Origin: Acidimicrobiia bacterium
Lineage (GTDB): Bacteria > Actinomycetota > Acidimicrobiia > Spongiisociales > Spongiisociaceae
Assembly: GCA_009838635.1 (NCBI GenBank)
Contig: VXRE01000049.1
Span: 13,349 to 77,348 of the forward strand
Reading direction: 5' to 3'
DNA: 64,000 bases
Shown: positions 1 through 64,000 of the stretch, piece after piece
How positions within the stretch are numbered: position 1 is the first letter of the stretch
Layout of the letters: each line of letters starts with the position of its first letter
Made by a program: the position numbers and the translations under genes
The notes under the pieces: generated by a model
What the model was told of the DNA's origin: nothing
What the model saw: the letters and a program-made list of their open reading frames with translations, nothing else
Databases searched by the model: none

Positions 1-1
1 C

Positions 2-1159
2 AACTACCCGTACAAGATCCTGGTCGTCGACGACGAGCCGGACCTGCAACCCCTCATCCTCCAGCGGATGCGCCGTCCGATCCGCTCCGGCAAGTACACG
101 TTCGAATTCGCGCAGAACGGCGTCGAGGCCCTCGAGAAACTGAACGCGCAACCCGACATCGACATGGTGGTGTCGGACATCAACATGCCGCAGATGGACG
201 GCCTGACGTTGCTGGACCAGATACCGAGCGTCAATCCGAACATCCGCTCCGTGATCATCTCCGCCTACGGCGACATGCAGAACATCCGCACCGCCATGAA
301 CCGCGGCGCCTTCGACTTCGTCACCAAGCCCCTCGACTTCAAGGACCTGCGCCACACCATTGCGCGAACCCTCCGTAACCTGGTGGAGTGGCGGGAGGCG
401 CTGGCCTCTCGCGACCAGTTGGTCGTGCTCCAGAACGAACTCGACGTAGCCAGCAAGATCCAGCAGTCCATCCTGCCGACCGAGTTCCCGCAGCACGAGA
501 GGTACGGGATACACGCCAGCATGGAACCCGCCCGCAACGTCGGCGGAGACTTCTATGACATCCTCATGCTGGAGCGAGACCACGTCGGGCTCGCCATAGC
601 CGACGTCTCCGACAAGGGCGTGCCCGCGTCGCTGTTCATGATGTCGAGCCGGACCCTCCTCAAGGGAACCGCCATCGGGTTGCCACAGCCCGGAATGGTC
701 CTGTCCGATGTCAACGACCTCCTGACCGAGGAGAACGAGACAGCCATGTTCGTGACGGTCTTCTACGCGGTGTACTCACCGATGACCGGCGAAGTGACCT
801 ACGCGAACGGCGGCCACAACCCTCCCCTGCTCATCCACGCCGATGGGAGCTCGGAGCTCGTTCCTCGGGTCGGGGGGATTGCCCTTGGGATCCTCCAAGG
901 GGCGCCCTTCGCGCAGGGAACCCTCACCTTGCAACCGGGCGACACGCTCCTGCTGTACACCGACGGCGTCACCGAGGCCATGAACGCTGACAACGAGGAG
1001 TTCGGCGTGGAGCGCCTGCAGGCGATCTTCCAGGAAGAACCGCCGACGTCTGCTCAGCACACCAACGAGGCCGTCTTCCGAGCCGTGCACTCCTTCGCCG
1101 GTGGCACGCCCCAGTCGGACGACATAACCTGCCTGACCATCTCCCGGATCCAGGGGTAG
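2..1159 (+). CDS. Response regulator with N-terminal receiver (REC) domain fused to a PP2C/SpoIIE-type serine phosphatase (RsbU-like). 5' end truncated by the window start.
   Basis: The frame is open from nt 2 (NYPYKILVVDDEPD...), upstream of the listed Met. The REC signature is VVDDE...DINMPQMDG...KP. The C-terminal part carries the PP2C motif GGDFYDI....DVSDKGVPASL and the TDGVTEA metal-binding motif. Confidence 0.8.
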   Translation, partial: NYPYKILVVDDEPDLQPLILQRMRRPIRSGKYTFEFAQNGVEALEKLNAQPDIDMVVSDINMPQMDGLTLLDQIPSVNPNIRSVIISAYGDMQNIRTAMNRGAFDFVTKPLDFKDLRHTIARTLRNLVEWREALASRDQLVVLQNELDVASKIQQSILPTEFPQHERYGIHASMEPARNVGGDFYDILMLERDHVGLAIADVSDKGVPASLFMMSSRTLLKGTAIGLPQPGMVLSDVNDLLTEENETAMFVTVFYAVYSPMTGEVTYANGGHNPPLLIHADGSSELVPRVGGIALGILQGAPFAQGTLTLQPGDTLLLYTDGVTEAMNADNEEFGVERLQAIFQEEPPTSAQHTNEAVFRAVHSFAGGTPQSDDITCLTISRIQG

Positions 1160-1161
1160 CG

Positions 1162-1599
1162 ATGACTTCGCGCTCGCTGGCGTTGGACTTCGAGCAAGGT
1201 ACGCAGGAGACCAACGCGGAGATGCTCCAGAGCATCTCCGCTCAGATCGAAGGCATAGGGGAAGAGGACGAGTGGTCCCCCAGGTTGCTCTACCTGGTCC
1301 AGTTATGCCTGGAGGAGTTGGCGCTCAACGCCATGACCTACGGTCGGCAGAAGGGCCTGTCCGAGTTCCAGGTATCGATCACGCCCGGCATCGAGGAGAT
1401 AGTGATCGAGCTGCATGACAACGGCGCTGCTTTCGACCCGACCAAGGACGCGCCGATCCCCGACCCCGATGCGGAAATGGATGATCGACCGATAGGCGGT
1501 CTGGGGATCTTTCTCATCCGGGAGATGGTGGACGACCTCGCGTATCGAAGGGAAGAGGGTTGGAACCATCTGACCATCACCATAAGGCGCGCCCAATAG
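1162..1599 (+). CDS. Anti-sigma regulatory factor-like GHKL Ser/Thr kinase (RsbW/SpoIIAB-like HATPase_c)
   Basis: The protein is 145 aa with ELALNA...HDNGAAFDP...GGLGIFLIREMVDDL motifs typical of HATPase_c_2 partner-switching kinases. Its start codon lies 2 nt after the stop of the upstream RsbU-like gene, consistent with translational coupling. Confidence 0.6.
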   Translation: MTSRSLALDFEQGTQETNAEMLQSISAQIEGIGEEDEWSPRLLYLVQLCLEELALNAMTYGRQKGLSEFQVSITPGIEEIVIELHDNGAAFDPTKDAPIPDPDAEMDDRPIGGLGIFLIREMVDDLAYRREEGWNHLTITIRRAQ

Positions 1600-1613
1600 G
1601 GGTTTCTGGCCGG

Positions 1614-2870
1614 ATGGGGGTCAGGAAGCGCCAGCCACGGACTCCTCAGGCCATCGGTTGCGGCATTCTCGTCCTCGCACTGGCCGCTTGCGGGTCGACT
1701 CTGACAGGCGATGGCCCCCGAGCCACCGATCCCACCACCACCTCCGCCACTACGGTCGCCTCGGGCCAGACCACCCCGGGTGTGGACGACCAGCGGGTCC
1801 TGTTCGGCCAGTCGGCGGCCCTCAGCGGCCCGGCCCAGGAGCTGGGGCTGGAAATGAGGCTGGGGATCAACGCCGCCTTCCACGAGGTGAACTCGAACGG
1901 CGGGGTGGCCGGTCGCCGCCTCGAACTGATCAGCCTCGACGACACCTACGAACCGGAACTGGCCATCGCCAACACCCTCCAGCTCATCGAGGACGAGGGG
2001 GTGTTCGCCCTGATCGGCGAGGTGGGAACCCCGACATCCCGATCGGCCACGCCGGTGGCGGCCGAAGCGGACGTCCCCTTCGTGGCGCCCTTCACCGGAG
2101 CTGCCTTCCTCCGGTCCGAGAGCTGGACCAATATCGTCAACCTCAGGGCGTCCTACGCACAGGAGACCGAGGAGATGGTGGCCCGTCTCACCCAGGACCT
2201 GGAGATCGAACGCATCGCGATCATGTACCAGGACGACTCGTTCGGCCGGACCGGATTGCAGGGCGCCCAGGCAGCACTCGAGCGCCGCGACATGCAGCCC
2301 GTCTCGGTGGGGATCTACCCCCGCAACACGACGGCCATCAAGACCGGCCTCATCGACCTTACCCTGGGCAACCCCGACGCGGTCATCGTGGTCGGCGCCT
2401 ACCAGCCCGTGGCGGCCCTGATCGCCTGGTCCCGACACATCGGCTTCGATCCCATCTTCATCACCATCTCCTTCGTGGGAAGCAACGCCCTGGCGAGGGA
2501 GCTCGGACCCGACGGCAAGGGCGTGTTCGTCACCCAGGTGGTGCCGTTCCCCACGGACACGTCCATACCGGTCGTAGCCTCGTACAACGACGCCCTGGCG
2601 GCCTACGCACCGGATGCTTCGCCCAGCTTCGTGTCCCTGGAGGGGTACCTGTCGGGACGGCTGGCCATCATCGGCCTGGAGGCATGCGGACCCGAACCGA
2701 CCCGCGCCTGCTTCCTGGAAGGCCTTCTGGATGGCGGCGTCATGGACATCGGGGGGTTCCCCCTCACCTTCGGCCCCGGTGACAACCAGGGTTCGGACCG
2801 CGTCTTCCTGACCTTCATCAACAGCGAAGGCGAGTACGAACCGGCCGAAGAGATCAAGAGGATATGGTGA
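1614..2870 (+). CDS. Periplasmic ligand-binding lipoprotein of the branched-chain amino-acid-binding type (Peripla_BP_6 / LivJ-like)
   Basis: The N-terminus MGVRKRQ...ILVLALAACGS has a lipobox. The body resembles Leu/Ile/Val-binding proteins (GQSAALSGP..., VNSNGGVAGRRLEL...DD). The start is chosen at the ATG just upstream of the signal peptide, so the ORF-track start at 1560 is probably too long. Confidence 0.7.
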   Translation: MGVRKRQPRTPQAIGCGILVLALAACGSTLTGDGPRATDPTTTSATTVASGQTTPGVDDQRVLFGQSAALSGPAQELGLEMRLGINAAFHEVNSNGGVAGRRLELISLDDTYEPELAIANTLQLIEDEGVFALIGEVGTPTSRSATPVAAEADVPFVAPFTGAAFLRSESWTNIVNLRASYAQETEEMVARLTQDLEIERIAIMYQDDSFGRTGLQGAQAALERRDMQPVSVGIYPRNTTAIKTGLIDLTLGNPDAVIVVGAYQPVAALIAWSRHIGFDPIFITISFVGSNALARELGPDGKGVFVTQVVPFPTDTSIPVVASYNDALAAYAPDASPSFVSLEGYLSGRLAIIGLEACGPEPTRACFLEGLLDGGVMDIGGFPLTFGPGDNQGSDRVFLTFINSEGEYEPAEEIKRIW

Positions 2871-5080
2871 ACTGGCTCGGCCGCCTCTGGGCGCTCCGCA
2901 CCCTCATATCCACCCAGATGTACATCGGGATCGGCGCAGTCGTCGCGCTGACCATTGCAGCCAGCTTCGTCGGTTGGGTCTCGTTCAACCGGGTCGGCGC
3001 CGCCCAGGCCAGGGTGGAGAACGAGAGCCTGCCCGAGATGGAGGTCGCCTTCCGGATGGCCGAGTACAGCCGGACCCTGGCCGCGGCGGCTCCCAGGCTG
3101 GTAGCCGCCCAGCCGACCGAGGTCGACGCGATATCCGAGGAGATCCGCCAGGCCCAGCAGGGGTTCGAGGATCAGATCCTCCTGTTGCAGAGGCTGGCGA
3201 GAACCGAAGACCATCTCCAGACCTACATACCCAATGCGCAGGCGGTCTTCTTCCAGTTGCTGTTCAACATCGACCGGATCCAGGGACAGCTCTCCCAGCA
3301 TCACGCTCTCGTCCAGCGAGCCGAGGAGCTGAGGCTGCTGATCATCGACCTGCGCTCCCGACTCGACGACATAATCGTCCCGGCCATCGACGATCAGCTG
3401 TTCTACCAGCTGACCGGGTTTCGCGATCTGGGCGAACCGCCGGCCAGCCGGACCCTCTACCTCTCGGAGACCGAGTTCAACCGCTACCGCCACCTTGCGT
3501 CGCTCAAGTCGGAGGCCACTCTGGCGACCCAGCTCCTGTCCAGCGGCCTGAGCGTCTCGGACGCGGCCTACATCGAGCCCCTCCAGGAGAGCTTCGAATC
3601 GACCTCCGGGCGCCTCGCGATCAGCCTGGGCGCCATCGAGGGAACCGAACTCCATACCTCCCTCACCCCGCTCTTCGGTCAACTGCTCAGCACGGCCACG
3701 ACTCAGGGGGACGGCTTCGACCTCCTGATCGAGAAGCTCAGGCTGGAGGAGAGCCAGGATGCCCTGTTGCTCCACACGACCGAGTTGGCCGCGGAACTGA
3801 CCACGGAGGTCGATGGCCTAGTCACCTCCGCCAACCTGGCCGCCGATGCGGCCAACCAGGCCTCCGACAACGCCATCAACACCGGCCGCGCCCTGCTGGT
3901 AACGATCAGCGTCCTCGGCGTGCTCGCGGCCTTCGCCATCAGTTACGGCTTCGTGGGCCGGGTCCTGCTCCGCCGGATCCACATACTGTCGGCGCGCATG
4001 CGGCAGATGGCCGACGGGGACCTCGAAGCAGAGGTCAACATCAAGGGCCGGGACGAGGTGGCCGACATGGCCGCCGCCCTGGAGGTCTTCCGGCGCCACG
4101 CGCTCGAGGTCCAGCGCCTGAACCTGGTCGAGAAGATGGCCGCCGAGTTGGTCGAGAAGAACAGCCAGTTGGAAGAGGTCCTGTCCGAGCTGGAGCGGGC
4201 CCAGGACCAGATCGTGATGCAGGAGAAGCTGGCGGCACTCGGTGAGGTCACCGCCGGGGTGGCTCACGAGATCCGCAACCCGCTGAACTTCGTGAAGAAC
4301 TTCTCGGAAGCATCCGAGGAGCTGCTGGAGGAACTCGAGGAGATCCTCGAAGAGGACGACCTGGACGAGGACGAGATAGCCGAGATCGTCGAGGATCTGA
4401 ACGACAACCTCGAACGGATCCGCCGGCATAGCGAGCGGGCCAACCGGATCGTGCAGGACATGCTGATGATGGGCCGGGGTGGTGGCGAGTGGCAGACCGT
4501 GGATCTGAACACCGTCTTCAACGAGCACGCCCAACTGGCCTACCACAGCGCCCGGGCCGTGGATCCCGACTTCCAGCTGACCATCGAGCGCGACTTCGAT
4601 CCCGACGTAGGCGACATGGAGGCCATCCCGCAGGACTTGGGCCGGGTCTTCCTCAACATGGTGGGCAACTCCTGCCAGGCCGTCGACTTCAAGCGGGTGT
4701 CGATCCAGGAGACGCCCCGCGACGGCACGCCCTACATGCCCACCGTCTGGCTGAAGACCAAACGAGTCGGTGACCGGGCCCACGTCATCATCCGCGACAA
4801 CGGGGACGGCATCCCTGAGGACGTGATCGACAAGATCTTCAATCCCTTCTTCACCACCAAGCCCACCGACAAGGGCACCGGCCTGGGTCTGGCGCTCTCG
4901 AGCGACATCGTCCGGACGCACGGCGGAGCCATCTCGGTCGAGTCGGAGGAGGGTGAGTTCACGCAGATGACGGTCGACCTACCACTCAGACGGCCCGAGG
5001 GAGCGTCCGAAGCCGATCAGGCGTACGCGGACCGGTTGATCGACGAGGATGACGATGATGACGACTACGAGGACGAGTGA
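2864..5080 (+). CDS. Sensor histidine kinase with periplasmic sensor, HAMP, coiled coil, and HisKA/HATPase_c domains
   Basis: It has an N-terminal TM segment, a second TM followed by HAMP (RRIHILSARMRQMADGDLEAEV), and the H-box AHEIRNPLNF. The N/G boxes are present (DNGDGIPE, GTGLGLAL). There is an acidic insert between the H and N boxes and a poly-Asp tail (DEDDDDDDYEDE). Its ATG overlaps the stop of the binding-protein gene (ATGGTGA). Confidence 0.85.
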   Translation: MVNWLGRLWALRTLISTQMYIGIGAVVALTIAASFVGWVSFNRVGAAQARVENESLPEMEVAFRMAEYSRTLAAAAPRLVAAQPTEVDAISEEIRQAQQGFEDQILLLQRLARTEDHLQTYIPNAQAVFFQLLFNIDRIQGQLSQHHALVQRAEELRLLIIDLRSRLDDIIVPAIDDQLFYQLTGFRDLGEPPASRTLYLSETEFNRYRHLASLKSEATLATQLLSSGLSVSDAAYIEPLQESFESTSGRLAISLGAIEGTELHTSLTPLFGQLLSTATTQGDGFDLLIEKLRLEESQDALLLHTTELAAELTTEVDGLVTSANLAADAANQASDNAINTGRALLVTISVLGVLAAFAISYGFVGRVLLRRIHILSARMRQMADGDLEAEVNIKGRDEVADMAAALEVFRRHALEVQRLNLVEKMAAELVEKNSQLEEVLSELERAQDQIVMQEKLAALGEVTAGVAHEIRNPLNFVKNFSEASEELLEELEEILEEDDLDEDEIAEIVEDLNDNLERIRRHSERANRIVQDMLMMGRGGGEWQTVDLNTVFNEHAQLAYHSARAVDPDFQLTIERDFDPDVGDMEAIPQDLGRVFLNMVGNSCQAVDFKRVSIQETPRDGTPYMPTVWLKTKRVGDRAHVIIRDNGDGIPEDVIDKIFNPFFTTKPTDKGTGLGLALSSDIVRTHGGAISVESEEGEFTQMTVDLPLRRPEGASEADQAYADRLIDEDDDDDDYEDE

Positions 5081-5090
5081 GAGCCCTCGT

Positions 5091-5348
5091 TCAGTGGTCC
5101 ATCGCCCGGATCATGCCGAGAAAACCGCCGCCGAAAACGCCGAACAGGACACCCGGGAGCAAGGCGGTAGCCACCGAGGTCTGCCAGCTCTGACCGGTCA
5201 TCAACCAGACGGCGACGGTCATGAAGACGATCATCAGGGGTAGTCCGACGATGGAGCCCTTCATGATGGCCATACCGAAGGCCAGATCGCTACCGGCGTC
5301 GTGCGATCCGTCGCCTTCCCGAACCTGATCCGGACTGTGATCCGCCAT
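5091..5348 (-). CDS. Small hypothetical membrane protein (2 predicted TM helices, Gly-rich)
   Basis: The ORF has a coding-like GC3 and hydrophobic segments (IVGLPLMIVFMTVAVWLM and LLPGVLFGVFGGGFLGM). I recognise no family, and the start is uncertain (MADHSPD at 5348 or the M at 5369). Confidence 0.4.
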   Translation of the reverse strand: MADHSPDQVREGDGSHDAGSDLAFGMAIMKGSIVGLPLMIVFMTVAVWLMTGQSWQTSVATALLPGVLFGVFGGGFLGMIRAMDH

Positions 5349-5512
5349 CTTCACCTCTCGACCCCACAAGAACGGGCAACCTACTCGGGACCGGCCACGT
5401 TACCGCAGCCCGCCCGCAGTCCCGACTCTAGTGGTGTGTCCAGCCTTCCCGGGTCTGCCCAGGAAGTCGCCACCTGCATGAACGTCGACCTCCCCATCGA
5501 GGAGATCCCACG

Positions 5513-7939
5513 TTGAAGTCGGAGGCTCAGGCCGTGGTGATCGGCGGCGGCGTGGTCGGTTGCTCCGTCCTCTACCACCTCACCAAGGCGGGCTGGAGCG
5601 ACGTGATGCTGGTCGAGCGTCTCGAGCTGGCCGCCGGATCGTCGTGGCATGCGGCCGGGGGCATACACACGCACAACGGGAGCGTCGACCTCGCCGCCCT
5701 CCAGCGGTACACCGTCGAGCTGTATCCCGAGGTCGAGAGGATTTCCGGGCAGGACTGCGGTCTCCACTTGACCGGCGGTTTGCAGCTGGCCGACTCCCCC
5801 GCGTGGATGGACTGGCTGAGGACGGTGCACGCCAGGGGCCGGTACCTGGGAATGGAGACCGAGCTCATCTCCGTCCGGGAGGCGGCCGAGATCTTCCCGC
5901 TGATGGAACCCTCGCTCTTCGTGGGAGCCATGTGGGACCGGCACGAGGGTCATGTTGACCCGTCGGGGGTCGTCCGGGCCTACGCCGGGGCCGCCGAGGT
6001 GGGCGGCGCCACCGTGGTCCGTAACACGATGGTCGAAGCCCTATCGCAGCGTGCGGACGGCACCTGGGACATCCGCACCAGCCGGGGAGACATCCACACC
6101 GAGCACGTGGTGAACGCGGGCGGGCTCTGGGGTCGCGAAGTAGGGCGGATGGTCGGCCTGGAACTGCCGCTGCTGGCCATGGCCCACCAGTACATCGTGA
6201 CCGAACCCGTGCCCGCAGTCGCCGAGCACCGGGAGGCCACGGGGAAGGAACTGCCCACCGTGGTCGACTTCGGCGGTGAGATCTACATGAGGGAGGAATC
6301 CGGCGGCATCCTGCTGGGCACCTACGAACAGGATCACAAGCCGTGGTCGCCCCGGGACACGCCGTGGAGCTTCGGCAGCGAGTTGTTACCGCCGGAGATC
6401 GATCGGATCGCCCCCGAGCTCGAAGCAGGATTCACCCACTACCCCGCCCTGGCCGACGCCGGAATACGGAACATCGTGCACGGTCCGTTCGTCTTCTCCC
6501 CCGACGGCAACCCATGTATCGGTCCGGTCAAGGGGATACGCAATTTCTGGCTGGCGGTGGGCGTCATGGCCGGTTTCTGCCAGGCCGGTGGAGTAGGCCT
6601 GGCCCTGGCCAACTGGATGGCCGAGGGGGATCCCGGGCTCGACGTGTGGGCGATGGACGCCGCCCGCTTCGGCGACTGGGCCACCATCGACTACACGAAC
6701 GCCAAGGTGCGCGAGAACTACTCGAGGCGGTTCAAGATCACCTTCCCGAACGAGGAACTGCCCGCAGCCCGGCCGCTCCACACCACCCCTCTCCACGACC
6801 GGTACACGCAGGCAAATGCCGTGTGGGGCGCCGCATTCGGGCTCGAAGTGCCTCTGTGGTTCCAGGATCGCGGTAGGGAGCCCGTCGAGGAGGTTACGTT
6901 CCGTCGTTCCAACGCCTTCCCGGTGGTCGCCGCGGAGTGCGCCGCGGTCCGTGGCGGGGTGGGCATGATCGAGATTTCGGGGTTTGCCAAGTACCGGGTC
7001 GAGGGTCGGGATGCCGCGTCATGGCTCGACCGGATCCTCGCCAACAACGTCCCGCCGCCCGGCCGCATCACCCTCAGCCCGATGCTGAACCACCAGGGCA
7101 AGCTGATCGGCGACTTCACCGTTGCCAACCTCGGAGACCACTACATCGTGTTCGGCTCGGGTCCCGCCGAGGACTACCACATGCGCTGGTTCCTCTCCCG
7201 GATTCCCCCCGACTGCCGGGTAGAGGTCGCGCCGCTCGGACGGACGATGGTCGGACTGTCGATCGCCGGCCCGGCCTCGCGCCACGTGCTGGCGGCGGTC
7301 GCGGACCAGGACGTCGGCCCCGACGTCCTCCGCTTCATGGACATCAAGGCCATGGACCTCCGGATGGTCCCGGCGCTGGTCGGCAGGCTCACCTACACCG
7401 GAGACCTCGGATACGAGATCTGGGTGGGGCCGGAGCACCTCGTGGCCCTGTACGAGGTGCTGCTCGACGCCGGACGGGAACACGGGATCCGTGACTTCGG
7501 TCTCCTGGCCCTCGACTCGTTAAGGCTGGAGAAGGGATTCGGTTCCTGGGCCCGGGAGTACCGGCCGGTTTACGGCCCGGCGGAAGCGGGCCTGTCACGG
7601 TTCGTAGCCCTCGACAAGGGAGAATTCGTAGGGGATGAAGCCGCCCGGCGGGAGCGGGAGAAAGGTCCGGAGCGGCGGCTGGTCACGATGGTCGTCGATG
7701 TTGCCGATGCCGACGCGGTGGGCGACGAACCGGTCTGGCATGGCGGCGAGGTGGTGGGCTGGGTGACATCGGGGGGTTATGCCCACACGGTGGGCTGCTC
7801 GGTCGCCCTCGGGTACGTACCGTCCGAGTTGGCCGAACCCGGGCAGCGCTTCGAGATCGAGATCCTCGGGAGCCGGCGCAAGGCCACCCTGCAGCCCGCT
7901 CCCCTGTTCGATCCGCAAGGTATCCGGATGCGTAGCTAG
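5513..7939 (+). CDS. Dimethylglycine/sarcosine dehydrogenase family protein (FAD-dependent DAO domain fused to GcvT aminomethyltransferase-like folate-binding domains)
   Basis: The Rossmann motif VVIGGGVVGCS is followed by AGSSWHAAGG. Length is 808 aa with a C-terminal GcvT-like region. A TTG start at 5513 is preceded by GAGGAG 8 nt upstream. Confidence 0.8.
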   Translation: MKSEAQAVVIGGGVVGCSVLYHLTKAGWSDVMLVERLELAAGSSWHAAGGIHTHNGSVDLAALQRYTVELYPEVERISGQDCGLHLTGGLQLADSPAWMDWLRTVHARGRYLGMETELISVREAAEIFPLMEPSLFVGAMWDRHEGHVDPSGVVRAYAGAAEVGGATVVRNTMVEALSQRADGTWDIRTSRGDIHTEHVVNAGGLWGREVGRMVGLELPLLAMAHQYIVTEPVPAVAEHREATGKELPTVVDFGGEIYMREESGGILLGTYEQDHKPWSPRDTPWSFGSELLPPEIDRIAPELEAGFTHYPALADAGIRNIVHGPFVFSPDGNPCIGPVKGIRNFWLAVGVMAGFCQAGGVGLALANWMAEGDPGLDVWAMDAARFGDWATIDYTNAKVRENYSRRFKITFPNEELPAARPLHTTPLHDRYTQANAVWGAAFGLEVPLWFQDRGREPVEEVTFRRSNAFPVVAAECAAVRGGVGMIEISGFAKYRVEGRDAASWLDRILANNVPPPGRITLSPMLNHQGKLIGDFTVANLGDHYIVFGSGPAEDYHMRWFLSRIPPDCRVEVAPLGRTMVGLSIAGPASRHVLAAVADQDVGPDVLRFMDIKAMDLRMVPALVGRLTYTGDLGYEIWVGPEHLVALYEVLLDAGREHGIRDFGLLALDSLRLEKGFGSWAREYRPVYGPAEAGLSRFVALDKGEFVGDEAARREREKGPERRLVTMVVDVADADAVGDEPVWHGGEVVGWVTSGGYAHTVGCSVALGYVPSELAEPGQRFEIEILGSRRKATLQPAPLFDPQGIRMRS

Positions 7940-8127
7940 TTGCTAGTTGTCGACAGATTGTTGTCTTAGATCAGATCGTTCCAGTGTCCGTGGGTTGATC
8001 GAGTGACCTCATGGGAGGCGGGCCACACCTCACGCGGGCCTTGCACCGTCGTGGATGACAACTGAGATAAATACTCGTCGGCGGATACTTTCGATGCAGA
8101 GGCGGGACGGCGGGTCCGCCGATCTGC

Positions 8128-9603
8128 TCAGAGGAACCGGGCCAGACGCTCTACTCCCGGGCGAATCGCCTCCCGATCGATGGCGGCGAACCCGAGTTGG
8201 AAGTAGCGAGCAGGACGGTCCGGGCCCAGGAAGCAGGATCGGCCCGGTTCGATCACCACCCCGTCATCCAGTGCCCGCTCCGCTAGGAAGGTTGAGTCCA
8301 GATCCTCCGGGCCGGCCACCCAGAGGCTCATTCCCCCGTCGGTGCCCGGAACCGGCCATGGAAACAGGTCGTCCACCGCTTCGGTGATGGCCTGCCACTT
8401 GGACCTGAGCACCCGGCGGTGCCTTCTGATCACCCTTCCGTAATCACCCACCTCCATCATCAGGGCGGTGGTGCGCTGGATGATCCCCGGAGGATGCCTG
8501 AGCATGTGATGTCGCAGGCGGCGCAGATGGTCGATCAGGACGGGATCGGCCACCACGAATCCGAGTCTCAGCCCGGGGGCCAGGAACTTGGAGAAACTCC
8601 CTACGTAGACGACCCGTCCTGTCGTGTCCAGGGCCTTGAGTGCCGGCGGGGGCCGGCGGGAGTAGCAGTACTCCGAGTCGTAGTCGTCCTCCACGATCAG
8701 CGCGCCGTCCCGGGCAGCCTGGGCCAGCAGCTTTCGCCGCCGGCCGATCGTCATCGTCACGTTGGTAGGGAATTGACGCCCCGGAGTGACGAACACCATG
8801 TCCAGCCCCGAGAGGCCTTGGGGAGCGGTCGCGCCGTGGGCGTCGACCGGCAACGGCACCAGCCTCGCCTCCTGCTTGAGGAAGATCCTCCGGGCGTCGG
8901 GATAACCGGGATCCTCGATGCCCACCGTGGATCCGGCTCCGATCAGTGCCTCCGCGACCAGATGGAGTCCGTGCTGGGTTCCCAGCGTCACCAGAATCTG
9001 GTCAGGCGTGGCCTGGATGCCCCTACCGGGAAGGATGATGCGCCGGATCTGCTCTACGAGGAGCGGGTCATCCTGGTCGTCCAGGTTGTGGAGGCTGGTG
9101 CCTCGGTGTTCCTCGCGCAGCGCCGTGCGCATGGCCTTGGTCCACGAACCGATCGGGAATCCCTCCGGACCGGGACCGACCACGAACGGAAAGGGGTACG
9201 AGCGCCAATCGGCCGGCCGGGTCCGTTCGTCATCGTCTTCGGCCGGGGCGCCCAACCTCTCATCCCAGCGGACCCGGGGCGGGGTGGATGATCCATCCCT
9301 CTCCGGCCCACCGGCCGCGCCGTCACCGAGCCCGTCGTTCACCACATAACCGACCCGTTCGATCGGCTCGATGAACCCCTCCACCGCCAACTCCCGGTAG
9401 GCCCGGTTCACCGTGTTGCGAGAGACGTCCAGGTGGTCCGCCAGCACCCGCGACGACGGGAGCATCGCACCCCCGCGCAGCTCCCCCCTCTCGATCGCCC
9501 TGGTCAGCCCGTCCTTGAGACGGCGATAGCGCGGCTTGTTCGTCTCGTCGCTCAGGGAGTCGGACAGGCGGGCCACCGTCGCGTAATGCTGCTCAGCCGT
9601 CAT
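8128..9603 (-). CDS. MocR/GabR-type transcriptional regulator (GntR HTH fused to a PLP aminotransferase-like domain)
   Basis: The N-terminus has a GntR wHTH (YRRLKDGLTRAIERGEL...LPSSRVLADHLDVSRNTVNRAYREL), and the long C-terminus is a class-I aminotransferase fold. It is divergent from a class-III aminotransferase gene, the classic MocR arrangement. Confidence 0.8.
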   Translation of the reverse strand: MTAEQHYATVARLSDSLSDETNKPRYRRLKDGLTRAIERGELRGGAMLPSSRVLADHLDVSRNTVNRAYRELAVEGFIEPIERVGYVVNDGLGDGAAGGPERDGSSTPPRVRWDERLGAPAEDDDERTRPADWRSYPFPFVVGPGPEGFPIGSWTKAMRTALREEHRGTSLHNLDDQDDPLLVEQIRRIILPGRGIQATPDQILVTLGTQHGLHLVAEALIGAGSTVGIEDPGYPDARRIFLKQEARLVPLPVDAHGATAPQGLSGLDMVFVTPGRQFPTNVTMTIGRRRKLLAQAARDGALIVEDDYDSEYCYSRRPPPALKALDTTGRVVYVGSFSKFLAPGLRLGFVVADPVLIDHLRRLRHHMLRHPPGIIQRTTALMMEVGDYGRVIRRHRRVLRSKWQAITEAVDDLFPWPVPGTDGGMSLWVAGPEDLDSTFLAERALDDGVVIEPGRSCFLGPDRPARYFQLGFAAIDREAIRPGVERLARFL

Positions 9604-9670
9604 CGTTCACCGCCCAGCGGATGGGCATTATCACTCTACCCAAGCCCGGCGGGCAGGTAGACTTCGGGAC

Positions 9671-10999
9671 ATGACTAGCTCGCCTGATCTCACCCACCTC
9701 CTGCCGCACTTCACCAGCGCCAAGTACTGGCGCTCCGGCGCCGCCCCCGTGTTCGCCCGTGGTGAGGGCTGTTACCTCTGGGACCACGCCGGTAACAGGT
9801 ACCTGGACACGCTGGCCGGGCTGTTCGTGGTCCAGATCGGGCACGGTCGGACCGACATCGCGAAGGCGATGAGCGAGCAGGCCGAGCAGCTTGCTTTCTT
9901 CCCCTCCTGGTCGGCCACCACACCCGTCACGCTCGAGGCCGCCTCGTTGATCACCGACCTGGCGCCCGGTGATCTGGACGCGGTGTTCTTCGTCAGTTCG
10001 GGCTCCGAAGCCAACGAATCGGCCATCAAGTTCGCCCGCCAGTACCACCAGGCCGATGGACAGCCCACCAAGACGGGCGTCATCTCGCGGATCGACTCCT
10101 ATCACGGCACCAGCATGGGCGCGCTCTCGGCCACCGGCCTGAAGCCCGTCAGGGAGCCCTTCCTGCCTCTCCTGCCGGGCTTCACCCACGTGCCCAACAC
10201 CCACGGTTTCTCGGACGGGGTGGAAGCCGCCCGGGTGGTCGAGGAGGAGATCCTGCGCCGGGGAGCGGACCAGGTGGGCATGGTCATAGCCGAACCGGTC
10301 CAGAACGGAGGCGGAGCCCTGGTGCCTCCGTCCGGTTACTGGAGGGAGTTGCGTCGCATCTGCGACCGGTACGGCGTACTCCTCGTCGCTGACGAGGTGA
10401 TATGCGGGTTCGGACGGCTCGGCGCCTGGTTCGGATCGGAGGTCGTGGACGCAGCGCCCGACATGATCACCTTCGCCAAGGGCGCCACCTCGGGCTACGG
10501 GCCGATCGGCGGCGTGCTGGTGCGCCGGCCGGTGGTCGAGAAGGTCCTGGACTCAGAGGCCGGGACCTTCCTGCACGGCGCGACCTGGGGCGGTCATCCG
10601 GTGGTGATGGCTTCCGCCGTCGCGAACATCACCGCCATGCGAGAAGAGCGGGTGATCGAGAACGTCGCCCGCAATGCGCCGCTGTTCGAAGCGCGCCTCC
10701 ACGACCTCGCGGAGGCCCACGACCAGGTGTTGGATGTCCGGGGTACCGGTTACCTTTACGCGCTTGCTCTCGGGCATAGCCGCAAGGAAGGACGGGATTA
10801 CTCCGAAGAGGAGACCAAGCGGGCCGTGTACGAGGCTCTCCCCGAGTTGGCCCTTGAAGCCGGCCTGCACCTCCGGGTCGACGACCGGGGCGGCGCCAAG
10901 ATCATGCTCTCTCCCCCGCTGGTGGCCACCACCACCGAGCTGGACGAGATGATCGCGGGCGTGTCGCAGGTCCTGGTCCAGCTCGCCGCCACCATCTAA
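9671..10999 (+). CDS. Class III (omega) aminotransferase, PLP-dependent
   Basis: It carries typical AT-III motifs: FFVSSGSEANESAIKFAR, AEPVQNGGGA and LVADEVICGFGRLG. Length is 442 aa. Confidence 0.8.
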   Translation: MTSSPDLTHLLPHFTSAKYWRSGAAPVFARGEGCYLWDHAGNRYLDTLAGLFVVQIGHGRTDIAKAMSEQAEQLAFFPSWSATTPVTLEAASLITDLAPGDLDAVFFVSSGSEANESAIKFARQYHQADGQPTKTGVISRIDSYHGTSMGALSATGLKPVREPFLPLLPGFTHVPNTHGFSDGVEAARVVEEEILRRGADQVGMVIAEPVQNGGGALVPPSGYWRELRRICDRYGVLLVADEVICGFGRLGAWFGSEVVDAAPDMITFAKGATSGYGPIGGVLVRRPVVEKVLDSEAGTFLHGATWGGHPVVMASAVANITAMREERVIENVARNAPLFEARLHDLAEAHDQVLDVRGTGYLYALALGHSRKEGRDYSEEETKRAVYEALPELALEAGLHLRVDDRGGAKIMLSPPLVATTTELDEMIAGVSQVLVQLAATI

Positions 11000-11029
11000 C
11001 GAGTCCGTAAACGTCCGTGGAGGGATCGC

Positions 11030-12115
11030 GTGAGGATCGGGATACCCACCGAGACCAAGCCGGATGAGCACCGCGTAGCCCTCACGCCGGCCGGCGTGGA
11101 AGCCCTGACCGGGTCGGGTCATCAAGTGCTGGTGCAGGAGGGCGCCGGCCTGGGGTCGTACATCTCCGATGACGATTACGCCGGAGCGGGCGCCTCCATC
11201 GTCGACGCCGCTACCGATGTCTGGTACGGGGCCGAGTTGATCGTGAAGGTCAAGGAGCCGCAGGAGGAGGAACTCGCTTACCTGTCCAACGACCAGATCC
11301 TGTTCACCTTCCTCCACCTGGCCGCCTATCCGGAGGTCGCCTCGGCGCTGTGTGGGGCCCACACCACCTCGGTGGCGTACGAGACGGTGAAGCTCCCCGG
11401 CGGCGTCCTGCCCCTGTTGGCGCCGATGTCCCAGATAGCAGGGCGGATGGCCACCCAGGTCGGGGCCCGCTTTCTGGAGAGATCGGGTGGAGGCCGAGGC
11501 GTGCTCCTGAGCGGTGTTCCGGGTGTCGAGCCCGCCGAGGTGGTGGTGATCGGCGGCGGCATGGCCGGCGCCAACGCTCTCCGGGTGGCGGTGGGAATGG
11601 GCGCCAGAGTCAAGGTCTTCGACCTGAACCCGGCCCGCCTGCGGGAGATCGACGATCTGTATCGAGGCGCGGTGACAACCCTGATCGCCAACCGAGCCGA
11701 CGTCCGGGCAGCGGTGCTCGAGGCCGACCTGGTCATCGGCGCGGTCCTGTTACCCGGCGCCCGAGCTCCCCGCGTGCTGACCGCCGAGGACGTGCGGGAC
11801 ATGAAGCCGGGCTCCGTGGTGGTCGACATCGCCATCGACCAGGGGGGCTGCTTCGAGACCTCGCGGGAGACCAGGCACTCCGACCCCACCTACATGATCG
11901 AAGAGGTGGTGCACTACGCGGTCGGTAACATCCCCGGCGCCGTGCCCCGCACCGCCACCTTCGCTCTGGCCGCCTCCACCATTCCCTACGTCCGGTTGCT
12001 GGCCGATCATGGCGTCGACGCCGCCATCGAGCAGCGCCCGGAGCTGGGAGAGGGCCTCAACACCAGGGGCGGCTTCATCACCAACGAGACGGTAAGGGCC
12101 GCGCTCGGTGGGTGA
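11030..12115 (+). CDS. ald: Alanine dehydrogenase
   Basis: The sequence MRIGIPTETKPDEHRVALTP...KVKEP...VVIGGGMAGANA...DIAIDQGGC is a strong Ald signature. A GTG start is preceded by GGAGGG. Confidence 0.85.
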   Translation: MRIGIPTETKPDEHRVALTPAGVEALTGSGHQVLVQEGAGLGSYISDDDYAGAGASIVDAATDVWYGAELIVKVKEPQEEELAYLSNDQILFTFLHLAAYPEVASALCGAHTTSVAYETVKLPGGVLPLLAPMSQIAGRMATQVGARFLERSGGGRGVLLSGVPGVEPAEVVVIGGGMAGANALRVAVGMGARVKVFDLNPARLREIDDLYRGAVTTLIANRADVRAAVLEADLVIGAVLLPGARAPRVLTAEDVRDMKPGSVVVDIAIDQGGCFETSRETRHSDPTYMIEEVVHYAVGNIPGAVPRTATFALAASTIPYVRLLADHGVDAAIEQRPELGEGLNTRGGFITNETVRAALGG

Positions 12116-12127
12116 ACACGAGGGCCG

Positions 12128-14611
12128 ATGACGGATCCCGGCCACCCCACGGTCACGCCCGCGCCTGGCGGCCCGTCAGGCGGACCCCTTCCCGACCGGG
12201 CCCAGGTGGTGGTGGTCGGCGGCGGGATCGTCGGGTGCGCGATCGCCTACCACCTGGCCAGGCGGGGCATCACCGATGTGCTACTGCTGGAGCAGAACAC
12301 CCTGACCGGGGGCACCACCTGGCACGCGGCCGGGCTGGTGAGCCAGCTCAAGTCCAGCCACAGCCTTACGAGACTGGCGACGTATACCGCCCGCCTCTTC
12401 GAAGAATTGGAGGATGAGACCGGCCAGTCCACCGGCTACCGCACCACCGGATCTATCTCGGTGGCCTCCGACGAGGAGCGGTGGGAGGAGATCCTGCGCG
12501 GCATGTCGATGGCCAGGACGGCCGGTGTGGAAATGGAGGTCATCGACCCCGAGCGGGCGCGCGAGATGTGGCCGCTGCTCCGCATCGACGACCTGGTGGG
12601 TACGGTCTACATACCCGGGGACGGCCAGACGAGCCCGGTCGACACCACGATGGCCCTCGCCAAGGGCGCCAGGGACCGGGGCGTCACGATCCGCGAGGGA
12701 GTCGCGGTGGAGCGGGTGCGGGTGGAGAACGAGGCGGCGGTCGGGGTCGAGACCGAGGCAGGCTACGTGGAGGCGGAGACCGTAGTCCTGGCCTGCGGTA
12801 TCTGGACCCGCCAACTGGCGGCATCCGCGGGAGTGAACGTGCCGCTCCATCCGTGCGAGCACTTCTACGTGGTGACCGAACCGCTCGACGGGATGCTGCC
12901 GGGGATGCCGACCCTGCGCGATCCGACCAACTACACCTACTTCAAGGAGGAGACCGGCAAGCTGATGGCCGGATTCTTCGAGCCGAGGGCCAAGACCTGG
13001 AAGTACGAGGTTCCCAGGGACTTCGCCTTCGGCACCCTCGGCGAGGACTGGGACCACGTCGGGCCGATCTTCGAGAGGTCCATCCACCGCATCCCCGCCC
13101 TCGCCGAGTGCGGCATCCAGCTCTTCCTCAACGGACCCGAGGCCTTCACGCCCGACGGCGTCTACTACCTGGGTGAGTCCCCGGAGGTTGACGGCCTCTA
13201 TGTGGCCGCCGGCTTCAACTCGGTCGGCATCCAGTCGGCGGGAGGGGCGGGCTGGGTGCTGGCGGACTGGATAGCAGAGCAGCGCCCGCCGATGGACCTG
13301 TCGGCGGTCGACCTCCGCCGGGCCTTCCCCTTCCAGGGGGAGAAGACCTACCTGGAGGACCGCATCTCGGAGAGCCTCGGGCTGCTGTACGCCATGCACT
13401 GGCCGTTCCGCCAGTTCGAGTCGGCCCGCGACGTGTTCCGGTCCGTGCTCCATGACCGCTTGGGCGACCTGGGAGCGGTGTTCGGCGAGGTGGCGGGCTG
13501 GGAGCGGCCCAACTGGTTCGCAACGGGGGACATGGAACGCGAGTACAGGTACTCCTACGGCAAGCAGAACTGGTATCCGGCCTCCGCCGCCGAGTGCGAG
13601 GCCACGCGCCGGAGGGTGGCGCTGTACGACCAGTCCTCCTTTGTCAAGTTCCAGGTACGGGGACCCGATGCGCTGGCCGTCCTGAACCACATCGGCGGGG
13701 CCGATGTGGATACGCCGATCGGCAAGGTGGTCTACACGCAGTGGCTCAACGACCGGGGCGGCATCGAGGCCGACCTGACCGTCACCCGCACCGGCCCCGA
13801 GGACTTCATGGTGGTGACGGCAGCGGCAGCGGCCAACCGTGATTACCACACCCTGCGCCGAGCCCTGCGGGGCCACGACGCCGAACTCACCGACATCACG
13901 ATGGAGCTCCCCACCATCGGCGTGATGGGCCCGCGATCCCGCGCCCTGCTGAGCGCTCTGACCGACACCCCCCTCGACAACGCATCGTTCCCGTTCGGAT
14001 GGTCACGGGAGATGACCGTGGCCGGCATACCGGTACGGGCTCTGCGGGTCAGCTACGTGGGCGAGCTGGGATGGGAACTGTACGTCGCCAGCGAGACGGC
14101 CGTAGATCTGTTCGACGCGGTGATGGAGGAGGGAAGGTCACACGGAATCCATCCCGCCGGATACCACGCCATGAACACCCTGCGGCTCGAAGCCGGTTAC
14201 CGGCACTGGGGTCACGACATCACCGACGAGGACACGCCGCTGGAAGCCGGGCTGGGCTTCGCGGTGGCATGGGACAAGGAAGGCGGCTTCCTGGGACGTC
14301 GAGCCCTCCTGGCCCAGCGCGCCGCAACCCCGCTGCCGAAACGGCTGGTCCAGTTCAAGCTCGACGACCCGGAGGCCATCGCGTACCACGACGAGCCGAT
14401 CCGCCGCGACGGCCGACTGGTCGGCCGCACCACGTCCGGAATGTACGGCCACACCTTCGGCGCCTGCCTGGCCATGGGCTACGTACTCCACGAGGAGGGC
14501 GTGACCCCGGAGTGGATCGAGTCGGGAACATGGGACATCGAGCTGGCCGGAGTCCGCATCCCCGTCGCCGCGCAACTCCGACCCTTCTACACCGCCCAGA
14601 CCCGAACCTGA
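12128..14611 (+). CDS. Second dimethylglycine/sarcosine dehydrogenase family protein (DAO + GcvT-like), paralogue of 5513-7939
   Basis: It has VVVGGGIVGCAIAYHL...GGTTWHAAGL, is 827 aa, and has the same architecture as the 5513 gene. Confidence 0.8.
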   Translation: MTDPGHPTVTPAPGGPSGGPLPDRAQVVVVGGGIVGCAIAYHLARRGITDVLLLEQNTLTGGTTWHAAGLVSQLKSSHSLTRLATYTARLFEELEDETGQSTGYRTTGSISVASDEERWEEILRGMSMARTAGVEMEVIDPERAREMWPLLRIDDLVGTVYIPGDGQTSPVDTTMALAKGARDRGVTIREGVAVERVRVENEAAVGVETEAGYVEAETVVLACGIWTRQLAASAGVNVPLHPCEHFYVVTEPLDGMLPGMPTLRDPTNYTYFKEETGKLMAGFFEPRAKTWKYEVPRDFAFGTLGEDWDHVGPIFERSIHRIPALAECGIQLFLNGPEAFTPDGVYYLGESPEVDGLYVAAGFNSVGIQSAGGAGWVLADWIAEQRPPMDLSAVDLRRAFPFQGEKTYLEDRISESLGLLYAMHWPFRQFESARDVFRSVLHDRLGDLGAVFGEVAGWERPNWFATGDMEREYRYSYGKQNWYPASAAECEATRRRVALYDQSSFVKFQVRGPDALAVLNHIGGADVDTPIGKVVYTQWLNDRGGIEADLTVTRTGPEDFMVVTAAAAANRDYHTLRRALRGHDAELTDITMELPTIGVMGPRSRALLSALTDTPLDNASFPFGWSREMTVAGIPVRALRVSYVGELGWELYVASETAVDLFDAVMEEGRSHGIHPAGYHAMNTLRLEAGYRHWGHDITDEDTPLEAGLGFAVAWDKEGGFLGRRALLAQRAATPLPKRLVQFKLDDPEAIAYHDEPIRRDGRLVGRTTSGMYGHTFGACLAMGYVLHEEGVTPEWIESGTWDIELAGVRIPVAAQLRPFYTAQTRT

Positions 14612-14875
14612 ACGTCCGAACAGGAACCACGCCTTTTCGGTGACTAGGGGCACCAGGACCAGTTACATCATGTCAGGGCTGGGATAGGACGCGGACCAGC
14701 GACCTGCCGAGTCCGACCCCAGGGATCGGCCAGGATCTCGGCGTGGCCGCCATTTGCTAGCGCTCTGGCTGTTGGAGACAACCGGCGTTATTGCCGGCAT
14801 ACGGACCACCTCAGGCGTCTGGGGCTGATCACCGGGCGCGGTGACCCGATGGGGAGATTCGGGTCGGCGGAGTGC

Positions 14876-15730
14876 CTAACGCTCGACCGGGAGGCCTACC
14901 GACGAGCCCCACTCGGTCCAGGATCCGTCGTAGACACGGACGTGGTCCCAGCCGAGTATCCGGGTGGCGGTGAACCAGAGCAACGAGGCGCGGTGGCTGA
15001 GGCGGCAGTAGGCGACCACCTCGTCGGCCTGGTCGGGCGCCGCCCCGACCGAGCGGAAGGCCTCCTCCAACTCCGCCGGCGTGCGGAGGGTGTTGTCGTC
15101 GTTGAAGAGACGCCGGAACATCAGGTGCCGGGCGCCGGGGATGCGCCCGTGGCGCTCGGCCCCGTAATCGAACCCGGTGCCGGGCTTGACCCGATCACCC
15201 ACGTACTCGGTTTCGTACCTACCGTCCAGCACTACCAGGCCGGGTTTCCCGAGGTCCGCCAGCAGCTGCCCGCAGAACACCCGTGTCGAGTCGTCACGCT
15301 CGGCCTGCTGCGGCTCGTAGTGCACCGCGTCGAACGTCGGCACCTCCAGGGTCATAGGCCTCCCGTCGAGCTGCCAGCGTTTCTGCGACCCGTCGAGCAC
15401 GCGGGCATCGGGGTGGCCGTTCATGACCGCGGTCACCCAGTAGGCGAAGATGGCGTACTGGTTGCGCCCGCTGTAGAAGACGACGGTCGTATCGGATGAG
15501 ATCCCCCACTCTCCGAACCGTTCGGCCATCAGCCGTGGGGTGGGGAACTGGCGCTCGATGGGGTGCCAGAGCACATCCTTCCAGTACCAGTTGACGGCGC
15601 CCGGGATGTGCCCGTCGTGGTACTCGCTGGTGTCGGCCTCGTACTGGATCTCGATGACCCGGACGTTCGGGTCCTCGAGGCGCGCTTCGAGCCAGTCGCC
15701 CGAAACGAGGGGGGTGGTCGGGTCAGCCAT
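14876..15730 (-). CDS. Tandem-domain rhodanese-like sulfurtransferase (thiosulfate/3-mercaptopyruvate sulfurtransferase family)
   Basis: Two rhodanese modules are present: HIPGAVN in the first and an active-site loop CRLSHRAS in the second. Length is 284 aa. Confidence 0.75.
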   Translation of the reverse strand: MADPTTPLVSGDWLEARLEDPNVRVIEIQYEADTSEYHDGHIPGAVNWYWKDVLWHPIERQFPTPRLMAERFGEWGISSDTTVVFYSGRNQYAIFAYWVTAVMNGHPDARVLDGSQKRWQLDGRPMTLEVPTFDAVHYEPQQAERDDSTRVFCGQLLADLGKPGLVVLDGRYETEYVGDRVKPGTGFDYGAERHGRIPGARHLMFRRLFNDDNTLRTPAELEEAFRSVGAAPDQADEVVAYCRLSHRASLLWFTATRILGWDHVRVYDGSWTEWGSSVGLPVER

Positions 15731-15789
15731 CGGGTCAGACCTCCGATCTAGAGATAATTGACTGGAGACAGATATGCATGCGGCTCTTC

Positions 15790-16254
15790 TCAGAAGGGTT
15801 TGAAGATCATCAGAGCCAGGATCACGGTCGCCGTGACGCGCAGGTAGATGCCTCCCCTGCGTATCCGTGTGCGGAGACGCCTGACCTCGGCTGCCTTCTC
15901 CCCGGCGGGTGGCTCTCCGTCCTGTGTGGCTGCGATCGCCCGGGCCAGGGTGGGGTTCTGGACGGTGATCGAATAAGTGAAGCTACCCGCAAATAGGATG
16001 ATCGACACCAGGAGCCACAACCGGTCGAACAACCCGTAGCCCTGCTCCACCATGAGCCCGATCCCGGACACCAGCACCAGCGCGGAGAGCGGGATAGCCG
16101 TGGTGCCCGTGAGCAGGCGCACCACCCGGGTGGCGAAGAGGGAGTGCTCGGTCCCGGCGCCCTGACGGCTGATTCTCCCGAACACGAAGGTGGGCCCGAT
16201 CCCGGCCATCGCGCCGAACAGGTGCAGGAAGAGGAGGATGCCGAACAGGTCCAC
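15790..16254 (-). CDS. Hypothetical integral membrane protein (4 TM, DUF2269-like)
   Basis: It is hydrophobic throughout, with no catalytic motif. It overlaps the start of the upstream MBL gene by a few nt, so they are co-operonic. Confidence 0.45.
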   Translation of the reverse strand: MDLFGILLFLHLFGAMAGIGPTFVFGRISRQGAGTEHSLFATRVVRLLTGTTAIPLSALVLVSGIGLMVEQGYGLFDRLWLLVSIILFAGSFTYSITVQNPTLARAIAATQDGEPPAGEKAAEVRRLRTRIRRGGIYLRVTATVILALMIFKPF

Positions 16255-16257
16255 GCC

Positions 16258-17112
16258 TCAGCCTCCGTTCCCTCCGGAAATGCCGGGCTTCCAGATCCGC
16301 CGCCCGCCTAGGCGCTCGAACCTGCCGAAGGTGGGATGGTTCAGATGGCCGGCGGCCACGAGGGTGCGGTCCTCCTCCAGCCGGCGGAGTTGGCGCCGGC
16401 GGGTCAGGACCGCCTCCTCGGGATCGGCGTCGAAGCGGTGCACCCAACCGGTTTCGGTCGCCACCACCGGATGGTGGATGAGGTCACCGAGTATGAACAG
16501 CCGCTCGCCGCCGGACTGGACCACGAAGCTGGTGTGGCCGGGGGTGTGTCCGGGCGTGGCGACCGCCGTGATCGACCTGGTCAGGCTGTGACCGTCCGCG
16601 AAGGTGTCGAGCACCCCCGTTCTCTCCAATGGCAGCGCCTGGCGGGCGATGTTCGGGTGGTTCTCCTCGCGGGAGCTGAAGAAGGCCCAGTCCCGCTCGG
16701 AGACCAGGTAGCGGGCGTTCCCGAAGCGGGGAGAGATCGCCTCGCCGTCGTACACCAGGTTCCAGCCGACGTGGTCGGCGTGCAGGTGGGTGAAGGCCAC
16801 CACGTCGATGTCCTCCGGCTCCAAGCCGATCTCCGAGAGCCGCTCCGGCAGCGCCCCCCGTGACTTGGGCGCCCCGGGAGGACCGAGCTCGGGTCCCCAA
16901 CCGGTGTCGATCAGCACCGCCCGGCCGTCTCCGCGAACCACGAAGCAATGGAAGTTGACCATGGCGTTGCCCGGATCGTTCTCGAGGAGGTCGAGGTACG
17001 GCGCCCAGGCCTCTTCGGGAACATCCGGGTAGTGCCAGGCCCGGTCGAAGGAGTGGGCCTTGTCCCGGATGGCGGTCACCTCGACGTTCCCGACCCTCAC
17101 AGTCGTCCTCAT
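16258..17112 (-). CDS. MBL-fold metallo-hydrolase
   Basis: The THLHADHVGW (HxHxDH) motif and later GHTPGH...D metal ligands are present. Confidence 0.75.
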   Translation of the reverse strand: MRTTVRVGNVEVTAIRDKAHSFDRAWHYPDVPEEAWAPYLDLLENDPGNAMVNFHCFVVRGDGRAVLIDTGWGPELGPPGAPKSRGALPERLSEIGLEPEDIDVVAFTHLHADHVGWNLVYDGEAISPRFGNARYLVSERDWAFFSSREENHPNIARQALPLERTGVLDTFADGHSLTRSITAVATPGHTPGHTSFVVQSGGERLFILGDLIHHPVVATETGWVHRFDADPEEAVLTRRRQLRRLEEDRTLVAAGHLNHPTFGRFERLGGRRIWKPGISGGNGG

Positions 17113-17122
17113 CGCGCTCTTC

Positions 17123-18515
17123 CTAGCCCGACGCCGGGGGGTGGTAGCCGGCCCGCCGGCACAGCTCGCTCAGATGCTCGGCGGCATTCTCCACCACCGC
17201 GGCCGGATCGACCGCGGTCAGGCGTCCGTGGCGCTTCAGGATCCGTCCGTCGATCATGACCGTGTCGATGTTGGCAGGTTGGGCGGAATGGACGATCGCG
17301 ACGGCCGGGTCGTGGACGGGCGCCATGTTGAGGGCGTCGGTCCTCACCATCAACAGGTCGGCCCGCTTGCCCACCGTTATCGATCCCACCAGGTGGTCCA
17401 GGCCCAGGGCACGGGCTCCCTCGATCGTCGCCAACTCCAGGACCCGCCGGGGGCTCAGCGCTTCGGGGTCCTGGTTGGCGATCGACTCCAGCCCAACCGC
17501 CACCCGCATCGCCGCGAAGACGTCGGCACAGGCCGAGATGGCCGTGGTGTCGAGCGACAGGCTCACCGGGATGCCGGCGGCGAGGTGCCCACCCACCGGC
17601 GGGGCGCCCATGCCCAACCTCAACGAGGACATGGGGCTCATGCTCACCGGGATCCGGTTGGCGGCCAGGTACTCGCGTTCGGTCCGGGAGATGTAGAGGC
17701 AGTGGGCCAGGAGCATGCCGGGACCCAGGAGCCCCTCGTCGTGCAGTATCCGGACCTGGTGGATGCGCCGCACCTCCGCCCTGGTACCGGCGCAGTGCAT
17801 CGAGATGGTCAGGCCCTGTTCCCTCGCCAGCGCCCACTCCTTGCGGTAGACCTCGGGAGTCGACCGGGCTGGTCCCCTCACGCCCACGCCAAGGGTCAGG
17901 AGACCATCGGAGTGCGGTACCCACTCCTCGGCGATCCGCCCGATACTCCCGAAGTCCATGACCTCGTCAGGGAGGACGCCGCCCCTCGCGAGGATGGCTC
18001 GCATCTTCTCCATGGGCATCGAGGGATGCGCCGACGGAGCGGAGTAGGAGAAGTGCACCCTCGTACCCAGCCGCCGGTGAACATCGAGGTTGGCCTCTGC
18101 GTCGCCGTACCGCATGATGTTGTGCGACCAATCGTGGACCGTGGTCACGCCGGCGGCGATACCCTCGGCCATGCCGAGCATCACCCCCGCCGCCACGTCC
18201 TCGGGCGTGAAGAATCCGCCGAGCCTGCCCTTCGTGGCGAACCAGCCATGCTTCTTGCCGTCTCCCACCACACCTCTCAGCAGCGTGCCCCACACGTGCC
18301 AATGCGAATCGACGAAGCCGGGCATGGTTATGCAGTTGCTTCCGTCGATGGACTCGGCGCCGTCGGCGGGCAACCGGGGACCGACGGCAACCAGAGCGCC
18401 GTCGGCGACCTCGACGTCCGTTCCCGTGAGTTCTCCCAGGGCTGGATCCATGGTCAGCGCCGTAGTGTCCCGGATCACAAAATGACCTCTACGGGGCAGG
18501 CCTCGGACAACCATG
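17123..18515 (-). CDS. Amidohydrolase of the cytosine-deaminase / chlorohydrolase (TRZ/ATZ, SsnA-like) family
   Basis: PGFVDSHWHVW (HxH) is near the N-terminus and HC...DH motifs occur later. The start is placed at the MVVRGLPRRGHFVIRDT Met at 18515 rather than the ORF-track start at 18904, which is an upstream extension. Confidence 0.7.
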
Positions 18516-18608
18516 TCCGGCACCCTAGTGCTGCGGGCTGCGAGGGCACTGCATGGTGGTTCCGGCCGAGTGGCGCCACATGGGAGGGCCTGCATACAAT
18601 ATCCAGCG

Positions 18609-19313
18609 ATGAGCACCATCGACTCCCCGACGGTCATCCCGCCGGTCGGCATGCCCAGGCCGCAGTTCCTGCCCGCTGTTGAACCGCTCAGCGCCGAGGA
18701 CGCGGTGACGTCCGCACTGAGGGACGCCATTCTCAGCGGCAAGCTGATGCCGGGAGAACGCCTCGCCCAGGCAGAGTTGGCCCGGCAACTGGGCGTGAGC
18801 CGCATCCCGTTGCGCGACGCGCTGCGGCGGCTCGGCGAGGAGGCCCTGGTACGGATCGACGGGCGGCGCGGAGCCTGGGTGACCGCTCTGTCGAAGCGCG
18901 ACATCGCGGAGATCTACGAGCTGAGGATCATGCTCGAAGGTCGATGCATCCGCTACGCAGTCCAGAACCTGTCCGGCCACCAGGAGCAGGCGGCAGTGCT
19001 GGAACTGTCGAAGCACATGGACAGCTCGGACCGGGACGACCCGGCGGGCCGGGAAGCCCGACGACGGTTCTACGACGTGCTCTACTCCCACTCAGGGCGT
19101 CCCCGGATGCACCGGCTCATCATGCAGCTCCGGGACAACGTGGGTCGGTACCACCTGATACAGGACACAGACCTGGCGCACGCCGCCCACTCCGAGGTGC
19201 GCCACTGCATCATGCGCGGGGACGCCGACGGGGCTGCCCGCGCAGTGAAGGCCCATCTCGAGGAAGCCCGGGAGGACCTGCTGGCAACCATGTCAGAGGA
19301 GACCCTCCAGTAG
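18609..19313 (+). CDS. GntR-family transcriptional regulator, FadR/FCD subfamily
   Basis: The HTH is ERLAQAELARQLGVSRIPLRDALRRL, followed by an all-helical FCD-like C-terminus. The start is chosen at MSTIDSP. It is divergent from the amidohydrolase operon and precedes hyuA. Confidence 0.75.
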   Translation: MSTIDSPTVIPPVGMPRPQFLPAVEPLSAEDAVTSALRDAILSGKLMPGERLAQAELARQLGVSRIPLRDALRRLGEEALVRIDGRRGAWVTALSKRDIAEIYELRIMLEGRCIRYAVQNLSGHQEQAAVLELSKHMDSSDRDDPAGREARRRFYDVLYSHSGRPRMHRLIMQLRDNVGRYHLIQDTDLAHAAHSEVRHCIMRGDADGAARAVKAHLEEAREDLLATMSEETLQ

Positions 19314-19391
19314 TGCCGCACCACGGGGGAGCGGCCGGCCCTGAAGACGCCGGTGGGGTCGGTGACCGGGGGGAAGGCCGTCCTTGGCATA

Positions 19392-19402
19392 AGGTATACA
19401 AT
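19392..19402. promoter_or_regulatory. GGTATACAAT element (GTATACA core) about 55 bp upstream of the hyuA start and downstream of the FCD-GntR gene. I interpret this as a putative GntR-type operator.
   Basis: Read directly. FadR/FCD-type GntR operators commonly contain GT-N(x)-AC palindromes. Confidence 0.35.
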
Positions 19403-19455
19403 CCGGGTATGGACCAGACCACACCAGTGAAGCCGCGCGTCCGGCGAGGGACGCC

Positions 19456-21627
19456 ATGTACCGGATAGCAGTCGACGTAGGTGGTACGTTCACCGACTGC
19501 CTCGTCCTAGACGAACAGACCGGTGACCTGCGTCAGTTCAAGTCACCCACCACCCCGCCCGATCCGTCGATCGGGTGTATTGACGCTCTCGCCAAGGCGG
19601 CGACCGCGTACGGGCTGGCGCTCCCGGCCTTTCTGGAAAGGGTGACACTCCTCATCCACGGGACCACCCTTGCCACCAACACCCTCATAAACGAGGACGG
19701 CGCCAGAACCGGAATGATCACCACCAGGCACTTCCGGGACATGCTGGAAATACGCCGTGGCTACAAGAACGTGCGGACCTCCATGTACAACGTGTTCGTG
19801 CCGCCATACAAGCCCCTGATACCGCGCCGGCTGCGGCTCGAAGCGGAGGAACGGGTGCTGTACACGGGAGAGGTCCACAAGCCGCTCAACGAGGACGAGG
19901 TACGGGAAGCGGCCCGCCAACTCGGCCGCGAGGGCATCGAGTCGGTCGCGATCGGCTTCCTCCACGCCTACGCCAACACCGCCCACGAGCGACGGGCCGC
20001 CGAGATCGTGGAGGAGGAGTTGGGTGAAGACGTGTACGTGACCACCTCCTCCCAGATACTGCCCGTGTGGAGGGAGTGGGAGCGGTTCTCCACGATGGCC
20101 GTATCCGCATACACCGGCCCCGCCGTGAAGCGCTACCTGCTGGCTCTCGAGGACCGGCTCGCCGAGAACGGCTTCGCCGGAAGCCTGATGATGATGCTCT
20201 CGGATGGACTCGTCGAGACGGTCGAGAACTGCATCCCCCGCGCTGTCTACCTCATCGGATCCGGTCCGGCCGCAGCCCCCGCCGCCGCCGTGCACCTCGG
20301 CTCCGAGACCGGCCACAAGAACCTGCTCAGCTTCGACATGGGGGGAACCTCCATCGACATAGGGGTCGTGATGAGGGGAGAGATACCGACCACGACCGAG
20401 GGATGGGTACAGGACGAGCGGGTGGCCATCAAGATGGTTGACATCGTCTCGGCCGGAGCCGGCGGCGGGTCGATTGCCTGGGTCGATTCGCTGGGCCTGC
20501 TCAGGGTGGGGCCGAACTCGGCCGGAGGCGATCCGGGGCCGGCCTGTTACGCGAAGGGCGGGACGGCGCCGACCGTCACCGACGCCGACCTGGTGCTCGG
20601 CTACATCGACCCGGACTTCTTCCTGGGAGGCGAGATCCCGCTCGATCCGGGACTGGCCGTAAGCGCCATCGTCGACAAGGTAGCCGACCCTCTGGGCATG
20701 ACCGTCGAGCAGGCCGCCGAGGCGATCATGACCGCGGTCAGCTCCTTCACCGCGGACGAGATCAACGAGATGGCGACCCGGCGAGGGATCGACGTCCGGG
20801 ACCTGACCCTGGTGGCCGGGGGCGGGGCCGGACCGGCGCACGCGGCGTTCATCGCCGACATATTGGGGCTCCCGCACGTGATCGTGCCGTCGGTGGCATC
20901 GACCTATTCGGCGTTCGGGATGTTCGCGATGGACGTGGGCCGTAACTACGCCCGCTCCTACATAACCCGATTCGCCGACCTCGACACCGACCGGGTGCAG
21001 GCCCTCTACGAGGAGATGGAGCAGGAAGCCATCACCGGCTTCGGGGAGATGGGGTACCGGGCCGAGGACGTGAGCTTCGCCCGCACCGCCGATCTCCGCT
21101 ACATAGGGCAGTTCCACGAGGTGGAGGTGGAGATGCCGTTGGATCCCGGCCAGGACCTTTCCGAGACAGCCGAGAAGACCTTCCGGGCGAGCGTCTTCCG
21201 GGACGCAGGCGGGATGCAGATGCTGGACGCGGTCGAGGAGGCCATCGACAACTTCCACGCCAAGCACTACGACCTGTACACGTTCAACATGCCATGGCAG
21301 GGGGTCGAGTTGCTGACCTTCCGGCTCCGGGCCACCGTACCGAAGGCACCCTTCGAGCTCCACCGGATCCCGGAGGGCGGTCCCGATCCGTCGGCCGCGC
21401 TCAAGTCGCATCGTGACTGCTGGTTCGGGGGCGAGCGGGTGCCCACCCCCATCTTCGACGGCGGCCGGCTGAAGGCCGGCAATCAAGTCGTGGGTCCGGC
21501 CATCATCGAGGAGCCGACCACCACGGTGGTGGTGCCCGGATCGTTCACGGCCACGGTCGACGCCCAGCGCAGCTACCACCTGAACCGCGACGGAGCGGTC
21601 GGAGAACCCACGGGAGGTACGACATGA
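19456..21627 (+). CDS. hyuA: Hydantoinase/oxoprolinase family A subunit (ATP-dependent N-methylhydantoinase A / acetone-carboxylase beta-like)
   Basis: MYRIAVDVGGTFTDCLV...IHGTTLATN is the canonical HyuA N-terminus. Length is 723 aa. Confidence 0.85.
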   Translation: MYRIAVDVGGTFTDCLVLDEQTGDLRQFKSPTTPPDPSIGCIDALAKAATAYGLALPAFLERVTLLIHGTTLATNTLINEDGARTGMITTRHFRDMLEIRRGYKNVRTSMYNVFVPPYKPLIPRRLRLEAEERVLYTGEVHKPLNEDEVREAARQLGREGIESVAIGFLHAYANTAHERRAAEIVEEELGEDVYVTTSSQILPVWREWERFSTMAVSAYTGPAVKRYLLALEDRLAENGFAGSLMMMLSDGLVETVENCIPRAVYLIGSGPAAAPAAAVHLGSETGHKNLLSFDMGGTSIDIGVVMRGEIPTTTEGWVQDERVAIKMVDIVSAGAGGGSIAWVDSLGLLRVGPNSAGGDPGPACYAKGGTAPTVTDADLVLGYIDPDFFLGGEIPLDPGLAVSAIVDKVADPLGMTVEQAAEAIMTAVSSFTADEINEMATRRGIDVRDLTLVAGGGAGPAHAAFIADILGLPHVIVPSVASTYSAFGMFAMDVGRNYARSYITRFADLDTDRVQALYEEMEQEAITGFGEMGYRAEDVSFARTADLRYIGQFHEVEVEMPLDPGQDLSETAEKTFRASVFRDAGGMQMLDAVEEAIDNFHAKHYDLYTFNMPWQGVELLTFRLRATVPKAPFELHRIPEGGPDPSAALKSHRDCWFGGERVPTPIFDGGRLKAGNQVVGPAIIEEPTTTVVVPGSFTATVDAQRSYHLNRDGAVGEPTGGTT

Positions 21628-23393
21628 GACCCGGCCCCGTCGACCCGATCACCCTCTCAACCATCTGGAACTCGTTCCAGAGCATGGGCCGCGAGATGCG
21701 CTACGTCATCGACCGCACCGCGCAGAACTACCTGATCGCCCAGCTCCACGACATGGCGGCCGGTATCTGGGACGCGCAGGCCCGCACCATCGCGGTTCCC
21801 GAAGGACCCACGTCCATGTTCCTGTCGCAGCAGTTCTCGGTGGAGTACATCCTCGACAAGTTCGGCGACGACCTGCATCCGGGCGATGTGATCATCTGCA
21901 ACGACCCCTACAAGGGGTACTGCAACCACCTCCCGGACTGGGGTTTCTTCAGGCCGATCTTCTACGAGGACGAGTTGGTGTTCGTCGCCCTGACCCGGGG
22001 CCACCAGATGGACACGGGAGGATCGTTCCCCGGTGGCTACTTCCCCAACGGCTACGACATACACGCCGAAGGGTTGATGATCCCCCCCACCAAGATCTAC
22101 GACCGGGGCCGGGAGCGCACCGACGTGCTGGAGCTCATCTGGAACAACGTCCGGTGGCCCGACGGGGTCAAGATCGACAACTACGCGCTGATGGCGGCGC
22201 TGCAGGTGTGCGACAACCGGATCGTCACCCTGCTCGACAAGTACGGCGTCCCGACGGTCAAGGATGCGGTGGAGGAGATGCTGGACCGGATGGAGGCCAA
22301 CGTGCGGGCCCAGCTCGCGGAGGTCCCGGACGGGACCTACTACGGCGAGTCGGCCACCGACGACGACGGCACGGTTCTCGACGAACTGGTGTGGGTGCGC
22401 TGCGCGGCCACCATCAAGGGCGACGAGCTGATCCTGGACTTCTCCGAGAGCGACGCCCAGCGGAAGGGGTTCGTGAACTGCGTCTACTCGTCCACCTACA
22501 GCCGGGCCGTGGCGGGCAGCTTCCTCTACTTCGACCCCGCCTACTCGGAGTTCCACAACGAGGGCAGCATGCGACCCATCACCGTGGTCGCCCCGGAGGG
22601 CTCCGTCTGCAACGCCCAGTACCCGGCGACGGTGGGTGGATCCCCGGTGAACGTGGGGACCCAGGTGCTGGAGGCGACGGTCAACGCCCTGTCTAAGGCC
22701 ATGCCGGACAAGGCCATCGCCGGATGGGGCCGCCGGAGGGGCCACTACATCGCAGGCGTCGATCCCCGCACCGGTGAGCGCTACGTGCAGACCACCACCG
22801 ATGCCGACGGTGGCTCGGGAGCGGTGTGGGGCTACGACGGGTTCGAGGGCGCCATGGGTATGTCCGGCCTCGGCTCGATCCAACGCGGCAGCGTGGAGGA
22901 GATCGAGATCCGCTTCCCCTGGCGAGCGGTGCGCTACCACTACGTCCCGGACATGTCGGGGGCCGGCCGCTGGCGGGGCGGGTCGGGAATGCTCTGGGAA
23001 GTGGAGAACGTCGGTGGGGACGTAGGGGTGGCAACCGGCAGTTCGGACGGCGACCTGACCCAGCCGCCGGGAGCGGTCGGGGGCGAGGACGGTCCCCTGT
23101 CGAGGATGTACGTGCGCCGGGGAGATGAGATCATCCCGGCCCGCACCCACCGCATGGTGCAGATCAAGAGCGGGGAGATCCTCGGGAAGGTCAGCGGCGG
23201 CGGAGGCGGAGTGGGTGATCCCACCGAGCGAGACCCCGACAAGGTGCTCGAGGACGTGCGCAACGAGTGGGTGACGCCCAGCCACGCGCGGAGCGTCTAC
23301 AAGGTGGCGATCGACACCGAGACCATGACCGTCGACCGGGACCAGACCCGGATGCTCCGAAGCTCCACAGGCGAGACCGAGACCGAGACCTAG
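21624..23393 (+). CDS. hyuB: Hydantoinase B/oxoprolinase family subunit
   Basis: MRPGPVDPITLSTIWNSFQS...NDPYKG... is the canonical HyuB signature. Length is 589 aa. Its start overlaps the hyuA stop (ATGA). Confidence 0.85.
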   Translation: MRPGPVDPITLSTIWNSFQSMGREMRYVIDRTAQNYLIAQLHDMAAGIWDAQARTIAVPEGPTSMFLSQQFSVEYILDKFGDDLHPGDVIICNDPYKGYCNHLPDWGFFRPIFYEDELVFVALTRGHQMDTGGSFPGGYFPNGYDIHAEGLMIPPTKIYDRGRERTDVLELIWNNVRWPDGVKIDNYALMAALQVCDNRIVTLLDKYGVPTVKDAVEEMLDRMEANVRAQLAEVPDGTYYGESATDDDGTVLDELVWVRCAATIKGDELILDFSESDAQRKGFVNCVYSSTYSRAVAGSFLYFDPAYSEFHNEGSMRPITVVAPEGSVCNAQYPATVGGSPVNVGTQVLEATVNALSKAMPDKAIAGWGRRRGHYIAGVDPRTGERYVQTTTDADGGSGAVWGYDGFEGAMGMSGLGSIQRGSVEEIEIRFPWRAVRYHYVPDMSGAGRWRGGSGMLWEVENVGGDVGVATGSSDGDLTQPPGAVGGEDGPLSRMYVRRGDEIIPARTHRMVQIKSGEILGKVSGGGGGVGDPTERDPDKVLEDVRNEWVTPSHARSVYKVAIDTETMTVDRDQTRMLRSSTGETETET

Positions 23394-23398
23394 CCAGC

Positions 23399-24358
23399 AT
23401 GACCCGAACCCGCCCGTTGACGGATCTGGAGATCCTGGCACGGATGTGGCTGATCAGGGCGTTCGAAGAGAAGGTGTCGGAACTGTACGCCGCCGGCAAG
23501 GTGGCCGGTCTGATCCACCTGGGGATCGGACAGGAGGGATCGGCGGTCGGTACCTGCGCCGCCCTCGGCCGGAGCGACTACGTCTTTGGCACCCACCGCT
23601 CCCACGCCCACGCCATCGCCAAGGGCGCCGACCTCCGCCGGTTGATGGCCGAGATCGCCGGGCGGTCCACGGGCTATTGCAAGGGGAAGGGCGGGTCCAT
23701 GCATATCTCGGCGCCCGAGGTTGGCTTCGTGACCGCCACGGGGGTGGTGGCCGGGAACATCCCCCTGGCGCTGGGCGCCGCCCTGACCAGCGTCACGCGC
23801 AACGAGGACCGGGTATCCGTGGCCTTCTTCGGCGACGGGGCCGGCCAGAGTGGTCCCTTCCACGAGAGCCTCAACATGGCCGCGCTGTGGAAGCTGCCGG
23901 TGGTACTGGTGTGCGAGAACAACGGGTACGTCGAGTTCTCTCCCCTGTCCGCCCACACGGTGGTGGAGCGCCTGGCCGACTACGCATCCGTCTACTCGAT
24001 CCCGGCCGTCACCGTGGACGGTGGTGACGTCCTGGCGGTCAGGGACGCCGTGACGGAGGCCGTGGACCGCGCCCGGGGCGGGGGCGGACCCTCCTTCGTG
24101 GAGGTGCTCACCCACCGCCTCCGGGGTCATTACGAAGGAGACCCGGCCCGCTACCGGACGCTGTCCGAGCGGGAGGAGTGGAAGCGGAAGGACCCGGTCG
24201 CCCGCTTCGCCAGGCATCTGGCCGAGTCGGGGGTTCCGCCGGAGTCGCTGGATGACGTCGAGGCCGCGGCCCGGACCCGGGTTGCCGTAGCGGCCGAGCA
24301 GGCCCTGGCGGATCCCCCCGCCGACCCGGCGGGCGTGACCGGCGACGTGTACGTGTGA
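23399..24358 (+). CDS. TPP-dependent 2-oxoacid/acetoin dehydrogenase E1 component alpha subunit (copy 1)
   Basis: The TPP motif FFGDGAGQSG...ESLNMAALWKLPVVLVCENNGY is present. The start is set at MTRTRP immediately after the hyuB stop, and the ORF-track N-terminal extension is rejected. Confidence 0.8.
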   Translation: MTRTRPLTDLEILARMWLIRAFEEKVSELYAAGKVAGLIHLGIGQEGSAVGTCAALGRSDYVFGTHRSHAHAIAKGADLRRLMAEIAGRSTGYCKGKGGSMHISAPEVGFVTATGVVAGNIPLALGAALTSVTRNEDRVSVAFFGDGAGQSGPFHESLNMAALWKLPVVLVCENNGYVEFSPLSAHTVVERLADYASVYSIPAVTVDGGDVLAVRDAVTEAVDRARGGGGPSFVEVLTHRLRGHYEGDPARYRTLSEREEWKRKDPVARFARHLAESGVPPESLDDVEAAARTRVAVAAEQALADPPADPAGVTGDVYV

Positions 24359-25365
24359 TGGCAGCCCGTATCCGGTACATCGAGGCTGTGCGGCAGGGGT
24401 TGCAGTCCTCCATGCGTTCCGACCCCTCGGTCATCGTGCTGGGTGAGGACGTGCGGTACGGCGGCCCCTTCGGCGCCACCAAGGGCTTGGCGGACGAGTT
24501 CGGGAAGGGCCGCATCCTCGACACCCCGATCAGCGAGGCCACCGTGATGGGCATGGCCACCGGGGCGGCGGCAACCGGCCTGCGCCCGATCGTCGAGATC
24601 ATGTTCGTCGACTTCGCCACCCTGGCGATGGACCAGCTGGTCAACCACGCCGCCAAGCTGGGCTTCATGACCGGCGGCCTTCTGCGAGTGCCGCTTACGG
24701 TACGGGTCCAGGGCGGCGTGAGCGGGCGGTTCGGCGCCCACCATTCCCAGAGCCTCGAAGCCTGGTTCCTGCACACGCCGGGCCTCAAGGTGGTGGCGCC
24801 CGCCTTTCCGGGCGATGCCGCCAGGCTGCTCGAGGTCGCCATCGCCGACGACAACCCGGTGGTGTACATGGAGCACCGGGGTCTGTACTGGACGAAGGGC
24901 GAGGTCACGGGGAACGAGCCGGCGTCGGGATCCGTAGTGCGGCGGCGCGGCGACCATGTGACGATCGTCTCCTACTCGAGGATGGTCCACCACGCGCTGG
25001 CCGCGGCCGATACCCTGGCAGCGGACGGCATCGGATGCGAGGTGATCGACCTCCGCTGGCTGGCTCCACTCGATCTGGAACCGGCTGTGGCCTCATTGCG
25101 CCGGACGGGTAGGGCGGTGGTAGCTCACGAGGCCGTCACTACCGGCGGGGTGGGCGCCGAGGTGGTGGCCCGGCTCCAAGCCGCCCGCGGTATCCGCACC
25201 AGGGCTCCGATAGCCCGGGTGGGGGCGCCGTTCGCCCCGGTGGGCGCCGCACCGGAGTTGGAGGACGCGTTCGTTCCCGGTTCCGGAGACATCGTGGGGG
25301 CGGTGCGAGGCCTGCTCGGCGAGGCCCCGCCCCGGACCGATGGACAGAAGGGAGGAAGAACGTGA
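24355..25365 (+). CDS. E1 component beta subunit (transketolase-like, copy 1)
   Basis: It has VIVLGEDV...GGPFGATKGL..DTPISEA, the typical E1-beta fold. Its start overlaps the alpha stop. Confidence 0.8.
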   Translation: MMAARIRYIEAVRQGLQSSMRSDPSVIVLGEDVRYGGPFGATKGLADEFGKGRILDTPISEATVMGMATGAAATGLRPIVEIMFVDFATLAMDQLVNHAAKLGFMTGGLLRVPLTVRVQGGVSGRFGAHHSQSLEAWFLHTPGLKVVAPAFPGDAARLLEVAIADDNPVVYMEHRGLYWTKGEVTGNEPASGSVVRRRGDHVTIVSYSRMVHHALAAADTLAADGIGCEVIDLRWLAPLDLEPAVASLRRTGRAVVAHEAVTTGGVGAEVVARLQAARGIRTRAPIARVGAPFAPVGAAPELEDAFVPGSGDIVGAVRGLLGEAPPRTDGQKGGRT

Positions 25366-26381
25366 TCCCCGACCTACCGGCCGATCGCCTCACCGACTAC
25401 CTGCGCCGGATGCTGGTCATCCGCCGCTTCGAGGAGGGGCTGATAGAGCTGGCCGGCGAGTACGCCGTCGGCCACTTCCACGTGTATATCGGCCAGGAGG
25501 CCACCGGCGTGCCGGCCCTGGCGCAGCTCGAGCCGGGAGACGTGGGCTTCACCACCCACCGGAACCACGGCCACCTGCTGGCCAGGGGCACCGACCCGGC
25601 CGCCATGTTCGCCGAGATCCTCGGCAAGGAGACGGGGACCAACCGCGGCAAGGGGGGCACCCTCCACATCGCCTCGCTCGAGAACGGCTTCCCGACCACG
25701 TCGGCGGCCACCGGGGGCTGCACACCCCTCGCGACCGGGGCCGCGTTCGCCTTCTCCCGGCTCGGGAGGGATCGGGTGTCCGTATGCCTGTTCGGTGACG
25801 GAGCCCTGGAGGAGGGCACCTTCCACGAGTCGATCAACATCGCCGCCCTAGAGAGCCTCCCCGTCATCTACCTGTGCGAGAACAACAGCCTGGAGGCGCT
25901 CGGTCAGAAGGCCAACGAGTACCCGTCCTCCACGATGGCGGCGGCGCCGCTCACCGACCTGGCCGCCGCCTTCAAGGTGCCCACGATCACGGTGGACGGC
26001 ACCGACACCGGAGCGGTCCACGATGCGATGGCGACCGCCGTCGGGCGAGCCCGCGGCGGCGGTGGCCCCACCTTCATCGAAGCGCTCACGGTCCGGTGGC
26101 CGGGAAGCCGGCCGATCTGGCCACAACTCCTCACCGGTCCGACCGATCTCTCCTACGCGTGGGACCCTTCGGCGATCCCGGCCGACTACGCGGTCTGGCA
26201 CGCCGAGCAGGATGGGCTGCTCCGCTACGTCCGGGAACTGCTCTCGGCCGGAGTGCTGACCCCCGACGAGGCGTTGGCAATGGACGAGCAGGTCAAGGAC
26301 CGGATCGAGCGCGGCGTCCGGTTCGCCCTCGACAGTCCTTACCCTCCCGTGGCCAGCGCCCTCGAGTCCGTCTACGCCTAG
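25362..26381 (+). CDS. E1 component alpha subunit (copy 2)
   Basis: A GTG start overlaps the beta-1 stop. The TPP motif LFGDGALEEGTFHESINIAALESLPVIYLCENN is present. Confidence 0.8.
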   Translation: MIPDLPADRLTDYLRRMLVIRRFEEGLIELAGEYAVGHFHVYIGQEATGVPALAQLEPGDVGFTTHRNHGHLLARGTDPAAMFAEILGKETGTNRGKGGTLHIASLENGFPTTSAATGGCTPLATGAAFAFSRLGRDRVSVCLFGDGALEEGTFHESINIAALESLPVIYLCENNSLEALGQKANEYPSSTMAAAPLTDLAAAFKVPTITVDGTDTGAVHDAMATAVGRARGGGGPTFIEALTVRWPGSRPIWPQLLTGPTDLSYAWDPSAIPADYAVWHAEQDGLLRYVRELLSAGVLTPDEALAMDEQVKDRIERGVRFALDSPYPPVASALESVYA

Positions 26382-26547
26382 TGGTCTGTCTGTGGAATGG
26401 CGGTGTGGTATGGCGTCGGCAGCGGTGTTCCTCGCAAGGCCCGCTGACGAAGGCGTACCCGCAGTGGTACGTTGAGGAAGCGGAACGCAGCGACGGGACA
26501 CCGATGACCGCCAGAACACACCAAGCTGTTTCGCAGATAGACCACTA
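26379..26547. repeat. 170-bp non-coding insert between the E1 alpha-2 and beta-2 genes, bounded by 14-bp inverted repeats (TAGTGGTCTGTCTG ... CAGATAGACCACTA). This may be a MITE-like or structured-RNA element.
   Basis: Read directly. The left repeat begins at the alpha-2 stop codon (26379). The right repeat ends 10 nt before the beta-2 ATG, and 13 of 14 positions are complementary. Confidence 0.5.
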
Positions 26548-26557
26548 GAGGGTGGAT

Positions 26558-27544
26558 ATGCGCGAGATGCTCTATGCCGAGGCGCTGGTCGAGTCGCTCC
26601 GCCACCAGATGGCGACCGACGAGCGGGTCCACCTCATGGGCCTCTACTTCCTGGGCCTCACCAAGCACCGGGCGATCATGGCCCGCCTGCATGCCGACTA
26701 CCCGGGCCGCGTCTACCACCCCCCGATCGCCGAGGTCGGGTACGTGGGCGTGGCCATAGGAGCAGCGCTGGCCGGGCTGAGGCCCATCGTGGACATGGCC
26801 ACCGCCAGCTTCATGTTCCAGGCCTTCCCCCAGATCGTCAACGAGGCGGCCAACATCCACTACATGTCGGGCGGCGCCACCAAGGTGCCGATGGTCTTCC
26901 ACTTCAACCACGGCATCCGCGGAGGAGGGGCGGCCCAACACTCGCACAGCCCGCAGGCGATGCTCTGGAACACCCCTGGGCTCGAAATCATGGCGCCCTC
27001 CACGCCTCGGGACGTGATGGGGCTGGTCAACACTGCCGCTGCGTCCGACAACCCGACCGCCTGGGTGGATCACGTCCGCCTGTTCGACACCAGTGGCCCG
27101 GTACCCGACGACAAGGATTTCTCCATTCCCTTCGGCGTCGCCGACGTCAAGCGGCAGGGCGGAGACGTCACCGTGTTCGCCTCGTCCTGGATGGTCGTGC
27201 GGGCCCTCGAGGCCGCCGAAACCCTGAGCGCGGAAGGGATCCAGGCGGAGGTAATCGATCCCCGCACGCTTTCGCCCCTGGACGAGGAGACGATCCTTGA
27301 ATCGGTGGCCAAGACCGGGCGCCTGGTCGTGGTGGACGAGTGCCACCGCCGGTGCGGCGTGGCCGCCGAGATCACCGCCGTGGTCACTGAACGTGCATTC
27401 GGCGACCTGGTGGCCGCTCCGATCCGGGTTACCACGGCCGACGTGCCCATCCCGTTCAGCCCGCCCCTCGAGCAGCACGTCGAGCCGACTACCGACAAGA
27501 TCGTCGCGGCCGTCCGGGCGGTAACGGACAGCGCCGCCGGGTAG
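26558..27544 (+). CDS. E1 component beta subunit (copy 2)
   Basis: It has E1-beta features (HLMGLYF.., PIVDMATASFMFQAF, C-terminal transketolase-C-like region). The start is at the ATG 5 nt after AGAGGG; an alternative GTG lies at 26552. Confidence 0.8.
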   Translation: MREMLYAEALVESLRHQMATDERVHLMGLYFLGLTKHRAIMARLHADYPGRVYHPPIAEVGYVGVAIGAALAGLRPIVDMATASFMFQAFPQIVNEAANIHYMSGGATKVPMVFHFNHGIRGGGAAQHSHSPQAMLWNTPGLEIMAPSTPRDVMGLVNTAAASDNPTAWVDHVRLFDTSGPVPDDKDFSIPFGVADVKRQGGDVTVFASSWMVVRALEAAETLSAEGIQAEVIDPRTLSPLDEETILESVAKTGRLVVVDECHRRCGVAAEITAVVTERAFGDLVAAPIRVTTADVPIPFSPPLEQHVEPTTDKIVAAVRAVTDSAAG

Positions 27545-27549
27545 ACAGA

Positions 27550-29802
27550 ATGGAACTGGGCCAGGCGCCGGTTCGGCTGGAGGACCTCCCGCTGATCACC
27601 GGCTCCGGCCGGTTTGTCGGCGACATGGTGGACGTCGGCACCCTCCACTGTGCTTTCGTGCGCAGCCCGGTCGCCCACGGCAGGCTGTTGCCTCCGGACC
27701 TCGGCGGCGCCCGGAGCCTTCCAGGCGTCGTCGCCGTCTTCGGCGCCCACGACCTCGGATTGCCGGACATGCCTTCGTCGCCCCATCCGGGCGCACCTGA
27801 GGCCGCCGGCATGGGCCAGCCGCCCCTGGCCCGCGACCGGGTGCGTTACGTGGGAGAGCCGGTTGCAGTGGTCGTTGCCGAGACGGCTGTCCAGGCGGTG
27901 GACGCCGCCGGGTCGGTGTGGATCGAGGCCGAGGAACTCCCCGCCGTGGACACCGACTCCGCGCTGGCGGGCGAGGTGCTGCTGTTCCCGGATACAGGCT
28001 CGAACATCGCCCACCGCGCCACGATCATGACCGAGGGACCCCGACCCGCTGCGGAGATCGAGGCTTCCGCAGAGGTGGACATTCCCAGGGTCTCGCCGGT
28101 GACCATCGAGCCCCTGGCCATACTCGCCCGTCCGGCGGGCTCCGGCCTCGAGGTCTGGTGTGGCCATCAGGCGCCCGCAGCGCTGTCGAGACAACTCGGA
28201 GCGATGCTGGGCATCGACCCGTCCAGCATCAGAGCGAGGGTTCCGGATGTGGGCGGGGCCTTCGGGACCAAGGGCCAGTTCTATCCGGAGTATCCCGTCG
28301 TGGCGGCCATAGCCCGGCGTCTGGCTAGGCCGACCGTCTGGCTCCAGAGCCGGACCGAGCAGCTCATGTGCGGTACCCATGGCCGAGCCCAGCACATCAC
28401 GATGCGGGTCGGCGGCGACCGTGACGGACGGATCCGCTACCTCGCCGCCGAGATAGTGGGCGATTCCGGGGCTTACCCGTGCGCCGGAGCGCGGGTTCCC
28501 TTCTACACCCTGCCCGTGATCCAAGGTCCTTACGACATCGAGCATCTCGAGGCCACCGCAACCGCGGTCGTCACCAGCAGGGCCCCGGTCGGCCCGTACC
28601 GTGGCGCCGGCAGGCCCGAGGCGGCCATCGCCATCGAACGGGCGGTGGATGCGTTCGCGCAGTGTGCCGGGTTGCTTCCCGAGGAGGTGCGGAGGCGCAA
28701 CTTCGTCGATCCGGCCGACTTCCCCTTCAGGAGCCACACCGGCTTCATCTACGACTCGGGTGATTACGTGGCCGCCCTGGAGCTGGCCATCGACACGGCC
28801 GACATGGCTCGGTGGCGGCAACTCCGGGCCGAACGGCGGGCCGGCGGGGGCGATCCCATCGGTATCGGTATCGGCTCGTTCATCGAGCGCGCCGGGGGCT
28901 CGGCCGGTTCGGGCGAGTACGGCAGGGTCGAGATCAGCCAGGACGGCGGTGTGGTCGTGAGGACCGGATCGACGCCCGCCGGCCAGGGACACCGTACGGT
29001 CTGGTCCCAGATAGCGGCAGGGGTGTTCTCCGTGCCCACCGAGGAGGTGACGGTCTACGCGGGGGACACGGGCGAGGTGGCAGGCGGTGTCGGAAGCTTC
29101 GCGAGCCGCTCCACCCAGCTCGGAGGCTCGGCGATCCTTCGAACGGCCATCGAGGTTCGCGCCCGCGCCCGGGCGGTCGCCGCCGGCATGCTCGAGGCGT
29201 CAGAGGCGGATCTCGTCCTGGTGGACGGGGGCTTCGGCGTCGCCGGCTCGCCGGGCACTACCGTCACGCTCGCCGAGGTTGCCGCCGAGGCGGCAGCCAC
29301 CGGCGTCGAGCTGGCGGCCGAGGAGATGTACACCGGCGCCACGCTGACCTTCCCCTTCGGAACCTACGTGGCAGTCGTCGAGGTGGAACGCGAGACGGGC
29401 GAGGTGGGCCTGCTGTCACTCGTAGCCGTCGATGACTGCGGCAACGTGCTGAATCCGATGATCGTCGAGGGCCAGGTACACGGCTCGGTCATGCAGGGCA
29501 TCGGGGAGGCGCTCCTGGAGGAGGTCGTGTACAACGCCGACGGGCAGCCCATCAACGCCAACCTGGCCGGTTACCTCGTGCCCACGGCCACCCAGCCCCT
29601 CCCGCTGATCGCGCGGCGGACCACCACTCCGGCCCCCGGCAATCCTCTCGGCGTCAAGGGAACCGGCGAGGCCGGTTGCATCGGGGCACCTCCGGCGATC
29701 CTGAACGCCGCGCACGACGCCCTGCGCGACGACGGGGTGACATCCTTGGACTTCCCACTCACACCCGCCCGAGTGTGGGAGGCCATCCGCTCGGCCCGAT
29801 AG
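27550..29802 (+). CDS. Xanthine-dehydrogenase/aldehyde-oxidase family molybdopterin-binding large subunit (CoxL-like, form-II type)
   Basis: It is 750 aa, with the form-II-type loop PYRGAGRPE and a molybdopterin-binding fold. No cognate small or medium subunit gene is adjacent. Confidence 0.8.
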   Translation: MELGQAPVRLEDLPLITGSGRFVGDMVDVGTLHCAFVRSPVAHGRLLPPDLGGARSLPGVVAVFGAHDLGLPDMPSSPHPGAPEAAGMGQPPLARDRVRYVGEPVAVVVAETAVQAVDAAGSVWIEAEELPAVDTDSALAGEVLLFPDTGSNIAHRATIMTEGPRPAAEIEASAEVDIPRVSPVTIEPLAILARPAGSGLEVWCGHQAPAALSRQLGAMLGIDPSSIRARVPDVGGAFGTKGQFYPEYPVVAAIARRLARPTVWLQSRTEQLMCGTHGRAQHITMRVGGDRDGRIRYLAAEIVGDSGAYPCAGARVPFYTLPVIQGPYDIEHLEATATAVVTSRAPVGPYRGAGRPEAAIAIERAVDAFAQCAGLLPEEVRRRNFVDPADFPFRSHTGFIYDSGDYVAALELAIDTADMARWRQLRAERRAGGGDPIGIGIGSFIERAGGSAGSGEYGRVEISQDGGVVVRTGSTPAGQGHRTVWSQIAAGVFSVPTEEVTVYAGDTGEVAGGVGSFASRSTQLGGSAILRTAIEVRARARAVAAGMLEASEADLVLVDGGFGVAGSPGTTVTLAEVAAEAAATGVELAAEEMYTGATLTFPFGTYVAVVEVERETGEVGLLSLVAVDDCGNVLNPMIVEGQVHGSVMQGIGEALLEEVVYNADGQPINANLAGYLVPTATQPLPLIARRTTTPAPGNPLGVKGTGEAGCIGAPPAILNAAHDALRDDGVTSLDFPLTPARVWEAIRSAR

Positions 29803-29812
29803 ATCAGCCCCC

Positions 29813-30877
29813 CTACCAGTCTCCTTCCGCGACACTCAGGACGATCTTGCCGACGTTGCGCCTCGAGCCCAGGTCGGCGTAGGCCGCGCGAATGTCGCCG
29901 AGGGGTCGGACCGAGTCGATCGCCGGATCGATGCGGCCTGCTCCGGCCAGGTCGATGCACCGCCGCATCCCCCGCCGCGTGGATCCCGCGCTTCCGTATA
30001 TCGCCACCCGCGACCGGAACAGCCAGTTGTTGTTGAGTTGGACCATCGGGCCGGCGTGCGACCCGCAGACCACCACCCGGGCCCGGTTCCGGAGTGTCTT
30101 GAGCACCTCTTTCCACACGTCCGGGTTGCTGGCAGGATCGAGGAAGAGGGTGACGCCCTCGGGAACGATGCCGCGGATCCGGCCTGCGAAGTCGGGCTCG
30201 GCGGTGTAGTCGACGGTGGCGTCCGCACCGGCTACGGCCGCCCGCGCCGCCCGATCAGGCGAGCCGGCCGCACCGATGACGAACGCACCGGCCAGCTTGG
30301 CGAGCTGGACCGCGGCGGAACCGATGGCGCCGGATGCGCCCGCCACCATGACCACATCGTCCCTGGTCAGTCCTACCCGGGTGAACATCTGCTCCGCGAC
30401 GGGAAACGAGTGGGCCAGTGCGGTCGCCTTCGCGTGGCTCAGACCGGATGAGACGGGGAACACGCTGCGCTCGGGCACCGTCACGTACTCCGCATGTCCA
30501 CCCCACCGGTGGACGCCCACGTTATGGAGGGAGGGACAGGAGTCGTCCTCGCCTCGAGCGCAGAATTCGCAGGCATCGCAAGCGATCGGAGGTTTGACGA
30601 CCACCCGCCGGCCGATCGCGAGGGAAGTGACCCGGGAACCGTGCCCGGCAACCACCCCCGATGGATCTATCCCCATCACGTGCGGAAACGAGAGGTTCGC
30701 CATATGGGCCCGGCCCGACATGGTGAAGAGATCCTGGTGGTTCACGGCCACCGTCCGGACCCGGATCAGCACCTCGTCCTCCGCCGGTTCCGGTACCGGC
30801 AGGTTGGTGTCCATGATGCAGTGGGGCCCTCCGAGCTCCGCCAGCGCCATGGCTCGCATGGTCTTCGGGAGGGTCAC
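29813..30877 (-). CDS. Zinc-binding alcohol dehydrogenase / MDR-family oxidoreductase
   Basis: A GroES-like N-terminus with catalytic-zinc Cys and structural-zinc ligands (CDACEFCARGEDDSC) and a Rossmann motif VAGASGAIGS are present. Confidence 0.75.
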   Translation of the reverse strand: MTLPKTMRAMALAELGGPHCIMDTNLPVPEPAEDEVLIRVRTVAVNHQDLFTMSGRAHMANLSFPHVMGIDPSGVVAGHGSRVTSLAIGRRVVVKPPIACDACEFCARGEDDSCPSLHNVGVHRWGGHAEYVTVPERSVFPVSSGLSHAKATALAHSFPVAEQMFTRVGLTRDDVVMVAGASGAIGSAAVQLAKLAGAFVIGAAGSPDRAARAAVAGADATVDYTAEPDFAGRIRGIVPEGVTLFLDPASNPDVWKEVLKTLRNRARVVVCGSHAGPMVQLNNNWLFRSRVAIYGSAGSTRRGMRRCIDLAGAGRIDPAIDSVRPLGDIRAAYADLGSRRNVGKIVLSVAEGDW

Positions 30878-30997
30878 GCGATTCCCCGCGAGAGTTGGGT
30901 CATCGGCCTCGAATCCGGTCGTAGCAGCGGTTCACGATTCTTGACGATACCGTGGGGAGATCTGCCTTCGGAGCCGGCCACTTCCCGGGGCAGGCGG

Positions 30998-32425
30998 TCA
31001 TGCCCGGTCCCCCTCGGGCTTCGTGATGAGAGTGCGCGCCGTCATGATGACCCCTGCCAGGGCCACGGCAGCCAGCCCGGCTTCGCCCACGGGGAATCCC
31101 GAGCCCAGGAGCGGGACGGACAGGTCACGCTGGATGATCCCGGTTGTCACCGCCCCGCCCGATGATCCGCCGAGGAAGAAGCCGAGGTAGAAGATCCCGA
31201 TGGCGATCGACTGGGATGGACCGTCGAAGCGCTTCGTCACCGCATCGACCAGCGGAGGGGTCAACAGTCCGAACCCGATGCCGAGCGGTATCACCAGTAT
31301 CGCCACCAAGCCGGGGCCGCGGTCGACTCCCAGGGCGGCCAGCAGCCCGGTTCCCGCCAGAAGGAACAGCAGCGAGACCAGCGTCGTGCCCATGTAGCCC
31401 AGCCTCCGTGAGGCAAGCCTGGTAGTCGTGGACGCCAGGGAGATCGACGCCGCGGCGGGGACGATGACCAGGCCGATACCCACGGCATCTATCTCGTGGG
31501 CCCGGGACAGGGCCGATGGCAGGGCGATGATGGTACCGAGATAGGCGGCGCTTCCCACGAAGGCGGCGATCGCCAGAGGGAGGAACTTCCGGTCAGACAG
31601 CACCGACATGGGTACGAACGGGGCCGGATGGCGCTTCGACCTGGAAGCGGTGAGCAAGCCGCCCAGAACGGCGACTATCACGGCGCCCCCGGTCAGGAGC
31701 GTGGCGCCGTCTAACGGGAACCGGTTGACGGCAAAGACCAAACCGCCGATCAGGAGCAGGACCGAGCCCGCACCCGCGTAGTCCAGGTGGTGGTCGGGGT
31801 CACCGCGCTGGGGCAGGTCGTACCAGATGAACGCCGCGACGGGTGAGGCCAGCATCCCGACCCCCACCGCGGCCCGCCAGCTGATGAGGTCCACCAGCAG
31901 ACCGCCGATCATCGGTCCGAGGGCCTGAGCGACTCCCACCACCGCGGTGATGATCCCGTAGGCGAACTGGCGCCGCTCCGGGGGGTACCTGGTTGCGAGG
32001 ATGGCGACCGACAGGGTCGGGATAGCCCCTGAACCCGCCCCCTGGATCACCCGCGCCGCGATCACCACCTGCAGGGTCGGGGCCACGACCGCCACCAGGG
32101 AGCCGAACGCAAGGAGCAGGATCCCGAACGAGAGGGTTCTTCCCAGCCCGAACCGGGCCGCCAGCCGCCCGTACAGAGCGGTGGCTATGGCGAACATCGC
32201 CGAGTAACCGAAGACCACCCACCCCACGTCCGCCGGCCCGGCCGCGAACGTCTGGGCGATGGCGGGTTGGGAGACGGCCGAGGCCGTCGTATTGGCCACG
32301 GTGAGGAACACGGCCGCCCCGAGCATGGTCAGGATGGCAGTCGCCGACAGCCGGCCCCTAACGGTATCCACGCTACATGTCCGTTCCGGCCCGCTCAAAC
32401 AGATCCGGCTCGAGCGGACCCGCAT
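30998..32425 (-). CDS. MFS transporter (DHA2/EmrB-like, about 14 TM)
   Basis: It is hydrophobic throughout and has the MFS motif GRLAARFGLGRT. The true start is probably downstream of the listed one (MLGAAVFL...). Confidence 0.7.
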   Translation of the reverse strand: MRVRSSRICLSGPERTCSVDTVRGRLSATAILTMLGAAVFLTVANTTASAVSQPAIAQTFAAGPADVGWVVFGYSAMFAIATALYGRLAARFGLGRTLSFGILLLAFGSLVAVVAPTLQVVIAARVIQGAGSGAIPTLSVAILATRYPPERRQFAYGIITAVVGVAQALGPMIGGLLVDLISWRAAVGVGMLASPVAAFIWYDLPQRGDPDHHLDYAGAGSVLLLIGGLVFAVNRFPLDGATLLTGGAVIVAVLGGLLTASRSKRHPAPFVPMSVLSDRKFLPLAIAAFVGSAAYLGTIIALPSALSRAHEIDAVGIGLVIVPAAASISLASTTTRLASRRLGYMGTTLVSLLFLLAGTGLLAALGVDRGPGLVAILVIPLGIGFGLLTPPLVDAVTKRFDGPSQSIAIGIFYLGFFLGGSSGGAVTTGIIQRDLSVPLLGSGFPVGEAGLAAVALAGVIMTARTLITKPEGDRA

Positions 32426-32505
32426 CCACTCCCGTGTCAGCGACCGAGCGAGAGAGCCGATGGGTATCCGGGCTTCCAGTGGCCGCTATCGGTGCCTCCG
32501 CTAGT

Positions 32506-32529
32506 CTGTATACAGAGCACTGTATACAG
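32506..32529. promoter_or_regulatory. Two tandem copies of the perfect 10-bp palindrome CTGTATACAG separated by 4 bp, in the divergent promoter region between the MFS gene and the ABC ATPase gene. I interpret this as a putative operator.
   Basis: Read directly: CTGTATACAG AGCA CTGTATACAG at 32506-32529. Related GTATACA-core palindromes occur at 19392-19402, 42879-42888 and 57560-57569. Confidence 0.5.
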
Positions 32530-32595
32530 TGGCTGTCGGGTGTGTGCTGACCGCACGACCGCCTTCGCTCCATTGGTTCGAGTAGGAGACCGCCG

Positions 32596-33414
32596 GTGGC
32601 TAGACCGAAGATCGAGATAGCACACGTCGACAAGTTCTATCGAAAGACCGGTACGCCCCCGAAGCGCCTGAGCCGGCGGGGACGGACGCACGGGACGGTT
32701 CAGGCCCTGCGCGACGCCAGCCTGACCGTGGCCGAGGGCGAGTTCGTCAGCCTCATCGGTCCGAGCGGATGCGGCAAGACCACCCTGCTAAAGGTCTTGG
32801 ACGGCTTGGTCCCTTACGATTCCGGTGAGGTCAGAGTCTCGGGCAAGCCCGTTACCGGGCCCGGCCGGGATCGCGCCTTCGTGTTCCAGCAGTTCGGGCT
32901 CTTTCCGTGGCGAACCGTGACGGGGAACGTGACGCTCCCCTTGGAGGCTGCCGGGAAGTCAAGGGCGGAGCGCGAGGACATTGCTTGGAAGTACATAAGG
33001 ATGGTGGGACTGGAGGGCTTCGCCAACCACCATCCCCATGAACTGTCCGGCGGTATGCAGCAGCGGGTGGGAATCGCTCGCGCCCTGGCGGTAGATCCCG
33101 AGATACTGCTCATGGACGAGCCGTTCGGCGCTCTCGACGCGCAGACCCGCGAGTTGATGCAGATAGAACTGCTCGGGATCTGGGAGAAGACCCGCAAGAC
33201 GGTGGTGTTCGTCACCCATAGCGTGGACGAGGCGATCTTCCTGTCCGGGCGGATAGCAGTCATGTCGGCGCACCCGGGCACGGTGAGCGAGGTCATAGAC
33301 GTCCCCTTCCCGTACCCGAGGACCGAGGGGGACCTGAAGCGGGATCCCTTGTTCGCCGACATGCGGCACGACATCTGGAACAAGCTACTGCCGCACAAGA
33401 CCGCCACCGTCTGA
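32596..33414 (+). CDS. ABC transporter ATP-binding protein, NitT/TauT (sulfonate/nitrate/taurine) family
   Basis: Walker [10 protein letters not shown], the signature [15 protein letters not shown], and Walker [12 protein letters not shown] are present. Length is 272 aa. Confidence 0.85.
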
Positions 33415-33457
33415 CGGGATCGCTCCGGCGAGCGGATACGGCGACATCCCCTTCCGA

Positions 33458-33832
33458 CTAGGCCTCGCCCTTTGCGGCTAGCTGTCCCTCCGGCTGGAGG
33501 GGCGGGACCCAGTTCAACACCTTCTCCAGGTTGACGAGATAGTCCGCGAAGGCCCGGCGGCCCGAAGGCGTGGCCGTCACCCATGTGGAGGGCTTCTCGT
33601 TCCGGAACTCCTTGGTGATCGCGACGTAACCGGTGTCCCGGAGCTTGCGCAGGTGGATGGTGAGGTTCCCACCGGTCACATCCAGAGTTCTCTGGATGAA
33701 CGTGTAGGCCACCCGACCGTTGCCCGGCTGGGAGACCAGCAGGGTCATTATCCGCAAACGGACGGGCTGATGGATGATCTGGTCGAGGTCGACGGACTCG
33801 CTGGTCACCGGATCCCGATCCTGCGCAACCAC
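33458..33832 (-). CDS. Small winged-helix transcriptional regulator (ArsR/HTH_45-like)
   Basis: It is 124 aa. Its predicted wHTH is IHQPVRLRIMTLL...GNLTIHLRKLRDTGYV. It overlaps the 3' end of the upstream membrane-protein gene by 28 nt. Confidence 0.5.
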   Translation of the reverse strand: MVAQDRDPVTSESVDLDQIIHQPVRLRIMTLLVSQPGNGRVAYTFIQRTLDVTGGNLTIHLRKLRDTGYVAITKEFRNEKPSTWVTATPSGRRAFADYLVNLEKVLNWVPPLQPEGQLAAKGEA

Positions 33833-34449
33833 ACCGCTCCCCCGCCCACTACCGCCAGGGTCGCCACCGCCGAGACCACCAGTGCGGCGTCACCCGCCAG
33901 GAAGCTGGGTACGTAGTAGGCGGCGGCTATCCCGGCGCCGACGGCTGCCAGCGCCGGCCGGGTCATCATGCCGTAGAGAATGTAGCCCAGGGCCACTATC
34001 CCGATGGCCACGTGGGGGATTCGAGGGCCGAGCTCGTCATTCCACATCCCCGCGGCTGCCGGAATGAACCAGGCCGCCACCGCCACCGCCATCCAGAAGC
34101 CGAAGACCCGGAGACCGACCGCCCGGCTGGCCTCCCTCGACACGTTCCTGCTCCCTGCCCGGTGCCCGATGATGGCGCTCCCGACGATCCCGGCCACGAT
34201 CAGGACGCCGAACAGCGGCACCACCACCCACGGTCTCTGCTCCACCAGATCGGCGCCCCCGGTCTGGAGCCAGTATGAGAAGAGATACGCCACCGCGGTG
34301 ATACCTCCCCACAGCAGCAGGATGGGGGAGGTCCCGGCGAGGTACATCGAACTCCTCGCCCTGTCCATGGTGGTGTGGATGGATCCCCAACTCTCTTGAG
34401 GGGTGAGGGCGGACCCTCCACTTTCCGAGCCTGACATCGAGACCTCCAT
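33805..34449 (-). CDS. Hypothetical integral membrane protein (about 6 TM)
   Basis: It has coding-like composition and several hydrophobic helices. It is co-transcribed with the wHTH regulator and preceded by the TTTGTAATACAAA palindrome. Confidence 0.45.
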   Translation of the reverse strand: MEVSMSGSESGGSALTPQESWGSIHTTMDRARSSMYLAGTSPILLLWGGITAVAYLFSYWLQTGGADLVEQRPWVVVPLFGVLIVAGIVGSAIIGHRAGSRNVSREASRAVGLRVFGFWMAVAVAAWFIPAAAGMWNDELGPRIPHVAIGIVALGYILYGMMTRPALAAVGAGIAAAYYVPSFLAGDAALVVSAVATLAVVGGGAVWLRRIGIR

Positions 34450-34453
34450 CTAG

Positions 34454-34466
34454 TTTGTAATACAAA
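34454..34466. promoter_or_regulatory. 13-bp palindrome TTTGTAATACAAA immediately upstream of the membrane-protein/wHTH-regulator operon. I interpret this as a putative autoregulatory operator.
   Basis: Read directly at 34454-34466, within a 118-bp low-GC intergenic region. Confidence 0.4.
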
Positions 34467-34567
34467 GTAGTTTATCCGGAAGGGAACTCTGGTGTCAAGT
34501 TGTCTCCAGAAGGGAGGGGCGCATCGAGCACGACCGGAAGCCGGCGGATCCGGTTGAGGTGGACGAC

Positions 34568-35531
34568 CTATTCGGAGGTGTCCGCGGCGCCTCCTGTGAC
34601 GCCCTGACGGCGCGGCGGCGTGACCTCGAAGGTGAAGAGGTCGGACCGGCTGTAGTGACCGGCCACGTCCAGGTCGAACTTGCCCCTGATCGTGTCGGTC
34701 AGGTCGATCTCGGCGGTCAGGATCGCCTCGCTCCCGTAGTGGGGCCCGGCGAGGACCTCACCGAACGGATCGACGATGCAACTCCCACCCGGGGTGATCA
34801 CACCGTCGGGCGCTTCGCCGAATACGGACCGGTAGTCGGCGGGATAGTCCGCACGGGTCGCGTACTGGTTGGCCGAGAGCACGTAGCACCGGCCCTCCAC
34901 CGCGATGTGCCGCATGGAAGCGGTCCAACTGTCCCTGGCGTCGGCGGTCGGAGCACACCACACCTGGATGTCCTGCCGGTAGAGGGAGTAACGGAGCAGC
35001 GGCATGTAGTTCTCCCAGCAGACGGCGGCGCCCAGGTTGCCGTGCCGGGTCGGGTGGACCTGGAGCGTCGATCCGTCTCCGAACCCCCAGATCAGCCGTT
35101 CGGAACCGGTCGGCATCACCTTGCGGTGCTTGGCGTACATGCCCTCCACCGGCGCGAAGAACAGCACCGAGCAGTACAGGGTGCTCCCGCCGCGCTCGAT
35201 CACCCCGATCACGATGTCCATCGCCAGATCGGATGACAATTCGACAAGCCGGTCGGTGACCGGACCGGGCACGTCGATCGCCGACTGCCAGTAGCGGAGG
35301 AACATATCCCGGCCCGCCTCGCTCCGCGACCCGACCACCGCCCCGAAGTCCAGGCCCCGCGGGTACGCGGAGAAGAAGGCCTCGGGGAACACCGCCAAGT
35401 CCGCGCCCTCCGACCGGGTGCGGGTAGCCAGATCGGCTGTCTTCCGATAGCGTGGCCTCCGGATCGAATCCAACCGGCGCCGCCTGCACCACCGCGGCGA
35501 CGAACTTGGATCCAGCCGGGCGTTCAGCCAT
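34568..35531 (-). pseudogene. Nitrilase/cyanide-hydratase family carbon-nitrogen hydrolase, interrupted by a +1/-1 frameshift near codon 30
   Basis: The ATG at 35531 gives MAERPAGSKFVAAVVQAAPVGFDPEATLSEDS. After 35440-35450 the homology continues in another frame: RKTADLATRTRSEGADLAVFPEAFF...CWENYMPLL, carrying the Glu, Lys and Cys of the catalytic triad. This could be a sequencing error or a genuine pseudogene. Confidence 0.55.
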
Positions 35532-35624
35532 CGGAGCAATCGTTATGATCGGCGACCGACATTTCCGAGAGGCTAATACCGGCCGGCCGCAGGCTCGATC
35601 GGAGAGAACTGCCAGGAGGTTCCC

Positions 35625-36635
35625 GTGGGCACCCGAAGCGTCAGCCGGACCAGATCCTTCCGGGACGAGGACCGCTGGGTAGAGGTCGAGGGCGCCACCC
35701 TGGCCGGGACCCTGACCCTGCCCGCCGGCGAAGGTCCTTGGCCGGTGACCCTCCTGCTTGGAGGGACGTTCTCGGATCTCAGGGATGCTGATGTGGATCC
35801 GCGGCTGTGGCCCGGAGTCCCCAAGCGCCACATGTACGCCATCCTCGCCCGCGGTCTGGCGGGGGCGGGCATCGCCTCCTTCCGCTTCGACCGGAGGGGC
35901 GCCGGCGAGAGCAAGGGCGAGCTGGGAGTCCGGCGGGGCCAGGAGGTTGCCGACGCCGGGGCCGTGTGGCGATGGGTCCGGTCCCTGCCGGAGTGCAACG
36001 GCAGGGCGGCCATGCTGGGCCACAGCGCCGGCGCGTACGTGCTCTGCCGGGTGGCGCTCGAAGAGGGGCAGCCCGACGCGGCGGTGTTGCAGGGCGCCCT
36101 CTACCGGTCGATCGCGGCGTTGCTCGAGTACAACTACCGCCTGATTCGTGATTACATGCGCCTCGGCGAGTCCGAGGTGGCGTGGGTGAAGGAGCACTCC
36201 CCCAAGGCCTACGAGGATGCGATGATGATGCCAGCCATCGTCACCGCGATCGAGAACCGCGAGCCGCCGCTGGCGACGGCGGAGGTCGACGGTGTGACCA
36301 GGACCCGCGACCTGTCGAGCCTGCGGTACGACCTGGACCTTCCTCCCGAGGACCAGTTCCGCCACCTGGCCGCCCCCGCCCTCGTGCTGCACGGCGCCGA
36401 GGACCTGAACGTACCCACAGAAGACGCCTTCGAGACGGCGCGAGCCCTATGGGCCGCCGGGAACAGGGATGTCGAACTGCGGGTGATCCCGGGCGCCAAC
36501 CACTCCTTCCAGCTGGACGCCGATGACTACGCCACCCGGGTGCGGGAGAAGATCACGATGAAGAACTTCGGCCGCCCTTTCCACCAGCAATATCCCGGCG
36601 TGGTGATCGACTACCTGGCAAGAAAGCTCCTCTGA
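35625..36635 (+). CDS. Alpha/beta-fold hydrolase
   Basis: The nucleophile elbow is LGHSAGAY. A GTG start is preceded by AGGAGG, and length is 336 aa. Confidence 0.65.
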   Translation: MGTRSVSRTRSFRDEDRWVEVEGATLAGTLTLPAGEGPWPVTLLLGGTFSDLRDADVDPRLWPGVPKRHMYAILARGLAGAGIASFRFDRRGAGESKGELGVRRGQEVADAGAVWRWVRSLPECNGRAAMLGHSAGAYVLCRVALEEGQPDAAVLQGALYRSIAALLEYNYRLIRDYMRLGESEVAWVKEHSPKAYEDAMMMPAIVTAIENREPPLATAEVDGVTRTRDLSSLRYDLDLPPEDQFRHLAAPALVLHGAEDLNVPTEDAFETARALWAAGNRDVELRVIPGANHSFQLDADDYATRVREKITMKNFGRPFHQQYPGVVIDYLARKLL

Positions 36636-36701
36636 CCCTCACCGTTGATCATCAGACGAAGCCGGCCGTCAACCCCTGACTCTCCCCACGACGGGCAGAA
36701 C

Positions 36702-36796
36702 CGGCATCAAGCCCCGCGCAGAGACGGCACCAGAACATGCGCAGAATCGGCATCGAAACATGCGCCAGAGCGGCATCTAGACCTGCGCAGGCAGAG
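36702..36796. repeat. Four tandem imperfect direct repeats with a 23-bp period (CGGCATC-N8-GCGCAG-like) in the intergenic region between convergent genes
   Basis: Read directly. The four units are cggcatcaagccccgcgcagaga, cggcaccagaacatgcgcagaat, cggcatcgaaacatgcgccagag and cggcatctagacctgcgcaggcagag. Confidence 0.6.
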
Positions 36797-36842
36797 TCCC
36801 GTGTCGGTGGCTTGGTCCAGGTCCGTCCCCGAGGCCCCGTCT

Positions 36843-37418
36843 TCAGCCGGGCTGCCGGACTCCGTGGGGGACCGTGTTCCGGATGACGGTTCCGTTGTGG
36901 GTGACGACCGAGTAGACCGGCACCGCCCTCCGGGAGAAGGCGCCGAGTGGGCAGCGGGCGTCGCCCCAGTCGATCATGGCCAGTACGGAGTCGGCCGCCG
37001 ACGGGCTGTCCACGTGGACATCGAACACCAGCCACTGGATGTGGACCGGTTTGTCCTCGAAGCCGTGCTCCCCGCGCAGGTCCAGGTGGGTGGTGATGTT
37101 CATTCGGAGCCCCTCCACCTCGCAACCCGCGAACGGGGCGCCCTTGGCGTACCAGCCGAGCATGCAGAAGGCGATCCCGCTGAGGAAGTACCGGATCGGG
37201 CTCGGGCCCCGCTCGTGTCCGCCCCGCTCGATGGCCTCGTCCCCGAAGAAGGTGAACTCGCGGTCATACTGGACGAACGAGGACCGGACGCTCACGTCTT
37301 CGATGGTCTCTGCCGACACGTAGGGGTGCACCAGCCCGGCGGCGTGGTTGCCGCCCAGTATCTCCACCAAGCCCAGGTAGTTGGACTCCAGCTTGCCGTG
37401 ATCGACGATCCCCATCAT
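36843..37418 (-). CDS. OsmC/Ohr-family-like protein
   Basis: GPSPIRYFLSGIAFCMLGW and a later ..DARCPLG.. resemble the two conserved Cys regions of OsmC-like proteins. Length is 191 aa. Confidence 0.45.
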   Translation of the reverse strand: MMGIVDHGKLESNYLGLVEILGGNHAAGLVHPYVSAETIEDVSVRSSFVQYDREFTFFGDEAIERGGHERGPSPIRYFLSGIAFCMLGWYAKGAPFAGCEVEGLRMNITTHLDLRGEHGFEDKPVHIQWLVFDVHVDSPSAADSVLAMIDWGDARCPLGAFSRRAVPVYSVVTHNGTVIRNTVPHGVRQPG

Positions 37419-38464
37419 TTCCTCCTGTCTGCTTGCGGCACGCCCGACCGGGCGATCTCCTCCCGCACGATCGGTAGTACGGACCCGCTTATCTCCTCCA
37501 GGGTCTCCTCGAAGCGATTGAACTGGTTACGCACGTCGAACGTGAAGTGGTCGAACCCTCGGTTGTAGTACTCAAGGACGCCGTCCGCCACATCGCGGGC
37601 GTCGCCCACCACCACCACGCCCCGGATGTCCTCGAGCGTCCGGAAGGCGCCCCCGGGCGGGGTCACCCAGTTCCTCTTGCCGTCTCGCGACATCCGCTCC
37701 ACGCTCACCCGGCTGCGGGCCCGGTCCCGGTCACCGTCGAGAATCGTGCGGGGTGTGGCTGAGAGGAAGAGACGGTCGATGCTGCCCAGCAACTCCCGCA
37801 TGTAGGAGAGCCGGGCGTCGACGGTGGTGAGCGGGACGGTGCCTGCCAGCCAGCCGTCTGCATGTCGGGCGGCTATCCGGGCTGCCCGCCGGGAAGGACC
37901 ACCGTAGAGGATGGGTAGCGGATGCTCGAGTTTCGGTTCGAGGGAGGCGTGGTGGACCCGGAAGATCTCCCCGTCGAAGGTAACGCCGTTGTCGACCCAC
38001 AGCCGGCGCACGATCTCGATCATCTCCAGGACCGCCTGGTGTTTGCGGTCCGGGTCGATCCCGGCTGCCCTCAACTCACCGCCGTGACCGGCCCCGAAGC
38101 CGGCGATGACGCGCCCGCCGGTGAGGTAGGAGAGGGTGAGGTACTGCTGGGCGACCCTGATCGGGTGGCGCACCGGGATCATCACCCCCGTCCCGATGAC
38201 AAGCCGTTCCACCAGCGTTCCCAGCCCGACCAGGGTGGTGAACGGCTCCAGGAAGGTCATGTCGGTGTGTTCCTCGTGGCTGTGCGGGTGCCAGAGGAGG
38301 TGATCGCGGGCCCACACCGCGTCGAAGCCCAGGTCCTCTATGAGCTTGATTCCCTCGATGAGGCGGGTCCGGGAAGCGTGGGGACCGAAGTGGGGCAGCA
38401 ACACCCCGAAAGTCATCCCCGTCCGGGGCCTCCTAAGGGGATGGCCGTCCAGGTCCCGGCTCAT
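37415..38464 (-). CDS. LLM-class (luciferase-like) flavin/F420-dependent oxidoreductase (copy 1)
   Basis: MTFGVLLPHFGPHAS...GFDAVWARDH is the typical LLM N-terminus. The probable real start is the internal Met at about 38416. Confidence 0.7.
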   Translation of the reverse strand: MSRDLDGHPLRRPRTGMTFGVLLPHFGPHASRTRLIEGIKLIEDLGFDAVWARDHLLWHPHSHEEHTDMTFLEPFTTLVGLGTLVERLVIGTGVMIPVRHPIRVAQQYLTLSYLTGGRVIAGFGAGHGGELRAAGIDPDRKHQAVLEMIEIVRRLWVDNGVTFDGEIFRVHHASLEPKLEHPLPILYGGPSRRAARIAARHADGWLAGTVPLTTVDARLSYMRELLGSIDRLFLSATPRTILDGDRDRARSRVSVERMSRDGKRNWVTPPGGAFRTLEDIRGVVVVGDARDVADGVLEYYNRGFDHFTFDVRNQFNRFEETLEEISGSVLPIVREEIARSGVPQADRRK

Positions 38465-38575
38465 ACCAGCTCCGGCGGTGGCGTGGGGATGAGCGTCCGG
38501 GTGCCGGGCCGCTCTAGAACGGTCCGGGAGCTTCCGTGTCCGATGGTGCTCACCGCCGCTTCGAACCCTCGGAGT

Positions 38576-39592
38576 TCAGAATGCCTTAGGTCGCCAGGAG
38601 GACAACCGGGACTCGACCGCCTTGGTGATGGTGATCATGATCCCTCCGATCACCATCAGTAGCAGGGCCATGGCGAACAGCCGGTCGGTGTGGTAGGCAG
38701 CCCGGGCGTCCCGGATCACGAAGCCCAGTCCGGGCACCCCGATCAGGAACTCGGCCACGATCACCGCGATCAGACCACGTTGCACGGCGATGCGGAGACC
38801 GGTGGCCAGGAACGGGACGGCGCCGGGCAGGAGGATCTTCAGGAACATGTGCCGGTCGCGTGCGACGAGCAGCCCCACCGTGCCGAACAGCAGTACCAAA
38901 CCCTGAATGAGGCTCAGCCATCCCGCAGCCGTACCCAGGAAGGTGACGACGAGGAGGACGGCCCCGACCCATTCCTCGACCACGCCCTTGCCCGACCTCA
39001 GGTTGAAGGCATAGGAGATCTCGTTGTACTCCTTCATCAACTCGTGCACCCCCGCCGCGGTGGAGAAGGCGATCAGGACCGAGCAGGCCACCACCACGCT
39101 GGCGATCACGAACCTGGAGAAGGGAATCTCGACCCCGGCCGCCAGGAAGTTGTCTGCGATGCCGAACCAGATGACCATGATCGGGACGAAGGCCACACGT
39201 GGGACCGAATAGACGGCTGCCAGGTAGGGATCGAGCGCCACCCGGAACACCCGGTACCGGCCGATCAGGAAACCAAGGGTCACCCCCACGATGAACGAGA
39301 GCACCATGCCGATCAGCAGGGCTCCCATGGACTTCATGAGCAGTACCGGGAAGCTCCCCTCGATGTAGGGAAGCACCTGCTCGGCGCCGAGGAGCCTCCA
39401 CAACTCGGCGAGCGTCAGGCTCGGCTGCGAGTACCACTCGGGCTTCCGGGCGCCGAACACCTCCCAGAGCCCCAGGAAGACCACGACTCCGGTCAGTTGA
39501 AGGATCCTCACCCGGCTGATCCGGAACGGGCTACGGGTCTCCCCGCCAGTCTGGACGGCGCCGTCTCCGCTGTCTGTCGAAGTCTCGGCCAT
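38576..39592 (-). CDS. ABC transporter permease, NitT/TauT family
   Basis: It has 6 TM helices and the EAA-like loop. The start is at MAETSTD, since the ORF-track upstream extension is out-of-frame read-through. Its ATG overlaps the stop of the upstream permease (ATGA). Confidence 0.8.
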   Translation of the reverse strand: MAETSTDSGDGAVQTGGETRSPFRISRVRILQLTGVVVFLGLWEVFGARKPEWYSQPSLTLAELWRLLGAEQVLPYIEGSFPVLLMKSMGALLIGMVLSFIVGVTLGFLIGRYRVFRVALDPYLAAVYSVPRVAFVPIMVIWFGIADNFLAAGVEIPFSRFVIASVVVACSVLIAFSTAAGVHELMKEYNEISYAFNLRSGKGVVEEWVGAVLLVVTFLGTAAGWLSLIQGLVLLFGTVGLLVARDRHMFLKILLPGAVPFLATGLRIAVQRGLIAVIVAEFLIGVPGLGFVIRDARAAYHTDRLFAMALLLMVIGGIMITITKAVESRLSSWRPKAF

Positions 39593-40437
39593 CACGTGGC
39601 CTCCATGGTGCTCCACGGGGTCACCCAACGCTCGAGCAGCCGCAGGCCGAGGTTGATCGACACTCCCACCGCCATGACGGTCAGCATGCCCGCGAAGGTC
39701 GTGTGCATCCGGTATTCGTTGGTCTGGTTGGCTATCAGCCCCCCTATCCCGTTGGCCTCGAGGAAGAAGCCGGCCAGCACCACGCCGACCATCCCGTGCA
39801 GGAGGCCCAGGCGGAGCCCGGTGATGATGTAGGGCGCGGTAGCCGGCGCGATGATCTTGGTGAGCATCATGCCCTCCGGGATCGAGTATGACCTGGCCAC
39901 GTCCACGTACTCGGCGTTCGTCACCTTGATGCCGTCGCGAACGGTGAAGAAGACCTCGAAGAAGCTGAAGAGGATCACTATCAGCACCTTGGCGTTGAAC
40001 TGGAAGCCCAGCCAGAGGGCGATGATCGGCAGCAGGGCGATCTTGGGCGTCATGAACACACCCACGAACACCGGCTCGACGGTGTTGTCGATCGAGCGGT
40101 ACCGTCCCATGACGAAGCCCAGAATGATTCCGGCCACGGCCGAAATCGCCAGGGCGGTGAACATGATGGCCAGGTCGGACCGCCACGCCTTCCACAGGTC
40201 GCCGCTGACGGTCATCTCCCATAGCGCATCCCAGGTCCTGGTCACCGAGGCGAAGGTGACGGTGCTGGTGCGCCTGCCGAAGACCTCCCAGCCGGTGAGG
40301 ATGACGGCGAGAGTCAGGATCCGGATCAGCCAACTCGATTGGAACACCGCCAGGAAGCGCAGCAGGGGGCGGCTCCACCCGGCAGCCAGGATCGCGGAAC
40401 CCTGCTCCCGGTGGGTCAGCGTGTCGACTGCGGCCAT
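39592..40437 (-). CDS. ABC transporter permease, NitT/TauT family (second permease)
   Basis: It is hydrophobic with 6 TM. The start is at MAAVDTLTHREQ, with GGGGAG 9 nt upstream. Confidence 0.8.
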   Translation of the reverse strand: MAAVDTLTHREQGSAILAAGWSRPLLRFLAVFQSSWLIRILTLAVILTGWEVFGRRTSTVTFASVTRTWDALWEMTVSGDLWKAWRSDLAIMFTALAISAVAGIILGFVMGRYRSIDNTVEPVFVGVFMTPKIALLPIIALWLGFQFNAKVLIVILFSFFEVFFTVRDGIKVTNAEYVDVARSYSIPEGMMLTKIIAPATAPYIITGLRLGLLHGMVGVVLAGFFLEANGIGGLIANQTNEYRMHTTFAGMLTVMAVGVSINLGLRLLERWVTPWSTMEAT

Positions 40438-40636
40438 ATCCAATAGCTCCCCATCTGATGACCCCGGGAGTGGCACCGGCCAGCCCGGCAACCGGTAACA
40501 GGCTGCCTTCAGGACGGCTCGAACCCTTACGGAAACCTTAGTCCCACGCTCCGCAGCCGTATGGACACCTTGTGGGCCTGCCGCATCCCGGAGGAAACCG
40601 GTAGGCCCACAGGTTCATTTCGTCGTGTCGTCTGCT

Positions 40637-42778
40637 CTATCGCCGCCCGAGAATGTCCAGTGCCTGGTCTTGGAACTCGAAGGTGACCAGTTCCTCGACC
40701 GTGTAGGCCCGGTCGACCGCCTCGAACGCGAGCGATGTGTCCAGGGTGGTCTGCATCAGGTCGTAGTCGAGGGAACCGTTGACCGGCCACATGTCCAACT
40801 CATGGATGAGCCCGTCGTAATCGATCGAGGCAGCTTCCGCGGTAAGGCGCTCGTTCACCGACATGGCGTACTCGATCCACTGCTGCTTGTCCTCCTGCGC
40901 CCAACGCGCCGACTTCAACGACGCGATGTTGAACGCCAGCGCCATGTCAGGATTGGCCTCCACCCAGGCCCTCTCGGCATACCACACCGAAGAGATCTGG
41001 GGGGCCGCCTCCCAACCCGCACAAAGCATGTTGTAAGCGCCCACGCCCTCATTCAGAGTGAGCTGGGTGAGACGCCAGGTAGCCGAGATGCCGCCGACAA
41101 CCTGACCCGACGAGATCGCCTGGGTCGCCTCACCCGTATGGGCCAGCCGCACCAGCTGCACATCGTCCACGGTCATGCCCACATCCGCCAGACACTTCTG
41201 GAGAGTCTGGCCCGTGATCTGGTTAAGGCTCTGAGTCGCCGCCACGGGCTGGCCCCGCAACTCCTCCATCGAGCTGATCGGCGCCTTGGCCGCGATGATG
41301 AACGAGTTCTTCTGATCGTCACCACCGAAGGCGACGAAGTCCGAACCCGCCGAGACGGCATTCGCCATACCCGCCAGGGAGAGCTGGCCCACGTCCACCT
41401 CACCGGCGATCGTGGCCGCCACCAGCGGATCGGAGTCCAGCAGGCGGAACTCCACATCGAGACCGAAGTCATCCCGCAAGAAGTCCATCGTCCGGAACGC
41501 ACCCGTCAACGAAGCGTTCGGGAAGCCTGAACTACCCACCACCACCGACTGGCCCTCGATCCGGGACCGGATGTCGGCGATCACCGCATCCGGATCCATC
41601 ATCGCATCGTCTGCCATGGAGATGTCGGGATTGCGCTCGGCTGTCCCGAGGATCTCAAGTGCCTTGTCCTGGAACTCGAAGGTGACCAGTTCCTCCACGG
41701 TGTACTCACGGTCGACCGCCTCGAACTCGAAGGAGGTATCCAACGTGGTCTGCAAGAGGTCGTATTCGAGGGAGCCATTGACCGGCCACATGTCCAGCTC
41801 GCCCAAGAGGCTGTCGTAGTCGAGCGACGCAGCCTCCGGGGTAAGGCGCTCGTTCACCGACATGGCGTACTCGATCCAGCGCTGCTTGTCCTCCTGCGCC
41901 CAACGCGCCGACTTCAACGACGCGATGTTGAACGCCAGCGCCATGTCAGGATTGGCCTCCACCCAGGCCCTCTCGGCATACCACACCGAAGAGATCTGGG
42001 GGGCCGCCTCCCAACCCGCACAAAGCATGTTGTAAGCGCCCACGCCCTCATTCAGAGTGAGCTGGGTGAGACGCCAGGTAGCCGAGATGCCGCCGACAAC
42101 CTGACCCGACGAGATCGCCTGGGTCGCCTCACCCGTATGGGCCAGCCGCACCAGCTGCACATCGTCCACGGTCATGCCCACATCCGCCAGACACTTCTGG
42201 AGAGTCTGGCCCGTGATCTGGTTAAGGCTCTGAGTCGCCGCCACGGGCTGGCCCCGCAACTCCTCCATCGAGCTGATCGGCGCCTTGGCCGCGATGATGA
42301 ACGAGTTCTTCTGATCGTCACCACCGAAGGCGACGAAGTCCGAACCCGCCGAGACGGCATTCGCCATACCCGCCAGGGAGAGCTGGCCCACGTCCACCTC
42401 ACCGGCGATCGTGGCCGCCACCAGCGGATCGGAGTCCAGCAGGCGGAACTCCACATCGAGACCGAAGTCATCCCGCAAGAAGTCCATCGTCCGGAACGCA
42501 CCCGTCAACGAAGCGTTCGGGAAGCCCGAGCTACCCACCACCACCGACTGGCCCTCGATCCGGGACCGGATGTCGGCGATCGTCTCGGCCTCATCCATCA
42601 TCCCATCGTCGGCCGGAGCCGTCTCGGTGGGCGTGTCGTCGGCCGGGGCCTGGGTGGCCTGGGTGGTGGCCTGCGTTGCGGGGGCTTGGGTCGTGGCGGC
42701 GGGTTCCTCATCCGCGCCGCAAGCCGCCACAAGCAAGGCAAAGCCCAACAGCAGTGCCATTAGCCGCATGTGTCTCAT
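40637..42778 (-). CDS. ABC transporter substrate-binding lipoprotein (NMT1/SsuA/TauA-like) containing two tandem substrate-binding domains
   Basis: The signal peptide has a lipobox (LLVAACG) and a TTQAP-rich linker. Two SBP modules of about 330 aa follow: the first 250 residues are identical between copies and the last 80 are about 75% identical. Confidence 0.75.
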   Translation of the reverse strand: MRHMRLMALLLGFALLVAACGADEEPAATTQAPATQATTQATQAPADDTPTETAPADDGMMDEAETIADIRSRIEGQSVVVGSSGFPNASLTGAFRTMDFLRDDFGLDVEFRLLDSDPLVAATIAGEVDVGQLSLAGMANAVSAGSDFVAFGGDDQKNSFIIAAKAPISSMEELRGQPVAATQSLNQITGQTLQKCLADVGMTVDDVQLVRLAHTGEATQAISSGQVVGGISATWRLTQLTLNEGVGAYNMLCAGWEAAPQISSVWYAERAWVEANPDMALAFNIASLKSARWAQEDKQRWIEYAMSVNERLTPEAASLDYDSLLGELDMWPVNGSLEYDLLQTTLDTSFEFEAVDREYTVEELVTFEFQDKALEILGTAERNPDISMADDAMMDPDAVIADIRSRIEGQSVVVGSSGFPNASLTGAFRTMDFLRDDFGLDVEFRLLDSDPLVAATIAGEVDVGQLSLAGMANAVSAGSDFVAFGGDDQKNSFIIAAKAPISSMEELRGQPVAATQSLNQITGQTLQKCLADVGMTVDDVQLVRLAHTGEATQAISSGQVVGGISATWRLTQLTLNEGVGAYNMLCAGWEAAPQISSVWYAERAWVEANPDMALAFNIASLKSARWAQEDKQQWIEYAMSVNERLTAEAASIDYDGLIHELDMWPVNGSLDYDLMQTTLDTSLAFEAVDRAYTVEELVTFEFQDQALDILGRR
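40640..42640. repeat. Direct tandem duplication with a 999-bp period (two units) inside the SBP gene. About 750 bp of each unit is >99% identical at the nucleotide level, and the 3'-proximal 240 bp (gene orientation) is diverged.
   Basis: Read directly: 40861-41620 equals 41861-42620 except for about 4 substitutions. Sub-ORFs in the track are duplicated accordingly (for example 41173-41502 versus 42172-42501). Confidence 0.85.
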
Positions 42779-42878
42779 CTGAACTTCCTCCCGTCGCTAG
42801 CTGGTGGGCAAGGAGCCCGCCACCGGTCGCGCGGTGCTACCTCCCGTCTCCGGCAGGTAGCCAATCGCCTGCCGCATA

Positions 42879-42888
42879 ATGTATACAG
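42879..42888. promoter_or_regulatory. ATGTATACAG palindrome-core upstream of the SBP-permease operon. This is a putative operator, related to CTGTATACAG at 32506.
   Basis: Read directly, about 100 bp upstream of the SBP start codon on the minus strand. Confidence 0.4.
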
Positions 42889-43082
42889 CGCGGTCTACCC
42901 GCGCAACTGGTCTGCGACACGGCACGACCGCTGAGCCGGTTCCAGGAGCGTGCTGAAGAAGACGGAGAGGGGTGGCCGCAACACTTCTACGTGCGGGGGC
43001 GTCTCCCGTTGTCGGGCCAACCGGACACTCTTCGGTCCCCCCTCGCAAGGGGGGTTCCAGGCCGGCTCGAGAGTCCCGAGGA

Positions 43083-44051
43083 TCACGATGCCGAGAACGA
43101 TGGGAGGACCTCGGCCCCCAGTTGCTCGATGCCTTCCTCGAAGGCGTCCATTCGCTCCCGTAGATCGAGTACCACCTCATCCACCCCGCGGGCTTCGAGC
43201 TGGTGGAGTTCCTCGATCACATCATCAGCCGTGCCTGCGATCAGCGCTCCCCGCAGGTCCGCCGCCGTGTCGAACGGTCCGTCCGGACGCCAGGCCGGCT
43301 TCCTGCGGGACTCCTCGAGGATTCCCTCTACGTTGACCTTGGCCAATGCGCGCTCCCGGCTCCGGTCGAGGGAGACCAGCGGGACGATGGCGATCCGCAT
43401 CGTCTTGCCGGCCGCGCCGGCCTCCTCCTCGAGCCTTGCCGACAGGCGGTCGAACACCCTTAGCGGGCAGCGGCCGGGGAACCAACCGTCAGTGAAGCGG
43501 ACCGCTCGACGGATGGCCGCCAGGCTGGAACCGCAGTAGAGAAGCGTCAGATCCCGGGGAGGGGCCGGATCGAGGGTCAGGTCGTCGAAGCTGATCAGGG
43601 TGCCGCGATGGGAGGCGCGGGGATGCGCCGTGGCACGTAGGACGGTCACCATCTCCTCGAAGAGGGCAATGCGGTCGTCGACCGAGAGCCCTGCCAGGCG
43701 GAAGGCGTTCGGCTGACCCCCCAAGCCCACACCGAGCGCCATCCGGCCGCGGGCGAGGTGGGCGAGGGATCCCACCAGCTGGGCGAGCACCACGGGCGGG
43801 CGAATCGGGGTCAGGGTCGCCATGCCCACGGTCAGTTCGGTGGTTGCCGCCACGGCGCTCATGGCGATGAAAGGATCCACGAAGTGGTGGCTGGGGTTCT
43901 CGAACGACACGCCACCCGTGAAGCCCAGCTGGTCCCGGAAGTAGACGCTGGAGAACCCGAGTTCCTGGAGGCGCGGCCCGATCGCGAACACCCGGTCCCA
44001 GGTCGAGTGCGGGCCGAAGTGGGGCACGAGTAGGCCGAAGGAGAGGCTCAT
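43083..44051 (-). CDS. LLM-class flavin/F420-dependent oxidoreductase (copy 2)
   Basis: It begins MSLSFGLLVPHFGPHST, is 322 aa, and has a luciferase-like TIM-barrel profile. Confidence 0.7.
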   Translation of the reverse strand: MSLSFGLLVPHFGPHSTWDRVFAIGPRLQELGFSSVYFRDQLGFTGGVSFENPSHHFVDPFIAMSAVAATTELTVGMATLTPIRPPVVLAQLVGSLAHLARGRMALGVGLGGQPNAFRLAGLSVDDRIALFEEMVTVLRATAHPRASHRGTLISFDDLTLDPAPPRDLTLLYCGSSLAAIRRAVRFTDGWFPGRCPLRVFDRLSARLEEEAGAAGKTMRIAIVPLVSLDRSRERALAKVNVEGILEESRRKPAWRPDGPFDTAADLRGALIAGTADDVIEELHQLEARGVDEVVLDLRERMDAFEEGIEQLGAEVLPSFSAS

Positions 44052-44077
44052 CGCTGCCGGGAATTCAACGCTGCCGG

Positions 44078-45292
44078 GTGTTCATCGGTCCGGTCATCGT
44101 ATACGATCAGCCCGTGCCTGCCGGTGCTGAAGGACCCGTCCGGGTGGCCGTTGTGCAGGCGGCCCCGGTGTTTCTGGATCGGGCCGCGTCCGTGCGCAAG
44201 GCGTGCGGCCTGATCGATGAGGCCGGAGCCGCCGGTGCTCGCCTGGTCGCATTCGGTGAGAGCTTCCTTCCGGGACACCCGATCTGGTTCCACGCCCTGC
44301 CCCCCACGGCCGGCCGTTCGAGGGAACTCGCCACAGCCATGGTGGAGAACGCCCTGACGGTTCCGGGCCCGGAGAGCGATCTGCTGTGCGAGGCCGCCCG
44401 CCGCGCCGGAGCGATGGTCGTGATCGGTCTCGTCGAGCGTCCCGACCCCGGGGTGAGCGTGGTATTCGATAGCCAGATGGTGCTGTCCCCGGATGGTGCG
44501 ATGCTCGGCGTGCGCCGGAAGCTGGTTCCGGCAGTGGGTGAGCGGGTCTTCTTCCACCCGGGCGGCGGGGAATCGATCCGCGTGTTCGACTCGCCGTGGG
44601 GGCCGGTGAGCGTGCTGGCGGGAGGGGAGAACTCCAACCCATTGCTCACCTACGCCATGCGCACTCTGAGCGCCCGGATCCACGTGGCTCTCTGGCCCCC
44701 GCATTTCCACGCTCCCGGCGTGATGCAGAATGTGGTGTCCATAACCGGGCGGGCCGTGGCCTACCAGAACACGGCCCACGTGCTCTCGGTGGCCGCCGCC
44801 TCGGATGCGGAGGCCGTGGAGCGGGTGGCGCCGGACGCCGCGCATCGGGCCAACCTCATGACGATGACCGAGGAGCCCGGCTCGATGATCTACGCGCCGG
44901 GTGGCAGGATCCTGGCCGGTCCCCAGCAGGGCGAGGGAATCCTCTACGCCGACATCGACCCGGACGCCGGAACCTGGGCGCAACTGGTCAACCGCCAGTA
45001 CGACCGACCCGACCTCCTGCGGCTTTCCTGGGGTGGGCAGGAAGGCACCCTTCCGGCGGAACCTGGCGGTCGCGTCGAGGGGGACCCCGAGCAAGACTCC
45101 CCCACGGACGAAGACCTGGCGGCCCGCGCCCGGCTCCTGATCCGGGAGAGGTTCGGCGACGCGCTCGATCCCGACGACTCCGAGGGGCTGGTTCCCTACG
45201 TGGTGCAGATACTGCGCCGGTCCGGAAGGCTGGCCGAGCGCGTCCCGGACTCCACCGATCCGCGGACCGCCCTCTACGCGGGCGAGCGTTGA
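44078..45292 (+). CDS. Nitrilase-superfamily (carbon-nitrogen hydrolase) homologue lacking the catalytic cysteine, with a 100-aa acidic C-terminal extension
   Basis: VRVAVVQAAPVFLD, the Glu motif LVAFGESF, and the Lys motif RRKLVP are present. The Cys motif position reads VLAGGENSNPLL where the neighbouring paralogue has AVCWENYMPLL. Confidence 0.7.
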   Translation: MFIGPVIVYDQPVPAGAEGPVRVAVVQAAPVFLDRAASVRKACGLIDEAGAAGARLVAFGESFLPGHPIWFHALPPTAGRSRELATAMVENALTVPGPESDLLCEAARRAGAMVVIGLVERPDPGVSVVFDSQMVLSPDGAMLGVRRKLVPAVGERVFFHPGGGESIRVFDSPWGPVSVLAGGENSNPLLTYAMRTLSARIHVALWPPHFHAPGVMQNVVSITGRAVAYQNTAHVLSVAAASDAEAVERVAPDAAHRANLMTMTEEPGSMIYAPGGRILAGPQQGEGILYADIDPDAGTWAQLVNRQYDRPDLLRLSWGGQEGTLPAEPGGRVEGDPEQDSPTDEDLAARARLLIRERFGDALDPDDSEGLVPYVVQILRRSGRLAERVPDSTDPRTALYAGER

Positions 45293-46749
45293 GCGATAGC
45301 ATCGCGCTCGCCTCCATCACCGAGGTCGCAAGTCGTATCTCGGCCGGGGAGGTCTCTCCCGTCGATCTGGTCTCCGGAACGCTCGACCGCATCCGGACCC
45401 TGGACCCAGTCCTGCGGGCCTACGTCACCGTGTTCGAAGAGGAAGCGCTGGCCGGTGCCAGGGTCGCCGCGGACGAGATCGCGGGCGGGAACCACCGCGG
45501 GCCGCTGCACGGCATCCCGGTGGCGGTGAAGGACAACGTTGCGGTGGCGGGCCACCCCACGACCAACGGATCGGTGCTCTGGGCGGATCACAAGACCGAC
45601 TTCGATGCGGAGGTCGTCACCCGCCTCCGGCGAGCCGGGGCCATCCTCCTCGGGAAGAACAACATGCACGAGTGGGGAATGGGGGGTACCTGCAAGGACA
45701 TGCACTTCGGCACGGTACGCAACCCCTGGGATCCGGCCCGCATACCGGGCGGCTCGAGCGGAGGCTCCGCCGCCGCCGTGAGCGCCGGGATGGCCTGGGC
45801 CGCGGTCGGCACCGACGGGTGGGGCTCGATCCGGACGCCGGCATCGTATTGCGGTGTGGTCGGACTGATGCCCACCCACGGGCTGGCCAGCCGCTTCGGG
45901 GAGTTGCCTCCCACCAGCTCCTGGCATCACACCATCGGCCCCATCACGAGGACGGTCGGGGATGCCGCAACCCTGCTCGATGTCATGGCCGGACACGATC
46001 CCAAGGACCCGACGTCCATCCATTCCGGCTTCGAGGGTTCCTACCGCGACGGCTTGGCAAGGGGAACGAGTCGCCTGAGGGTGGGCTTGCCCGGTTCCTA
46101 TTTCTTCGACGACGCCCTCGCTGAGGTGGAGGAGATCGTACGTGACGCGGCCCGGGTCCTCGAAGACCTGGGAGCGGAGGTCGAGGAGGTGGACCTGTCG
46201 GCCTTCTACGAGATTCCCCTGGCGCTGGCGGCCGCCCAGCACGAGTCGCAGTCGCTTCTCCTTCCGCACGCCCTCGCCCGTCCGGAAGGCTTCGCCACGC
46301 CCGAAATCCGCTACAGGATCCTGGCCGGGGAGTTTGTGTCGGCAGCCGATCACCGCAGGGGTATGCAGGTGCGCAACGAGATCCGCGCCGGGGTTGCCCG
46401 CGTATTCGAGGCAGTGGATGTGGTGCTCACCCCGTGCAACTCCACCGTGGCCTTCCCCATCGACGCCCGCCATGTCGGGATCGGTGGGGGAAGGTGTGTG
46501 GACCTGGACCAGCCGGGAGCGCAGAGCAGGCTCACCACGCGGCTCACCCTGCCCTGGAACATGGCCGGTGTGCCGGCGGTATCCATCCCGTCCGGCCGCT
46601 ACATCGACGGCCTACCGGTGGGCCTGCAGCTGTCGGCGCGCCGGCTGCACGAGTCCCTGCTGCTCCGTGTCGCGGCAGCCTACGAAGCGGCCGCCGGGGG
46701 TTACCGGCCGCCTCCGCTACCTGGAGTCGGTGAGAACCCGGTTGTCTGA
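45289..46749 (+). CDS. Amidase-signature family amidase (GatA-like Ser-cisSer-Lys hydrolase)
   Basis: GIPVAVKDN and GGSSGGSAAAVSAG motifs are present. A TTG start overlaps the nitrilase-like stop (TTGA), and the ORF-track 5' extension is rejected. Confidence 0.8.
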   Translation: MSDSIALASITEVASRISAGEVSPVDLVSGTLDRIRTLDPVLRAYVTVFEEEALAGARVAADEIAGGNHRGPLHGIPVAVKDNVAVAGHPTTNGSVLWADHKTDFDAEVVTRLRRAGAILLGKNNMHEWGMGGTCKDMHFGTVRNPWDPARIPGGSSGGSAAAVSAGMAWAAVGTDGWGSIRTPASYCGVVGLMPTHGLASRFGELPPTSSWHHTIGPITRTVGDAATLLDVMAGHDPKDPTSIHSGFEGSYRDGLARGTSRLRVGLPGSYFFDDALAEVEEIVRDAARVLEDLGAEVEEVDLSAFYEIPLALAAAQHESQSLLLPHALARPEGFATPEIRYRILAGEFVSAADHRRGMQVRNEIRAGVARVFEAVDVVLTPCNSTVAFPIDARHVGIGGGRCVDLDQPGAQSRLTTRLTLPWNMAGVPAVSIPSGRYIDGLPVGLQLSARRLHESLLLRVAAAYEAAAGGYRPPPLPGVGENPVV

Positions 46750-46780
46750 TGGCGTGTCCGGCACACGGAAGCCGAGCGTG

Positions 46781-47728
46781 ATGGCCGGCGTACCTCTCCG
46801 GGTCTGCCTGTTCAGCGGGGCATCGTCGCTGCCGATACGCATCGCCGACCACCTGGGCCTGCTCTCGGAAGCCGGGCTGGCGGCCGAACTCCATCTGACC
46901 CGAGGCTCCAGAGAGTTGGTGGAGGGTCTGGCGGCCGGTCGCTACGACGTGGTGCATGCCGCCCCGGACAACTTCATCGAGTGGAGCGACCGGACCGGAG
47001 CGGACATCGTGTCCTGGATAGGCGGCACCAGCGGACCCTTGCATCTGATCGGTTCGCCCGAGCTGGCGGGATTGGCGGACCTGGCCGGGCGCGGGATAGC
47101 GGTGGACTCTCCCGACTCGGGGTTTGTCTCGATCCTGATGAAGATCGTGCGGGCGGGAGGATTGGCCGCCGAGGACGTCTCCCTCGTACCGCTCGGCAGC
47201 ACTCAGCTGCGTTACGAGGCGCTGATGGCAGGCCGGACAGCAGCCACCATGCTCGCCCTACCGTGGTCGGCCATGGCCCTGGAGGCCGGTTTCAGCCTCT
47301 TGGGCGACCGCGACCAGGTCCTGCCGGGGATGCAGGGCTCCTCCGGAGCATCCCTCCGGACCTGGCTGGCAGCCCACCCCGACACCGCGGACTCCTACCT
47401 GAAGGCGTTGTGCGCCGCCATCACCTGGCTCAACCACCCCGCGAACCTCGAGGATGCCAACCGGTACATCTGCGAGACATACGGGACGAGTCCCGCCCTG
47501 GCTGACGCGGTCCACCGGTCGATCATGGACCCACGCACAGGTTGGTCGCCCTCGGCGTTCATCGATCCGGCCGGCATGGACATGGTGTGCCGCCTGCGCT
47601 CCGAGAACGGTCGACCACCGGACCGGCCGGCGACCTCCTACTACACCCTGGAACCGTACCGCCGGGTGTTCGGGTTCGGCTTGGGACCTTGTGCGGGTGA
47701 GCCTCCGGAAGATGTGGAGGGTGCCTAG
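46781..47728 (+). CDS. NMT1/THI5-like (SsuA/TauA-fold) protein with no signal peptide, so a predicted cytoplasmic binding-protein-like component
   Basis: Starting from MAGVPLRVCLFSGASSLP, the sequence reads like a periplasmic-binding-protein type II fold but has no leader or lipobox. Confidence 0.5.
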   Translation: MAGVPLRVCLFSGASSLPIRIADHLGLLSEAGLAAELHLTRGSRELVEGLAAGRYDVVHAAPDNFIEWSDRTGADIVSWIGGTSGPLHLIGSPELAGLADLAGRGIAVDSPDSGFVSILMKIVRAGGLAAEDVSLVPLGSTQLRYEALMAGRTAATMLALPWSAMALEAGFSLLGDRDQVLPGMQGSSGASLRTWLAAHPDTADSYLKALCAAITWLNHPANLEDANRYICETYGTSPALADAVHRSIMDPRTGWSPSAFIDPAGMDMVCRLRSENGRPPDRPATSYYTLEPYRRVFGFGLGPCAGEPPEDVEGA

Positions 47729-47789
47729 GCGGCGGGGCCGACCTGCTGATCGGTGAGGCCTATTCGCATTGTCCAGCCGCTCAACTTGT

Positions 47790-47808
47790 TAGTCACAAAA
47801 AATGACTA
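47790..47808. promoter_or_regulatory. Palindrome TAGTCA-N7-TGACTA in a low-GC promoter region upstream of the antitoxin gene. I interpret this as a putative TA autoregulation operator.
   Basis: Read directly: tagtcacaaaaaatgacta. The local AT-rich stretch contrasts with the 67% GC background. Confidence 0.45.
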
Positions 47809-47820
47809 TGTGCTGAACTC

Positions 47821-48117
47821 ATGACCGATCCCGGTCCCTTTCCACCTGAACGATCGGTGGCTGCCGCAGAGTTCAAGGCGCATTGCCTGCGCCTGATGGA
47901 TGACGTCCAGGAGACCGGAACAGCGATCATCGTGACGAAGTACCGCCGGCCCGTTGTACGGATCAGTCCGGTCCGCGAGGACCGCCCTCCGCTGGTCGGA
48001 TCATGTGCGGGGCAGTTGAGGATCATCGCCGACATCGATGTCGACCCGGCGATTCCGCCGGACCATTGGGACATGATCGCTGATCCCGGCCAAACGGAGA
48101 CCGGCGATCCGGTCTGA
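47821..48117 (+). CDS. Type II antitoxin (Phd/YefM-like) partnering the downstream PIN toxin
   Basis: It is 98 aa. The N-terminus AAEFKAHCLRLMDDVQETGTAIIVTKYRRPVVRISP matches the Phd/YefM antitoxin fold. It lies 15 nt upstream of the PIN gene. Confidence 0.55.
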   Translation: MTDPGPFPPERSVAAAEFKAHCLRLMDDVQETGTAIIVTKYRRPVVRISPVREDRPPLVGSCAGQLRIIADIDVDPAIPPDHWDMIADPGQTETGDPV

Positions 48118-48132
48118 CGGCGGAACATCCGG

Positions 48133-48552
48133 GTGAACCTACTCCTGGACACCAACGTCCTGCTCCGGCTTGCCGTCGCCAGCGAATCCGTCCCCGACTC
48201 CTTCAAGAGAGAGGTGGAGTCAGGTCTCGCTCAGGGAAGCGTCGCCGTCTCCGCGATCACTTTCGTGGAGACCACGCGCCTGCACCACCACGGGCGGATC
48301 GATCTGGGATGCCATCCCGGGGTCTGGCGTAGCGAACGGCTTCGATCAGGACTACGCGAAGTCCCGATCGGAGGTGAGATCGCCGTCGAGTCGGTATTGC
48401 TGATGAACGCCGGCTTCCACAATGACCTTGCAGATCAACTGATCGTTGCCACGGCGATGCTGGGAGGGATGCGCCTCGCGACGATGGACGGGAATATCAT
48501 CGCTTGGGCGCAACGGACCCGCCTAGTGGCGCTGCTCGACCCGAGCGCCTAG
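48133..48552 (+). CDS. vapC: PIN-domain toxin (VapC-like ribonuclease)
   Basis: MNLLLDTNVLLRL is the hallmark PIN N-terminus with the first catalytic Asp. Later acidic residues are present (..DLADQLIVATA..), and length is 139 aa. Confidence 0.75.
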   Translation: MNLLLDTNVLLRLAVASESVPDSFKREVESGLAQGSVAVSAITFVETTRLHHHGRIDLGCHPGVWRSERLRSGLREVPIGGEIAVESVLLMNAGFHNDLADQLIVATAMLGGMRLATMDGNIIAWAQRTRLVALLDPSA

Positions 48553-48661
48553 GTGCGGCGTGGATGTCCGGGCTACGCTGGCGGTAGCGGAAGTTGCCTG
48601 CGGGTCCGTGGCCAGGGCCGGGTAACGCGCCGGTGGGACGGATCGCGAGGAGGGGCTCGGA

Positions 48662-49510
48662 ATGACACCGGAACAGATTCTTGCCGAGGCGCCGAGGGTG
48701 TTGACACAGGAACAGAGGGAGTTCTACTTCGAGTCCGGTTACCTGACGGTGGAGTCGCTGATCCCTGACGAGACGGTGGAGAGGATCAAGGAGGCCACCG
48801 CAGAGGCCGTGGAACGTAGCACTCTGATCGCCGAGTCCGACACCGACTTCGACCTGGCGGACGATCACCGCGCTGACTCACCGAAGGTGCGCAGGCTCAA
48901 GGGGGCGGACAGCCATCACGAGACCTATTGGGACTTCGCCAAGGGTCTGGTCGCAGACGTGGCGGCCGATCTGGTCGGGCCCGACGTGGTGTTCCACCAC
49001 GCCAAGCTCAACTTCAAGCATGCCGGTGGTTCCCACATCAAGAAGTGGCATCAAGACATTCCCTTCCACCCGCACACCAACTACAACATGGTGACCATCG
49101 GAACCTTGCTCACCGATACGGAGGTCAAGGATGGTCCGCTGGTCATGGTGCCCGGCAGCAACAACGGCCCGGTGTACGACCACTACGACCTGGAAGGCAA
49201 CTGGGTAGGGGCCCTGTCGTCCGAGGATGTCGCAGCCATCGATGAGGACAGCGTGGCGTATCTCACCGGCCCGGCGGGGACGATAACGGTCCACAACTGC
49301 CGGACGGTCCACAGCTCGCCGGCTCCAAGCGAGGATGCGGTCGGACGGCCGCTGCTTCTCAACATCTACGCGGCAGCCGACGCCATGCCCTATACCGCCA
49401 ATCCGATGCCGACGGGCCACAGCGGGACTGTGGTTCGCGGCAGTCCTGCGCGCTGGGCCCACCATGATCCGAGGCCGGCTTTGTTGCCGCCCTGGGCCAA
49501 GGGCGGCTGA
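48662..49510 (+). CDS. Phytanoyl-CoA dioxygenase (PhyH) family Fe(II)/2-oxoglutarate-dependent oxygenase
   Basis: The facial triad is WHQDIPFHP (HxD) with a distal His in TVHNCRTVHSS, matching the PhyH-like profile. Confidence 0.7.
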   Translation: MTPEQILAEAPRVLTQEQREFYFESGYLTVESLIPDETVERIKEATAEAVERSTLIAESDTDFDLADDHRADSPKVRRLKGADSHHETYWDFAKGLVADVAADLVGPDVVFHHAKLNFKHAGGSHIKKWHQDIPFHPHTNYNMVTIGTLLTDTEVKDGPLVMVPGSNNGPVYDHYDLEGNWVGALSSEDVAAIDEDSVAYLTGPAGTITVHNCRTVHSSPAPSEDAVGRPLLLNIYAAADAMPYTANPMPTGHSGTVVRGSPARWAHHDPRPALLPPWAKGG

Positions 49511-49649
49511 GCCGGCCTACGGGCGACCGCACCCCGAGGCCACTCTCGCGCCTGCCCTCATCCCGCGCTGCGGGCGGATGGAGCACACGCTCGCCCACCT
49601 GGGATTGATCTTCGGTCCCCCCGGCACGTCTCCATGCTGTCCGGCTCGG

Positions 49650-51377
49650 CTACGAGGCGTCTACCTTGACGGTGACTATCTCCGCCCCGTGGAACTTGCG
49701 GTGCCGCACCGAGGAGGCATAGTGCCTCAGGAGACGGAAGGAGATCTCCCGCTCGTCGGGTTCATCGGCTCGTTCGTCGAGGTAGGCGAGCCGATCCTCG
49801 AGGTTGTCGTCTGAGAGGACGACGATGAAGTCCATCTCGAGGACTCGGTTGTCGGGACGCGCCACGATCACGAGCCGTGGTGGAGTGTCCCCTGCCTCCC
49901 GGTCGGAGGGTTGCAGGAGGCTCGACAGGGTCTCCTCGCCGGCAGCCCGGAGCCGTTCGACCGATGAGGAATTCCATCCCAGGCTGACAGCCAGGTTGTT
50001 GAGGTGGTTGTCTATGTCGGGCAGGGCTGACATGTCCAGCCTGACCTCGAGGCGGGTACGGCGGCGACCGGTGGCCTCGATGACCAACGTGAGAAGCAGC
50101 GCCACGAGCCCCCCGGACATCATCCCCGAGTCCAGCGAGGCGCCCCACGTCTCGCCGAGCAGGTCGCTGAAGACGGTGCGGCCTTCCAGTCCCATTCCGA
50201 TCGAGAGCGCCAGCGCCACCACCAAGCCCTTCCGGTAATCGAGACCGTCGCGGAGCACCGTCCTCATGCCTTCGAGGAACAGCATTCCCATCAGGACCAG
50301 CAGGTAGGCGGCCGCCACGGGACCGGGAACGGTAAGCAGGAACGCCATGAGCTTTGGAGAGAACGCAAGTGCCGCCAGGCACGCGCCGATCAGGTATCCG
50401 ACGCGGCGGTACGCCACTCCGGTGAGGCCGACCAGAACGCTGCTCTGGGCCGACATGATCGTGGTCGGCGGGACCCCCACGAGTCCGGCTGCCAGCACGC
50501 CCAGCCCGTTGACGTTCAGAGCTCCCTGGACGAGCCGGAAGTCGGCGGCGCGGGGTCTGCGCCGGGACACCTGTTGGACAACCACGGCATCGCCGATGTT
50601 CTTGATGCCCACCACCAGGCTGACGATCAGGAAGACAGGCAGTAGCGCCCAGAACTCCGCTCCTGGCGTCAGGTCGAGCGCGGGCAGGTCGGGTGAGGGG
50701 ACACCGATCCAGGACGCGTCGAGTACCGGCCGGAAGTCGTAGCTCCCGAACAGCGCCGACGCCGCGGAGCCGGCCGCTATCCCGATGAGCGGCGTCCACA
50801 GCCGCCACACACCCGACGCCAGCAGCGCCAGAACCGCAGTCACCCCCAAGGCGACGGCCGCCGCGACCGGGCCGGCTGCGGGCGACCCGCCGGACGCAAC
50901 CTCGTCGATCCTGTCGAAGGCGATCGGCATGATGCCGGCGGCTATCAGCATCAAGGCCGTGCCGGACACGACCGGGGTGATCAGCCCCCGCAGCGAAGGA
51001 AGCCACCTGGCGAGCGACAACTGCGTGACCGCCACCACCATTGTCAAGCTCGCCAGCAACGCCGGTCCCCCGGCGGCGAGCGCCAGGACCGAAATCCCCA
51101 GATAGCTCAACGAAACGCAGGTGAAGACAATGCCCCCCGCCCCGACCCGTCCCAGGCGGCCCGCCTGGAGAGCCGTCGCACCCCCACTCACCAGCAGAGC
51201 TGCGAACACCGCCCACGACAGGTACCTGTCGTTCTCTCCGGCCGCCAGAGATGTGATCACCACGATGACGACCACGGTGGGCAGGATGAGCATGACCCCC
51301 TGCATCGCCACGGCGGCAGCAACCGGAAGGGGACAGGAATCGTCGGGGTCGTACCGGATGTTCTCGTTGACCCGCAC
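49650..51377 (-). CDS. Multi-TM permease (NCS2/SulP-like transporter) with a roughly 130-aa cytoplasmic C-terminal extension
   Basis: About 12-14 hydrophobic helices are followed by a soluble acidic tail, giving 575 aa. The family assignment is tentative. Confidence 0.45.
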   Translation of the reverse strand: MRVNENIRYDPDDSCPLPVAAAVAMQGVMLILPTVVVIVVITSLAAGENDRYLSWAVFAALLVSGGATALQAGRLGRVGAGGIVFTCVSLSYLGISVLALAAGGPALLASLTMVVAVTQLSLARWLPSLRGLITPVVSGTALMLIAAGIMPIAFDRIDEVASGGSPAAGPVAAAVALGVTAVLALLASGVWRLWTPLIGIAAGSAASALFGSYDFRPVLDASWIGVPSPDLPALDLTPGAEFWALLPVFLIVSLVVGIKNIGDAVVVQQVSRRRPRAADFRLVQGALNVNGLGVLAAGLVGVPPTTIMSAQSSVLVGLTGVAYRRVGYLIGACLAALAFSPKLMAFLLTVPGPVAAAYLLVLMGMLFLEGMRTVLRDGLDYRKGLVVALALSIGMGLEGRTVFSDLLGETWGASLDSGMMSGGLVALLLTLVIEATGRRRTRLEVRLDMSALPDIDNHLNNLAVSLGWNSSSVERLRAAGEETLSSLLQPSDREAGDTPPRLVIVARPDNRVLEMDFIVVLSDDNLEDRLAYLDERADEPDEREISFRLLRHYASSVRHRKFHGAEIVTVKVDAS

Positions 51378-51552
51378 TCTGCCGTACTACCCCTCGAGGT
51401 TGACCGGTGCTGAACCCCACCCATCATGGTAGTTCGCTAGGATTGGTCAAGCTCCCCGCCGTTGACACCGTCAGTGAGTCGCGTCCGAAGGATCGGTGCC
51501 TCCCGCGTGGACGGATCAGCCCAGTGAGAAGGGGGACCAGCACAGTGGCAGC

Positions 51553-51832
51553 ATATGCAATCATCACGACCGAGGTACGGGACGAGGCAAAGCACGCGGA
51601 GTTCCTGGCCGGCGCCGCGGAGACGATCATGGCTCATGGCGGCAGGTTCCTGGTGCGCGGAGGGAAGATGGAAACGGCTGCGGGCGATTGGGCACCGGGC
51701 CGCGTAGCGGTGATCGAGTTCGGAAGCTACGAAGAGGCGATGCGCTGGGAGAACTCCTCGGAACTGGGGGCTATCAAGGCCCTCCGGGACGAGTCGGCAG
51801 ATGTCAGCAAGATCATCGTCGAGGGCGTGTAG
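51553..51832 (+). CDS. DUF1330-like small protein
   Basis: AYAIITTEVRDEAKHAEFLAGAAETIMAHGGRFLVRGG...IEFGSYEEAMRWENS matches the DUF1330 pattern. The start is uncertain (a GTG after AAGGGGGA). Confidence 0.45.
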
Positions 51833-51985
51833 CCGGCACTACCCATCGGACCAACCCGTATAGCCAGGCTTAACACCGACCTCCGCTGAACCGCTGCGAC
51901 GGGCCTTGGATGTCCGCGGCGGTCCCGAAGACCGGCTCCTTGCTTCTGGATGCCCGCGCAACGTGGTGCGGAAGCCTTAGGGGAG

Positions 51986-54346
51986 TCACCACCTCTCCAT
52001 CCCGGCGGCCTGCCCGCGGGACGCCGCTTCGGCCTCGCGGATGTATCTCAGTATCTTCTCCGGCTGAAGGGGCATCTCCGTGATGCGCAGGTCGAGGGGG
52101 TGGAGGGCGTCCTCGACCGCGTTGGCGATGGCCGCCGGGGCACCCACCGTTCCCCCCTCGCCGCATCCCTTGATCCCCAGGTCGTTCAGCCCGGAGGGGA
52201 ACTCCTGGTGGTGGACCTCGATGGGCGGAACGTCGATGGCCCGCGGGAGCCGGTAGTCGACGAAGCTGCCGCTGAGGAGGTTGCCGGCTTCGTCGTAGAC
52301 CGCCTCTTCCGACAGCGCGTTGCCGATCCCGTGCACCACGCCCCCCACGATCTGACCCTCCACCACCGCCGGGTTGATGATGTTTCCCGCATCGTGGGCT
52401 ATCACGTAGCGTTCCAACTCGACCTGGCCCGTGTCACGGTCCACCTCGAGGGTGACGACGTGGGTTCCAGAGGCCCACGTCACGGTCGGCGACGCGAAGG
52501 AGTCCATCGCCTCCAAGCCCGCTCTCCCACCGGTGCACTCCCCGTCGCCGGTCGTCCGGGCCAACTCTGCGAGGGTCGTGATCCGGGCGCCGGCGCCGTC
52601 CCGGATGACCCCGCCGAACACGGTCAGTCCGTCCACTTCCACGCCATGGAGGTGGGCGGCCATCTTGATGGCCTTCTTTCGGAGCTTCCGGGCCGCACCC
52701 GCCACCGCCATGCTGCCGGTGACCGCGGTCCGGCTGGCGAACGTGCCGCCTCCCTGCCGGATCAGGGCGGTGTCGCCATCCCTTAGGGAGATCGTCTCGA
52801 TATCCACACCCAGGGCATCGGCGCACACCTGAGCGAGGGTGGTCTCGTGGCTCTGGCCGTGGTTGTTGGACCCGCTCAGGATCGTCACCGCTCCCGACCC
52901 GTCGACCCGCACGATGGCGCTCTCGGGGGGGCCGAAGCCCGTCCCCTCCATATGGGCGGATATACCTATCCCGACGTGGCGGCCCTCGGCCCGCAGGCGG
53001 GCCTGGCGGGCGCGGAACTCCTGGTAGTCGATCGCCTCCAGCGCCATCTCGAGCTGGGCGGGAAAGTCGCCGCTGTCGTACACGGACGGCTTGCCGTCAC
53101 GGTAGGGCACCCCGGTGTCGAACGGCATGGCATCAGCGGGAATGAGGTTGACCCTCCTCACGTCCGCCGGATCCAGGTCGAGCCGCCGGGCGACCCTCTC
53201 CAGAACCCTCTCGATCACGAAGGCGGCCGTGACCCGCCCCGCTCCCCTGGCCGGGGCGTTGGGAGTCTTGTTGGTGATCACGCAAGTCGCCGCGGCCTCG
53301 TAGTTGTCGATCCGGTACTGGCTCTTCAGATGGGAGATCGTGTTGTACGGCACCACCAGGCCGTAGAAGTTGGCGATGCCCATGTCCACGAGGATCCGGT
53401 CACGGAGGGCGAGGAGGCGGCCCCGGCTGTCGAACCCCACCTCGACATCATGGACCTGGTCTCGGGCGTGGCGGGCGTTGACCAGGTTCTCCGTCCGGTC
53501 TTCGACCCAACGCACCGGGCGGCCTACCCGCCGGGCGAGATACGGGATCAGGATGTCCTCGTAGTAGACGCCCCCGCCGAAGCTGCCACCCATGTCCGGG
53601 CAGATGACCCGGATGCGGTCCTCGGCCACTCCGAGAATCCCCCCGATCACCTTGCGGGCGAGGTGCTGCATCTGGGTGGCAGACCAGACGGTCAGGCCCT
53701 CCACCGGGTCGAAACGGGCCAGCACCGCCCTGGGTCCCAGGGGGCTCCCGATCTGCCGCCGGATCGTGAACCCGAACCTGGCGGTGTGATCGGCGGCTGC
53801 CATCGCCCCGTCCGGATCCCCGACCACCACCCCGACCCGGCTCTGCACGTTGTCTCCCAGCTCGTCGTGAATGACCGGCGCCTCCGGCCGTAAGCCGGCT
53901 TCGGGGTCGAGCACCGGTTCCAGCGGTTCGTAGTCGACCCGGATGAGCCGGGCGGCGTCCTCGGCCAGGTAGCGGTCTTCCGCCACAACCAGCGCGACCG
54001 GCTCACCGACCCTCCTTACCCGTCCGGCGGCCAGGAGCGGCACGTCGTGGCCTTTCTCGAGCGGCTGGAGCAGGTTGGCGAATGCGGGCGGTGACTTGTG
54101 GTACGGGCGGTAGACGCCGGTATCGGTCAGGTCGTCGGCGGTGATCACCGCGACCACGCCGGGCGCTGCAGCTGCCTCCGAGATGTCGATGTGTCGGATC
54201 AGGGCATGGGCGTGGGGGCTGCGCTTGACGACCGCTTCCGCGGCATCGGGGAGCCGGACATCGGGTACGTAGACCCCCTCGCCTTTGAGGAACCGGCTGT
54301 CCTCCCTGCGGAGGACCGGCCTGCCGAAGACGGCGCCGGTCCTCAT
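51986..54346 (-). CDS. Xanthine-dehydrogenase family molybdopterin-binding large subunit (CoxL-like)
   Basis: It starts at MRTGAVFGRPVLRREDSRFLKGEG (the canonical CoxL N-terminus). It has the MGGSFGGG motif and form-II-type ARGAGR. The ORF-track extension to 54850 is a different-frame read of the small-subunit gene. Confidence 0.8.
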   Translation of the reverse strand: MRTGAVFGRPVLRREDSRFLKGEGVYVPDVRLPDAAEAVVKRSPHAHALIRHIDISEAAAAPGVVAVITADDLTDTGVYRPYHKSPPAFANLLQPLEKGHDVPLLAAGRVRRVGEPVALVVAEDRYLAEDAARLIRVDYEPLEPVLDPEAGLRPEAPVIHDELGDNVQSRVGVVVGDPDGAMAAADHTARFGFTIRRQIGSPLGPRAVLARFDPVEGLTVWSATQMQHLARKVIGGILGVAEDRIRVICPDMGGSFGGGVYYEDILIPYLARRVGRPVRWVEDRTENLVNARHARDQVHDVEVGFDSRGRLLALRDRILVDMGIANFYGLVVPYNTISHLKSQYRIDNYEAAATCVITNKTPNAPARGAGRVTAAFVIERVLERVARRLDLDPADVRRVNLIPADAMPFDTGVPYRDGKPSVYDSGDFPAQLEMALEAIDYQEFRARQARLRAEGRHVGIGISAHMEGTGFGPPESAIVRVDGSGAVTILSGSNNHGQSHETTLAQVCADALGVDIETISLRDGDTALIRQGGGTFASRTAVTGSMAVAGAARKLRKKAIKMAAHLHGVEVDGLTVFGGVIRDGAGARITTLAELARTTGDGECTGGRAGLEAMDSFASPTVTWASGTHVVTLEVDRDTGQVELERYVIAHDAGNIINPAVVEGQIVGGVVHGIGNALSEEAVYDEAGNLLSGSFVDYRLPRAIDVPPIEVHHQEFPSGLNDLGIKGCGEGGTVGAPAAIANAVEDALHPLDLRITEMPLQPEKILRYIREAEAASRGQAAGMERW

Positions 54347-54840
54347 GGGTCCTCGTGTCCCGAGCCGGAGCGGGCTGCCTGCATGGCCGCCGCAACCATG
54401 CTCTGGTACCCGGTACACCGGCACAGGTTGCCGTTGAGGCGGGTCCGGACCTCGACCTCGGAGGGTGGAGCGGACGGGTCCCGGTCCTCCAGCAGCGAGA
54501 ACAGGTTCACCAGGACACCGGGGGTGCAGAAGCCGCACTGGAGCGCGAAGTTCTCGTGGAAGGCGGCCTGGAGGCCGGTCATGGTCGGATCGCCGTCCAG
54601 CCCCTCCAGCGTGGTGATGGATCGACCCTCTGCCTGGACGGCGAGGATCAGGCACGACGTGGACGGCTCCCCGTCCAGGAGCACGGTGCAGGCACCGCAG
54701 ATTCCCTCCTCGCACCCGAGGTGGATGCTGTGCAGTTCCATGCGCTCCCTCAACACATCGGCGAGGATCAGGCGGGGTTCGACCGCCAAGGCGTGCTCGA
54801 CGCCGTTGACGAGCAGCGTCACCTGGACGGTCTCGGTCAC
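54343..54840 (-). CDS. (2Fe-2S)-binding small subunit of molybdenum hydroxylase (CoxS-like)
   Basis: The two Cys clusters are CEEGICGACTV and CGFCTPG...CRCTGY. Length is 165 aa, and the gene overlaps the large-subunit start. Confidence 0.85.
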   Translation of the reverse strand: MTETVQVTLLVNGVEHALAVEPRLILADVLRERMELHSIHLGCEEGICGACTVLLDGEPSTSCLILAVQAEGRSITTLEGLDGDPTMTGLQAAFHENFALQCGFCTPGVLVNLFSLLEDRDPSAPPSEVEVRTRLNGNLCRCTGYQSMVAAAMQAARSGSGHEDP

Positions 54841-55718
54841 GGCCGGTCACCCTCCGCCCTCACCAGCGCCGATCGCAGGGCGCGGGCTACCACCACCGGC
54901 GCCACCCGCCGCCGGTACTCCTCGGAACCGTGGATGTCCCCGATCGGAGCGATGTCGTTCTCCACGGCTTGCGCGGCCGCTTCGATGCCGACCGAGGCCT
55001 CACTGCCGCTCAGTGCGGCCTCGACCGACGGAGCACGGCACGGCGTGGGGGCGAGCCCGATCAGAGCCACCCGGGCGCTCTCCACGCAGGGGCCGTCGAG
55101 ACTGACAGCCGCGGCCGCTCCGGCCACTGCCGGGTCACCGGGGCGGGGCGCCACCTCGGAGAAGGCAGCACCGGTACAGGATGGGGGCAGCGAGAGGGTC
55201 AACGAGGTGATGATCTCCGAGCCGGCCAGGCTGGTCGAGTAAGGGCCGGTGAACAACCCTTCGACCCCCAGCTCCCGCTCTCCGCCAGGTCCGGCCACCC
55301 GGCAGACCCCGTCCAGGACGAGGGCGACCGCGCCCCACTCGGCGGAGGGATCAGCGTGGGCCAGGCTTCCGATCACCGTGCCGATCGCCCTGACCGAATG
55401 GTGGCCGATGTGCGCGGCGGCATCGACGAGGAGATCCTGCCCCTGGTCGGAGGCCCAACGCTGGAGGGCATGGTGCGTCACCATCGCCCCCAGCCTGAGC
55501 CTACGGGCGTCGTCGAGGCAGATGTCGCGCAACCCGTCGATCCGGCGGAGATCTATCAGCGCCTCCGGTTCGAGCAGGCGGTGACGGAGCATCGGAATGA
55601 GGCTCTGCCCCCCGGCCAGCACGCGGGCCCGGCCCCCGGAGCTATCCAACAGGTCGGTCGCCTCACGGACGGTGGCCGGCGCGGCGTAGCTGAACCGTGG
55701 GGGCTTCACGTGTTTAGA
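54837..55718 (-). CDS. FAD-binding medium subunit of molybdenum hydroxylase (CoxM-like)
   Basis: A GTG start at VKPPRFSYAAP is followed by the FAD motif VLAGGQSLIPML. Length is about 293 aa. Confidence 0.75.
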   Translation of the reverse strand, partial: SKHVKPPRFSYAAPATVREATDLLDSSGGRARVLAGGQSLIPMLRHRLLEPEALIDLRRIDGLRDICLDDARRLRLGAMVTHHALQRWASDQGQDLLVDAAAHIGHHSVRAIGTVIGSLAHADPSAEWGAVALVLDGVCRVAGPGGERELGVEGLFTGPYSTSLAGSEIITSLTLSLPPSCTGAAFSEVAPRPGDPAVAGAAAAVSLDGPCVESARVALIGLAPTPCRAPSVEAALSGSEASVGIEAAAQAVENDIAPIGDIHGSEEYRRRVAPVVVARALRSALVRAEGDRP

Positions 55719-55807
55719 GTATCCGATCGGAGCGCGGCCCGGCCGCCGGGATGGCAAACAGGACTTCAGTGCGCTCCAGGTGCCGGGAGAGCGGGAGGAG
55801 CAGCGGT

Positions 55808-56207
55808 GGAAGACCTTGCGATGGGGTTGCTGCGAGGCACGATGGGCGCCGTCTTCATGGCCCACGGCTGGCCCAAGATCTTCAGGAGCGCCGATACGGG
55901 ACATGGCCCGCGCCGGACCGAGAACCTCCTGCGGAGCAAGGGCGTTCCCTATCCGGCCGCGGTGGCGCTGCTGGCCGGATATGTCGAGACGTTGTGCGGG
56001 CTCCTGCTGGTCGTCGGCCTGCTGACCCGCGTGGCGGTCATCCCGCTCATCGTGATCCTCATCCTGGCCATACCGATGGTTAAGTGGAAGCAGGGCTTCG
56101 TGGACGGCTGGGACTGGCCCTTCACGCTCATCATCGTGGGCATCGTCCTGCTCATCCAGGGCCCGGGTGGGATGAGCATCGACGCTCTGGTCGGCTGGGC
56201 CGGTTGA
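55808..56207 (+). CDS. DoxX-family membrane protein
   Basis: ..AHGWPKIF...AALLAGYVETLCGLLLVVGLLTR.. is a typical DoxX motif. A GTG start is preceded by GGGAGGAG. Confidence 0.6.
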
Positions 56208-56273
56208 AGACCTGTGCCACCGGACCGAACCCATCACAACCCGAGCATTCCGAGGTAGAAGGAGAACCCGATC

Positions 56274-57542
56274 ATGAACGAACTGCTCGCCACGCTCCTT
56301 CCCTCCTTCACCCCCGAGCTCCGGGACGAGATGGTCGGCATGACCTGCGACCTCGTGGACATCCCCAGCCCCACCGGGGAGGAAGGCCCGATCGCCGACT
56401 ACGTGGCCCACCGGTTCCGGGAGATCGACGGGATGGACATCGAACTCCAAGAGGTGGAGCCCGACCGCTACAACGTGATCGGCCGCCTGAGAGGAAGCGG
56501 CCGGGGCCGCAGCCTCCTGCTTGGGGCGCACTTCGACACGGGCATGACCGGGAAGGATCCGGGAATGCCGTTCGGGCTGCTTCCCAAGGCGACGGTCGAG
56601 GACGGCGGCTGGATCTACGGCCTCGGGGTCTCCAACATGAAGTCGGCCTTCGCGGCCTACTACGGGGCCATCCGGGCCGTCCAGGAGGCGGACATCGAGC
56701 TACGGGGCGACATCATCATGGCCGGTGTGATCGGAGAGACCGAGAAGTCCCCCACCGACGAGTTCGCCGGACCGGCCTACCGGGCCGGCGGCTGGGGCAC
56801 CCTTTACGCCGCCCAGCACGGCGTGGTGGCGGACGCGGCCATTCTCGGCGAACCCACCGGGCTGAGGGTCCAGACCGGCAACTCGAGCTACATCTTCGCC
56901 AAGGTCACCACCAGGGGCATCTCCCGCCACACCTGGTCCAAGGAGCACGGTGACGACGCCATCGAGAAGGGGGTCCGGGTGCTGGACGCTCTCCGCGCCT
57001 GGGAACCGGAGTTCGCCGCTTCCCACGCTCACCCCACCATGGGAACGAGGATCGGATTCGGGGCGATCCGCGGCGGGAACCCCTTCCAACCGGCCGTCAA
57101 CCCGGCCCGCAGTTGCACCCTGTACCTCGACTTCCGCTTCCCCCCTACCGCGACCATCATGGAGATCCACCGACAGGTGCGGGGTTTCCTGGATGACCTG
57201 GCCGAGAAGGATCCCGCCCTGGCCACCGAACTCTCCTTCTTCCTGTGCCGCAACGGGTACGAGATCGGCGATGACGAGCCCCTGGTGCGGACGGTGGAGC
57301 GGGCCCATCGCGACGTGTTCGGCACCCCCTCCCACAAAGTGGAGCCGTACCGCTACGACGTGTCAGCCGACACTTCGATCCTCCACGAATACGGCGTGCC
57401 CGCCCTCACCTACGGTCCCGGCGGAATCCGCAAGGACGGCGTCTACGACGTCTACGACCAGTACGGGGAGATCGTCTCGATCGAGAACCTGGTCGATTGC
57501 ACCAAGGTCTACGCCAAGTGCATCGCCGAGATCTGCGGCTAG
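56274..57542 (+). CDS. M20-family metallopeptidase/amidohydrolase (ArgE/DapE/N-carbamoyl-L-amino-acid hydrolase-like)
   Basis: Metal ligands are in ..GAHFDTG.. and ..GETEKS... A dimerisation domain is present. Length is 422 aa, with GAAGGAGAA 6 nt upstream of the ATG. Confidence 0.75.
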   Translation: MNELLATLLPSFTPELRDEMVGMTCDLVDIPSPTGEEGPIADYVAHRFREIDGMDIELQEVEPDRYNVIGRLRGSGRGRSLLLGAHFDTGMTGKDPGMPFGLLPKATVEDGGWIYGLGVSNMKSAFAAYYGAIRAVQEADIELRGDIIMAGVIGETEKSPTDEFAGPAYRAGGWGTLYAAQHGVVADAAILGEPTGLRVQTGNSSYIFAKVTTRGISRHTWSKEHGDDAIEKGVRVLDALRAWEPEFAASHAHPTMGTRIGFGAIRGGNPFQPAVNPARSCTLYLDFRFPPTATIMEIHRQVRGFLDDLAEKDPALATELSFFLCRNGYEIGDDEPLVRTVERAHRDVFGTPSHKVEPYRYDVSADTSILHEYGVPALTYGPGGIRKDGVYDVYDQYGEIVSIENLVDCTKVYAKCIAEICG

Positions 57543-57559
57543 CCGGGATACGCTGACTG

Positions 57560-57569
57560 CTGTATACCG
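57560..57569. promoter_or_regulatory. CTGTATACCG (9/10 match to CTGTATACAG) in the 90-bp spacer upstream of the alpha/beta-hydrolase and hydantoinase genes. This is a putative operator.
   Basis: Read directly. Confidence 0.35.
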
Positions 57570-57632
57570 TATATCCGATCCCTATACTCGCTCCGTGAGC
57601 ACCGCGTCGAAGAGGTTCCTTGGAGGTCGGTC

Positions 57633-58559
57633 GTGAGGGTCGAGGAGGTCTCGTTCTACTCGGAGGGTGATCGCGTTTCGGCGATCCTCCGGCTTCCCGA
57701 CCGACGTGCGGACGCTCCTTACCCGGCTGTTGTCCAAGGGCCCGGCTGGCTGGGTCTCAAGGACGCCCAGCTCTACATCCCCTACCACGAAGCCCTCACC
57801 GCCGCCGGGATCGCGGTCCTCATCTTCGACTTCCGCGGCTTCGGTTCCTCCGAGGGGGCGAGTGACCTCTTGTTGCCCTCGCGCCAGCTGGAGGACCTGA
57901 TCAACGCGGTGACCTACGTCGCGTCGCGATCGGACATCGACGGGGACAGCATCGGCACCTTCGGCAGCGGCGGGACCGGCGGGGGTAACGCCATCATGCT
58001 GGCCGCGGCGGACTCACGCATCCGCTGCGCGGTCTCGCAGGTCCCGGTGGCCGACGGAGAGGACTGGCTGCGGCGGATGCGCCGGGAGTACGAGTGGTAC
58101 GAACTGCTGGAGTCCCTCCGCGCCGACCGGGCCGACCGGGTCCTGACGGGCAAGAGCCGGCTCGTCCATCCCCGCGAGGACATCATGCTCCAGACACCGG
58201 AGCGGAGGACCACGAAGGTGAAGAAGGACGTGGATTCCCGCGTCCCCACCCTGGTGCAGTTACGGAGCGTGGACGGGATACTCGCGTACAAGCCGATCGA
58301 GGTGGTCGGCAGTATCGAAGACGCTCCGCTCCTGATCGTCGGGGTGGAGGACGACCCGGTGACGCCCACCGACCACGCGGTAGCCCTCTACGAGCGCGCC
58401 CGCCCTCCCAAGAAGCTGCTCATGCAACGCCACACCACCCATTACGGCGCCTATGCGCAGTACGCGGACACGGTGGTTCCCCAGATCACCGACTGGTTCG
58501 GCGCGTACCTGCGCAGGGAACCCGTGACGATGGACCACGACCCGGGAGCGACGACATGA
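57633..58559 (+). CDS. Alpha/beta hydrolase (dienelactone-hydrolase / CocE-NonD-like)
   Basis: LIFDFRGFGSSEG is followed by a GSGGTGGG region where a nucleophile elbow is expected. A GTG start lies after GGAGG. Confidence 0.55.
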   Translation: MRVEEVSFYSEGDRVSAILRLPDRRADAPYPAVVQGPGWLGLKDAQLYIPYHEALTAAGIAVLIFDFRGFGSSEGASDLLLPSRQLEDLINAVTYVASRSDIDGDSIGTFGSGGTGGGNAIMLAAADSRIRCAVSQVPVADGEDWLRRMRREYEWYELLESLRADRADRVLTGKSRLVHPREDIMLQTPERRTTKVKKDVDSRVPTLVQLRSVDGILAYKPIEVVGSIEDAPLLIVGVEDDPVTPTDHAVALYERARPPKKLLMQRHTTHYGAYAQYADTVVPQITDWFGAYLRREPVTMDHDPGATT

Positions 58560-59929
58560 CATACGATCTGGCGGTGGTCGGAGGAACCCTCGTATCCGGC
58601 TCGGGCCGGCAGCGGGCGGACATCGGGGTCTCCGGCGGGCGGATCGTCGAGGTAACCACCGGTAACGGAGCCGGCTTGGAGGCGAAGCAGGTGGTGGACG
58701 CCACCGGCAAGCTGGTGCTGCCCGGCATGGTGGACGTCCACGTCCACACCCGGGAGCCCGGCTACACCCACAAGGAAGACCTGATCACCTGCACCGAGGC
58801 CGCTGCCGCCGGCGGGGTGACGACCATCTTCGGGATGCCCAACCTGGATCCCCCCACCGTGACCAGGACGTATCTTGAGGAGGTCCTCGACCTCTACCGG
58901 GCCAGGAGCATCGTGGACTACAACCACAATCCGGTGCCCGCCCACGGCGAGACCGAGGCCATGGCCGCGGCCGGGGTGGCGGCCTTCAAGGTGTACATGG
59001 TGGTGGACACCGGCCGCACTTATCCCCATCCGGCCGGCACGGGGATCCACGACCACGGCCACCTGCTACAGATGTTCGAGGACGTGGAGGAGACGGGACG
59101 GGTGTTCATGGTCCACCCCCACGACCAGGCCCTGATGGATCACGTCGAGCAGGGATACTGGAAGAGGGGGGACCGCAGCCCGGAGGCATACGCCAAGACC
59201 CTGGCCGCGTACGACGGCATCATCTGGGACACCGCCACCGCCACCCTGCTGCGGATGGCCAAGGCCACCGGCTGCCGCCTCCACATCGTCCACGTCCAGA
59301 CCATCGAGGGGATCGAGATGATCCGCCGGGCCAAGGACGAGGGCGTCAGGGTCACGGGCGAGGTGAACCACTGGGCACTGTTCCTCGGCACGTGGAAAGA
59401 CGTGCTCGAGTTAGGGCCCTACTGCCTGTCCTACTGGGTGCCCGACCACCACCGGGCCGCCATCTGGGACGCGCTGGCTGACGGCACGATCGACATCGTC
59501 TCCTCGGATCACGCTCCCCATACCCGGGCGGAGAAGGACGTGGGCTGGGAGGACATGTGGGCCGCCCACACCGGCACTCCCGGAATCCAGCACCAGGTGC
59601 CCCTGCTGCTCGACGCCGCACACGGGGGAAGGCTCACGCTGGAGCGAGTGGTCGAGCTGACGGCCGAAGCGCCCGCCCGGTGCTTCGACATCGGTTCCAA
59701 GGGTTACCTCCGGCCGGGCTTCGACGCCGACCTGCTGATCGTCGACCCCACCAAGAAGTGGACCATCCGCAATGAGGACGTGCTGTCCAAGATCGGATGG
59801 ACCCCCTACGACGGCCGGCAGGTGGTCGGGGCGGTGGAACGCACGTTCCTGAGGGGTGTCGAGATCTACGGTGACGGGACGGTCAAGGGGAGACCAGGAT
59901 TCGGGCGCCACGTGAAACCCAGCGACTAG
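58556..59929 (+). CDS. Cyclic amidohydrolase of the dihydropyrimidinase/hydantoinase/allantoinase family
   Basis: MTYDLAVVGGTLV...PGMVDVHVHTREPG (HxH), the carboxylated-Lys region, and ..SSDHAPH.. are present. Its ATG overlaps the upstream stop (ATGA). Confidence 0.8.
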   Translation: MTYDLAVVGGTLVSGSGRQRADIGVSGGRIVEVTTGNGAGLEAKQVVDATGKLVLPGMVDVHVHTREPGYTHKEDLITCTEAAAAGGVTTIFGMPNLDPPTVTRTYLEEVLDLYRARSIVDYNHNPVPAHGETEAMAAAGVAAFKVYMVVDTGRTYPHPAGTGIHDHGHLLQMFEDVEETGRVFMVHPHDQALMDHVEQGYWKRGDRSPEAYAKTLAAYDGIIWDTATATLLRMAKATGCRLHIVHVQTIEGIEMIRRAKDEGVRVTGEVNHWALFLGTWKDVLELGPYCLSYWVPDHHRAAIWDALADGTIDIVSSDHAPHTRAEKDVGWEDMWAAHTGTPGIQHQVPLLLDAAHGGRLTLERVVELTAEAPARCFDIGSKGYLRPGFDADLLIVDPTKKWTIRNEDVLSKIGWTPYDGRQVVGAVERTFLRGVEIYGDGTVKGRPGFGRHVKPSD

Positions 59930-59942
59930 AAGAGGAACCGTC

Positions 59943-60935
59943 ATGAAATTCGGCCTGCTCCTGCCTCACTTCGGCATGTACGCCAACCGCGAGCGCATCC
60001 TGACCGGTTCCCGGCTCGCCGAAGAGTTGGGATTCGACTCCCTCTGGGTCCGGGACCATCTGGTGTTCGAACCACACGCAGAACTCGAGAACCCCAACAT
60101 CGTCTTCTACGAGGCCCTCGTTACCCTCACCGCGGTCGGCGCCGTAACCGACCGCATCACCTTGGGGACCGGATCCCTCATCCCCTTCCGCCATCCGATC
60201 CACACCGCGCTGTCGGTCGGGTCGCTCGCCCAGCTGGTCGGCGATCGGATCATCCTCGGCTACGGAGCCGGCACCTTCGACCACGAGTTCGAGGCCATCG
60301 GGATGCCGGGCATCTTCCGTCCCGAACTGGTCGAGTCCAACGCCAACATCCTCAAGCGCCTGTTCGCCGAGGACCGGGTCGACTACCAGGATGCCCATTA
60401 CAAGCTGGAGGGGATCTCGATCGAGCCGAAACCCCCCGCTCCGATTCCCTTCTGGTATTGCGGATCGACCCCGGCCTCGGCCCGCAGGGCGGTGCGCTAC
60501 TGCGACGGCTGGATGCCGGGAAGGACCACCCTGCCCACCATCGCCAAGCGGGTGGAGGCGATGGACAAGATGGCGGCCGAGGCAGGCCGCTCCCGGCCTA
60601 CGGTCGCCGTGATCCCCCCGACCTCGATCTCCAAGACCCGCGAGGAGGCGTTCGATGGCCTCAACATCGACGGGCATCGACGCTGGGCGAACGAACGCGG
60701 CATGTGGTGGGTGAAGCCTCCCTCGGGTGTCTTCGAGACGGCCAAGGACATCGAAGGCTCCTTGATAGCGGGGTCACCCGATGACGTGGTGGAGGAGGTC
60801 GTCAAGTTCGCCGCCGTCGAGGTGGAACACCTCGTATTCGACCTCCGGCTCAGGTTCGACCGCTGGTTCGAATCGATAGAGTTGCTCGGCTACCGGGTAC
60901 TCCCGCAGTTGAGGGAGCTGGGCCTGGCGGAGTAA
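59943..60935 (+). CDS. LLM-class flavin/F420-dependent oxidoreductase (copy 3)
   Basis: MKFGLLLPHFGMYAN...GFDSLWVRDH matches the profile of the other two LLM genes. Confidence 0.7.
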   Translation: MKFGLLLPHFGMYANRERILTGSRLAEELGFDSLWVRDHLVFEPHAELENPNIVFYEALVTLTAVGAVTDRITLGTGSLIPFRHPIHTALSVGSLAQLVGDRIILGYGAGTFDHEFEAIGMPGIFRPELVESNANILKRLFAEDRVDYQDAHYKLEGISIEPKPPAPIPFWYCGSTPASARRAVRYCDGWMPGRTTLPTIAKRVEAMDKMAAEAGRSRPTVAVIPPTSISKTREEAFDGLNIDGHRRWANERGMWWVKPPSGVFETAKDIEGSLIAGSPDDVVEEVVKFAAVEVEHLVFDLRLRFDRWFESIELLGYRVLPQLRELGLAE

Positions 60936-61010
60936 CCCGAGGCCAGCCCGGTGCTCGTGCGTTGACGGCGCGGCGTCGTCGGCATTGGAATCAACCGTCT
61001 GGACCGGGTC

Positions 61011-62243
61011 ATGGACTCAGATCTGAACATCGCCGAGCCGGACCTTCCTCCGAGCAAGCCGCTAAGCCTGCTCTTCGGGAGGAACTTCGGACCCTATTTC
61101 CTCGGCAACCTCATGTCGAACATGGGCACCTGGATCCAGAACATCGCCCTCGCGCTCCTGATCTTCCGGCTCACGGGTTCTACCTTCCTGGTCGCGATGA
61201 CGACCTTCTCCCAGTTCCTGGGCATCATCGTCCTCGCCCCTTGGACCGGGTCGGTCGCCGACCGGTTCGACCGGCGCGGCCTGATCGTCCTGACGCAGGT
61301 ACTGGCCACGGCGGCCGGAGGGATGCTGGCGCTGATCACCTATCTGGACCTGGTGACCCCGGCGTGGCTGCTGGGAACGGCTCTCGCTTTCAGCATCACC
61401 AAGGCCTTCGTGCTCCCGGCACAGCAGGCGCTGGTGCCGCAGCTGGTCGAGCGGAAGGACCTGCAGGCTGCGGTGGCCCTGAACGCGATCACCTTCAACC
61501 TGGCCCGAGCCGTCGGACCGGTGATAGGCGCGGGGGTCATCCTGACCCTCGGCTTCACCTGGGCGTTCTCGATCAACGCCCTCTCCTACCTGTCCCTGGC
61601 GGCGGCGGTGATGATCGTCAAGGTCGACCCGCGCAGGCGCCATAGGCCCGCGGAGCGCACCACCCTCAGGGAGACGATCCGCCTGGTCAGGAAGGACCCC
61701 ATCATCGGTCCGCTGCTCATCGCCATCGCCGCCGTCTCGGTAGCGGTCGATCCGGTGAGCAACCTGACCCCGGCGTTCACCGTTGAGATCTACGGGAGGC
61801 CCGACACGTTCACCGGCGTGCTCATCGGGGTGTTCGGCCTGGGTGCAGCGCTCACCGCCGGCCTGGTGATCACCCGGATACGGGCTTCGTTCCGGAGCAT
61901 CGCGCTGGGGATGACCGGGCTGGGCCTGTCGATCGCAGCATTCGGGATGTCCTCCCACCCGAACATGGGTATCGCCGCGCTGTTCGCCGGAGGAATCATG
62001 TACATCGTCTCGGTGAGCCTGTCGACAACCCTGGTGCAGATCAACACGGCGGAAGACCACCGAGGCCGGGTCATGGCCTTGTGGGGCGTGGCCTTCCTGG
62101 GACTCCGGCCCGTGGCCAGCCTCATCGACGGTTCCGTCGCCACCCTCGTCAACGTCAGGGTGGCGGCGCTCGTCATGGCTGTGCCCGTCCTGATCGGGGC
62201 GGCCTCTCTGGCCAGGCATAACAGGCGCTCCGGACAGCCGTAA
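61011..62243 (+). CDS. MFS transporter (12 TM)
   Basis: It is hydrophobic throughout and carries the MFS motif ..DRFDRRGL.. after TM2. Confidence 0.7.
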   Translation: MDSDLNIAEPDLPPSKPLSLLFGRNFGPYFLGNLMSNMGTWIQNIALALLIFRLTGSTFLVAMTTFSQFLGIIVLAPWTGSVADRFDRRGLIVLTQVLATAAGGMLALITYLDLVTPAWLLGTALAFSITKAFVLPAQQALVPQLVERKDLQAAVALNAITFNLARAVGPVIGAGVILTLGFTWAFSINALSYLSLAAAVMIVKVDPRRRHRPAERTTLRETIRLVRKDPIIGPLLIAIAAVSVAVDPVSNLTPAFTVEIYGRPDTFTGVLIGVFGLGAALTAGLVITRIRASFRSIALGMTGLGLSIAAFGMSSHPNMGIAALFAGGIMYIVSVSLSTTLVQINTAEDHRGRVMALWGVAFLGLRPVASLIDGSVATLVNVRVAALVMAVPVLIGAASLARHNRRSGQP

Positions 62244-62420
62244 CCGAGGGCTCGGCGCGAGGTTGATGCTTGAGAAACCCGGCGCCCGCCGCCTCGGTGT
62301 TGACGACGATCCCTGCGTTCCGGGCCGTTTCGAGTAACTTACCTGGGCGGTGAGACAGGTCGTGGTCGCAGTCGCCAGTAGCCCATTCATGCTGGATTGT
62401 CGCCGGTACCGGCTTGGCCG

Positions 62421-63752
62421 ATGATCTGTAGTTTCTGCGGAACCCGGGCGGAAGACGCCGGAAACCTGGTCATGGGCGAGGCCGGCGCCGCCATCTGTGA
62501 TGCCTGCGTGGACCTCGCGGTGGGCCTCGTGCGGGAGCAGGCGACGCCGATCGGCAACATGGTGCTGGACAACATCGGCACGCTGGCTACCAACGATCGG
62601 CGTTTCCCCGGCTTGCTGGGTCTCGTAACGGATGCGGCCGTGGCGATCCGCAACGGCCTGGTGGTCTGGGCCGGGCCCTCGGAACGAACACCCCAGGGAC
62701 TCCGGTCTCTTCCCAGCCTGGACTGCGGGGGTCGGGCGGTGCTTCCGGGACTGGTGGACGCCCACACCCATCTGGCGTTCACAGGCGACCGGAGCGAGGA
62801 GTTCGTGCTCAGGAGCTCCGGCACACCTGAAGCCCGCGCGGTTGCCCGCTCCGGTAGCGCCACGACAGCCCGCCTCAGCCACCTAGCGGATGCCTCCCGG
62901 ATCACCGACGTGATCGGCCGGCGGCTGAACCGCATGCTCGACTTCGGAGTCACCACGGTCGAAGCATCCGGCGGGTATTCGAACGACTACGAAAGGGAGT
63001 TGGCTCTCATCGACACGGTGGTCGAAGCGGGCCGGCGCCACGTGGTTGACCTGGTACCCACGTTCGACGTATCGGGTTTGCCGGTCACCGCATCCGACCG
63101 TTCGAGGACTCTGGATGAGGTGGCCGAGCTACACCTTCCCGTGGCGGCCACGCTGGGAGCCGCGGTGCGGTTGTCGCTCGGATCCGACGCTCTGACCACC
63201 GAGGAGGCACGCCGTCTCATCGGGGTTGCCGCAGGCCTCGGGACCCGAACCCGCATACACCATCGAGGCCAGACCCCGGATGTGTACAGCTTGGCATTGG
63301 AGACCTCCGCCCCGGTGGTCGACCACGCAGGATTTCCCGACCAGGACCAGGCCGGGCAGATGGCCGAAACGGGTATCAGTGTGGTGATCACCCCCACTGC
63401 GGTGCTCGGCACCCGCCGCTCCCCCGCCTCACTTCGCAGGCTGATGGAGAGAGGCGTCCCGTTGGGACTGGGAACCGACTGCAGCCCGGCGCCGGTAATG
63501 GTGGAGTCGCTACCCCTCGCCATCACCCTGGCCGTGACCGAGATGGGGCTGACCTCCGACCAGGCCATCTGGGCGGCGACACTGGGCAGCGCTCGGGCGC
63601 TGGGCCTGGGCGACCGGGGCTGGTTGGGCCACGGCGCGGTGGCCGATCTCGTCGTTCTCGACGCTCCCAGCCCCACCCACCTTCCCTACCGGCCGGGCAC
63701 CAACCTGGTCTGGAAGGTACTCAAGGCAGGCGAGGTGGTGGTCAGCAGGTAA
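62421..63752 (+). CDS. Amidohydrolase (imidazolonepropionase/HutI-like metal-dependent hydrolase) with an N-terminal ClpX-type C4 zinc-finger domain
   Basis: The N-terminus [30 protein letters not shown] matches the ClpX zinc-binding domain (CSFCGK...ICDECVDL). The downstream [13 protein letters not shown] is an HxH amidohydrolase motif. An alternative TTG start lies at 62397. Confidence 0.7.
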
Positions 63753-63793
63753 CCGGAGGGCCTGTGCGAGGATCAGGGGTAACCTCCCGGTCG

Positions 63794-64000
63794 ATGTCCC
63801 TTCCCTCCGCGCTCGGGCACGAGCACCCTATCGGCATGGCGCACCGGGGATCCGGGTTGCTTTGGCCCGAGAACACGATGGTCGCCTTCCAGGGCGCGGT
63901 GGATCTCGGCTACAGATACCTGGAGACCGACCTCCAGATCACCCGGGACGGCATACTGGTCACCATCCACGACGACACGGTCGACCGCACCACCGACGGC
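63794..64000 (+). CDS. Glycerophosphodiester phosphodiesterase (GDPD) family protein, 3' end truncated by the window
   Basis: [51 protein letters not shown] shows the HRG...ENT...ETDL...HD GDPD catalytic motifs. Confidence 0.65.

Follow-up and report, generated by a model that had tools for sequence, protein, structure and literature searches.

A conserved hydantoinase-type and double-E1 gene cluster of sponge-associated Acidimicrobiia that probably marks an undescribed breakdown route for a small nitrogen-containing ring compound

Organisation of the operon and its control region

The window analysed here is a stretch of 64,000 nucleotides from an uncultured, sponge-associated lineage of Acidimicrobiia. 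Pfam and NCBIfam searches identified on its + strand, in the order given by the preliminary description, genes for an FCD-GntR regulator (18609-19313; GntR and FCD domains), HyuA (19456-21627; Hydant_A_N, Hydantoinase_A and Hydant_A_C domains), HyuB (21624-23393; Hydantoinase_B, 455 bits), two E1 α/β pairs and a lone CoxL-type large subunit. The first pair comprises E1α1 (23399-24358; E1_dh domain) and E1β1 (24358-25365; Transket_pyr and Transketolase_C), and the second comprises E1α2 (25362-26381), a divergent α subunit without the active-site histidine, and its partner E1β2 (26558-27544; Transket_pyr and Transketolase_C). The genes from hyuA to coxL form one operon, with junctions that are mostly start/stop overlaps (ATGA, a 5-nt gap, TGATG, GTGA and a 5-nt gap), no promoter-like sites within it and one weak terminator-like match, fewer than in shuffled sequence. 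The preliminary description had regarded it as an unusual single operon and had recognised no described pathway in it, and full-text literature searches indeed found no published description of the hyuAB and double-E1 arrangement.

The genes had also been said to follow each other without gaps, which holds for the overlapping and 5-nt junctions but not for E1α2 and E1β2, which are 176 nt apart because of an inserted MITE-like element of 163 nt (26382-26544) with a CTAG target-site duplication. The element is predicted to fold into a single hairpin (-109 kcal/mol, z = -10) and has no Rfam match; copies with 95% and 90% identity occur in the metagenome assembly MKWU01, and the empty insertion site is seen in a relative at 97% identity (L007). 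At this position it is present in this strain only, and it lies outside the conserved system.

For comparison, 39 related loci with full flanks were counted, of which the 20 carrying hyuAB and both E1 pairs are hereafter referred to as complete. The FCD-GntR gene adjoins the cluster in half of these (10/20) and its product is likely the repressor of the operon. About 50 nt upstream of hyuA lies the box GCATAAGGTATACAATC (19387-19403), which contains the palindrome GTATAC and is the sole conserved block in the otherwise variable intergenic region of six Acidimicrobiia loci, two central positions being variable. The GTATAC box is a putative operator; a related half-site, GCATACAATATCC, is located before gntR (18592-18604).

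The HyuAB and E1 subunits

HyuA is the predicted ATP-binding component of an ATP-dependent enzyme of the hydantoinase/oxoprolinase/lactamase type and keeps both DxGGT motifs, while HyuB is the predicted metal-containing catalytic subunit. Alignment of HyuB to 6yra_B revealed conservation of the CapB metal ligands D41, H99, D102 and H124 together with Tyr136, whereas the hydrophobic residues L38, I60 and I62 of the CapB pocket are replaced by Q, P and S. In the PDB, HyuA matches N-methylhydantoinase best (7hk5, 417 bits) and CapA (6yra_A) with 393 bits, as compared to 329 bits for acetophenone carboxylase and 281 bits for acetone carboxylase; HyuB matches caprolactamase (275 bits), N-methylhydantoinase (262 bits) and acetophenone carboxylase (114 bits), and gave no match to acetone carboxylase α at E < 1e-5. 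HyuAB thus scores higher with lactam and hydantoin hydrolases than with carboxylases, N-methylhydantoinase and caprolactamase being at about equal distance from both subunits, which fall far under the NCBIfam equivalog cutoffs.

The relatives of HyuAB nevertheless include true carboxylases, and carboxylation by HyuAB may be compatible with its sequence. HyuAB could accordingly be viewed as an acetone/acetophenone-type ATP-dependent carboxylase and the E1 pairs as enzymes of an acetoin-type cleavage of an α-hydroxyketone to an aldehyde and an acyl group, with an alcohol dehydrogenase supplying or removing the alcohol or aldehyde. Such a ketone or acyloin route would agree with the carboxylase matches of HyuA, the AcoC-like lipoyl protein of relatives (see below), recurrent Zn-dependent alcohol dehydrogenase and aldo-keto reductase genes, sigma-54 activators of the kind found with aco operons near the Binatia and 'Deltaproteobacteria' versions, phenylphosphate carboxylase-like UbiD genes in or beside some clusters, and a cultured Terrarubrum plasmid that carries a distant hyuAB beside an acoABC-like set. 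It is rendered doubtful by the absence of a carboxylase γ-subunit gene with hyuAB, the preference of HyuB for hydrolases, neighbours that are largely amide and ring hydrolases along with a deaminase, and the low identity (28%) of the Terrarubrum HyuB, which places it in a different subfamily.

The two E1 pairs are ancient paralogues of each other, with identities of 40% between E1α2 and E1α1 and 38% between E1β2 and E1β1; E1β1 scores 297.5 bits against NCBIfam PRK09212 (cutoff 321). From its sequence E1α1 looks like a canonical TPP-dependent E1 α subunit, since its loop HRLRGHYEGDP aligns with the human YRYHGHSMSDP and the active-site histidine of canonical E1 is kept in 47/47 orthologues. In human E1 this residue, His263-α, hydrogen-bonds pyruvate (PMC6168537). 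In E1α2, in contrast, TVRWPGSRPIWP, with ~15 extra residues, stands in place of the human loop, and all 83 orthologues carry S, N, G or T at the histidine position (His in 0/83), the TPP motif GDG...NN being retained. The missing histidine shows an altered E1α2 active site as judged by alignment, a change that by itself would not fix the reaction. The E1α2 family (339 aa) shows at least 65% identity over the 120 best database matches, among whose labels are Thermoleophilia, Chloroflexota, Gammaproteobacteria and Streptosporangiales.

Distribution, neighbouring genes and accessory subunits

Conservation of the gene neighbourhood had been proposed as a check, and the same gene order was found to recur in several phyla; the arrangement is, therefore, not due to chance. 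Clusters occur in Acidimicrobiia and Chloroflexota (Limnocylindrales among them) and, within the Proteobacteria, in Lysobacterales, Burkholderiaceae and Alphaproteobacteria, with many free-living soil and groundwater lineages among the carriers. HyuB shares 77-96% identity with the orthologues from complete clusters of Acidimicrobiia, Chloroflexota and Lysobacterales. E1β2 adjoins E1α2 in all 39 loci with full flanks, both E1 pairs are present in 31, hyuAB in 24 and all of them together in 20. Three loci (L026, L042 and L054) combine hyuAB with E1α2β2 alone, and E1α2β2 is therefore the closer partner of hyuAB. Both E1 pairs occur without hyuAB in 11 loci, which counts against the main reading presented below, as the pairs are thus able to work alone and a coupling of ring opening to 2-oxo acid chemistry is not obligatory.

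Every protein of the operon belongs to a large, common family, the E1 subunits score only slightly below the PDH E1 cutoffs of NCBIfam, and E2 and E3 may be encoded elsewhere in the genome, as would be expected for unrelated housekeeping enzymes (two pyruvate/branched-chain 2-oxoacid dehydrogenase E1s, a 5-oxoprolinase and a spare CoxL) with no common pathway. Such an explanation is highly improbable in view of the order and translational coupling maintained across phyla, the active-site change throughout the E1α2 family, the dedicated FCD-GntR with its conserved operator-like box, and the distant best matches on plasmids of cultured bacteria (E1α2 below 40% identity, HyuB 36%); no family members from cultured organisms were found.

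A metal-dependent aminohydrolase gene (17123-18514, - strand, ATG start at 18514; Amidohydro_1 and Amidohydro_3) is divergent from the operon, as had been noted, and passes the cutoff of NCBIfam PRK08204 (402.7 bits, cutoff 391), a subfamily within the ATZ/TRZ and guanine/8-oxoguanine deaminase group. The gene is in synteny at L002, L007, L009-L011 and L020, its linkage to the cluster being seen in Acidimicrobiia only. The two DAO and GCV_T genes of the sarcosine/dimethylglycine dehydrogenase type (Pfam), also reported earlier, are present at 5432-7939 and 12116-14611; they flank genes for a MocR regulator, an ω-transaminase and an alanine dehydrogenase, a region that looks like a unit separate from the operon, and are absent among the recurrent neighbours of the cluster.

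From these neighbours a route had been suggested in which creatinine is converted to N-methylhydantoin, by HyuAB to N-carbamoylsarcosine and then to sarcosine, the substrate of the dehydrogenases, with the E1 and molybdenum genes as extra steps. It fits the lineage-specific genes: the adjacent amidohydrolase shares its superfamily with cytosine and creatinine deaminases, N-methylhydantoinase is the best PDB match of HyuA, both dehydrogenases lie within 5-13 kb, a creatinase-like M24 gene is found near the L003 cluster, and CN-hydrolase and M20 genes in the window are possible carbamoylases. The conserved core is, however, left unexplained, as no role is provided for the E1 pairs, the invariant partners of hyuAB; the route is unsupported because hyuAB and the E1 pairs are conserved across phyla and the deaminase accompanies them in Acidimicrobiia only. 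Together with the roughly equal standing of caprolactamase for HyuB, the subunit scores far below equivalog cutoffs, the seemingly separate dehydrogenase unit and the lack of an isochorismatase-type N-carbamoylsarcosine amidase among the scanned ORFs, this makes the creatinine route improbable.

Other neighbours recur more widely. A Zn-dependent medium-chain alcohol dehydrogenase gene (29813-30877, - strand; ADH_N and ADH_zinc_N) is convergent with the operon in the window; in other lineages it lies within the operon and runs in the same direction. Homologues with 42-56% identity lie immediately 3' of E1β2 in Chloroflexota loci, and 11 of the 20 complete clusters carry such a gene. An α/β hydrolase (57543-58559, + strand) and a dihydroorotase/hydantoinase-type cyclic amidohydrolase (58562-59923, + strand; DHOase/allantoinase/dihydropyrimidinase group of NCBIfam) are distant from the operon in the window, but counterparts flank the cluster in other genomes, with 66% and 55% identity, respectively, at L026; both families also flank it at L003 and the amidohydrolase does so at L023. 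Recurrent accessory genes include cyclic amidohydrolases, a deaminase, LLM-class oxidoreductases, binding-protein ABC transporters, Amidohydro_2 genes and a gene for a cytosolic 4,5-dihydroxyphthalate-decarboxylase-like protein, and in L054 a UbiD gene is embedded between hyuB and hyuA. Some of the associations, such as those with sdhBAC and rhodanese, may be synteny accidents within related lineages.

E1-like enzymes acting together with lipoyl E2 proteins are known as C2-unit donors in antibiotic biosynthesis. With this precedent and an efflux-type MFS gene nearby (30998-32425; NCBIfam), the cluster could be regarded as biosynthetic, the E1s acting as carboligases or C2-unit donors and HyuAB in ring chemistry. 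The chance of this is very slight, considering the absence of NRPS, PKS, carrier-protein and tailoring genes, the catabolic signature of the neighbours (hydrolases, FCD-GntR and ABC uptake systems whose binding proteins carry signal peptides) and the spread over many free-living lineages, which suits nutrient use.

The earlier statement that E2 and E3 are missing is true for the window, in which tblastn detected no lipoyl or E2 catalytic domain and Pfam scans no E3. Of the complete clusters found elsewhere, half encode a stand-alone lipoyl protein (best family match AcoC, motif ETEKA), and most of those carry a separate E2 catalytic domain as well (PDH acetyltransferase, DHRAIDG). Because related clusters carry this split E2, its absence from the window reflects lineage-specific loss or replacement.

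The lone CoxL-type protein (27550-29802, + strand; Ald_Xan_dh_C, MoCoBD_1 and MoCoBD_2) is a molybdopterin-binding large subunit of the xanthine dehydrogenase family with a form II type loop (PYRGAGR) and, as described earlier, has no FeS or FAD subunit in the operon. It is present within the cluster in 4 of the 20 complete loci, exactly those of the window's own clade, all of which are without lipoyl protein and E2; it is a clade-specific addition outside the conserved system. Orthologues (63-65% identity) are likewise lone and coupled to Amidohydro_2 genes, FeS and FAD partner genes being absent in 3/3 outside contexts examined. The previously noted CoxS and CoxM genes were confirmed (54.3-55.8 kb) and belong to a complete coxM-coxS-coxL2 set (51986-55799, - strand; FAD_binding_5 and CO_deh_flav_C, Fer2_2); the window encodes no other FeS or FAD subunits. 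CoxL2 shares 34% identity with the operon CoxL, and the coxM and coxS products are possible electron-transfer partners of the latter. No electron acceptor is evident for the lone subunit, and six of the 20 complete clusters have neither E2 nor CoxL nearby; both observations count against the reading that follows.

Proposed pathway

The cluster is interpreted, with a probability of about one half, as a widespread but so far undescribed module that degrades a small, polar cyclic amide, namely an N-heterocycle of the hydantoin, oxoproline or pyridone/pyrimidine type. Beyond the observed gene content, operon structure, conservation and active-site residues, we infer in which order the reactions proceed, what chemistry each E1 performs and to which class the substrate belongs. 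HyuAB would open the ring at the amide bond in an ATP-driven reaction, and the product or a close derivative would be a 2-oxo acid or an acyloin. A C–C bond would next be cleaved in a thiamine-dependent manner. E1α2β2, with its remodelled loop and no active-site histidine, could work without lipoyl as a TPP decarboxylase or lyase, and E1α1β1 would carry out an oxidative step. In most lineages, a stand-alone lipoyl protein would receive the acyl group from E1α1β1 and the separate E2 domain would pass it to CoA; in the window's clade, which has neither, an aldehyde-level product may be handed to the lone molybdenum subunit and/or the Zn-dependent alcohol dehydrogenase. Alternatively, the molybdenum subunit may hydroxylate the heterocycle before ring opening. 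FCD-GntR would repress the operon via the GTATAC box.

The lineage-variable neighbours may funnel different precursors into a common intermediate, candidates being the deaminase, the cyclic amidohydrolases, the LLM oxidoreductases and three kinds of aromatic-acid decarboxylase. The ring-opening and double-E1 core itself probably marks an undescribed route for the breakdown of a small nitrogen-containing ring compound.

Organisation of the operon and its surroundings

The window has a G+C content of about 67%, and the genes of interest, delineated by Pfam and NCBIfam matches and by third-position G+C, lie on its plus strand in the order FCD-type GntR regulator (18609-19313), hyuA (19456-21627), hyuB (21624-23393), E1α1 (23399-24358), E1β1 (24358-25365), E1α2 (25362-26381), E1β2 (26558-27544) and a three-domain large subunit of the xanthine dehydrogenase/CoxL family, hereafter CoxL (27550-29802). 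The domain matches confirm the gene content and order of the preliminary description, namely hyuA/hyuB, two E1 pairs and a lone CoxL gene under an FCD-GntR regulator. The gene junctions are ATGA, a 5-nt gap, TGATG, GTGA and a further 5-nt gap, and a consensus scan of the interior found no promoter-like site and one weak terminator-like match, fewer than in shuffled sequence. Since the junctions are tight, internal promoter-like sites are absent and only the one weak terminator-like match is present, the hyuAB-E1-CoxL gene run is a single operon. Its genes had been described as following one another without gaps, which holds for the other junctions and fails for E1α2/E1β2, separated by 176 nt.

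This interval holds a 163-nt element (26382-26544; 26378-26548 with the flanking duplication) bounded by 11-nt inverted repeats, TGGTCTGTCTG and CAGATAGACCA. Its CTAG target-site duplication takes in the stop codon of E1α2, exactly after which the element is inserted, and the corresponding site is empty in L007, the locus of a 97%-identical relative. The element folds into a single hairpin (-109 kcal/mol, z = -10); a riboswitch or known RNA was sought in the gap and no Rfam match was found, and its reading as an RNA regulatory element was rejected in favour of a mobile element. Two contigs of the metagenome assembly MKWU01 carry copies at 95% and 90% identity, the repeat pair has 68 matches in metagenomes of which 16 share the CTAG flanks, and a metagenome contig with an identical CoxL starts inside the element. 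The element is a strain-specific MITE insertion, which may influence the expression of E1β2 and CoxL.

The regulator combines a GntR winged-helix N-terminal domain with an FCD C-terminal domain (Pfam), which places it in the FCD subfamily. The region upstream of hyuA is poorly conserved among six Acidimicrobiia loci except for the box GCATAAGGTATACAATC (19387-19403), in which two central positions vary and which holds the palindrome GTATAC; a related half-site precedes gntR. FadR/FCD regulators use a consensus of the GT-N-AC type, and GTATAC fits it. The regulator and the conserved box offer a direct experimental handle on the substrate.

Divergent from the operon lies an amidohydrolase gene (17123-18514, minus strand), whose product passes the NCBIfam cutoff of PRK08204, a subfamily of the ATZ/TRZ and guanine/8-oxoguanine deaminase group, and a pair of sarcosine/dimethylglycine-dehydrogenase-type genes (DAO+GCV_T) is located upstream; the presence of both had been correctly noted. 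A possible route from creatinine or N-methylhydantoin to sarcosine had been proposed on this basis, and a deaminase-superfamily amidohydrolase, HyuAB and sarcosine-dehydrogenase-type genes do all occur within 15 kb. Such a route is nevertheless judged unlikely: the amidohydrolase matches only a generic subfamily, no isochorismatase-type N-carbamoylsarcosine amidase occurs among the scanned subset of window ORFs, the E1 genes are left without a role and hyuAB is kept in other lineages without the creatinine-specific genes.

Several other groups of genes were recognised in the window. Upstream of the amidohydrolase (14876-17112) are a two-domain rhodanese resembling 3-mercaptopyruvate sulfurtransferase, a DUF2269 membrane protein and an MBL hydrolase resembling AidB lactonase, a stretch that is syntenic among Acidimicrobiia relatives. 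The two DAO+GCV_T genes (5432-14611) enclose a regulator of the MocR type (GntR and aminotransferase domains), an ω-transaminase and an alanine dehydrogenase, apparently as a unit distinct from the operon that deals with N-methylated or ω-amino acids. One stop-to-stop frame at 40637-42796 apparently contains a tandem of two NMT1-like genes at a spacing of exactly 999 nt; the copies have 300 nt in common that are 88% identical, as if a binding-protein gene had recently been duplicated in tandem. At 49650-57542, a xanthine/uracil-family permease, a coxM-coxS-coxL set on the minus strand and an ArgE/DapE-type M20 deacylase occur together, apparently as a distinct unit for the oxidation of nucleobases or heterocycles. 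N-heterocycle genes are numerous in the window as a whole: this permease, coxMSL and the M20 deacylase are joined by a CN-hydrolase, a PhyH-type dioxygenase and a gene resembling imidazolonepropionase.

Distribution of the cluster in bacterial genomes

The nearest genome contigs belong to uncultured Acidimicrobiia, one MAG being 97% identical and 'Candidatus Spongiisociaceae' MAGs 88-92% identical, and a protein identical to the operon CoxL carries the NCBI label of an Acidimicrobiia MAG. All of the 80 best genome matches of E1α2 (80/80) are metagenome-assembled genomes. Members of the E1α2 family are nearly always 339 aa long and show at least 65% identity over the 120 best database matches, whose labels include Thermoleophilia, Chloroflexota, Gammaproteobacteria and Streptosporangiales. 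The carriers of the cluster are never-cultured bacteria of sponges, soil, groundwater, and lake or marine water.

For a comparison of gene neighbourhoods, as proposed in the preliminary description, 86 loci were fetched, the window proteins were mapped onto each, and the 39 non-redundant loci with sufficient flank on both sides were counted. E1β2 adjoins E1α2 in all of them (39/39), both E1 pairs are present in 31 and hyuAB in 24. The neighbourhood proved to be conserved in several phyla, hyuAB occurring with both E1 pairs in 20 of the 39 loci (hereafter complete clusters), which represent Acidimicrobiia, several Chloroflexota classes, Lysobacterales, one Burkholderiaceae MAG and one alphaproteobacterial MAG; HyuB of the window is 77-82% identical to its counterparts in the complete Chloroflexota and Lysobacterales clusters. 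Both E1 pairs occur without hyuAB in 11/39 loci, mostly from Binatia and 'Deltaproteobacteria', and hyuAB accompanies E1α2β2 alone in three (L026, L042 and L054), as it does in L082, a locus with a short downstream flank. By these counts, the pair most closely associated with hyuAB is E1α2β2, and the two E1 pairs co-occur. A chance juxtaposition of housekeeping genes is considered highly improbable.

Plasmids of cultured bacteria were searched with E1α2, E1α1 and HyuB (tblastn, 72,556 plasmids), and the best matches were paralogues only, at less than 40%, at most 52% and at most 36% identity, respectively. The plasmid NZ_CP091854.1 of Terrarubrum flagellatum, a cultured alphaproteobacterium, carries a set resembling acoA/acoB/acoC that converges on the genes of a hydantoinase A/B pair (8947-16004 of the plasmid locus L155). 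It was rejected as a cultured carrier, its HyuB being just 28% identical to that of the window, and because of this low identity its neighbourhood would be either coincidental or a separate case in which these two types of enzyme have become associated.

A search of the full-text literature (hydantoinase, HyuA/HyuB, acetoin dehydrogenase, E1, UbiD, sponge, Acidimicrobiia) found no description of the cluster, in keeping with the initial impression that the arrangement is not a described pathway; the hyuA of a guanidine review was rejected as a precedent, being an unrelated E. coli HyuA of the amidohydrolase type. All parts of the cluster belong to known enzyme families, and it is their combination for which no published description was found. 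As far as these searches show, there is likewise no description of the conserved double-E1 arrangement, of an E1α2 without the histidine, of the split E2 or of the subfamily of lone CoxL proteins.

Predicted properties of the gene products

HyuA contains the Hydant_A_N, Hydantoinase_A and Hydant_A_C domains and HyuB the Hydantoinase_B domain (Pfam E-values 2.6e-78 to 2.6e-136). Both hallmarks of the superfamily are present, namely the hydantoinase/oxoprolinase domains and the ATP motifs with the metal site: alignments to 7hk5 and 6yra_B reveal the DxGGT ATP phosphate-binding motifs in HyuA and the Asp-His-Asp-His metal site in HyuB, the roles of the residues being assigned after PMC8453981. 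The two-subunit architecture, all domains, both sets of motifs and the pocket tyrosine are shared with caprolactamase CapAB (PDB 6YRA), N-methylhydantoinase (PDB 7HK5) and 5-oxoprolinase. Residues D41/H99/D102/H124 of the CapB metal site and Tyr136 are conserved in HyuB, whereas three hydrophobic pocket positions of CapB (L38, I60 and I62) are polar or changed, being Q, P and S in the window. The bit scores of HyuA are 417 for N-methylhydantoinase 7HK5, 393 for CapA, 329 for acetophenone carboxylase and 281 for acetone carboxylase, and those of HyuB are 275 for CapB, 262 for N-methylhydantoinase and 114 for acetophenone carboxylase. Matches to the PDB entries of N-methylhydantoinase (EC 3.5.2.14) and caprolactamase are about equal (262-417 bits) and single out neither enzyme, and the scores against the caprolactamase equivalogs of NCBIfam (CapA 592 and CapB 357 bits) fall far below the cutoffs of 1000. 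HyuAB is always coupled to E1 genes, unlike any characterised lactam or hydantoin hydrolase.

Since the ATP motifs, the metal site and Tyr136 are kept, the pocket residues are Q/P/S and a γ subunit is lacking, HyuAB has the appearance of an intact hydrolase that opens rings at the expense of ATP and whose pocket is more polar; by sequence, carboxylation is less probable. A rival explanation, in which a ketone carboxylase is followed by cleavage of the acetoin type, would make use of this activity and of the E1 genes. It is regarded as doubtful, as no gene for the small γ-subunit of acetone or acetophenone carboxylases lies in or beside the operon and the carboxylase matches of HyuA and HyuB are weaker than the hydrolase ones.

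Both E1 pairs have the expected domains, E1_dh with the GDG...NN TPP motif in the α subunits and Transket_pyr with Transketolase_C in the β subunits, as in acetoin dehydrogenase (AcoA/AcoB, AcoC, AcoL) and the E1 of PDH and BCKDH. The active site of E1 is located where the α and β subunits meet. These known systems have one E1 pair, whereas the cluster has two that are not redundant, E1α1 and E1α2 being 40% and E1β1 and E1β2 38% identical. The α subunits score 315.8 and 234.2 bits against the pyruvate dehydrogenase E1 equivalog TIGR03182 (cutoff 393.85), and the β subunits 297.5 and 284.4 bits against PRK09212 (cutoff 321). The E1α1 loop HRLRGHYEGDP aligns with YRYHGHSMSDP of human PDHA1, and its active-site histidine, kept as in AcoA and the PDH and BCKDH E1, is present in 47/47 E1α1 orthologues. 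In human E1, His263-α is a catalytic-site residue that hydrogen-bonds pyruvate (PMC6168537). E1α2 departs from all these E1 enzymes: it reads TVRWPGSRPIWP at the same loop, followed by about 15 extra residues, and every member lacks the histidine and has the loop remodelled, the histidine position being occupied by Ser, Asn, Gly or Thr in 83/83 orthologues. Invariant histidines occur in E1α2 where human E1 has Phe61 and Tyr89. In view of the replaced histidine, the changed loop and these additional histidines, the active site of E1α2 is, by comparison of its sequences, remodelled family-wide, on which basis E1α2β2 may be a lipoyl-independent decarboxylase or lyase.

The absence of an E2 partner, reported at the outset, holds for the 64-kb window, in which neither a lipoyl nor an E2 catalytic domain was detected, and no E3 gene occurs in any cluster surveyed; the E1 genes of the window are thus not accompanied by the cognate E2 and E3 of a 2-oxoacid or acetoin dehydrogenase complex. 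In 10 of the 20 complete clusters, the E1 genes are followed by a stand-alone lipoyl protein of 80 aa with the motif ETEKA, and in 8 of those 10 a discrete E2 catalytic domain comes next, which is 235 aa long, carries DHRAIDG and has no subunit-binding domain. The best family matches of this split E2 are AcoC and the PDH acetyltransferase, not SucB. The clusters of the relatives resemble acetoin systems in having an AcoC-matching lipoyl protein and an acetyltransferase-type catalytic domain after E1, and also in some of their neighbours (ADH genes, and sigma-54 activators in some lineages), and differ from acetoin, PDH and BCKDH systems in the splitting of E2 and the lack of an E3 in the cluster. 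Among the complete clusters, only the four of the window's clade have CoxL attached, and all four are without the lipoyl protein and E2; the E2 of the relatives is lost or replaced in this clade. One fragmentary Acidimicrobiia contig (L014) carries E2 and a CoxL-like gene, the latter on the other strand. A Zn-dependent ADH is encoded at 29813-30877, convergent with the operon; ADH is present in 11/20 complete clusters, and its homologue lies inside the operon in many Chloroflexota.

CoxL has the domains of the xanthine dehydrogenase family (Ald_Xan_dh_C, MoCoBD_1 and MoCoBD_2; Pfam), an active-site loop of the form II type, PYRGAGR, and a C-terminal GEAG glutamate that, read by eye, resembles the catalytic Glu of the family. 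The features of form I CO dehydrogenase are lacking, there being no AYXCSFR loop, no adjacent coxM or coxS and a TIGR02416 score of 439 against 991 bits. CoxL scores under every NCBIfam equivalog cutoff, the best being the archaeal glyceraldehyde dehydrogenase α subunit (514 against 790 bits), and it is about equally similar to solved structures of CoxL, quinoline 2-oxidoreductase and 6-hydroxypseudooxynicotine dehydrogenase (386-422 bits). It shares the three-domain large subunit and the YRGAGR-type loop with form II hydroxylases such as the last two and archaeal glyceraldehyde oxidoreductase, and differs from them in that FeS and FAD subunit genes are adjacent neither to it nor to its 63-65%-identical orthologues. 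These orthologues, the nearest relatives outside the clade (L157 8001-11266, L158 7015-10277 and L159 8001-11290), are lone, without FeS or FAD genes, and each is translationally coupled to an Amidohydro_2 gene (3/3 contexts) in a transporter-rich cluster with peptide/opine-type ABC transporters and LVIVD-repeat proteins; the three loci look like an 'orphan CoxL plus Amidohydro_2' unit. As the relatives in three outside contexts also lack these genes, being lone is a trait of the CoxL subfamily and not of this operon. CoxS and CoxM subunits had been pointed out elsewhere in the window and are part of the complete coxM-coxS-coxL set at 52.0-55.8 kb, with coxS and coxM, whose products are possible partners of the operon CoxL, 24 kb from the operon; CoxL2, the large subunit of that set, is 34% identical to the operon CoxL.

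Variable neighbours and the proposed pathway

Binding-protein ABC transporters (in Binatia, NMT1-type binding proteins with signal peptides), and LLM-class oxidoreductases of F420-type families recur around the core, as do decarboxylases of aromatic or heteroaromatic acids from three families unrelated to one another: 4,5-dihydroxyphthalate-decarboxylase-like, UbiD and Amidohydro_2. The first lies directly upstream of hyuA in Limnocylindrales and Anaerolineaceae, an example being a cytosolic protein of the binding-protein fold at L028 1582-2574 that matches 4,5-dihydroxyphthalate decarboxylase (PDB 9jp7, E = 3e-78), and a UbiD-family gene is inserted between hyuB and hyuA in a 'Deltaproteobacteria' MAG (L054 11202-12758). 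The assumption that all NMT1-like neighbours are transport proteins was rejected, the Limnocylindrales protein having no signal peptide and matching that decarboxylase. As a variable periphery surrounds a constant core, varied precursors may funnel into one cyclic amide intermediate.

A pair comprising a dihydroorotase/hydantoinase-type cyclic amidohydrolase and an α/β hydrolase adjoins the cluster in L003 and L026, the amidohydrolase occurring also in L023. The same pair is found in the window at 57543-59923, 28 kb off, with 66% identity to the L026 pair for the α/β hydrolase (UilS-lactonase-like) and 55% for the amidohydrolase; on the strength of this resemblance, the genes of the pathway may be spread over the window. 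Genes for succinate dehydrogenase/fumarate reductase (sdhB, sdhA, sdhC) lie downstream of the E2 genes in seven loci (L012, L018, L021, L023, L028, L030 and L032), from Chloroflexota and one Acidimicrobiaceae MAG, and could be a hint to the end product or merely local synteny. Succinate or 2-oxoglutarate as the product was demoted to a lead, since acetyltransferases, and not SucB, are the best matches of the split E2. A sulfur-compound substrate, considered in view of the rhodanese and MBL neighbours, was dropped as the main line, since the MBL protein resembles an AidB-type lactonase rather than a persulfide dioxygenase and rhodanese occurs in only 4/20 complete clusters; in four Chloroflexota loci it is downstream of the cluster.

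The module is best read, with a probability of roughly 0.5, as catabolic for a small polar cyclic amide in a route of four steps. HyuAB would open the ring in an ATP-dependent reaction, the histidine-less E1α2β2 would carry out a thiamine-dependent decarboxylation or C–C cleavage, the canonical E1α1β1 would perform an oxidative step and, in most lineages, the split lipoyl/E2 would transfer the acyl group to CoA. In the window's clade, an aldehyde-level product would instead pass to the lone molybdenum subunit and the ADH; alternatively, the molybdenum subunit could hydroxylate the ring earlier in the route. Lactams with a hydroxyl or oxo group beside the amide carbon would give 2-oxo acids on hydrolysis, which may provide one chemical rationale. 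A biosynthetic role of the module is considered very improbable.

A broader proposal can be put forward tentatively: a widespread, unrecognised pathway would dismantle an N-heterocycle (a hydroxypyridone, pyrimidine or hydantoin-type oxidation product) by HyuAB ring opening followed by the action of a new class of lipoyl-independent, E1-type TPP lyases or decarboxylases (E1α2β2), in tandem with a canonical E1 and the split lipoyl/E2; separately, a CoxL subfamily would work without the usual FeS and FAD subunits.

The finding is more general than could be seen in the preliminary description. Sponges and soils contain nitrogen-rich ring compounds in abundance, and the catabolic reading, if true, would represent a new microbial way to open and dismantle stable cyclic amides. 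It would also provide a first functional handle on the E1 subfamily without the canonical histidine and on the split E2 systems, and a handle on the function of the 'orphan' CoxL genes that metagenome annotation routinely mislabels as carbon-monoxide dehydrogenase.

Follow-up and report, generated by a model that had tools for sequence, protein, structure and literature searches.

Candidate operators of a putative FCD-GntR repressor in a catabolic gene region of an uncultured Acidimicrobiia sponge symbiont

Short palindromes with a GTATAC-like core precede catabolic, transport and regulator genes at seven places in the window, that is, in the whole analysed stretch of 64,000 nucleotides from the Acidimicrobiia bacterium contig VXRE01000049.1. 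In our opinion, they are operators of an FCD-type (VanR-type) GntR repressor, most probably the product of the gene at 18609-19313, and the probability of this reading may be put at about 0.7. On the best reading of the data, the putative repressor is autoregulated and controls about eight transcription units. An earlier note on this DNA had proposed that a shared operator links the ABC transporter with the hyuAB operon and with the cluster of hydrolase and amidohydrolase genes, and this is now supported by three independent lines of in-silico evidence, by the conservation of the sites, by their linkage with the GntR gene across phyla and by the precedent of the regulator Atu1419.

Palindromic sites and the genes that they precede

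Two perfect copies of the palindrome CTGTATACAG, both putative strandless operators, stand in tandem between an MFS gene (minus strand, start at 32425 or 32377) and an ABC ATPase gene (GTG 32596). The copies P1 (32506..32515) and P2 (32520..32529) lie 14 bp apart from centre to centre, and together with the 4-bp spacer AGCA they read tCTGTATACAGagcaCTGTATACAGt, so that the perfect 10-bp tandem at 32506-32529, as the earlier note had described it, is seen in the sequence. P1 is kept in L001-L007, L145 and L166, and in the alignment AGCA is invariant and the spacer has the same length in all orthologues, while the sister lineages L165 and L167 retain one palindrome only. The longest invariant block of the MFS/ABC intergenic spacer is CCTCCGCTA..TGTATAC.GAGCACTGTATACA, whereas mean column identity elsewhere in it is 66%. 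The spacer alignment also shows an invariant flank adjoining P1, GTGCCTCCGCTA (32492..32503, strandless), in which GGAGG is followed by no ORF start and for which no Rfam match was found; a longer MFS frame or a leader peptide after the conserved GGAGG was rejected because of stops and the lack of conserved starts. At P2 in the window, the TAnnnT hexamer TACAGT points outward on both strands. On one side lie the MFS transporter and a Zn-dependent alcohol dehydrogenase (29813..32425, minus strand, by Pfam), homologues of which stand on either side of the GntR orthologue in L031-L036 with GTATAC upstream. On the other side is a stand-alone NitT/TauT-type ABC ATPase (32596..33414, plus strand, by Pfam and source names), and its homologues in L033, L036, L165 and L167 have GTATAC upstream as well.

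Close variants of the palindrome at 42879 and 57560, pointed out earlier, are indeed both one-mismatch matches to CTGTATACAG. The former, ATGTATACAG, lies within the putative operator GCATAATGTATACAG (42874..42888; minus strand, CTGTATACATTATGC; score 19.2 with a position weight matrix, PWM), 100 nt upstream of ATG 42778, and is conserved in L001, L002, L005 and L007. It precedes a minus-strand operon (36843..42778, by Pfam/NCBIfam) for a double NMT1 binding protein, two permeases, an LLM monooxygenase and OsmC, and the synteny of this operon extends to L001-L007. The latter, CTGTATACCG, belongs to the putative operator CTGTATACCGTATATCC (57560..57576, plus strand, PWM score 17.5) of a plus-strand operon at 57633..62243, which encodes an alpha/beta-hydrolase, an amidohydrolase, an LLM monooxygenase and an MFS_3 transporter (by Pfam). 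This site is conserved in L018 and before homologues in L023, L027 and L028, and in L018, L023 and L026-L028 the genes of this unit adjoin the GntR locus.

The best-scoring PWM match (23.6) is the putative strandless operator GCATAAGGTATACAAT (19387..19402), located 53 nt upstream of the hyuA start ATG 19456. A site had been placed here at 19392; the site is real, and its coordinate was off by one base, the GTATAC-core GGTATACAAT occupying 19393-19402. The block GCATAAnGTATACAATC around it is retained in L008-L019, where the downstream genes also keep their order beside the GntR gene; these are hyuA-hyuB, two E1 alpha/beta pairs and a MoCo-binding subunit (19456..29802, plus strand, by Pfam).

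Two further sites, absent from the earlier list, add two promoters and make the putative regulon larger. The strandless perfect 12-bp palindrome ATCGTATACGAT (44096..44107) lies between a divergent LLM monooxygenase gene (43083-44051, minus strand, by Pfam) and a CN-hydrolase gene (GTG 44114, plus strand) and is invariant in L001, L002, L005 and L007; in L025 and L036, too, GTATAC stands before CN-hydrolase homologues. The CN-hydrolase gene is followed by those of an AtzE-like amidase and an NMT1 binding protein (44114..47728, plus strand, by Pfam/NCBIfam), and the order TACGAT, 6 nt, then GTG in the sequence suggests a leaderless mRNA. The other added site, CTGCATACAATATCCAG (18590..18606, plus strand), is by its sequence and conservation a putative autoregulation site; it carries CTGCATACAA at 18590-18599, 9 nt ahead of the GntR start codon. 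The block CTG(C/T)ATACAATAT is kept here in L008-L019, and L008 has the 7-3-7 palindrome CTGCATAcaaTATGCAG. A possible additional unit of amidohydrolase, metallo-beta-lactamase, DUF2269 and rhodanese genes (14876..18514, minus strand, by Pfam) is always divergent from the GntR gene in L008-L019, and the 94-bp common spacer contains the 18590 site.

All seven sites retain the G and the C of G(T/C)ATAC, which are positions 3 and 8 of the dyad. The distance from a site to the start codon downstream of it is 6-100 nt, and TAnnnT hexamers overlap the core in several promoters. The flanks of the sites are heterogeneous (CTGTATACAG, ATCGTATACGAT, aGGTATACAa, CTGCATACAa), an observation that speaks against the proposed reading. 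The gene identities given earlier were correct by Pfam, both for the targets (MFS_1, ABC_tran, NMT1-type binding protein with BPD_transp_1 permeases, Hydantoinase_A/B) and for the regulators (GntR+FCD, and GntR+aminotransferase in the MocR protein).

Enrichment, conservation and co-occurrence with the regulator

A search of the window for CTGTATACAG with at most one mismatch gave exactly four matches, at 32506, 32520, 42879 and 57560, against 0.20 expected from dinucleotide-preserving shuffles, none of which (0/100) reached four; the earlier opinion that such palindromes are unlikely by chance was right in outcome. The GTATAC core occurs seven times in the window compared with 2.2 expected, and it is intergenic in six of these cases, while about 92% of the window is coding. 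In seven related loci, in which 9.3% of bases are intergenic, 21 of the 28 GTATAC hexamers fall outside called genes, this count relying on the databases' own gene calls. Comparison of GTATAC with 23 other AT-rich palindromic hexamers gave no clear contrast when a crude GC3-based coding mask was applied; since this mask over-called non-coding DNA (17-43%), the databases' gene calls were used instead, together with a test in a fixed window ahead of the GntR orthologues. With a PWM built from other genomes only, in whose 31 sites the core is invariant, all seven window sites (13 top hits) score above the first coding match.

Each of the seven sites stands out as a conserved block when its spacer, diverged elsewhere, is compared among related genomes of Acidimicrobiia (Ca. 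Spongiisociaceae). Orthologues of the GntR gene were also found in distant genomes of Limnocylindrales, Dehalococcoidia and Lysobacterales, where they adjoin homologues of hyuAB-E1, abH-LLM, ADH, MFS, ABC, OsmC, M20 and CN-hydrolase-amidase genes, with GTATAC in the gaps before these target homologues and before the regulators themselves. In the fixed window of -300..+60 around the distant orthologues, GTATAC is the top palindromic hexamer, present at 13 of 20 loci against about one expected. The set of regulator, operator and genes recurs in Chloroflexota and Gammaproteobacteria.

A metagenome-wide scan for the tandem TGTATACAG-N4-CTGTATACA returned 112 contigs, of which only L066 and L145 are orthologous, and was uninformative on the regulon. 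These contigs are mostly of low GC, many look like simple repeats, and the spacer (T/G/A)AT(A/C/T) turns the tandem into 7-bp GTATAC repeats; an FCD-GntR gene lies beside it in only four of the 112. A full-text literature search for CTGTATACAG gave primer and unrelated matches only.

The candidate regulator and its characterised relatives

The plus-strand gene at 18609..19313 encodes a putative repressor of 234 aa with an N-terminal GntR winged helix-turn-helix (PF00392, E=2.3e-16) and a C-terminal FCD domain (PF07729, E=2.1e-15) and is the only FCD-GntR gene of the window. Its predicted structure comprises three helices and a two-strand wing at residues 29-91, followed by six FCD helices (H96-H227). 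The FCD domain of VanR-type proteins has six helices and that of FadR-type proteins seven, and by this model the protein is a VanR-type FCD-GntR regulator. The best Foldseek matches to the model are McbR, PmiR, TM0439, AlkR(VanR) and Atu1419(VanR), FadR being weaker (TM about 0.46). In 26 orthologues, some with no more than 46% overall identity, the recognition helix QLGVSRIPLRDALRRL does not vary, and Arg65 and Arg69 are likewise invariant. In the FCD metal site (Asp/Asn-x3-His plus two His), His194 and His216 are invariant with an Atu1419-like spacing of 22 residues; in the alignment the first pair is apparently replaced by Arg151...Tyr155, and the canonical ligands may not all be present.

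The suggestion that this protein is the regulator has gained support from its invariant helix and from GTATAC before its own gene and before target homologues. The MocR gene (8128-9603), the other candidate put forward, fared differently: a search with up to two mismatches found no site in its own divergent spacer (9604-9670), and it is absent from the synteny of L009-L011, in which the motif and the GntR gene persist and no MocR gene lies closer than 10 kb to the conserved GntR/hyuA sites. The nearest DNA-binding gene, HTH_34 (33458-33832), was rejected as a regulator, since it forms with a 214-aa partner ORF a variable insertion that L001-L006 lack while still having the palindromes. A LexA SOS box (CTGT-N8-ACAG) was rejected too, the arms being here 2 bp rather than 8 bp apart (CTGT-AT-ACAG) and the targets being catabolic, not DNA-repair genes.

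The closest characterised case is Atu1419, an autoregulated VanR-type FCD-GntR repressor of Agrobacterium fabrum that binds ATGTATACAT over -10 boxes (PMC7797058; PDB 6z74, 6za3). In its operator, G3 is essential through Arg45, and Arg49 makes a backbone contact (PMC7797058). With the window protein as query, Atu1419 (6z74) is a match at E~1e-8, and Arg65 and Arg69 correspond to positions 45 and 49 of the 6z74 chain, provided that the match, of equal length on both sides (query 9-90, chain 16-97), contains no gap; the equivalents of Atu1419 Glu34 and Thr46 are Gln and Ile. Both systems have 10-bp palindromes with the identical 8-bp core TGTATACA (the 42879 site agrees with the Atu1419 operator at 9 of 10 positions), more than one site in the regulon, putative in the window, with one of them before the regulator's own gene, and two palindromes within one divergent spacer; both proteins combine a winged helix-turn-helix with a six-helix FCD domain and have Arg at the guanine-reading position, in the window protein according to the model. 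The differences are also considerable. Protein identity is only about 23-24%, the outer operator bases are C/G in the window and A/T in Atu1419, and the palindromes are 14 bp apart here, whereas those of Atu1419 are separated by 190 bp and looped by a tetramer. Moreover, the putative regulon includes about eight units and about 30 genes, with N-heterocycle/lactam-type enzymes, against three genes and hydroxycinnamate degradation in Agrobacterium.

The tandem geometry resembles that of E. coli DgoR, a member of the GntR/FadR family, for which two closely spaced inverted repeats over the promoter, two homodimers and release of the repressor by a pathway metabolite have been described, the homodimers as a proposal (PMC11705089). 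[quoted passage not shown] The DgoR repeat, however, has an extra central base (TTGTAgTACAA), and DgoR governs a single operon, of which its own gene is the first.

Operators with a GTATAC core are also used in the FadR subfamily, namely ATACTTGTATACAAGTAT by B. subtilis GntR and TTGGTATACCAA by E. coli UxuR/ExuR. These substrate-induced repressors of catabolic operons share the GT-AT-AC core dyad with the sites described here and differ in their flanks, in serving sugar-acid metabolism and in belonging to the seven-helix FadR-type or other C-terminal subgroups.

Proposed mechanism, alternatives and meaning

By analogy with Atu1419, one dimer would bind each nTGTATACAn 10-mer, with one winged helix-turn-helix per half-site, and Arg65 would contact the G of GTATAC on each strand. 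Bound at or beside core promoters, the protein would block RNA polymerase, and repression rather than activation is what we infer from this precedent. In several promoters the core may overlap a TAnnnT -10-like hexamer; because a sigma-70 consensus scan of the intergenic spacer found no promoter, this suggested overlap is read only from TAnnnT hexamers and the leaderless geometry. In the MFS/ABC-ATPase spacer, two dimers filling P1 and P2 would shut both divergent promoters. Elsewhere the sites, single or composite (GTATAC-n-rTATrC), would govern the gene of the repressor itself, hyuAB-E1-MoCo, the binding-protein/permease/LLM/OsmC operon, which completes the ABC transporter, the divergent pair of LLM and CN-hydrolase-amidase genes, and the alpha/beta-hydrolase-amidohydrolase-LLM-MFS operon. 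A small molecule in the FCD domain, presumably an intermediate of an N-heterocycle/lactam pathway, would free the repressor from DNA.

A second unit recurs 7 bp away from the core and is at odds with a simple model of one dimer per 10-mer. The units are phased as GTATAC-n-rTATrC; the 24-bp P1-GAGCAC-P2 element would offer three such positions, to which the invariant GTGCCTCCGCTA flank may have to be added. The FCD-GntR protein NanR of E. coli reads several short phased GGTATA direct repeats in a higher-order assembly. Its structure 6wfq is among the fold matches of the window protein, and NanR could be a model for the 7-bp phased units; its GGTATA units are, however, direct and those described here are self-complementary hexamers. 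It is possible, if rather improbable, that this GntR subfamily departs from the rule of one dimer per palindrome and recognises whole arrays of self-complementary, GTATAC-like units in 7-bp phase; higher-order assembly would then be implied. The protein would in that case be the master switch for an N-heterocycle or lactam pathway of about 30 genes that extends across phyla, in sponge symbionts and in marine or soil bacteria.

It is unlikely that the operators belong to another regulator, either a paralogous FCD-GntR or an unlinked factor outside the window. Since many FCD-GntR proteins, including Atu1419, use GTATAC-core operators, a paralogue from outside could be the true binder: such cores precede unrelated FCD-GntR genes (L038-L045 at 30-37% identity; L074, L090, L122), a paralogue lies 1.1 kb from the ATPase gene in L166, and the window, at 64 kb, is a small part of a genome that measures about 4 Mb. 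The L166 paralogue, however, has no GTATAC upstream and is missing from the window and from L001-L007, whereas the 18609 subfamily is accompanied in several phyla by one set of target genes and sites, and a conserved site also lies at the promoter of the regulator gene itself.

More doubtful still is the explanation that each of the flank classes (CTGTATACAG; ATCGTATACGAT; GCATAAnGTATAC) is recognised by a paralogue of its own, with nothing but the GTATAC core in common, and that several small regulons exist. The flanks do vary between promoters while being constant within each orthologous promoter, and the base adjoining GTATAC on its 5' side differs from site to site (T, C or G). At the hyuA site, however, this base varies freely in orthologues (G, T, C) and the core is fixed. 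In Atu1419 the core G alone is base-specifically essential (PMC7797058). The distant genomes pair one GntR gene with homologues of all target classes, and the lone FCD-GntR gene of the window also argues for one regulator.

There is little likelihood that the motif is simply a promoter element, in which GTATACnnT provides a TAnnnT -10 hexamer and the symmetry makes promoters bidirectional. TAC(n)(n)T follows the core in most sites, TACAGT runs outward from P2 on both strands, and the distances to the start codons of the gntR and CN-hydrolase genes fit leaderless transcription. RNA polymerase, however, needs neither perfect dyads of 10-12 bp nor a second identical copy at a distance of 14 bp; no -10 hexamer would include the flanks of the palindromes (CT..AG, ATC..GAT), and the hyuA composite faces away from its gene. 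The motif also follows one regulator family in Actinomycetota, Chloroflexota and Gammaproteobacteria despite their differing promoter consensus sequences. Promoter and repressor readings are compatible, as a repressor site over the -10 box is a classical arrangement.

A hairpin or cruciform of RNA or DNA acting in stability, processing or attenuation, instead of protein sites, can hardly be credited. P1 and P2 can pair as a 10-bp stem with a 4-nt loop, and in L001 and L003 a change at P1 position 1 is matched by one at P2 position 10 so that the pair is preserved, L002 being intermediate; this double change nevertheless happened only once and at those positions that are under the weakest constraint. 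An intrinsic terminator or structured RNA was rejected, with no U-tract, 0 terminator-like sites predicted and no Rfam family matched, the lone motif copies at five other promoters are unable to form this stem, and L165 and L167 have a single palindrome. Recurrence by chance is effectively refuted: at a genomic GC content of 67%, the DNA between genes is indeed richer in A+T, which inflates AT-rich words there, whereas the shuffles, the column-exact conservation within diverged spacers and the return of the motif in other phyla speak against it.

Returning to the single autoregulated FCD-GntR repressor, it may be concluded that the type of switch is familiar and the organism new, with no new regulatory principle. 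The Atu1419-type 10-bp operator would be extended to Actinomycetota, in an unusually tight tandem. For the sponge symbionts of this uncultured lineage (Acidimicrobiia, Ca. Spongiisociaceae), the result is a putative and testable map of regulation, in which one FCD-GntR protein and seven putative operators would join a split ABC transporter, ATP-dependent hydantoinase/lactamase-type enzymes, flavin monooxygenases, amidases and molybdenum hydroxylases as one catabolic unit. Because the same set recurs in Chloroflexota and Gammaproteobacteria, the putative regulon defines which poorly annotated genes share one pathway, and the repressor may be usable as a bait or biosensor for finding the substrate.

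Palindromic sites and the genes beside them

The stretch 32500-32535 reads gctagtCTGTATACAGagcaCTGTATACAGtggctg and, just as the earlier note had described, contains two perfect 10-bp palindromes, P1 (32506-32515) and P2 (32520-32529), separated by the 4-bp spacer AGCA and located between the MFS and ABC-ATPase genes. With at most one mismatch to the 10-mer, exactly four matches were found in 64 kb, namely P1, P2 and the two variants already proposed at 42879 (ATGTATACAG) and 57560 (CTGTATACCG); 0.20 matches were expected, and none of 100 dinucleotide-preserving shuffles reached four. The hexamer core GTATAC is present 7 times in the window against 2.2 expected, while TGTATACA with up to one mismatch also has 7 occurrences, 6 of them intergenic in a window that is ~92% coding. 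The site proposed upstream of hyuA is real (GGTATACAAT), its start being 19393 and not 19392. Two sites absent from the earlier list were added: CTGCATACAA at 18590, obtained in the TGTATACA search with up to one mismatch, and GTATAC at 44099, which came from the listing of GTATAC cores and is the centre of a perfect 12-bp palindrome, ATCGTATACGAT, at 44096-44107. The recurrence of the palindrome is confirmed, and the site list grows from four or five to seven.

Genes were called by GC3 and named with Pfam and NCBIfam. The tandem palindromes are situated in a ~170-bp spacer. On one side is an MFS_1 transporter gene on the minus strand, with a Zn-dependent alcohol dehydrogenase gene after it; on the other is the divergent gene of a stand-alone NitT/TauT-type ABC ATPase, which starts at GTG 32596 behind AGGAG. 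The ABC system is completed by a 713-aa double NMT1 binding protein and by two permeases, all encoded on the minus strand 3-10 kb from the ATPase, and the 42879 site lies 100 nt upstream of ATG 42778 of their operon, which continues with LLM monooxygenase and OsmC genes. The 19393 site is 53 nt upstream of an operon of hyuA-hyuB, two E1 alpha/beta pairs and a molybdopterin-binding subunit, and the 57560 site is 63 nt upstream of an operon of alpha/beta-hydrolase, amidohydrolase, LLM and MFS_3 genes. The 12-bp palindrome separates a divergent LLM gene from an operon of CN-hydrolase, amidase and NMT1 binding-protein genes. The 18590 site precedes by 9 nt the ATG of the FCD-GntR gene (18609), in a 94-bp spacer common to gntR and a divergent operon of amidohydrolase, metallo-beta-lactamase, DUF2269 and rhodanese genes. 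The regulator genes of the window encode this FCD-GntR, MocR (8128-9603) and an HTH_34 protein (33458-33832).

Some other features of the gene content were also noted. The genes at 5513-7939, 12128-14611, 17123-18514 and 19456-23393 hint at creatinine/hydantoin/lactam-type metabolism: two DAO-GCV_T fusions resemble sarcosine/dimethylglycine dehydrogenases, a TRZ/ATZ-type amidohydrolase is encoded as well, the closest match of HyuA is a caprolactamase alpha subunit (below cutoff), and in the related locus L165 a creatinase-like M24 gene (5182-6339) stands behind a GTATAC site. At 54837-56531, two long ORFs, both with Pfam matches, overlap on opposite strands; this overlap was resolved into a minus-strand FAD_binding_5/CO_deh_flav_C gene (~54837-55700) and a plus-strand DoxX gene (~55800-56207), upstream of an M20 gene. 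The left end (68-5080) is occupied by an unrelated signalling cluster of response regulator-SpoIIE phosphatase, anti-sigma-type HATPase_c_2 kinase, Peripla_BP_6 binding protein and HAMP histidine kinase genes.

Conservation of the sites in related loci

The best protein matches belong to uncultured Acidimicrobiia, sponge-associated Ca. Spongiisociaceae, and the GntR of one MAG annotated as Acidimicrobiia bacterium (L012) is 97% identical to that of the window. Orthologous loci were collected via the ATPase (L001-L007, L165-L167) and via GntR (L008-L011). In an alignment (A2) of the MFS-ABC spacers of five diverged lineages, with a mean column identity of 66% elsewhere, the longest invariant block is CCTCCGCTA..TGTATAC.GAGCACTGTATACA, and both the length and the AGCA sequence of the P1-P2 spacer are constant. 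The first palindrome is degenerate in L004 (ATGTATACGG), P1 begins with G and P2 ends with C in L001 and L003, and a single palindrome, preceded by TGTATAG, is kept in the sister clade (L165, L167). The sequence GTGCCTCCGCTA beside P1 (32492-32503) is as invariant as the palindromes across the diverged spacers and has no symmetric (dyad) partner; neither a start codon after its GGAGG (minus strand) nor an Rfam match was found.

The SBP-operon site CTGTATACATTATGCG and the 12-bp palindrome are unchanged in L001, L002, L005 and L007. The hyuA upstream block GCATAAnGTATACAATC (n = G, T or C) is kept in all relatives, CTG(C/T)ATACAATAT is conserved upstream of gntR, and the equivalent of the 57560 site in L018, a related locus, reads ctGTATACcgtatatga. 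In seven related loci, 21 of 28 GTATAC hexamers are outside genes, with 9.3% of bases intergenic by the databases' own gene calls; orthology and AT-rich spacers inflate the nominal binomial value (P = 1e-16) without obscuring its direction.

In the hyuA 5' leader (19403-19455), downstream of the putative operator, ATGGACCAGACCA(C/G)ACCA is kept in the closest relatives only (L008, L012), and the RBS region CGCGTCCGGCGGGAGGTGA is more widely conserved. The substrate-binding protein at 40637-42778 is a fusion of two NMT1-type domains, with equivalents of ~713-719 aa in L001, L003 and L007 and single-domain proteins of 377-382 aa taking its place in L002, L005 and L006. Downstream of the ABC ATPase gene, a variable slot (33415-36700) holds HTH_34, a 214-aa ORF without Pfam or NCBIfam match, CN-hydrolase and alpha/beta-hydrolase genes in the window, and RelB, an MgtE_N-like ORF, a PfkB/LacI sugar cluster or a paralogous FCD-GntR in relatives (L001-L007, L166). 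Exact metagenome matches to TGTATACAG-N4-CTGTATACA (L053-L164) are mostly low-GC contigs with the spacer TATA and GTATAC units in 7-bp phase (TGTATACAGTATACTGTATACA), several being multi-copy simple repeats; in four contigs (L074, L090, L119, L122) the tandem adjoins an unrelated FCD-GntR gene.

Assignment of a probable regulator

The earlier note proposed a shared operator linking the ABC transporter, the hydantoinase-type operon and the hydantoin cluster, with FCD-GntR (18609-19313) or MocR as its candidate regulator. Comparative genomics and a close experimental precedent support the reading of one regulon of putative operators, with FCD-GntR (plus strand, 234 aa) as the candidate regulator. 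In the compared GntR loci this gene is always present with unchanged divergent and downstream operons. MocR lacks such support: its own spacer has no site, and it is missing from the neighbourhood in L009-L011. The HTH_34 gene was rejected, being together with its 214-aa partner a variable insertion, replaced in L001-L006 by RelB, MgtE_N-like or sugar-kinase genes, with the palindromes still there.

The recognition region QLGVSRIPLRDALRRL is invariant in an alignment of 26 GntR orthologues, down to 46% identity, so this subfamily should share one DNA specificity. Scanning the genomes of 185,579 species with this alignment gave 41 loci, the distant orthologues belonging to Limnocylindrales, Dehalococcoidia, Anaerolineae, Lysobacterales and other Acidimicrobiia. 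In 20 distant loci, GTATAC is the commonest palindromic hexamer at -300 to +60 of gntR (13 of 20 against ~1 expected from composition); close relatives have the variant GCATAC upstream of this gene. According to tblastn with window proteins, the neighbours of distant orthologues are homologues of the genes bearing window sites (hyuAB-E1, alpha/beta-hydrolase-LLM, ADH, MFS, ABC ATPase, OsmC, M20, CN-hydrolase-amidase, MoCo subunits), and GTATAC is present in the gaps preceding them. A weight matrix trained solely on 31 sites from other genomes placed all seven window sites among its 13 best matches in the window, the first coding-region match having rank 14.

A less probable binder of the sites is a paralogous regulator encoded elsewhere: GTATAC cores recur in many FCD-GntRs, and in L166 a different FCD-GntR gene is found close to the ATPase gene. 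This L166 gene (37% identical) lacks an upstream GTATAC and is missing in other loci. Several regulators, one per flank class, are unlikely, since the flank position varies among orthologues of one site, and in distant genomes all target classes go together with one regulator gene. A pure promoter element would leave the perfect dyads and the cross-phylum tie to one regulator without explanation. A P1:P2 hairpin is possible on paper, but it has no U-tract, single sites cannot form it, and L165 and L167 do not retain it. Chance, already considered improbable in the earlier note, is excluded by the shuffle counts and the invariant block of the diverged spacers.

Operator type and proposed repression

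A literature search for TGTATACA and GntR led to Atu1419 of Agrobacterium fabrum, a VanR-type FCD-GntR repressor crystallised with its 10-bp palindromic operator ATGTATACAT; guanine 3 of this operator, which Arg45 reads, is essential. The sites of Atu1419 overlap -10 boxes, two palindromes share one divergent spacer, and its own gene is controlled (PMC7797058). The window GntR matches the Atu1419 chain with E ~1e-8, and in this equal-length match its invariant Arg65 and Arg69 fall on Arg45 and Arg49. The G...C of G(T/C)ATAC is constant among the sites and the flanks vary, which fits the guanine-reading chemistry of Atu1419. In the AlphaFold model (pLDDT 84.7), a winged helix-turn-helix leads into six helices; the fold is closest to VanR-type FCD regulators (McbR, PmiR, TM0439, AlkR, Atu1419), FadR being more distant. 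The set of canonical FCD metal ligands may be incomplete. The promoter controlled by E. coli DgoR carries two inverted repeats close together, which are thought to take two dimers (PMC11705089), a precedent for the tight arrangement of P1 and P2. The system appears to be Atu1419- or DgoR-like FCD-GntR repression of an already-known kind.

The weight matrix also revealed a weaker second unit, spaced 7 bp from the core (GTATAC-n-rTATrC); 23 of its 31 sites have T at +10. This unit accounts for the conserved GCATAA beside the hyuA and SBP cores and ATATCC beside the gntR core, and it puts P1, the invariant GAGCAC and P2 at 0, 7 and 14 bp. At a distance of 7 bp, two Atu1419-like dimers should collide, and hence the register or oligomeric state may differ from the Atu1419 model. 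The large, phylogenetically widespread target set and this phased-unit architecture are unusual.

An FCD-GntR dimer on each palindrome, on or beside core promoters, would cause repression; dimers on P1 and P2 would shut both divergent promoters, and a metabolite in the FCD domain would release the protein from DNA. Here we infer all five elements: binding, sign of regulation, transcription starts, stoichiometry and effector. The core of several sites overlaps with a TAnnnT hexamer (TACAGT, TACAAT, TACATT, TACGAT). TACAAT is followed by 8 nt and the ATG of gntR (18595-18611), and TACGAT by 6 nt and GTG 44114 of the CN-hydrolase gene (44102-44116), a better start than the first one of the ORF, 44078. 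Both arrangements are kept in relatives, and this spacing fits leaderless mRNAs, which makes the two genes likely leaderless. A better -10 candidate, TATACT, kept in L018, is ~15 bp downstream of the 57560 site, so that this site would cover the spacer or -35 region. A sigma-70 consensus scan found no promoter; Actinomycetota promoters are usually missed by such scans.

In our opinion, these data are of value mainly because they map an uncharacterised catabolic pathway of uncultured symbionts in a form that can be tested.

Follow-up and report, generated by a model that had tools for sequence, protein, structure and literature searches.

The window, that is, the whole 64,000-nucleotide stretch of DNA that was analysed, carries a gene for a substrate-binding lipoprotein composed of two nearly identical modules. 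It is quite probable that this gene reflects an ancient fusion followed by concerted evolution in the lipid-anchored binding protein of a NitT/TauT-family importer, and that the benefit lies in binding-site density. The gene would belong to an Acidimicrobiia bacterium associated with sponges, from Ca. Spongiisociaceae or closely related to it.

The gene is a minus-strand open reading frame of 713 aa whose stop codon lies at 40637-40639. Its parts are as follows.

40637..42778, minus strand: whole gene, tandem two-module substrate-binding lipoprotein (open reading frame; NMT1 and Phosphonate-bd each in two stretches; 20 two-module homologues)
42719..42778, minus strand: signal peptide with lipobox, aa 1-20 (...LLVAAC), Cys20 being the predicted lipid-anchored residue (sequence inspection)
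42581..42718, minus strand: low-complexity T/Q/A/P/D-rich tether of ~46 aa, aa 21-66 (full-length model: pLDDT <50 at residues 15-61)
41645..42580, minus strand: module 1, aa 67-378, a complete type II SsuA/TauA/ThiY-like binding domain (profile matches)
41582..41644, minus strand: inter-module linker of ~21 aa, aa 379-399, TAERNPDISMADDAMMDPDAV (pLDDT <50 for residues 380-393 in the full-length model)
40646..41581, minus strand: module 2, aa 400-711, with RR and the stop codon after it (pLDDT 96.5 for an AlphaFold2 model covering aa 386-713; fold matches SsuA, TauA, ThiY, and Thi5)

The N-terminal lipobox, MRHMRLMALLLGFALLVAAC with G as the next residue, was recognised by sequence inspection rather than by a dedicated predictor, and both A19 and C20 are invariant among the 14 homologues of alignment A2. 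The signal peptide, lipobox, and invariant Cys expected of a bacterial lipoprotein are all present, and the chain would run from the lipid anchor through the ~46-aa tether, module 1, and the ~21-aa linker to module 2.

Both Pfam profiles match the protein above their cut-offs, NMT1 (PF09084) in two stretches with 82.7 bits against 20.5, and Phosphonate-bd (PF12974) in both modules with 37.4 against 27. The open reading frame and these paired matches bear out the preliminary description of this DNA, in which a real two-module NitT/TauT-type binding lipoprotein was proposed. On the other hand, the narrower profiles TIGR01728 (SsuA_fam; 93.6 bits summed over two modules, below the cut-off of 163.5) and SaoX (37 against 300) fall short, and the label of an aliphatic sulfonate-binding SsuA was rejected on the TIGR01728 subfamily cut-off. 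The AlphaFold2 model of module 2, built from 73 sequences, was matched by Foldseek with a probability of 1.00 and TM scores of 0.69-0.77 to 3QSL, 4NMY, 6SSY, 2X26, 3KSX, and 3IX1, so that the module shares the fold of SsuA, TauA, ThiY, Thi5, and a thiamin-binding protein. The full-length model (14 sequences) was poor, with a pLDDT of 54, and was used neither for fold search nor for inter-module geometry. In a sequence search of the PDB the sole match was 3UIF at E = 1e-4, and for this reason no ligand was transferred. Profile, fold, and linkage to permease and ATPase genes all place the protein among the NMT1/SsuA/TauA-like type II (NitT/TauT) binding proteins.

Self-comparison of the gene at an offset of 999 reveals a direct in-frame repeat (40646-41612 against 41645-42611), confirming the frame-preserving 999-bp period noted earlier. 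The repeat was measured by scripted offset comparison; Tandem Repeats Finder, whose longest period is 500, found no repeat. Identity along the repeat is divided into nearly perfect heads and diverged tails, which were compared as follows.

41881..42526, minus strand: 646-nt perfect stretch, copy 1, in the module 1 head (homogenised, putative conversion tract; offset comparison)
40882..41527, minus strand: 646-nt perfect stretch, copy 2, in the module 2 head (offset comparison)
41645..41880, minus strand: module 1 tail, predicted C-terminal helices, not homogenised, with position-specific states common to module 1 elsewhere (cross-genome comparison)
40646..40881, minus strand: module 2 tail (84.3% nt and 83.5% aa identity to tail 1; dS 0.55, dN/dS 0.16)
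42002..42161, minus strand: ~160-nt patch, module 1 copy, gene positions 618-777 (holds 20 of the 40 sites that differ from L017, a near-identical strain)
41003..41162, minus strand: ~160-nt patch, module 2 copy, gene positions 1617-1776 (the same 20 differences)

Gene positions 253-898 and 1252-1897 agree at 646/646 nt. From position 198 to 898 the heads match at 699/701 nt (99.7%) and their proteins at 233/233 aa, while the tails (the 3′ 236 nt of each module) match at 199/236 nt and 66/79 aa. At tail-level divergence the chance of a 646-nt perfect run, about 0.85^646, is negligible. The two-part pattern of the preliminary description therefore stands, but its figures do not: the stretch of more than 99% identity covers about 700 rather than 750 bp, and the tails share about 84% rather than 75% of their residues.

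Alignment to homologues shows that the two-module architecture is shared. About 20 homologues of 701-745 aa, including Acidimicrobiia genomes (Ca. Spongiisociaceae), carry two modules, and the sister protein P0176 carries one. The architecture is rare, as had been supposed: among the best 150 cluster representatives (clustered at 50% identity from 1.84 billion proteins), two modules occur in one cluster only. A candidate single-module member within the two-module clade, P0171, was set aside because it is a piece of a two-module protein truncated where its contig ends.

These homologues bear directly on the suspicion of an assembly artefact, in which an organism with one module only would have received a spurious expansion or stitched strain variants. 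Short-read assemblers do mishandle the locus: in L016 a scaffold gap of 100 N directly follows the first module, P0173 on a 1.8-kb contig resembles a collapsed copy of an L011-type gene, and the nearest relatives of the window (L017, L018, L019, and L020) are short-read assemblies. However, two modules with a homologous linker are found in many independent assemblies, including circular contigs of 3.38 Mb (266x) and 4.02 Mb (46x), a further contig of 3.28 Mb, and the chromosome-level records OZ253564.1, OZ246890.1, and OY760694.1. The junction of tail 1, linker, and head is kept in all two-module genomes, positional orthologues of both distinct window tails (dS 0.55) occur elsewhere, and an identical gene was recovered in the separate assembly L018. 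The sample and assembly that carry the identical gene are SAMN12347689 and ERZ23491885. An artefact of this kind is extremely improbable, and the assembly expansion raised in the preliminary description is contradicted by the Mb-scale circular and chromosome-level assemblies of relatives. Here the long-read status of relatives was deduced from contig size, circularity flags, and chromosome-level records rather than from metadata.

Comparison within and between genomes points to concerted evolution. Most genomes have a pair of modules that agree perfectly over 640-1002 bp, and orthologues between genomes differ at 12-32% of nucleotides, with dS from 0.7 to more than 1 and protein identity down to 59%. 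Eight long-read loci with periods of 993-1011 have perfect intragenic runs of 1002 (L001), 970 (L006), 928 (L005), 912 (L003), 894 (L013), 808 (L011), 801 (L007), and 642 nt (L012). In a tree of the heads, the two modules of each genome are sisters, and pairs of long-read genomes have 17-287 genome-specific substitutions common to both modules, compared with 0-22 position-specific ones. The paralogous units are thus closer within a genome than the orthologous units between genomes, which indicates, on sequence grounds, one ancient duplication and then recurrent intragenic gene conversion. The ongoing conversion that had been offered as an alternative to recent duplication was the correct choice, since orthologues have diverged while the modules stay alike.

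The proposed mechanism is non-reciprocal homologous recombination, in which the sequence of one module repeatedly replaces that of the other; unequal exchange may now and then have contributed. Sequence comparison does not distinguish gene conversion from unequal sister-chromatid exchange (from three copies to two), as both would leave the same signature. Conversion tracts begin close to the 5′ limit of homology, and their other end varies by lineage: perfect runs stop near gene position 566, 898, 941, 1071, 1100, 1134, or 1191, depending on the locus. In the window, the tract comprises the first ~700 nt of each module, and the last 236 nt escaped and keep old position-specific differences under purifying selection.

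The competing explanation is that duplications were recent or recurrent and independent (or that collapse was followed by re-duplication), the copies being alike through youth and not through conversion. The repeats of L001 and L006, with periods of 1002-1005 nt, match perfectly over 970-1002 nt, which is what a fresh duplication would give, and the second module of L001 also has a linker-type tail, PATRNVDTG. Collapse to a single module is seen in L015, and independent duplication is a formal alternative for tandem duplicates, as for fla in PMC6053082. This explanation nevertheless needs at least 10 in-frame duplications, all with the same breakpoints, and the linker is homologous across all lineages, whereas in most of them module 2 ends in ILGR(R/M/S/V) and the stop codon with no tail segment. 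A collapsed gene made of an M1 head and an M2 end, as in L015, has no linker, and re-duplication could therefore not regenerate one. In addition, the modules of the long-read lineages L004 and L010 are only 88-90% identical (dS 0.26-0.40) and thus old, the tails cluster by position between genomes, and intragenic identity is a mosaic whose tract ends vary between lineages. Independent duplication is accordingly very unlikely.

Under the favoured reading of a single ancient duplication, the fusion arose once, by an in-frame tandem duplication with a breakpoint near the ancestral stop codon, and the linker combines the former C-terminal tail with a piece of the tether that precedes module 1. The first half of the linker is homologous to the C-terminal tail of single-module P0176 (EAETNPDCS and stop), and its second half to the final ~12 aa of the tether (ADDGMMDEAET). 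The linker motif T/V/P-A-E/T-R/Y-N/M, common to all two-module proteins, matches the P0176 C-terminus ...LLGEAETNPDCS before the stop. The two-module proteins form one clade with the single-module protein as sister in a neighbour-joining protein tree, for which no support values were computed. Tails group by position, WIN_M1 with L009_M1 and WIN_M2 with L009_M2, and likewise for L004 with L010, so that the duplication is older than the species splits. The recent duplication suggested in the preliminary description does not hold, as the event predates lineages that differ at a dS of about 1 or more.

Recombination has also left smaller traces. Between the window and L017, the ~160-nt patch is of the M1 type in both modules of the window and of the M2 type in both modules of L017. 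The patch appears to have been exchanged in opposite directions in the two strains; L017 is a short-read assembly, and bubble popping during assembly could mimic such an exchange if the real patch is A/B and was rendered as A/A in the window or as B/B in L017. The mosaic tracts with lineage-specific boundaries carry this caveat for the patch. Moreover, a de Bruijn path that passes twice through one repeat node yields identical copies by construction, and with closest relatives that are all short-read, the exact 646-bp identity in the window may be partly assembler-made. The species of the window was looked for among long-read assemblies, but both candidates, P0004 and P0006, are short-read scaffolds. 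The long-read locus L015 has a single module with the M1 state at 12/12 patch sites and the M2 state at its end, and is a two-module gene collapsed to one module.

With regard to the tails, their divergence could be taken for subfunctionalisation, in which the C-terminal part is shielded from conversion because the modules diverge there toward different ligands or roles. Position-specific tail states are kept across several genomes (SLDYDSLLGEL..DLLQTT in module 1 and IDYDGLIHEL..DLMQTT in module 2), and dN/dS (omega) between the two tails, 0.16-0.22, exceeds the 0.03-0.09 of orthologous tails. In the window, however, omega between the tails is 0.16, far below 1. The 15 amino acid differences are conservative (L/I, E/D, K/Q, L/M, F/L), fall at family-variable columns, and avoid the conserved WPVNGSLD loop, except for one D/E exchange at its last residue (286). 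In the model the tail is helical C-terminal packing and not a lobe, and the presumed pocket motifs (GSS..N and TQSLNQITGQT), which are conserved, sit in the identical heads; the relevance of the differences to the ligand pocket was judged with family conservation as a proxy for 3D mapping. Furthermore, tails are fully homogenised in L001, L005, L006, and L011-L013, and the architecture is not lost there. Subfunctionalisation is thus unlikely. Judged from sequence and model together, the tail is better described as C-terminal helices under purifying selection than as a diversifying specificity lobe. The earlier view that only a ligand-specifying C-terminal lobe diversifies is at odds with the helical nature of the diverged segment, its omega of 0.16, and the homogenised tails of some lineages.

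The neighbouring genes supply the transport context.

39592..40491, minus strand: ABC permease 1, BPD_transp_1, TauC/SsuC/SaoP-like by weak matches (profiles; synteny)
38576..39592, minus strand: ABC permease 2, 338 aa, BPD_transp_1, its start overlapping the permease 1 stop (open reading frame; profile)
43083..44051, minus strand: luciferase-like (LLM-class) oxidoreductase, immediately upstream of the gene for the binding protein and syntenic (profiles; synteny)
37415..38464, minus strand: second LLM-class oxidoreductase, downstream of the permeases (profiles)
32596..33414, plus strand: TauB/NtrCD-type ABC ATPase, unlinked (~5 kb away), candidate energising subunit (profiles)

The binding-protein gene ends ~145 nt before the permease gene (permease start 40491), and in all relatives the two are separate open reading frames. 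Synteny is kept: an amidase and a nitrilase-like gene are followed divergently by LLM, binding protein, two permeases, LLM, and an OsmC-like gene, and an ABC_tran gene is similarly placed in L004 and L006. The NCBIfam matches of the neighbours are all below their cut-offs and hence do not assign a substrate. The flanking LLM oxidoreductases, nitrilase-like enzyme, and amidase hint that the candidate ligand is a small organic molecule containing sulfur or nitrogen. Rfam gave no match within 30-50 kb of the window, and promoter and terminator scans, at or below chance, gave no regulatory clue.

Perfect direct repeats of ~1 kb are easily lost via RecA-dependent deletion. The two modules nevertheless persist across lineages with saturated synonymous divergence, from which we infer that selection maintains the two-module state. 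Since the modules are kept alike and do not diverge, the benefit is likely a doubled local density of sites near the translocator, raising the capture rate or avidity for the same ligand, rather than broader specificity. A more elaborate proposal, to which only a low probability is given, is that the transporter uses the identical modules as a functional pair, for example by presenting both to the heterodimeric permease with hand-over or cooperativity between identical sites, and that easy recombinational switching among one, two, and three modules acts as a reversible, heritable control of uptake dosage in the sponge host. If true, such pairing and switching of module number would be an organization and regulation of ABC importers not described for free binding lipoproteins.

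The closest known arrangement is that of GlnPQ from Lactococcus lactis and other Gram-positive bacteria, whose tandem SBDs are joined by a 14-aa linker, compared with ~21 aa here; the tandem arrangement is thought to speed ligand delivery (PMC8025302, Open Biol 2021). As described there, both systems have two complete type II binding domains per polypeptide, connected by a short flexible linker and held at the membrane beside an ABC translocator. The domains of GlnPQ are fused to the transmembrane domain, whereas the window protein is encoded apart from the permeases, as a lipoprotein that has a signal peptide and lipobox to itself; it has the two binding domains of a GlnPQ-type protein and lacks the fusion. 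SBD1 and SBD2 of GlnPQ bind amino acids and differ in specificity and affinity, whereas the modules of the window are SsuA/TauA/NMT1-like and do not differ in their first 233 aa. The passages of PMC8025302 consulted make no mention of concerted evolution between SBD1 and SBD2. The identical heads and conservative tail differences argue against distinct ligand specificity of the two modules. Each module shares its fold with SsuA, TauA, ThiY, and NMT1/THI5-like proteins (2X26, 3KSX, 3UIF, 6SSY, 3IX1, 4NMY, and 3QSL) at a sequence identity of only 12-19% to the solved structures, but the known members have one module and the window protein two. A TauC/SsuC-like permease and a TauB-like ATPase, as in SsuA/TauA-type importers, also occur in the window, but with two different permease genes and not one. 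Literature searches yielded no paper on a free tandem binding lipoprotein and none on 'Spongiisocius'.

The locus is thus a clean natural example in which the in-frame duplication of a whole ligand-binding domain was followed not by divergence but by recombination that has long kept the copies identical. The contrast with the textbook tandem importer GlnPQ, whose domains are specialised, suggests that the number of binding sites, not breadth, can be the selected trait. It is also an assembly trap, which short-read pipelines collapse, break, and possibly over-homogenise, so that metagenome catalogues give unreliable counts and alleles for genes of this kind.

Repeats of bacterial surface proteins are one example of intragenic homogenisation. 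Spidroins are the example of homogenised large repeats cited in PMC6053082 (Commun Biol 2018), where duplicated prokaryotic genes were reported to evolve in concert over long periods through gene conversion; the terms 'ABC' and 'substrate-binding' are absent from its main text. NagB1/NagB2 (PMC8233162) was considered as a parallel and rejected, being two separate genes. As in the genes of PMC6053082, the copies are closer within a genome than orthologues are between genomes and are kept so over deep divergence by recurrent conversion, but the units are two whole ~1-kb ligand-binding domains in one transport open reading frame, neither separate genes nor short structural repeats. Tract boundaries and a natural two-to-one collapse are directly visible in this family, unlike in those cases, and the locus lends itself to measuring, in uncultivated symbionts, how long conversion tracts are and how often modules collapse.

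Self-comparison of a single 713-aa ORF (40637..42778, minus strand), shifted by 999 nt, reveals a direct repeat that keeps the frame (40646-41612 and 41645-42611), and the preliminary description was correct on period, frame, and architecture. Its figures of about 750 bp for the near-identical part and 75% aa identity for the diverged ends were slightly off: gene positions 198-898 (about 700 nt) match the second copy at 699/701 nt, positions 253-898 equal 1252-1897 throughout (646/646 nt), and the last 236 nt of each module (the tail) share 84.3% nt and 83.5% aa identity between the first and second modules (M1 and M2). The first 233 aa of the modules, in the 5′ part or head, are identical. 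The protein begins with a lipobox (LLVAAC) and a ~46-aa low-complexity tether, and a 21-aa linker (TAERNPDISMADDAMMDPDAV) joins the modules. Each half scored above threshold against Pfam NMT1 and Phosphonate-bd, and its match to SsuA_fam stayed under the cut-off. Two cysteines, C144 and C201 in module numbering (modules 40646-41581 and 41645-42580), are invariant across 73 family members and could form a disulfide in the extracytoplasmic domain.

The surrounding genes are as follows.

43083-44051, minus: luciferase-like class (LLM) oxidoreductase, first in minus-strand order, before the tandem binding-protein gene
39592-40491, minus: permease 1, after the tandem gene
38576-39592, minus: permease 2, after permease 1
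37415-38464, minus: second LLM oxidoreductase, after permease 2
36843-37418, minus: OsmC-like gene, end of operon
44078-45292, divergent from the tandem gene: nitrilase-like gene
45289-46749, divergent from the tandem gene: amidase
32596-33414, plus: TauB/NtrCD-type ABC ATPase, ~5 kb from the permeases

This ATPase is the sole one of its type near the locus and lies on the strand opposite to the permeases, a detached arrangement also present in the homologous loci L004 and L006. Neither a riboswitch nor any other Rfam family was matched between positions 30 and 50 kb of the window, and the ligand cannot be named because all NCBIfam matches were under equivalog cut-offs. The best such match of the OsmC-like gene, whose synteny is kept in most relatives, was "OsmC-related (seleno)protein", below cut-off. 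Permease 2 (338 aa) has an ATG overlapping the permease 1 stop codon, and the division of its BPD_transp_1 match into two stretches points to an insertion of roughly 70 aa; a 600-aa ORF at 38576..40378 was rejected as a gene, being merely open frame upstream of the real start. Within permease 1, an 89-nt stretch (39831-39919) is absent from the near-identical MAG contig L017, splitting its permease into 204-aa and 66-aa ORFs, and the independent contig L018 ends exactly at window position 39919. The sequence shows no obvious repeat, and the absence of the stretch may reflect an assembly breakpoint or a real indel.

The two-module architecture recurs in 20 homologues of 701-745 aa (59-99% identity) from independent assemblies, found in a search of 5.8 billion proteins. 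Among the contigs that carry them are two circular ones, of 3.38 Mb at 266x (Ca. Spongiisocius sp.) and 4.02 Mb at 46x, and a third of 3.28 Mb. Chromosome-level MAG records of 4.1-5.1 Mb, placed in Ca. Spongiisociaceae or Acidimicrobiia, are found among the species representatives; judging from the size of the contigs, their circularity flags, and the chromosome-level status of the records, these are probably long-read assemblies. Together with the synteny kept around the tandem gene throughout the examined relatives, these records argue against the assembly expansion initially offered as an alternative. Short-read scaffolding does fail at the repeat: L016 carries, in the region 7100-7330, a 100-N gap straight after its first module (...EILG), and among the "single-module" entries some that sit on contigs of 1-2 kb seem to be collapsed or cut short.

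Modules are 91-99% identical inside every two-module protein, and orthologues are down to 59% identical. The longest perfect intragenic runs are listed below.

Longest perfect intragenic run and repeat period in two-module genes
L001: 1002 nt, period 1005 nt
L006: 970 nt, period 1002 nt
L005: 928 nt, period 999 nt
L003: 912 nt, period 993 nt
L013: 894 nt, period 999 nt
L011: 808 nt, period 1011 nt
L007: 801 nt, period 1005 nt
L012: 642 nt, period 999 nt
Window: 646 nt, period 999 nt

At the DNA level, the modules of L004 and L010 are only 88-90% identical, with differences along their whole length. Trees were built from a codon alignment of all modules, divided into head (codons 1-235) and tail (codons 236-313). 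In the head tree, M1 and M2 of each genome are sisters without exception; in the tail tree, the window's M1 groups with M1 of L009 and its M2 with M2 of L009, and L004 and L010 likewise group by position. Among long-read pairs, 17-287 genome-specific substitutions per pair are present in both modules and only 0-22 are position-specific (17 and 1 for L005 vs. L013, 28 and 22 for L004 vs. L010). Synonymous divergence is 0.7 to above 1 between orthologues, 0.015 between the window's heads, and 0.55 between its tails. These comparisons indicate that the duplication is not recent and that the modules evolve in concert. The recent origin first proposed conflicts with the orthologue divergence, the old modules of L004 and L010, and the positional clustering of tails, and the gene conversion proposed beside it agrees with heads clustering by genome and with runs of up to 1002 nt against diverged orthologues. 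It is the long-read relatives that carry the argument for concerted evolution, because the window's own relatives are short-read scaffolds.

In a neighbour-joining protein tree that carries no branch support values and includes ~30 single-module relatives, the two-module proteins all fall within a single clade (L001; L003 with the homologous protein P0171; the Spongiisociaceae group), with single-module P0174 and P0176 as its sister. P0171, listed as 379 aa, was rejected as a single-module member, being a fragment that starts in the M1 tail and includes the linker. The first half of the linker (TAERNPDIS, VAERNPDIS, VAEYMPDI, TAERMVFAAS, TAERTYFGPS, or PATRNVDTG) shows homology throughout the clade and corresponds to the C-terminal tail of P0176 (...LLGEAETNPDCS, before the stop), and the linker's second half corresponds to the last part of the N-terminal tether; at the junction, therefore, the old C-terminal tail has been joined to the tether. 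M2 in most lineages now ends in ILGR(R/M/S/V) and the stop codon. Since a collapsed gene loses the linker and re-duplication cannot rebuild it, cycles of collapse and re-duplication are excluded in these lineages. Only L001 still has the tail on M2, perhaps as the ancestral state, perhaps through a lineage-specific event. The operon of L001, the most divergent two-module locus, is flanked (997-1959 and 10544-13560) by a phage-integrase-like gene, an HTH_17 gene, and DNA polymerase III beta subunit fragments, which hints at a mobile or rearranged neighbourhood.

A single module is present in L015 (6001-7092 of its locus; chromosome-level record OZ219922.1, 1.65 Mb). Of the 13 sites separating M1 and M2 in its closest relative, L007, the 12 patch sites in L015 agree with M1 and the last one with M2, as would be expected from a crossover between modules. 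L015 also bears a 13-aa in-frame deletion removing ELRGQPVAATQSLN, within the family-conserved TQSLNQITGQT region, and the gene could be in decay. Over 4273 nt of aligned flank, the window and L017 share 99.95% identity, and within the gene they differ at exactly 40 sites: 20 lie in a patch at gene 618-777, and each of them recurs at +999. The window has the M1 state of L009 in both modules at most of these sites, and at nearly all of them L017 has the M2 state in both, which at face value would represent conversion of one patch in two opposite directions. An assembler that passed twice through a repeat node after bubble popping would produce an equal pattern, and the window's relatives are short-read scaffolds; the perfect identity seen between the window's module copies is thus plausible, with an assembler effect possible.

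A single-module AlphaFold2 model from 73 sequences (pLDDT 96.5) matches the fold of thiamin-binding protein, TauA, SsuA, ThiY, and Thi5 (TM 0.69-0.77, 12-19% identity). The window's modules differ at 15 aa, all located in the C-terminal helices and intervening loops (model residues 248-328); the exchanges are conservative and occur at family-variable columns (mean entropy 1.72 vs. 1.15 overall), and the conserved WPVNGSLD loop is free of them bar one D/E exchange at its last residue. With an omega of 0.16 between the window's tails, this pattern lends no support to a lobe diversifying for specificity, as had been suggested. Tails too are homogenised in several lineages. Because omega between M1 and M2 tails (0.16-0.22) is slightly above that of orthologous tails (0.03-0.09) and positional states are conserved, there is room for a mild positional constraint, which might involve, e.g., tail 1 packed against the linker.

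With one module as the query, a full HMMER scan against 1.84 billion cluster representatives returned 685 relatives; among the best 150, two matched stretches occur only in the cluster represented by P0020. A profile search gave ~90 single-module homologues (45-74% identity). Concerted evolution is known in prokaryotes (PMC6053082), and tandem binding domains, as in the window protein, are already known from the ABC importer GlnPQ; what is new is the combination, a free SsuA/TauA/NMT1-family lipoprotein with two whole domains kept identical.

The comparisons thus show an old in-frame duplication, repeated homogenisation whose tract ends vary, and a collapse to one module in nature. RecA-dependent recombination makes long perfect direct repeats unstable, and two modules have been retained across saturated synonymous divergence; we therefore infer that selection retains them. 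For GlnPQ, tandem domains are proposed to make delivery to the translocator faster (PMC8025302), and by analogy two like sites on one anchor may increase the local density of binding sites. Two permease-sized ORFs also seem to lie downstream in single-module relatives such as L015, so the heterodimeric permease does not explain the tandem.
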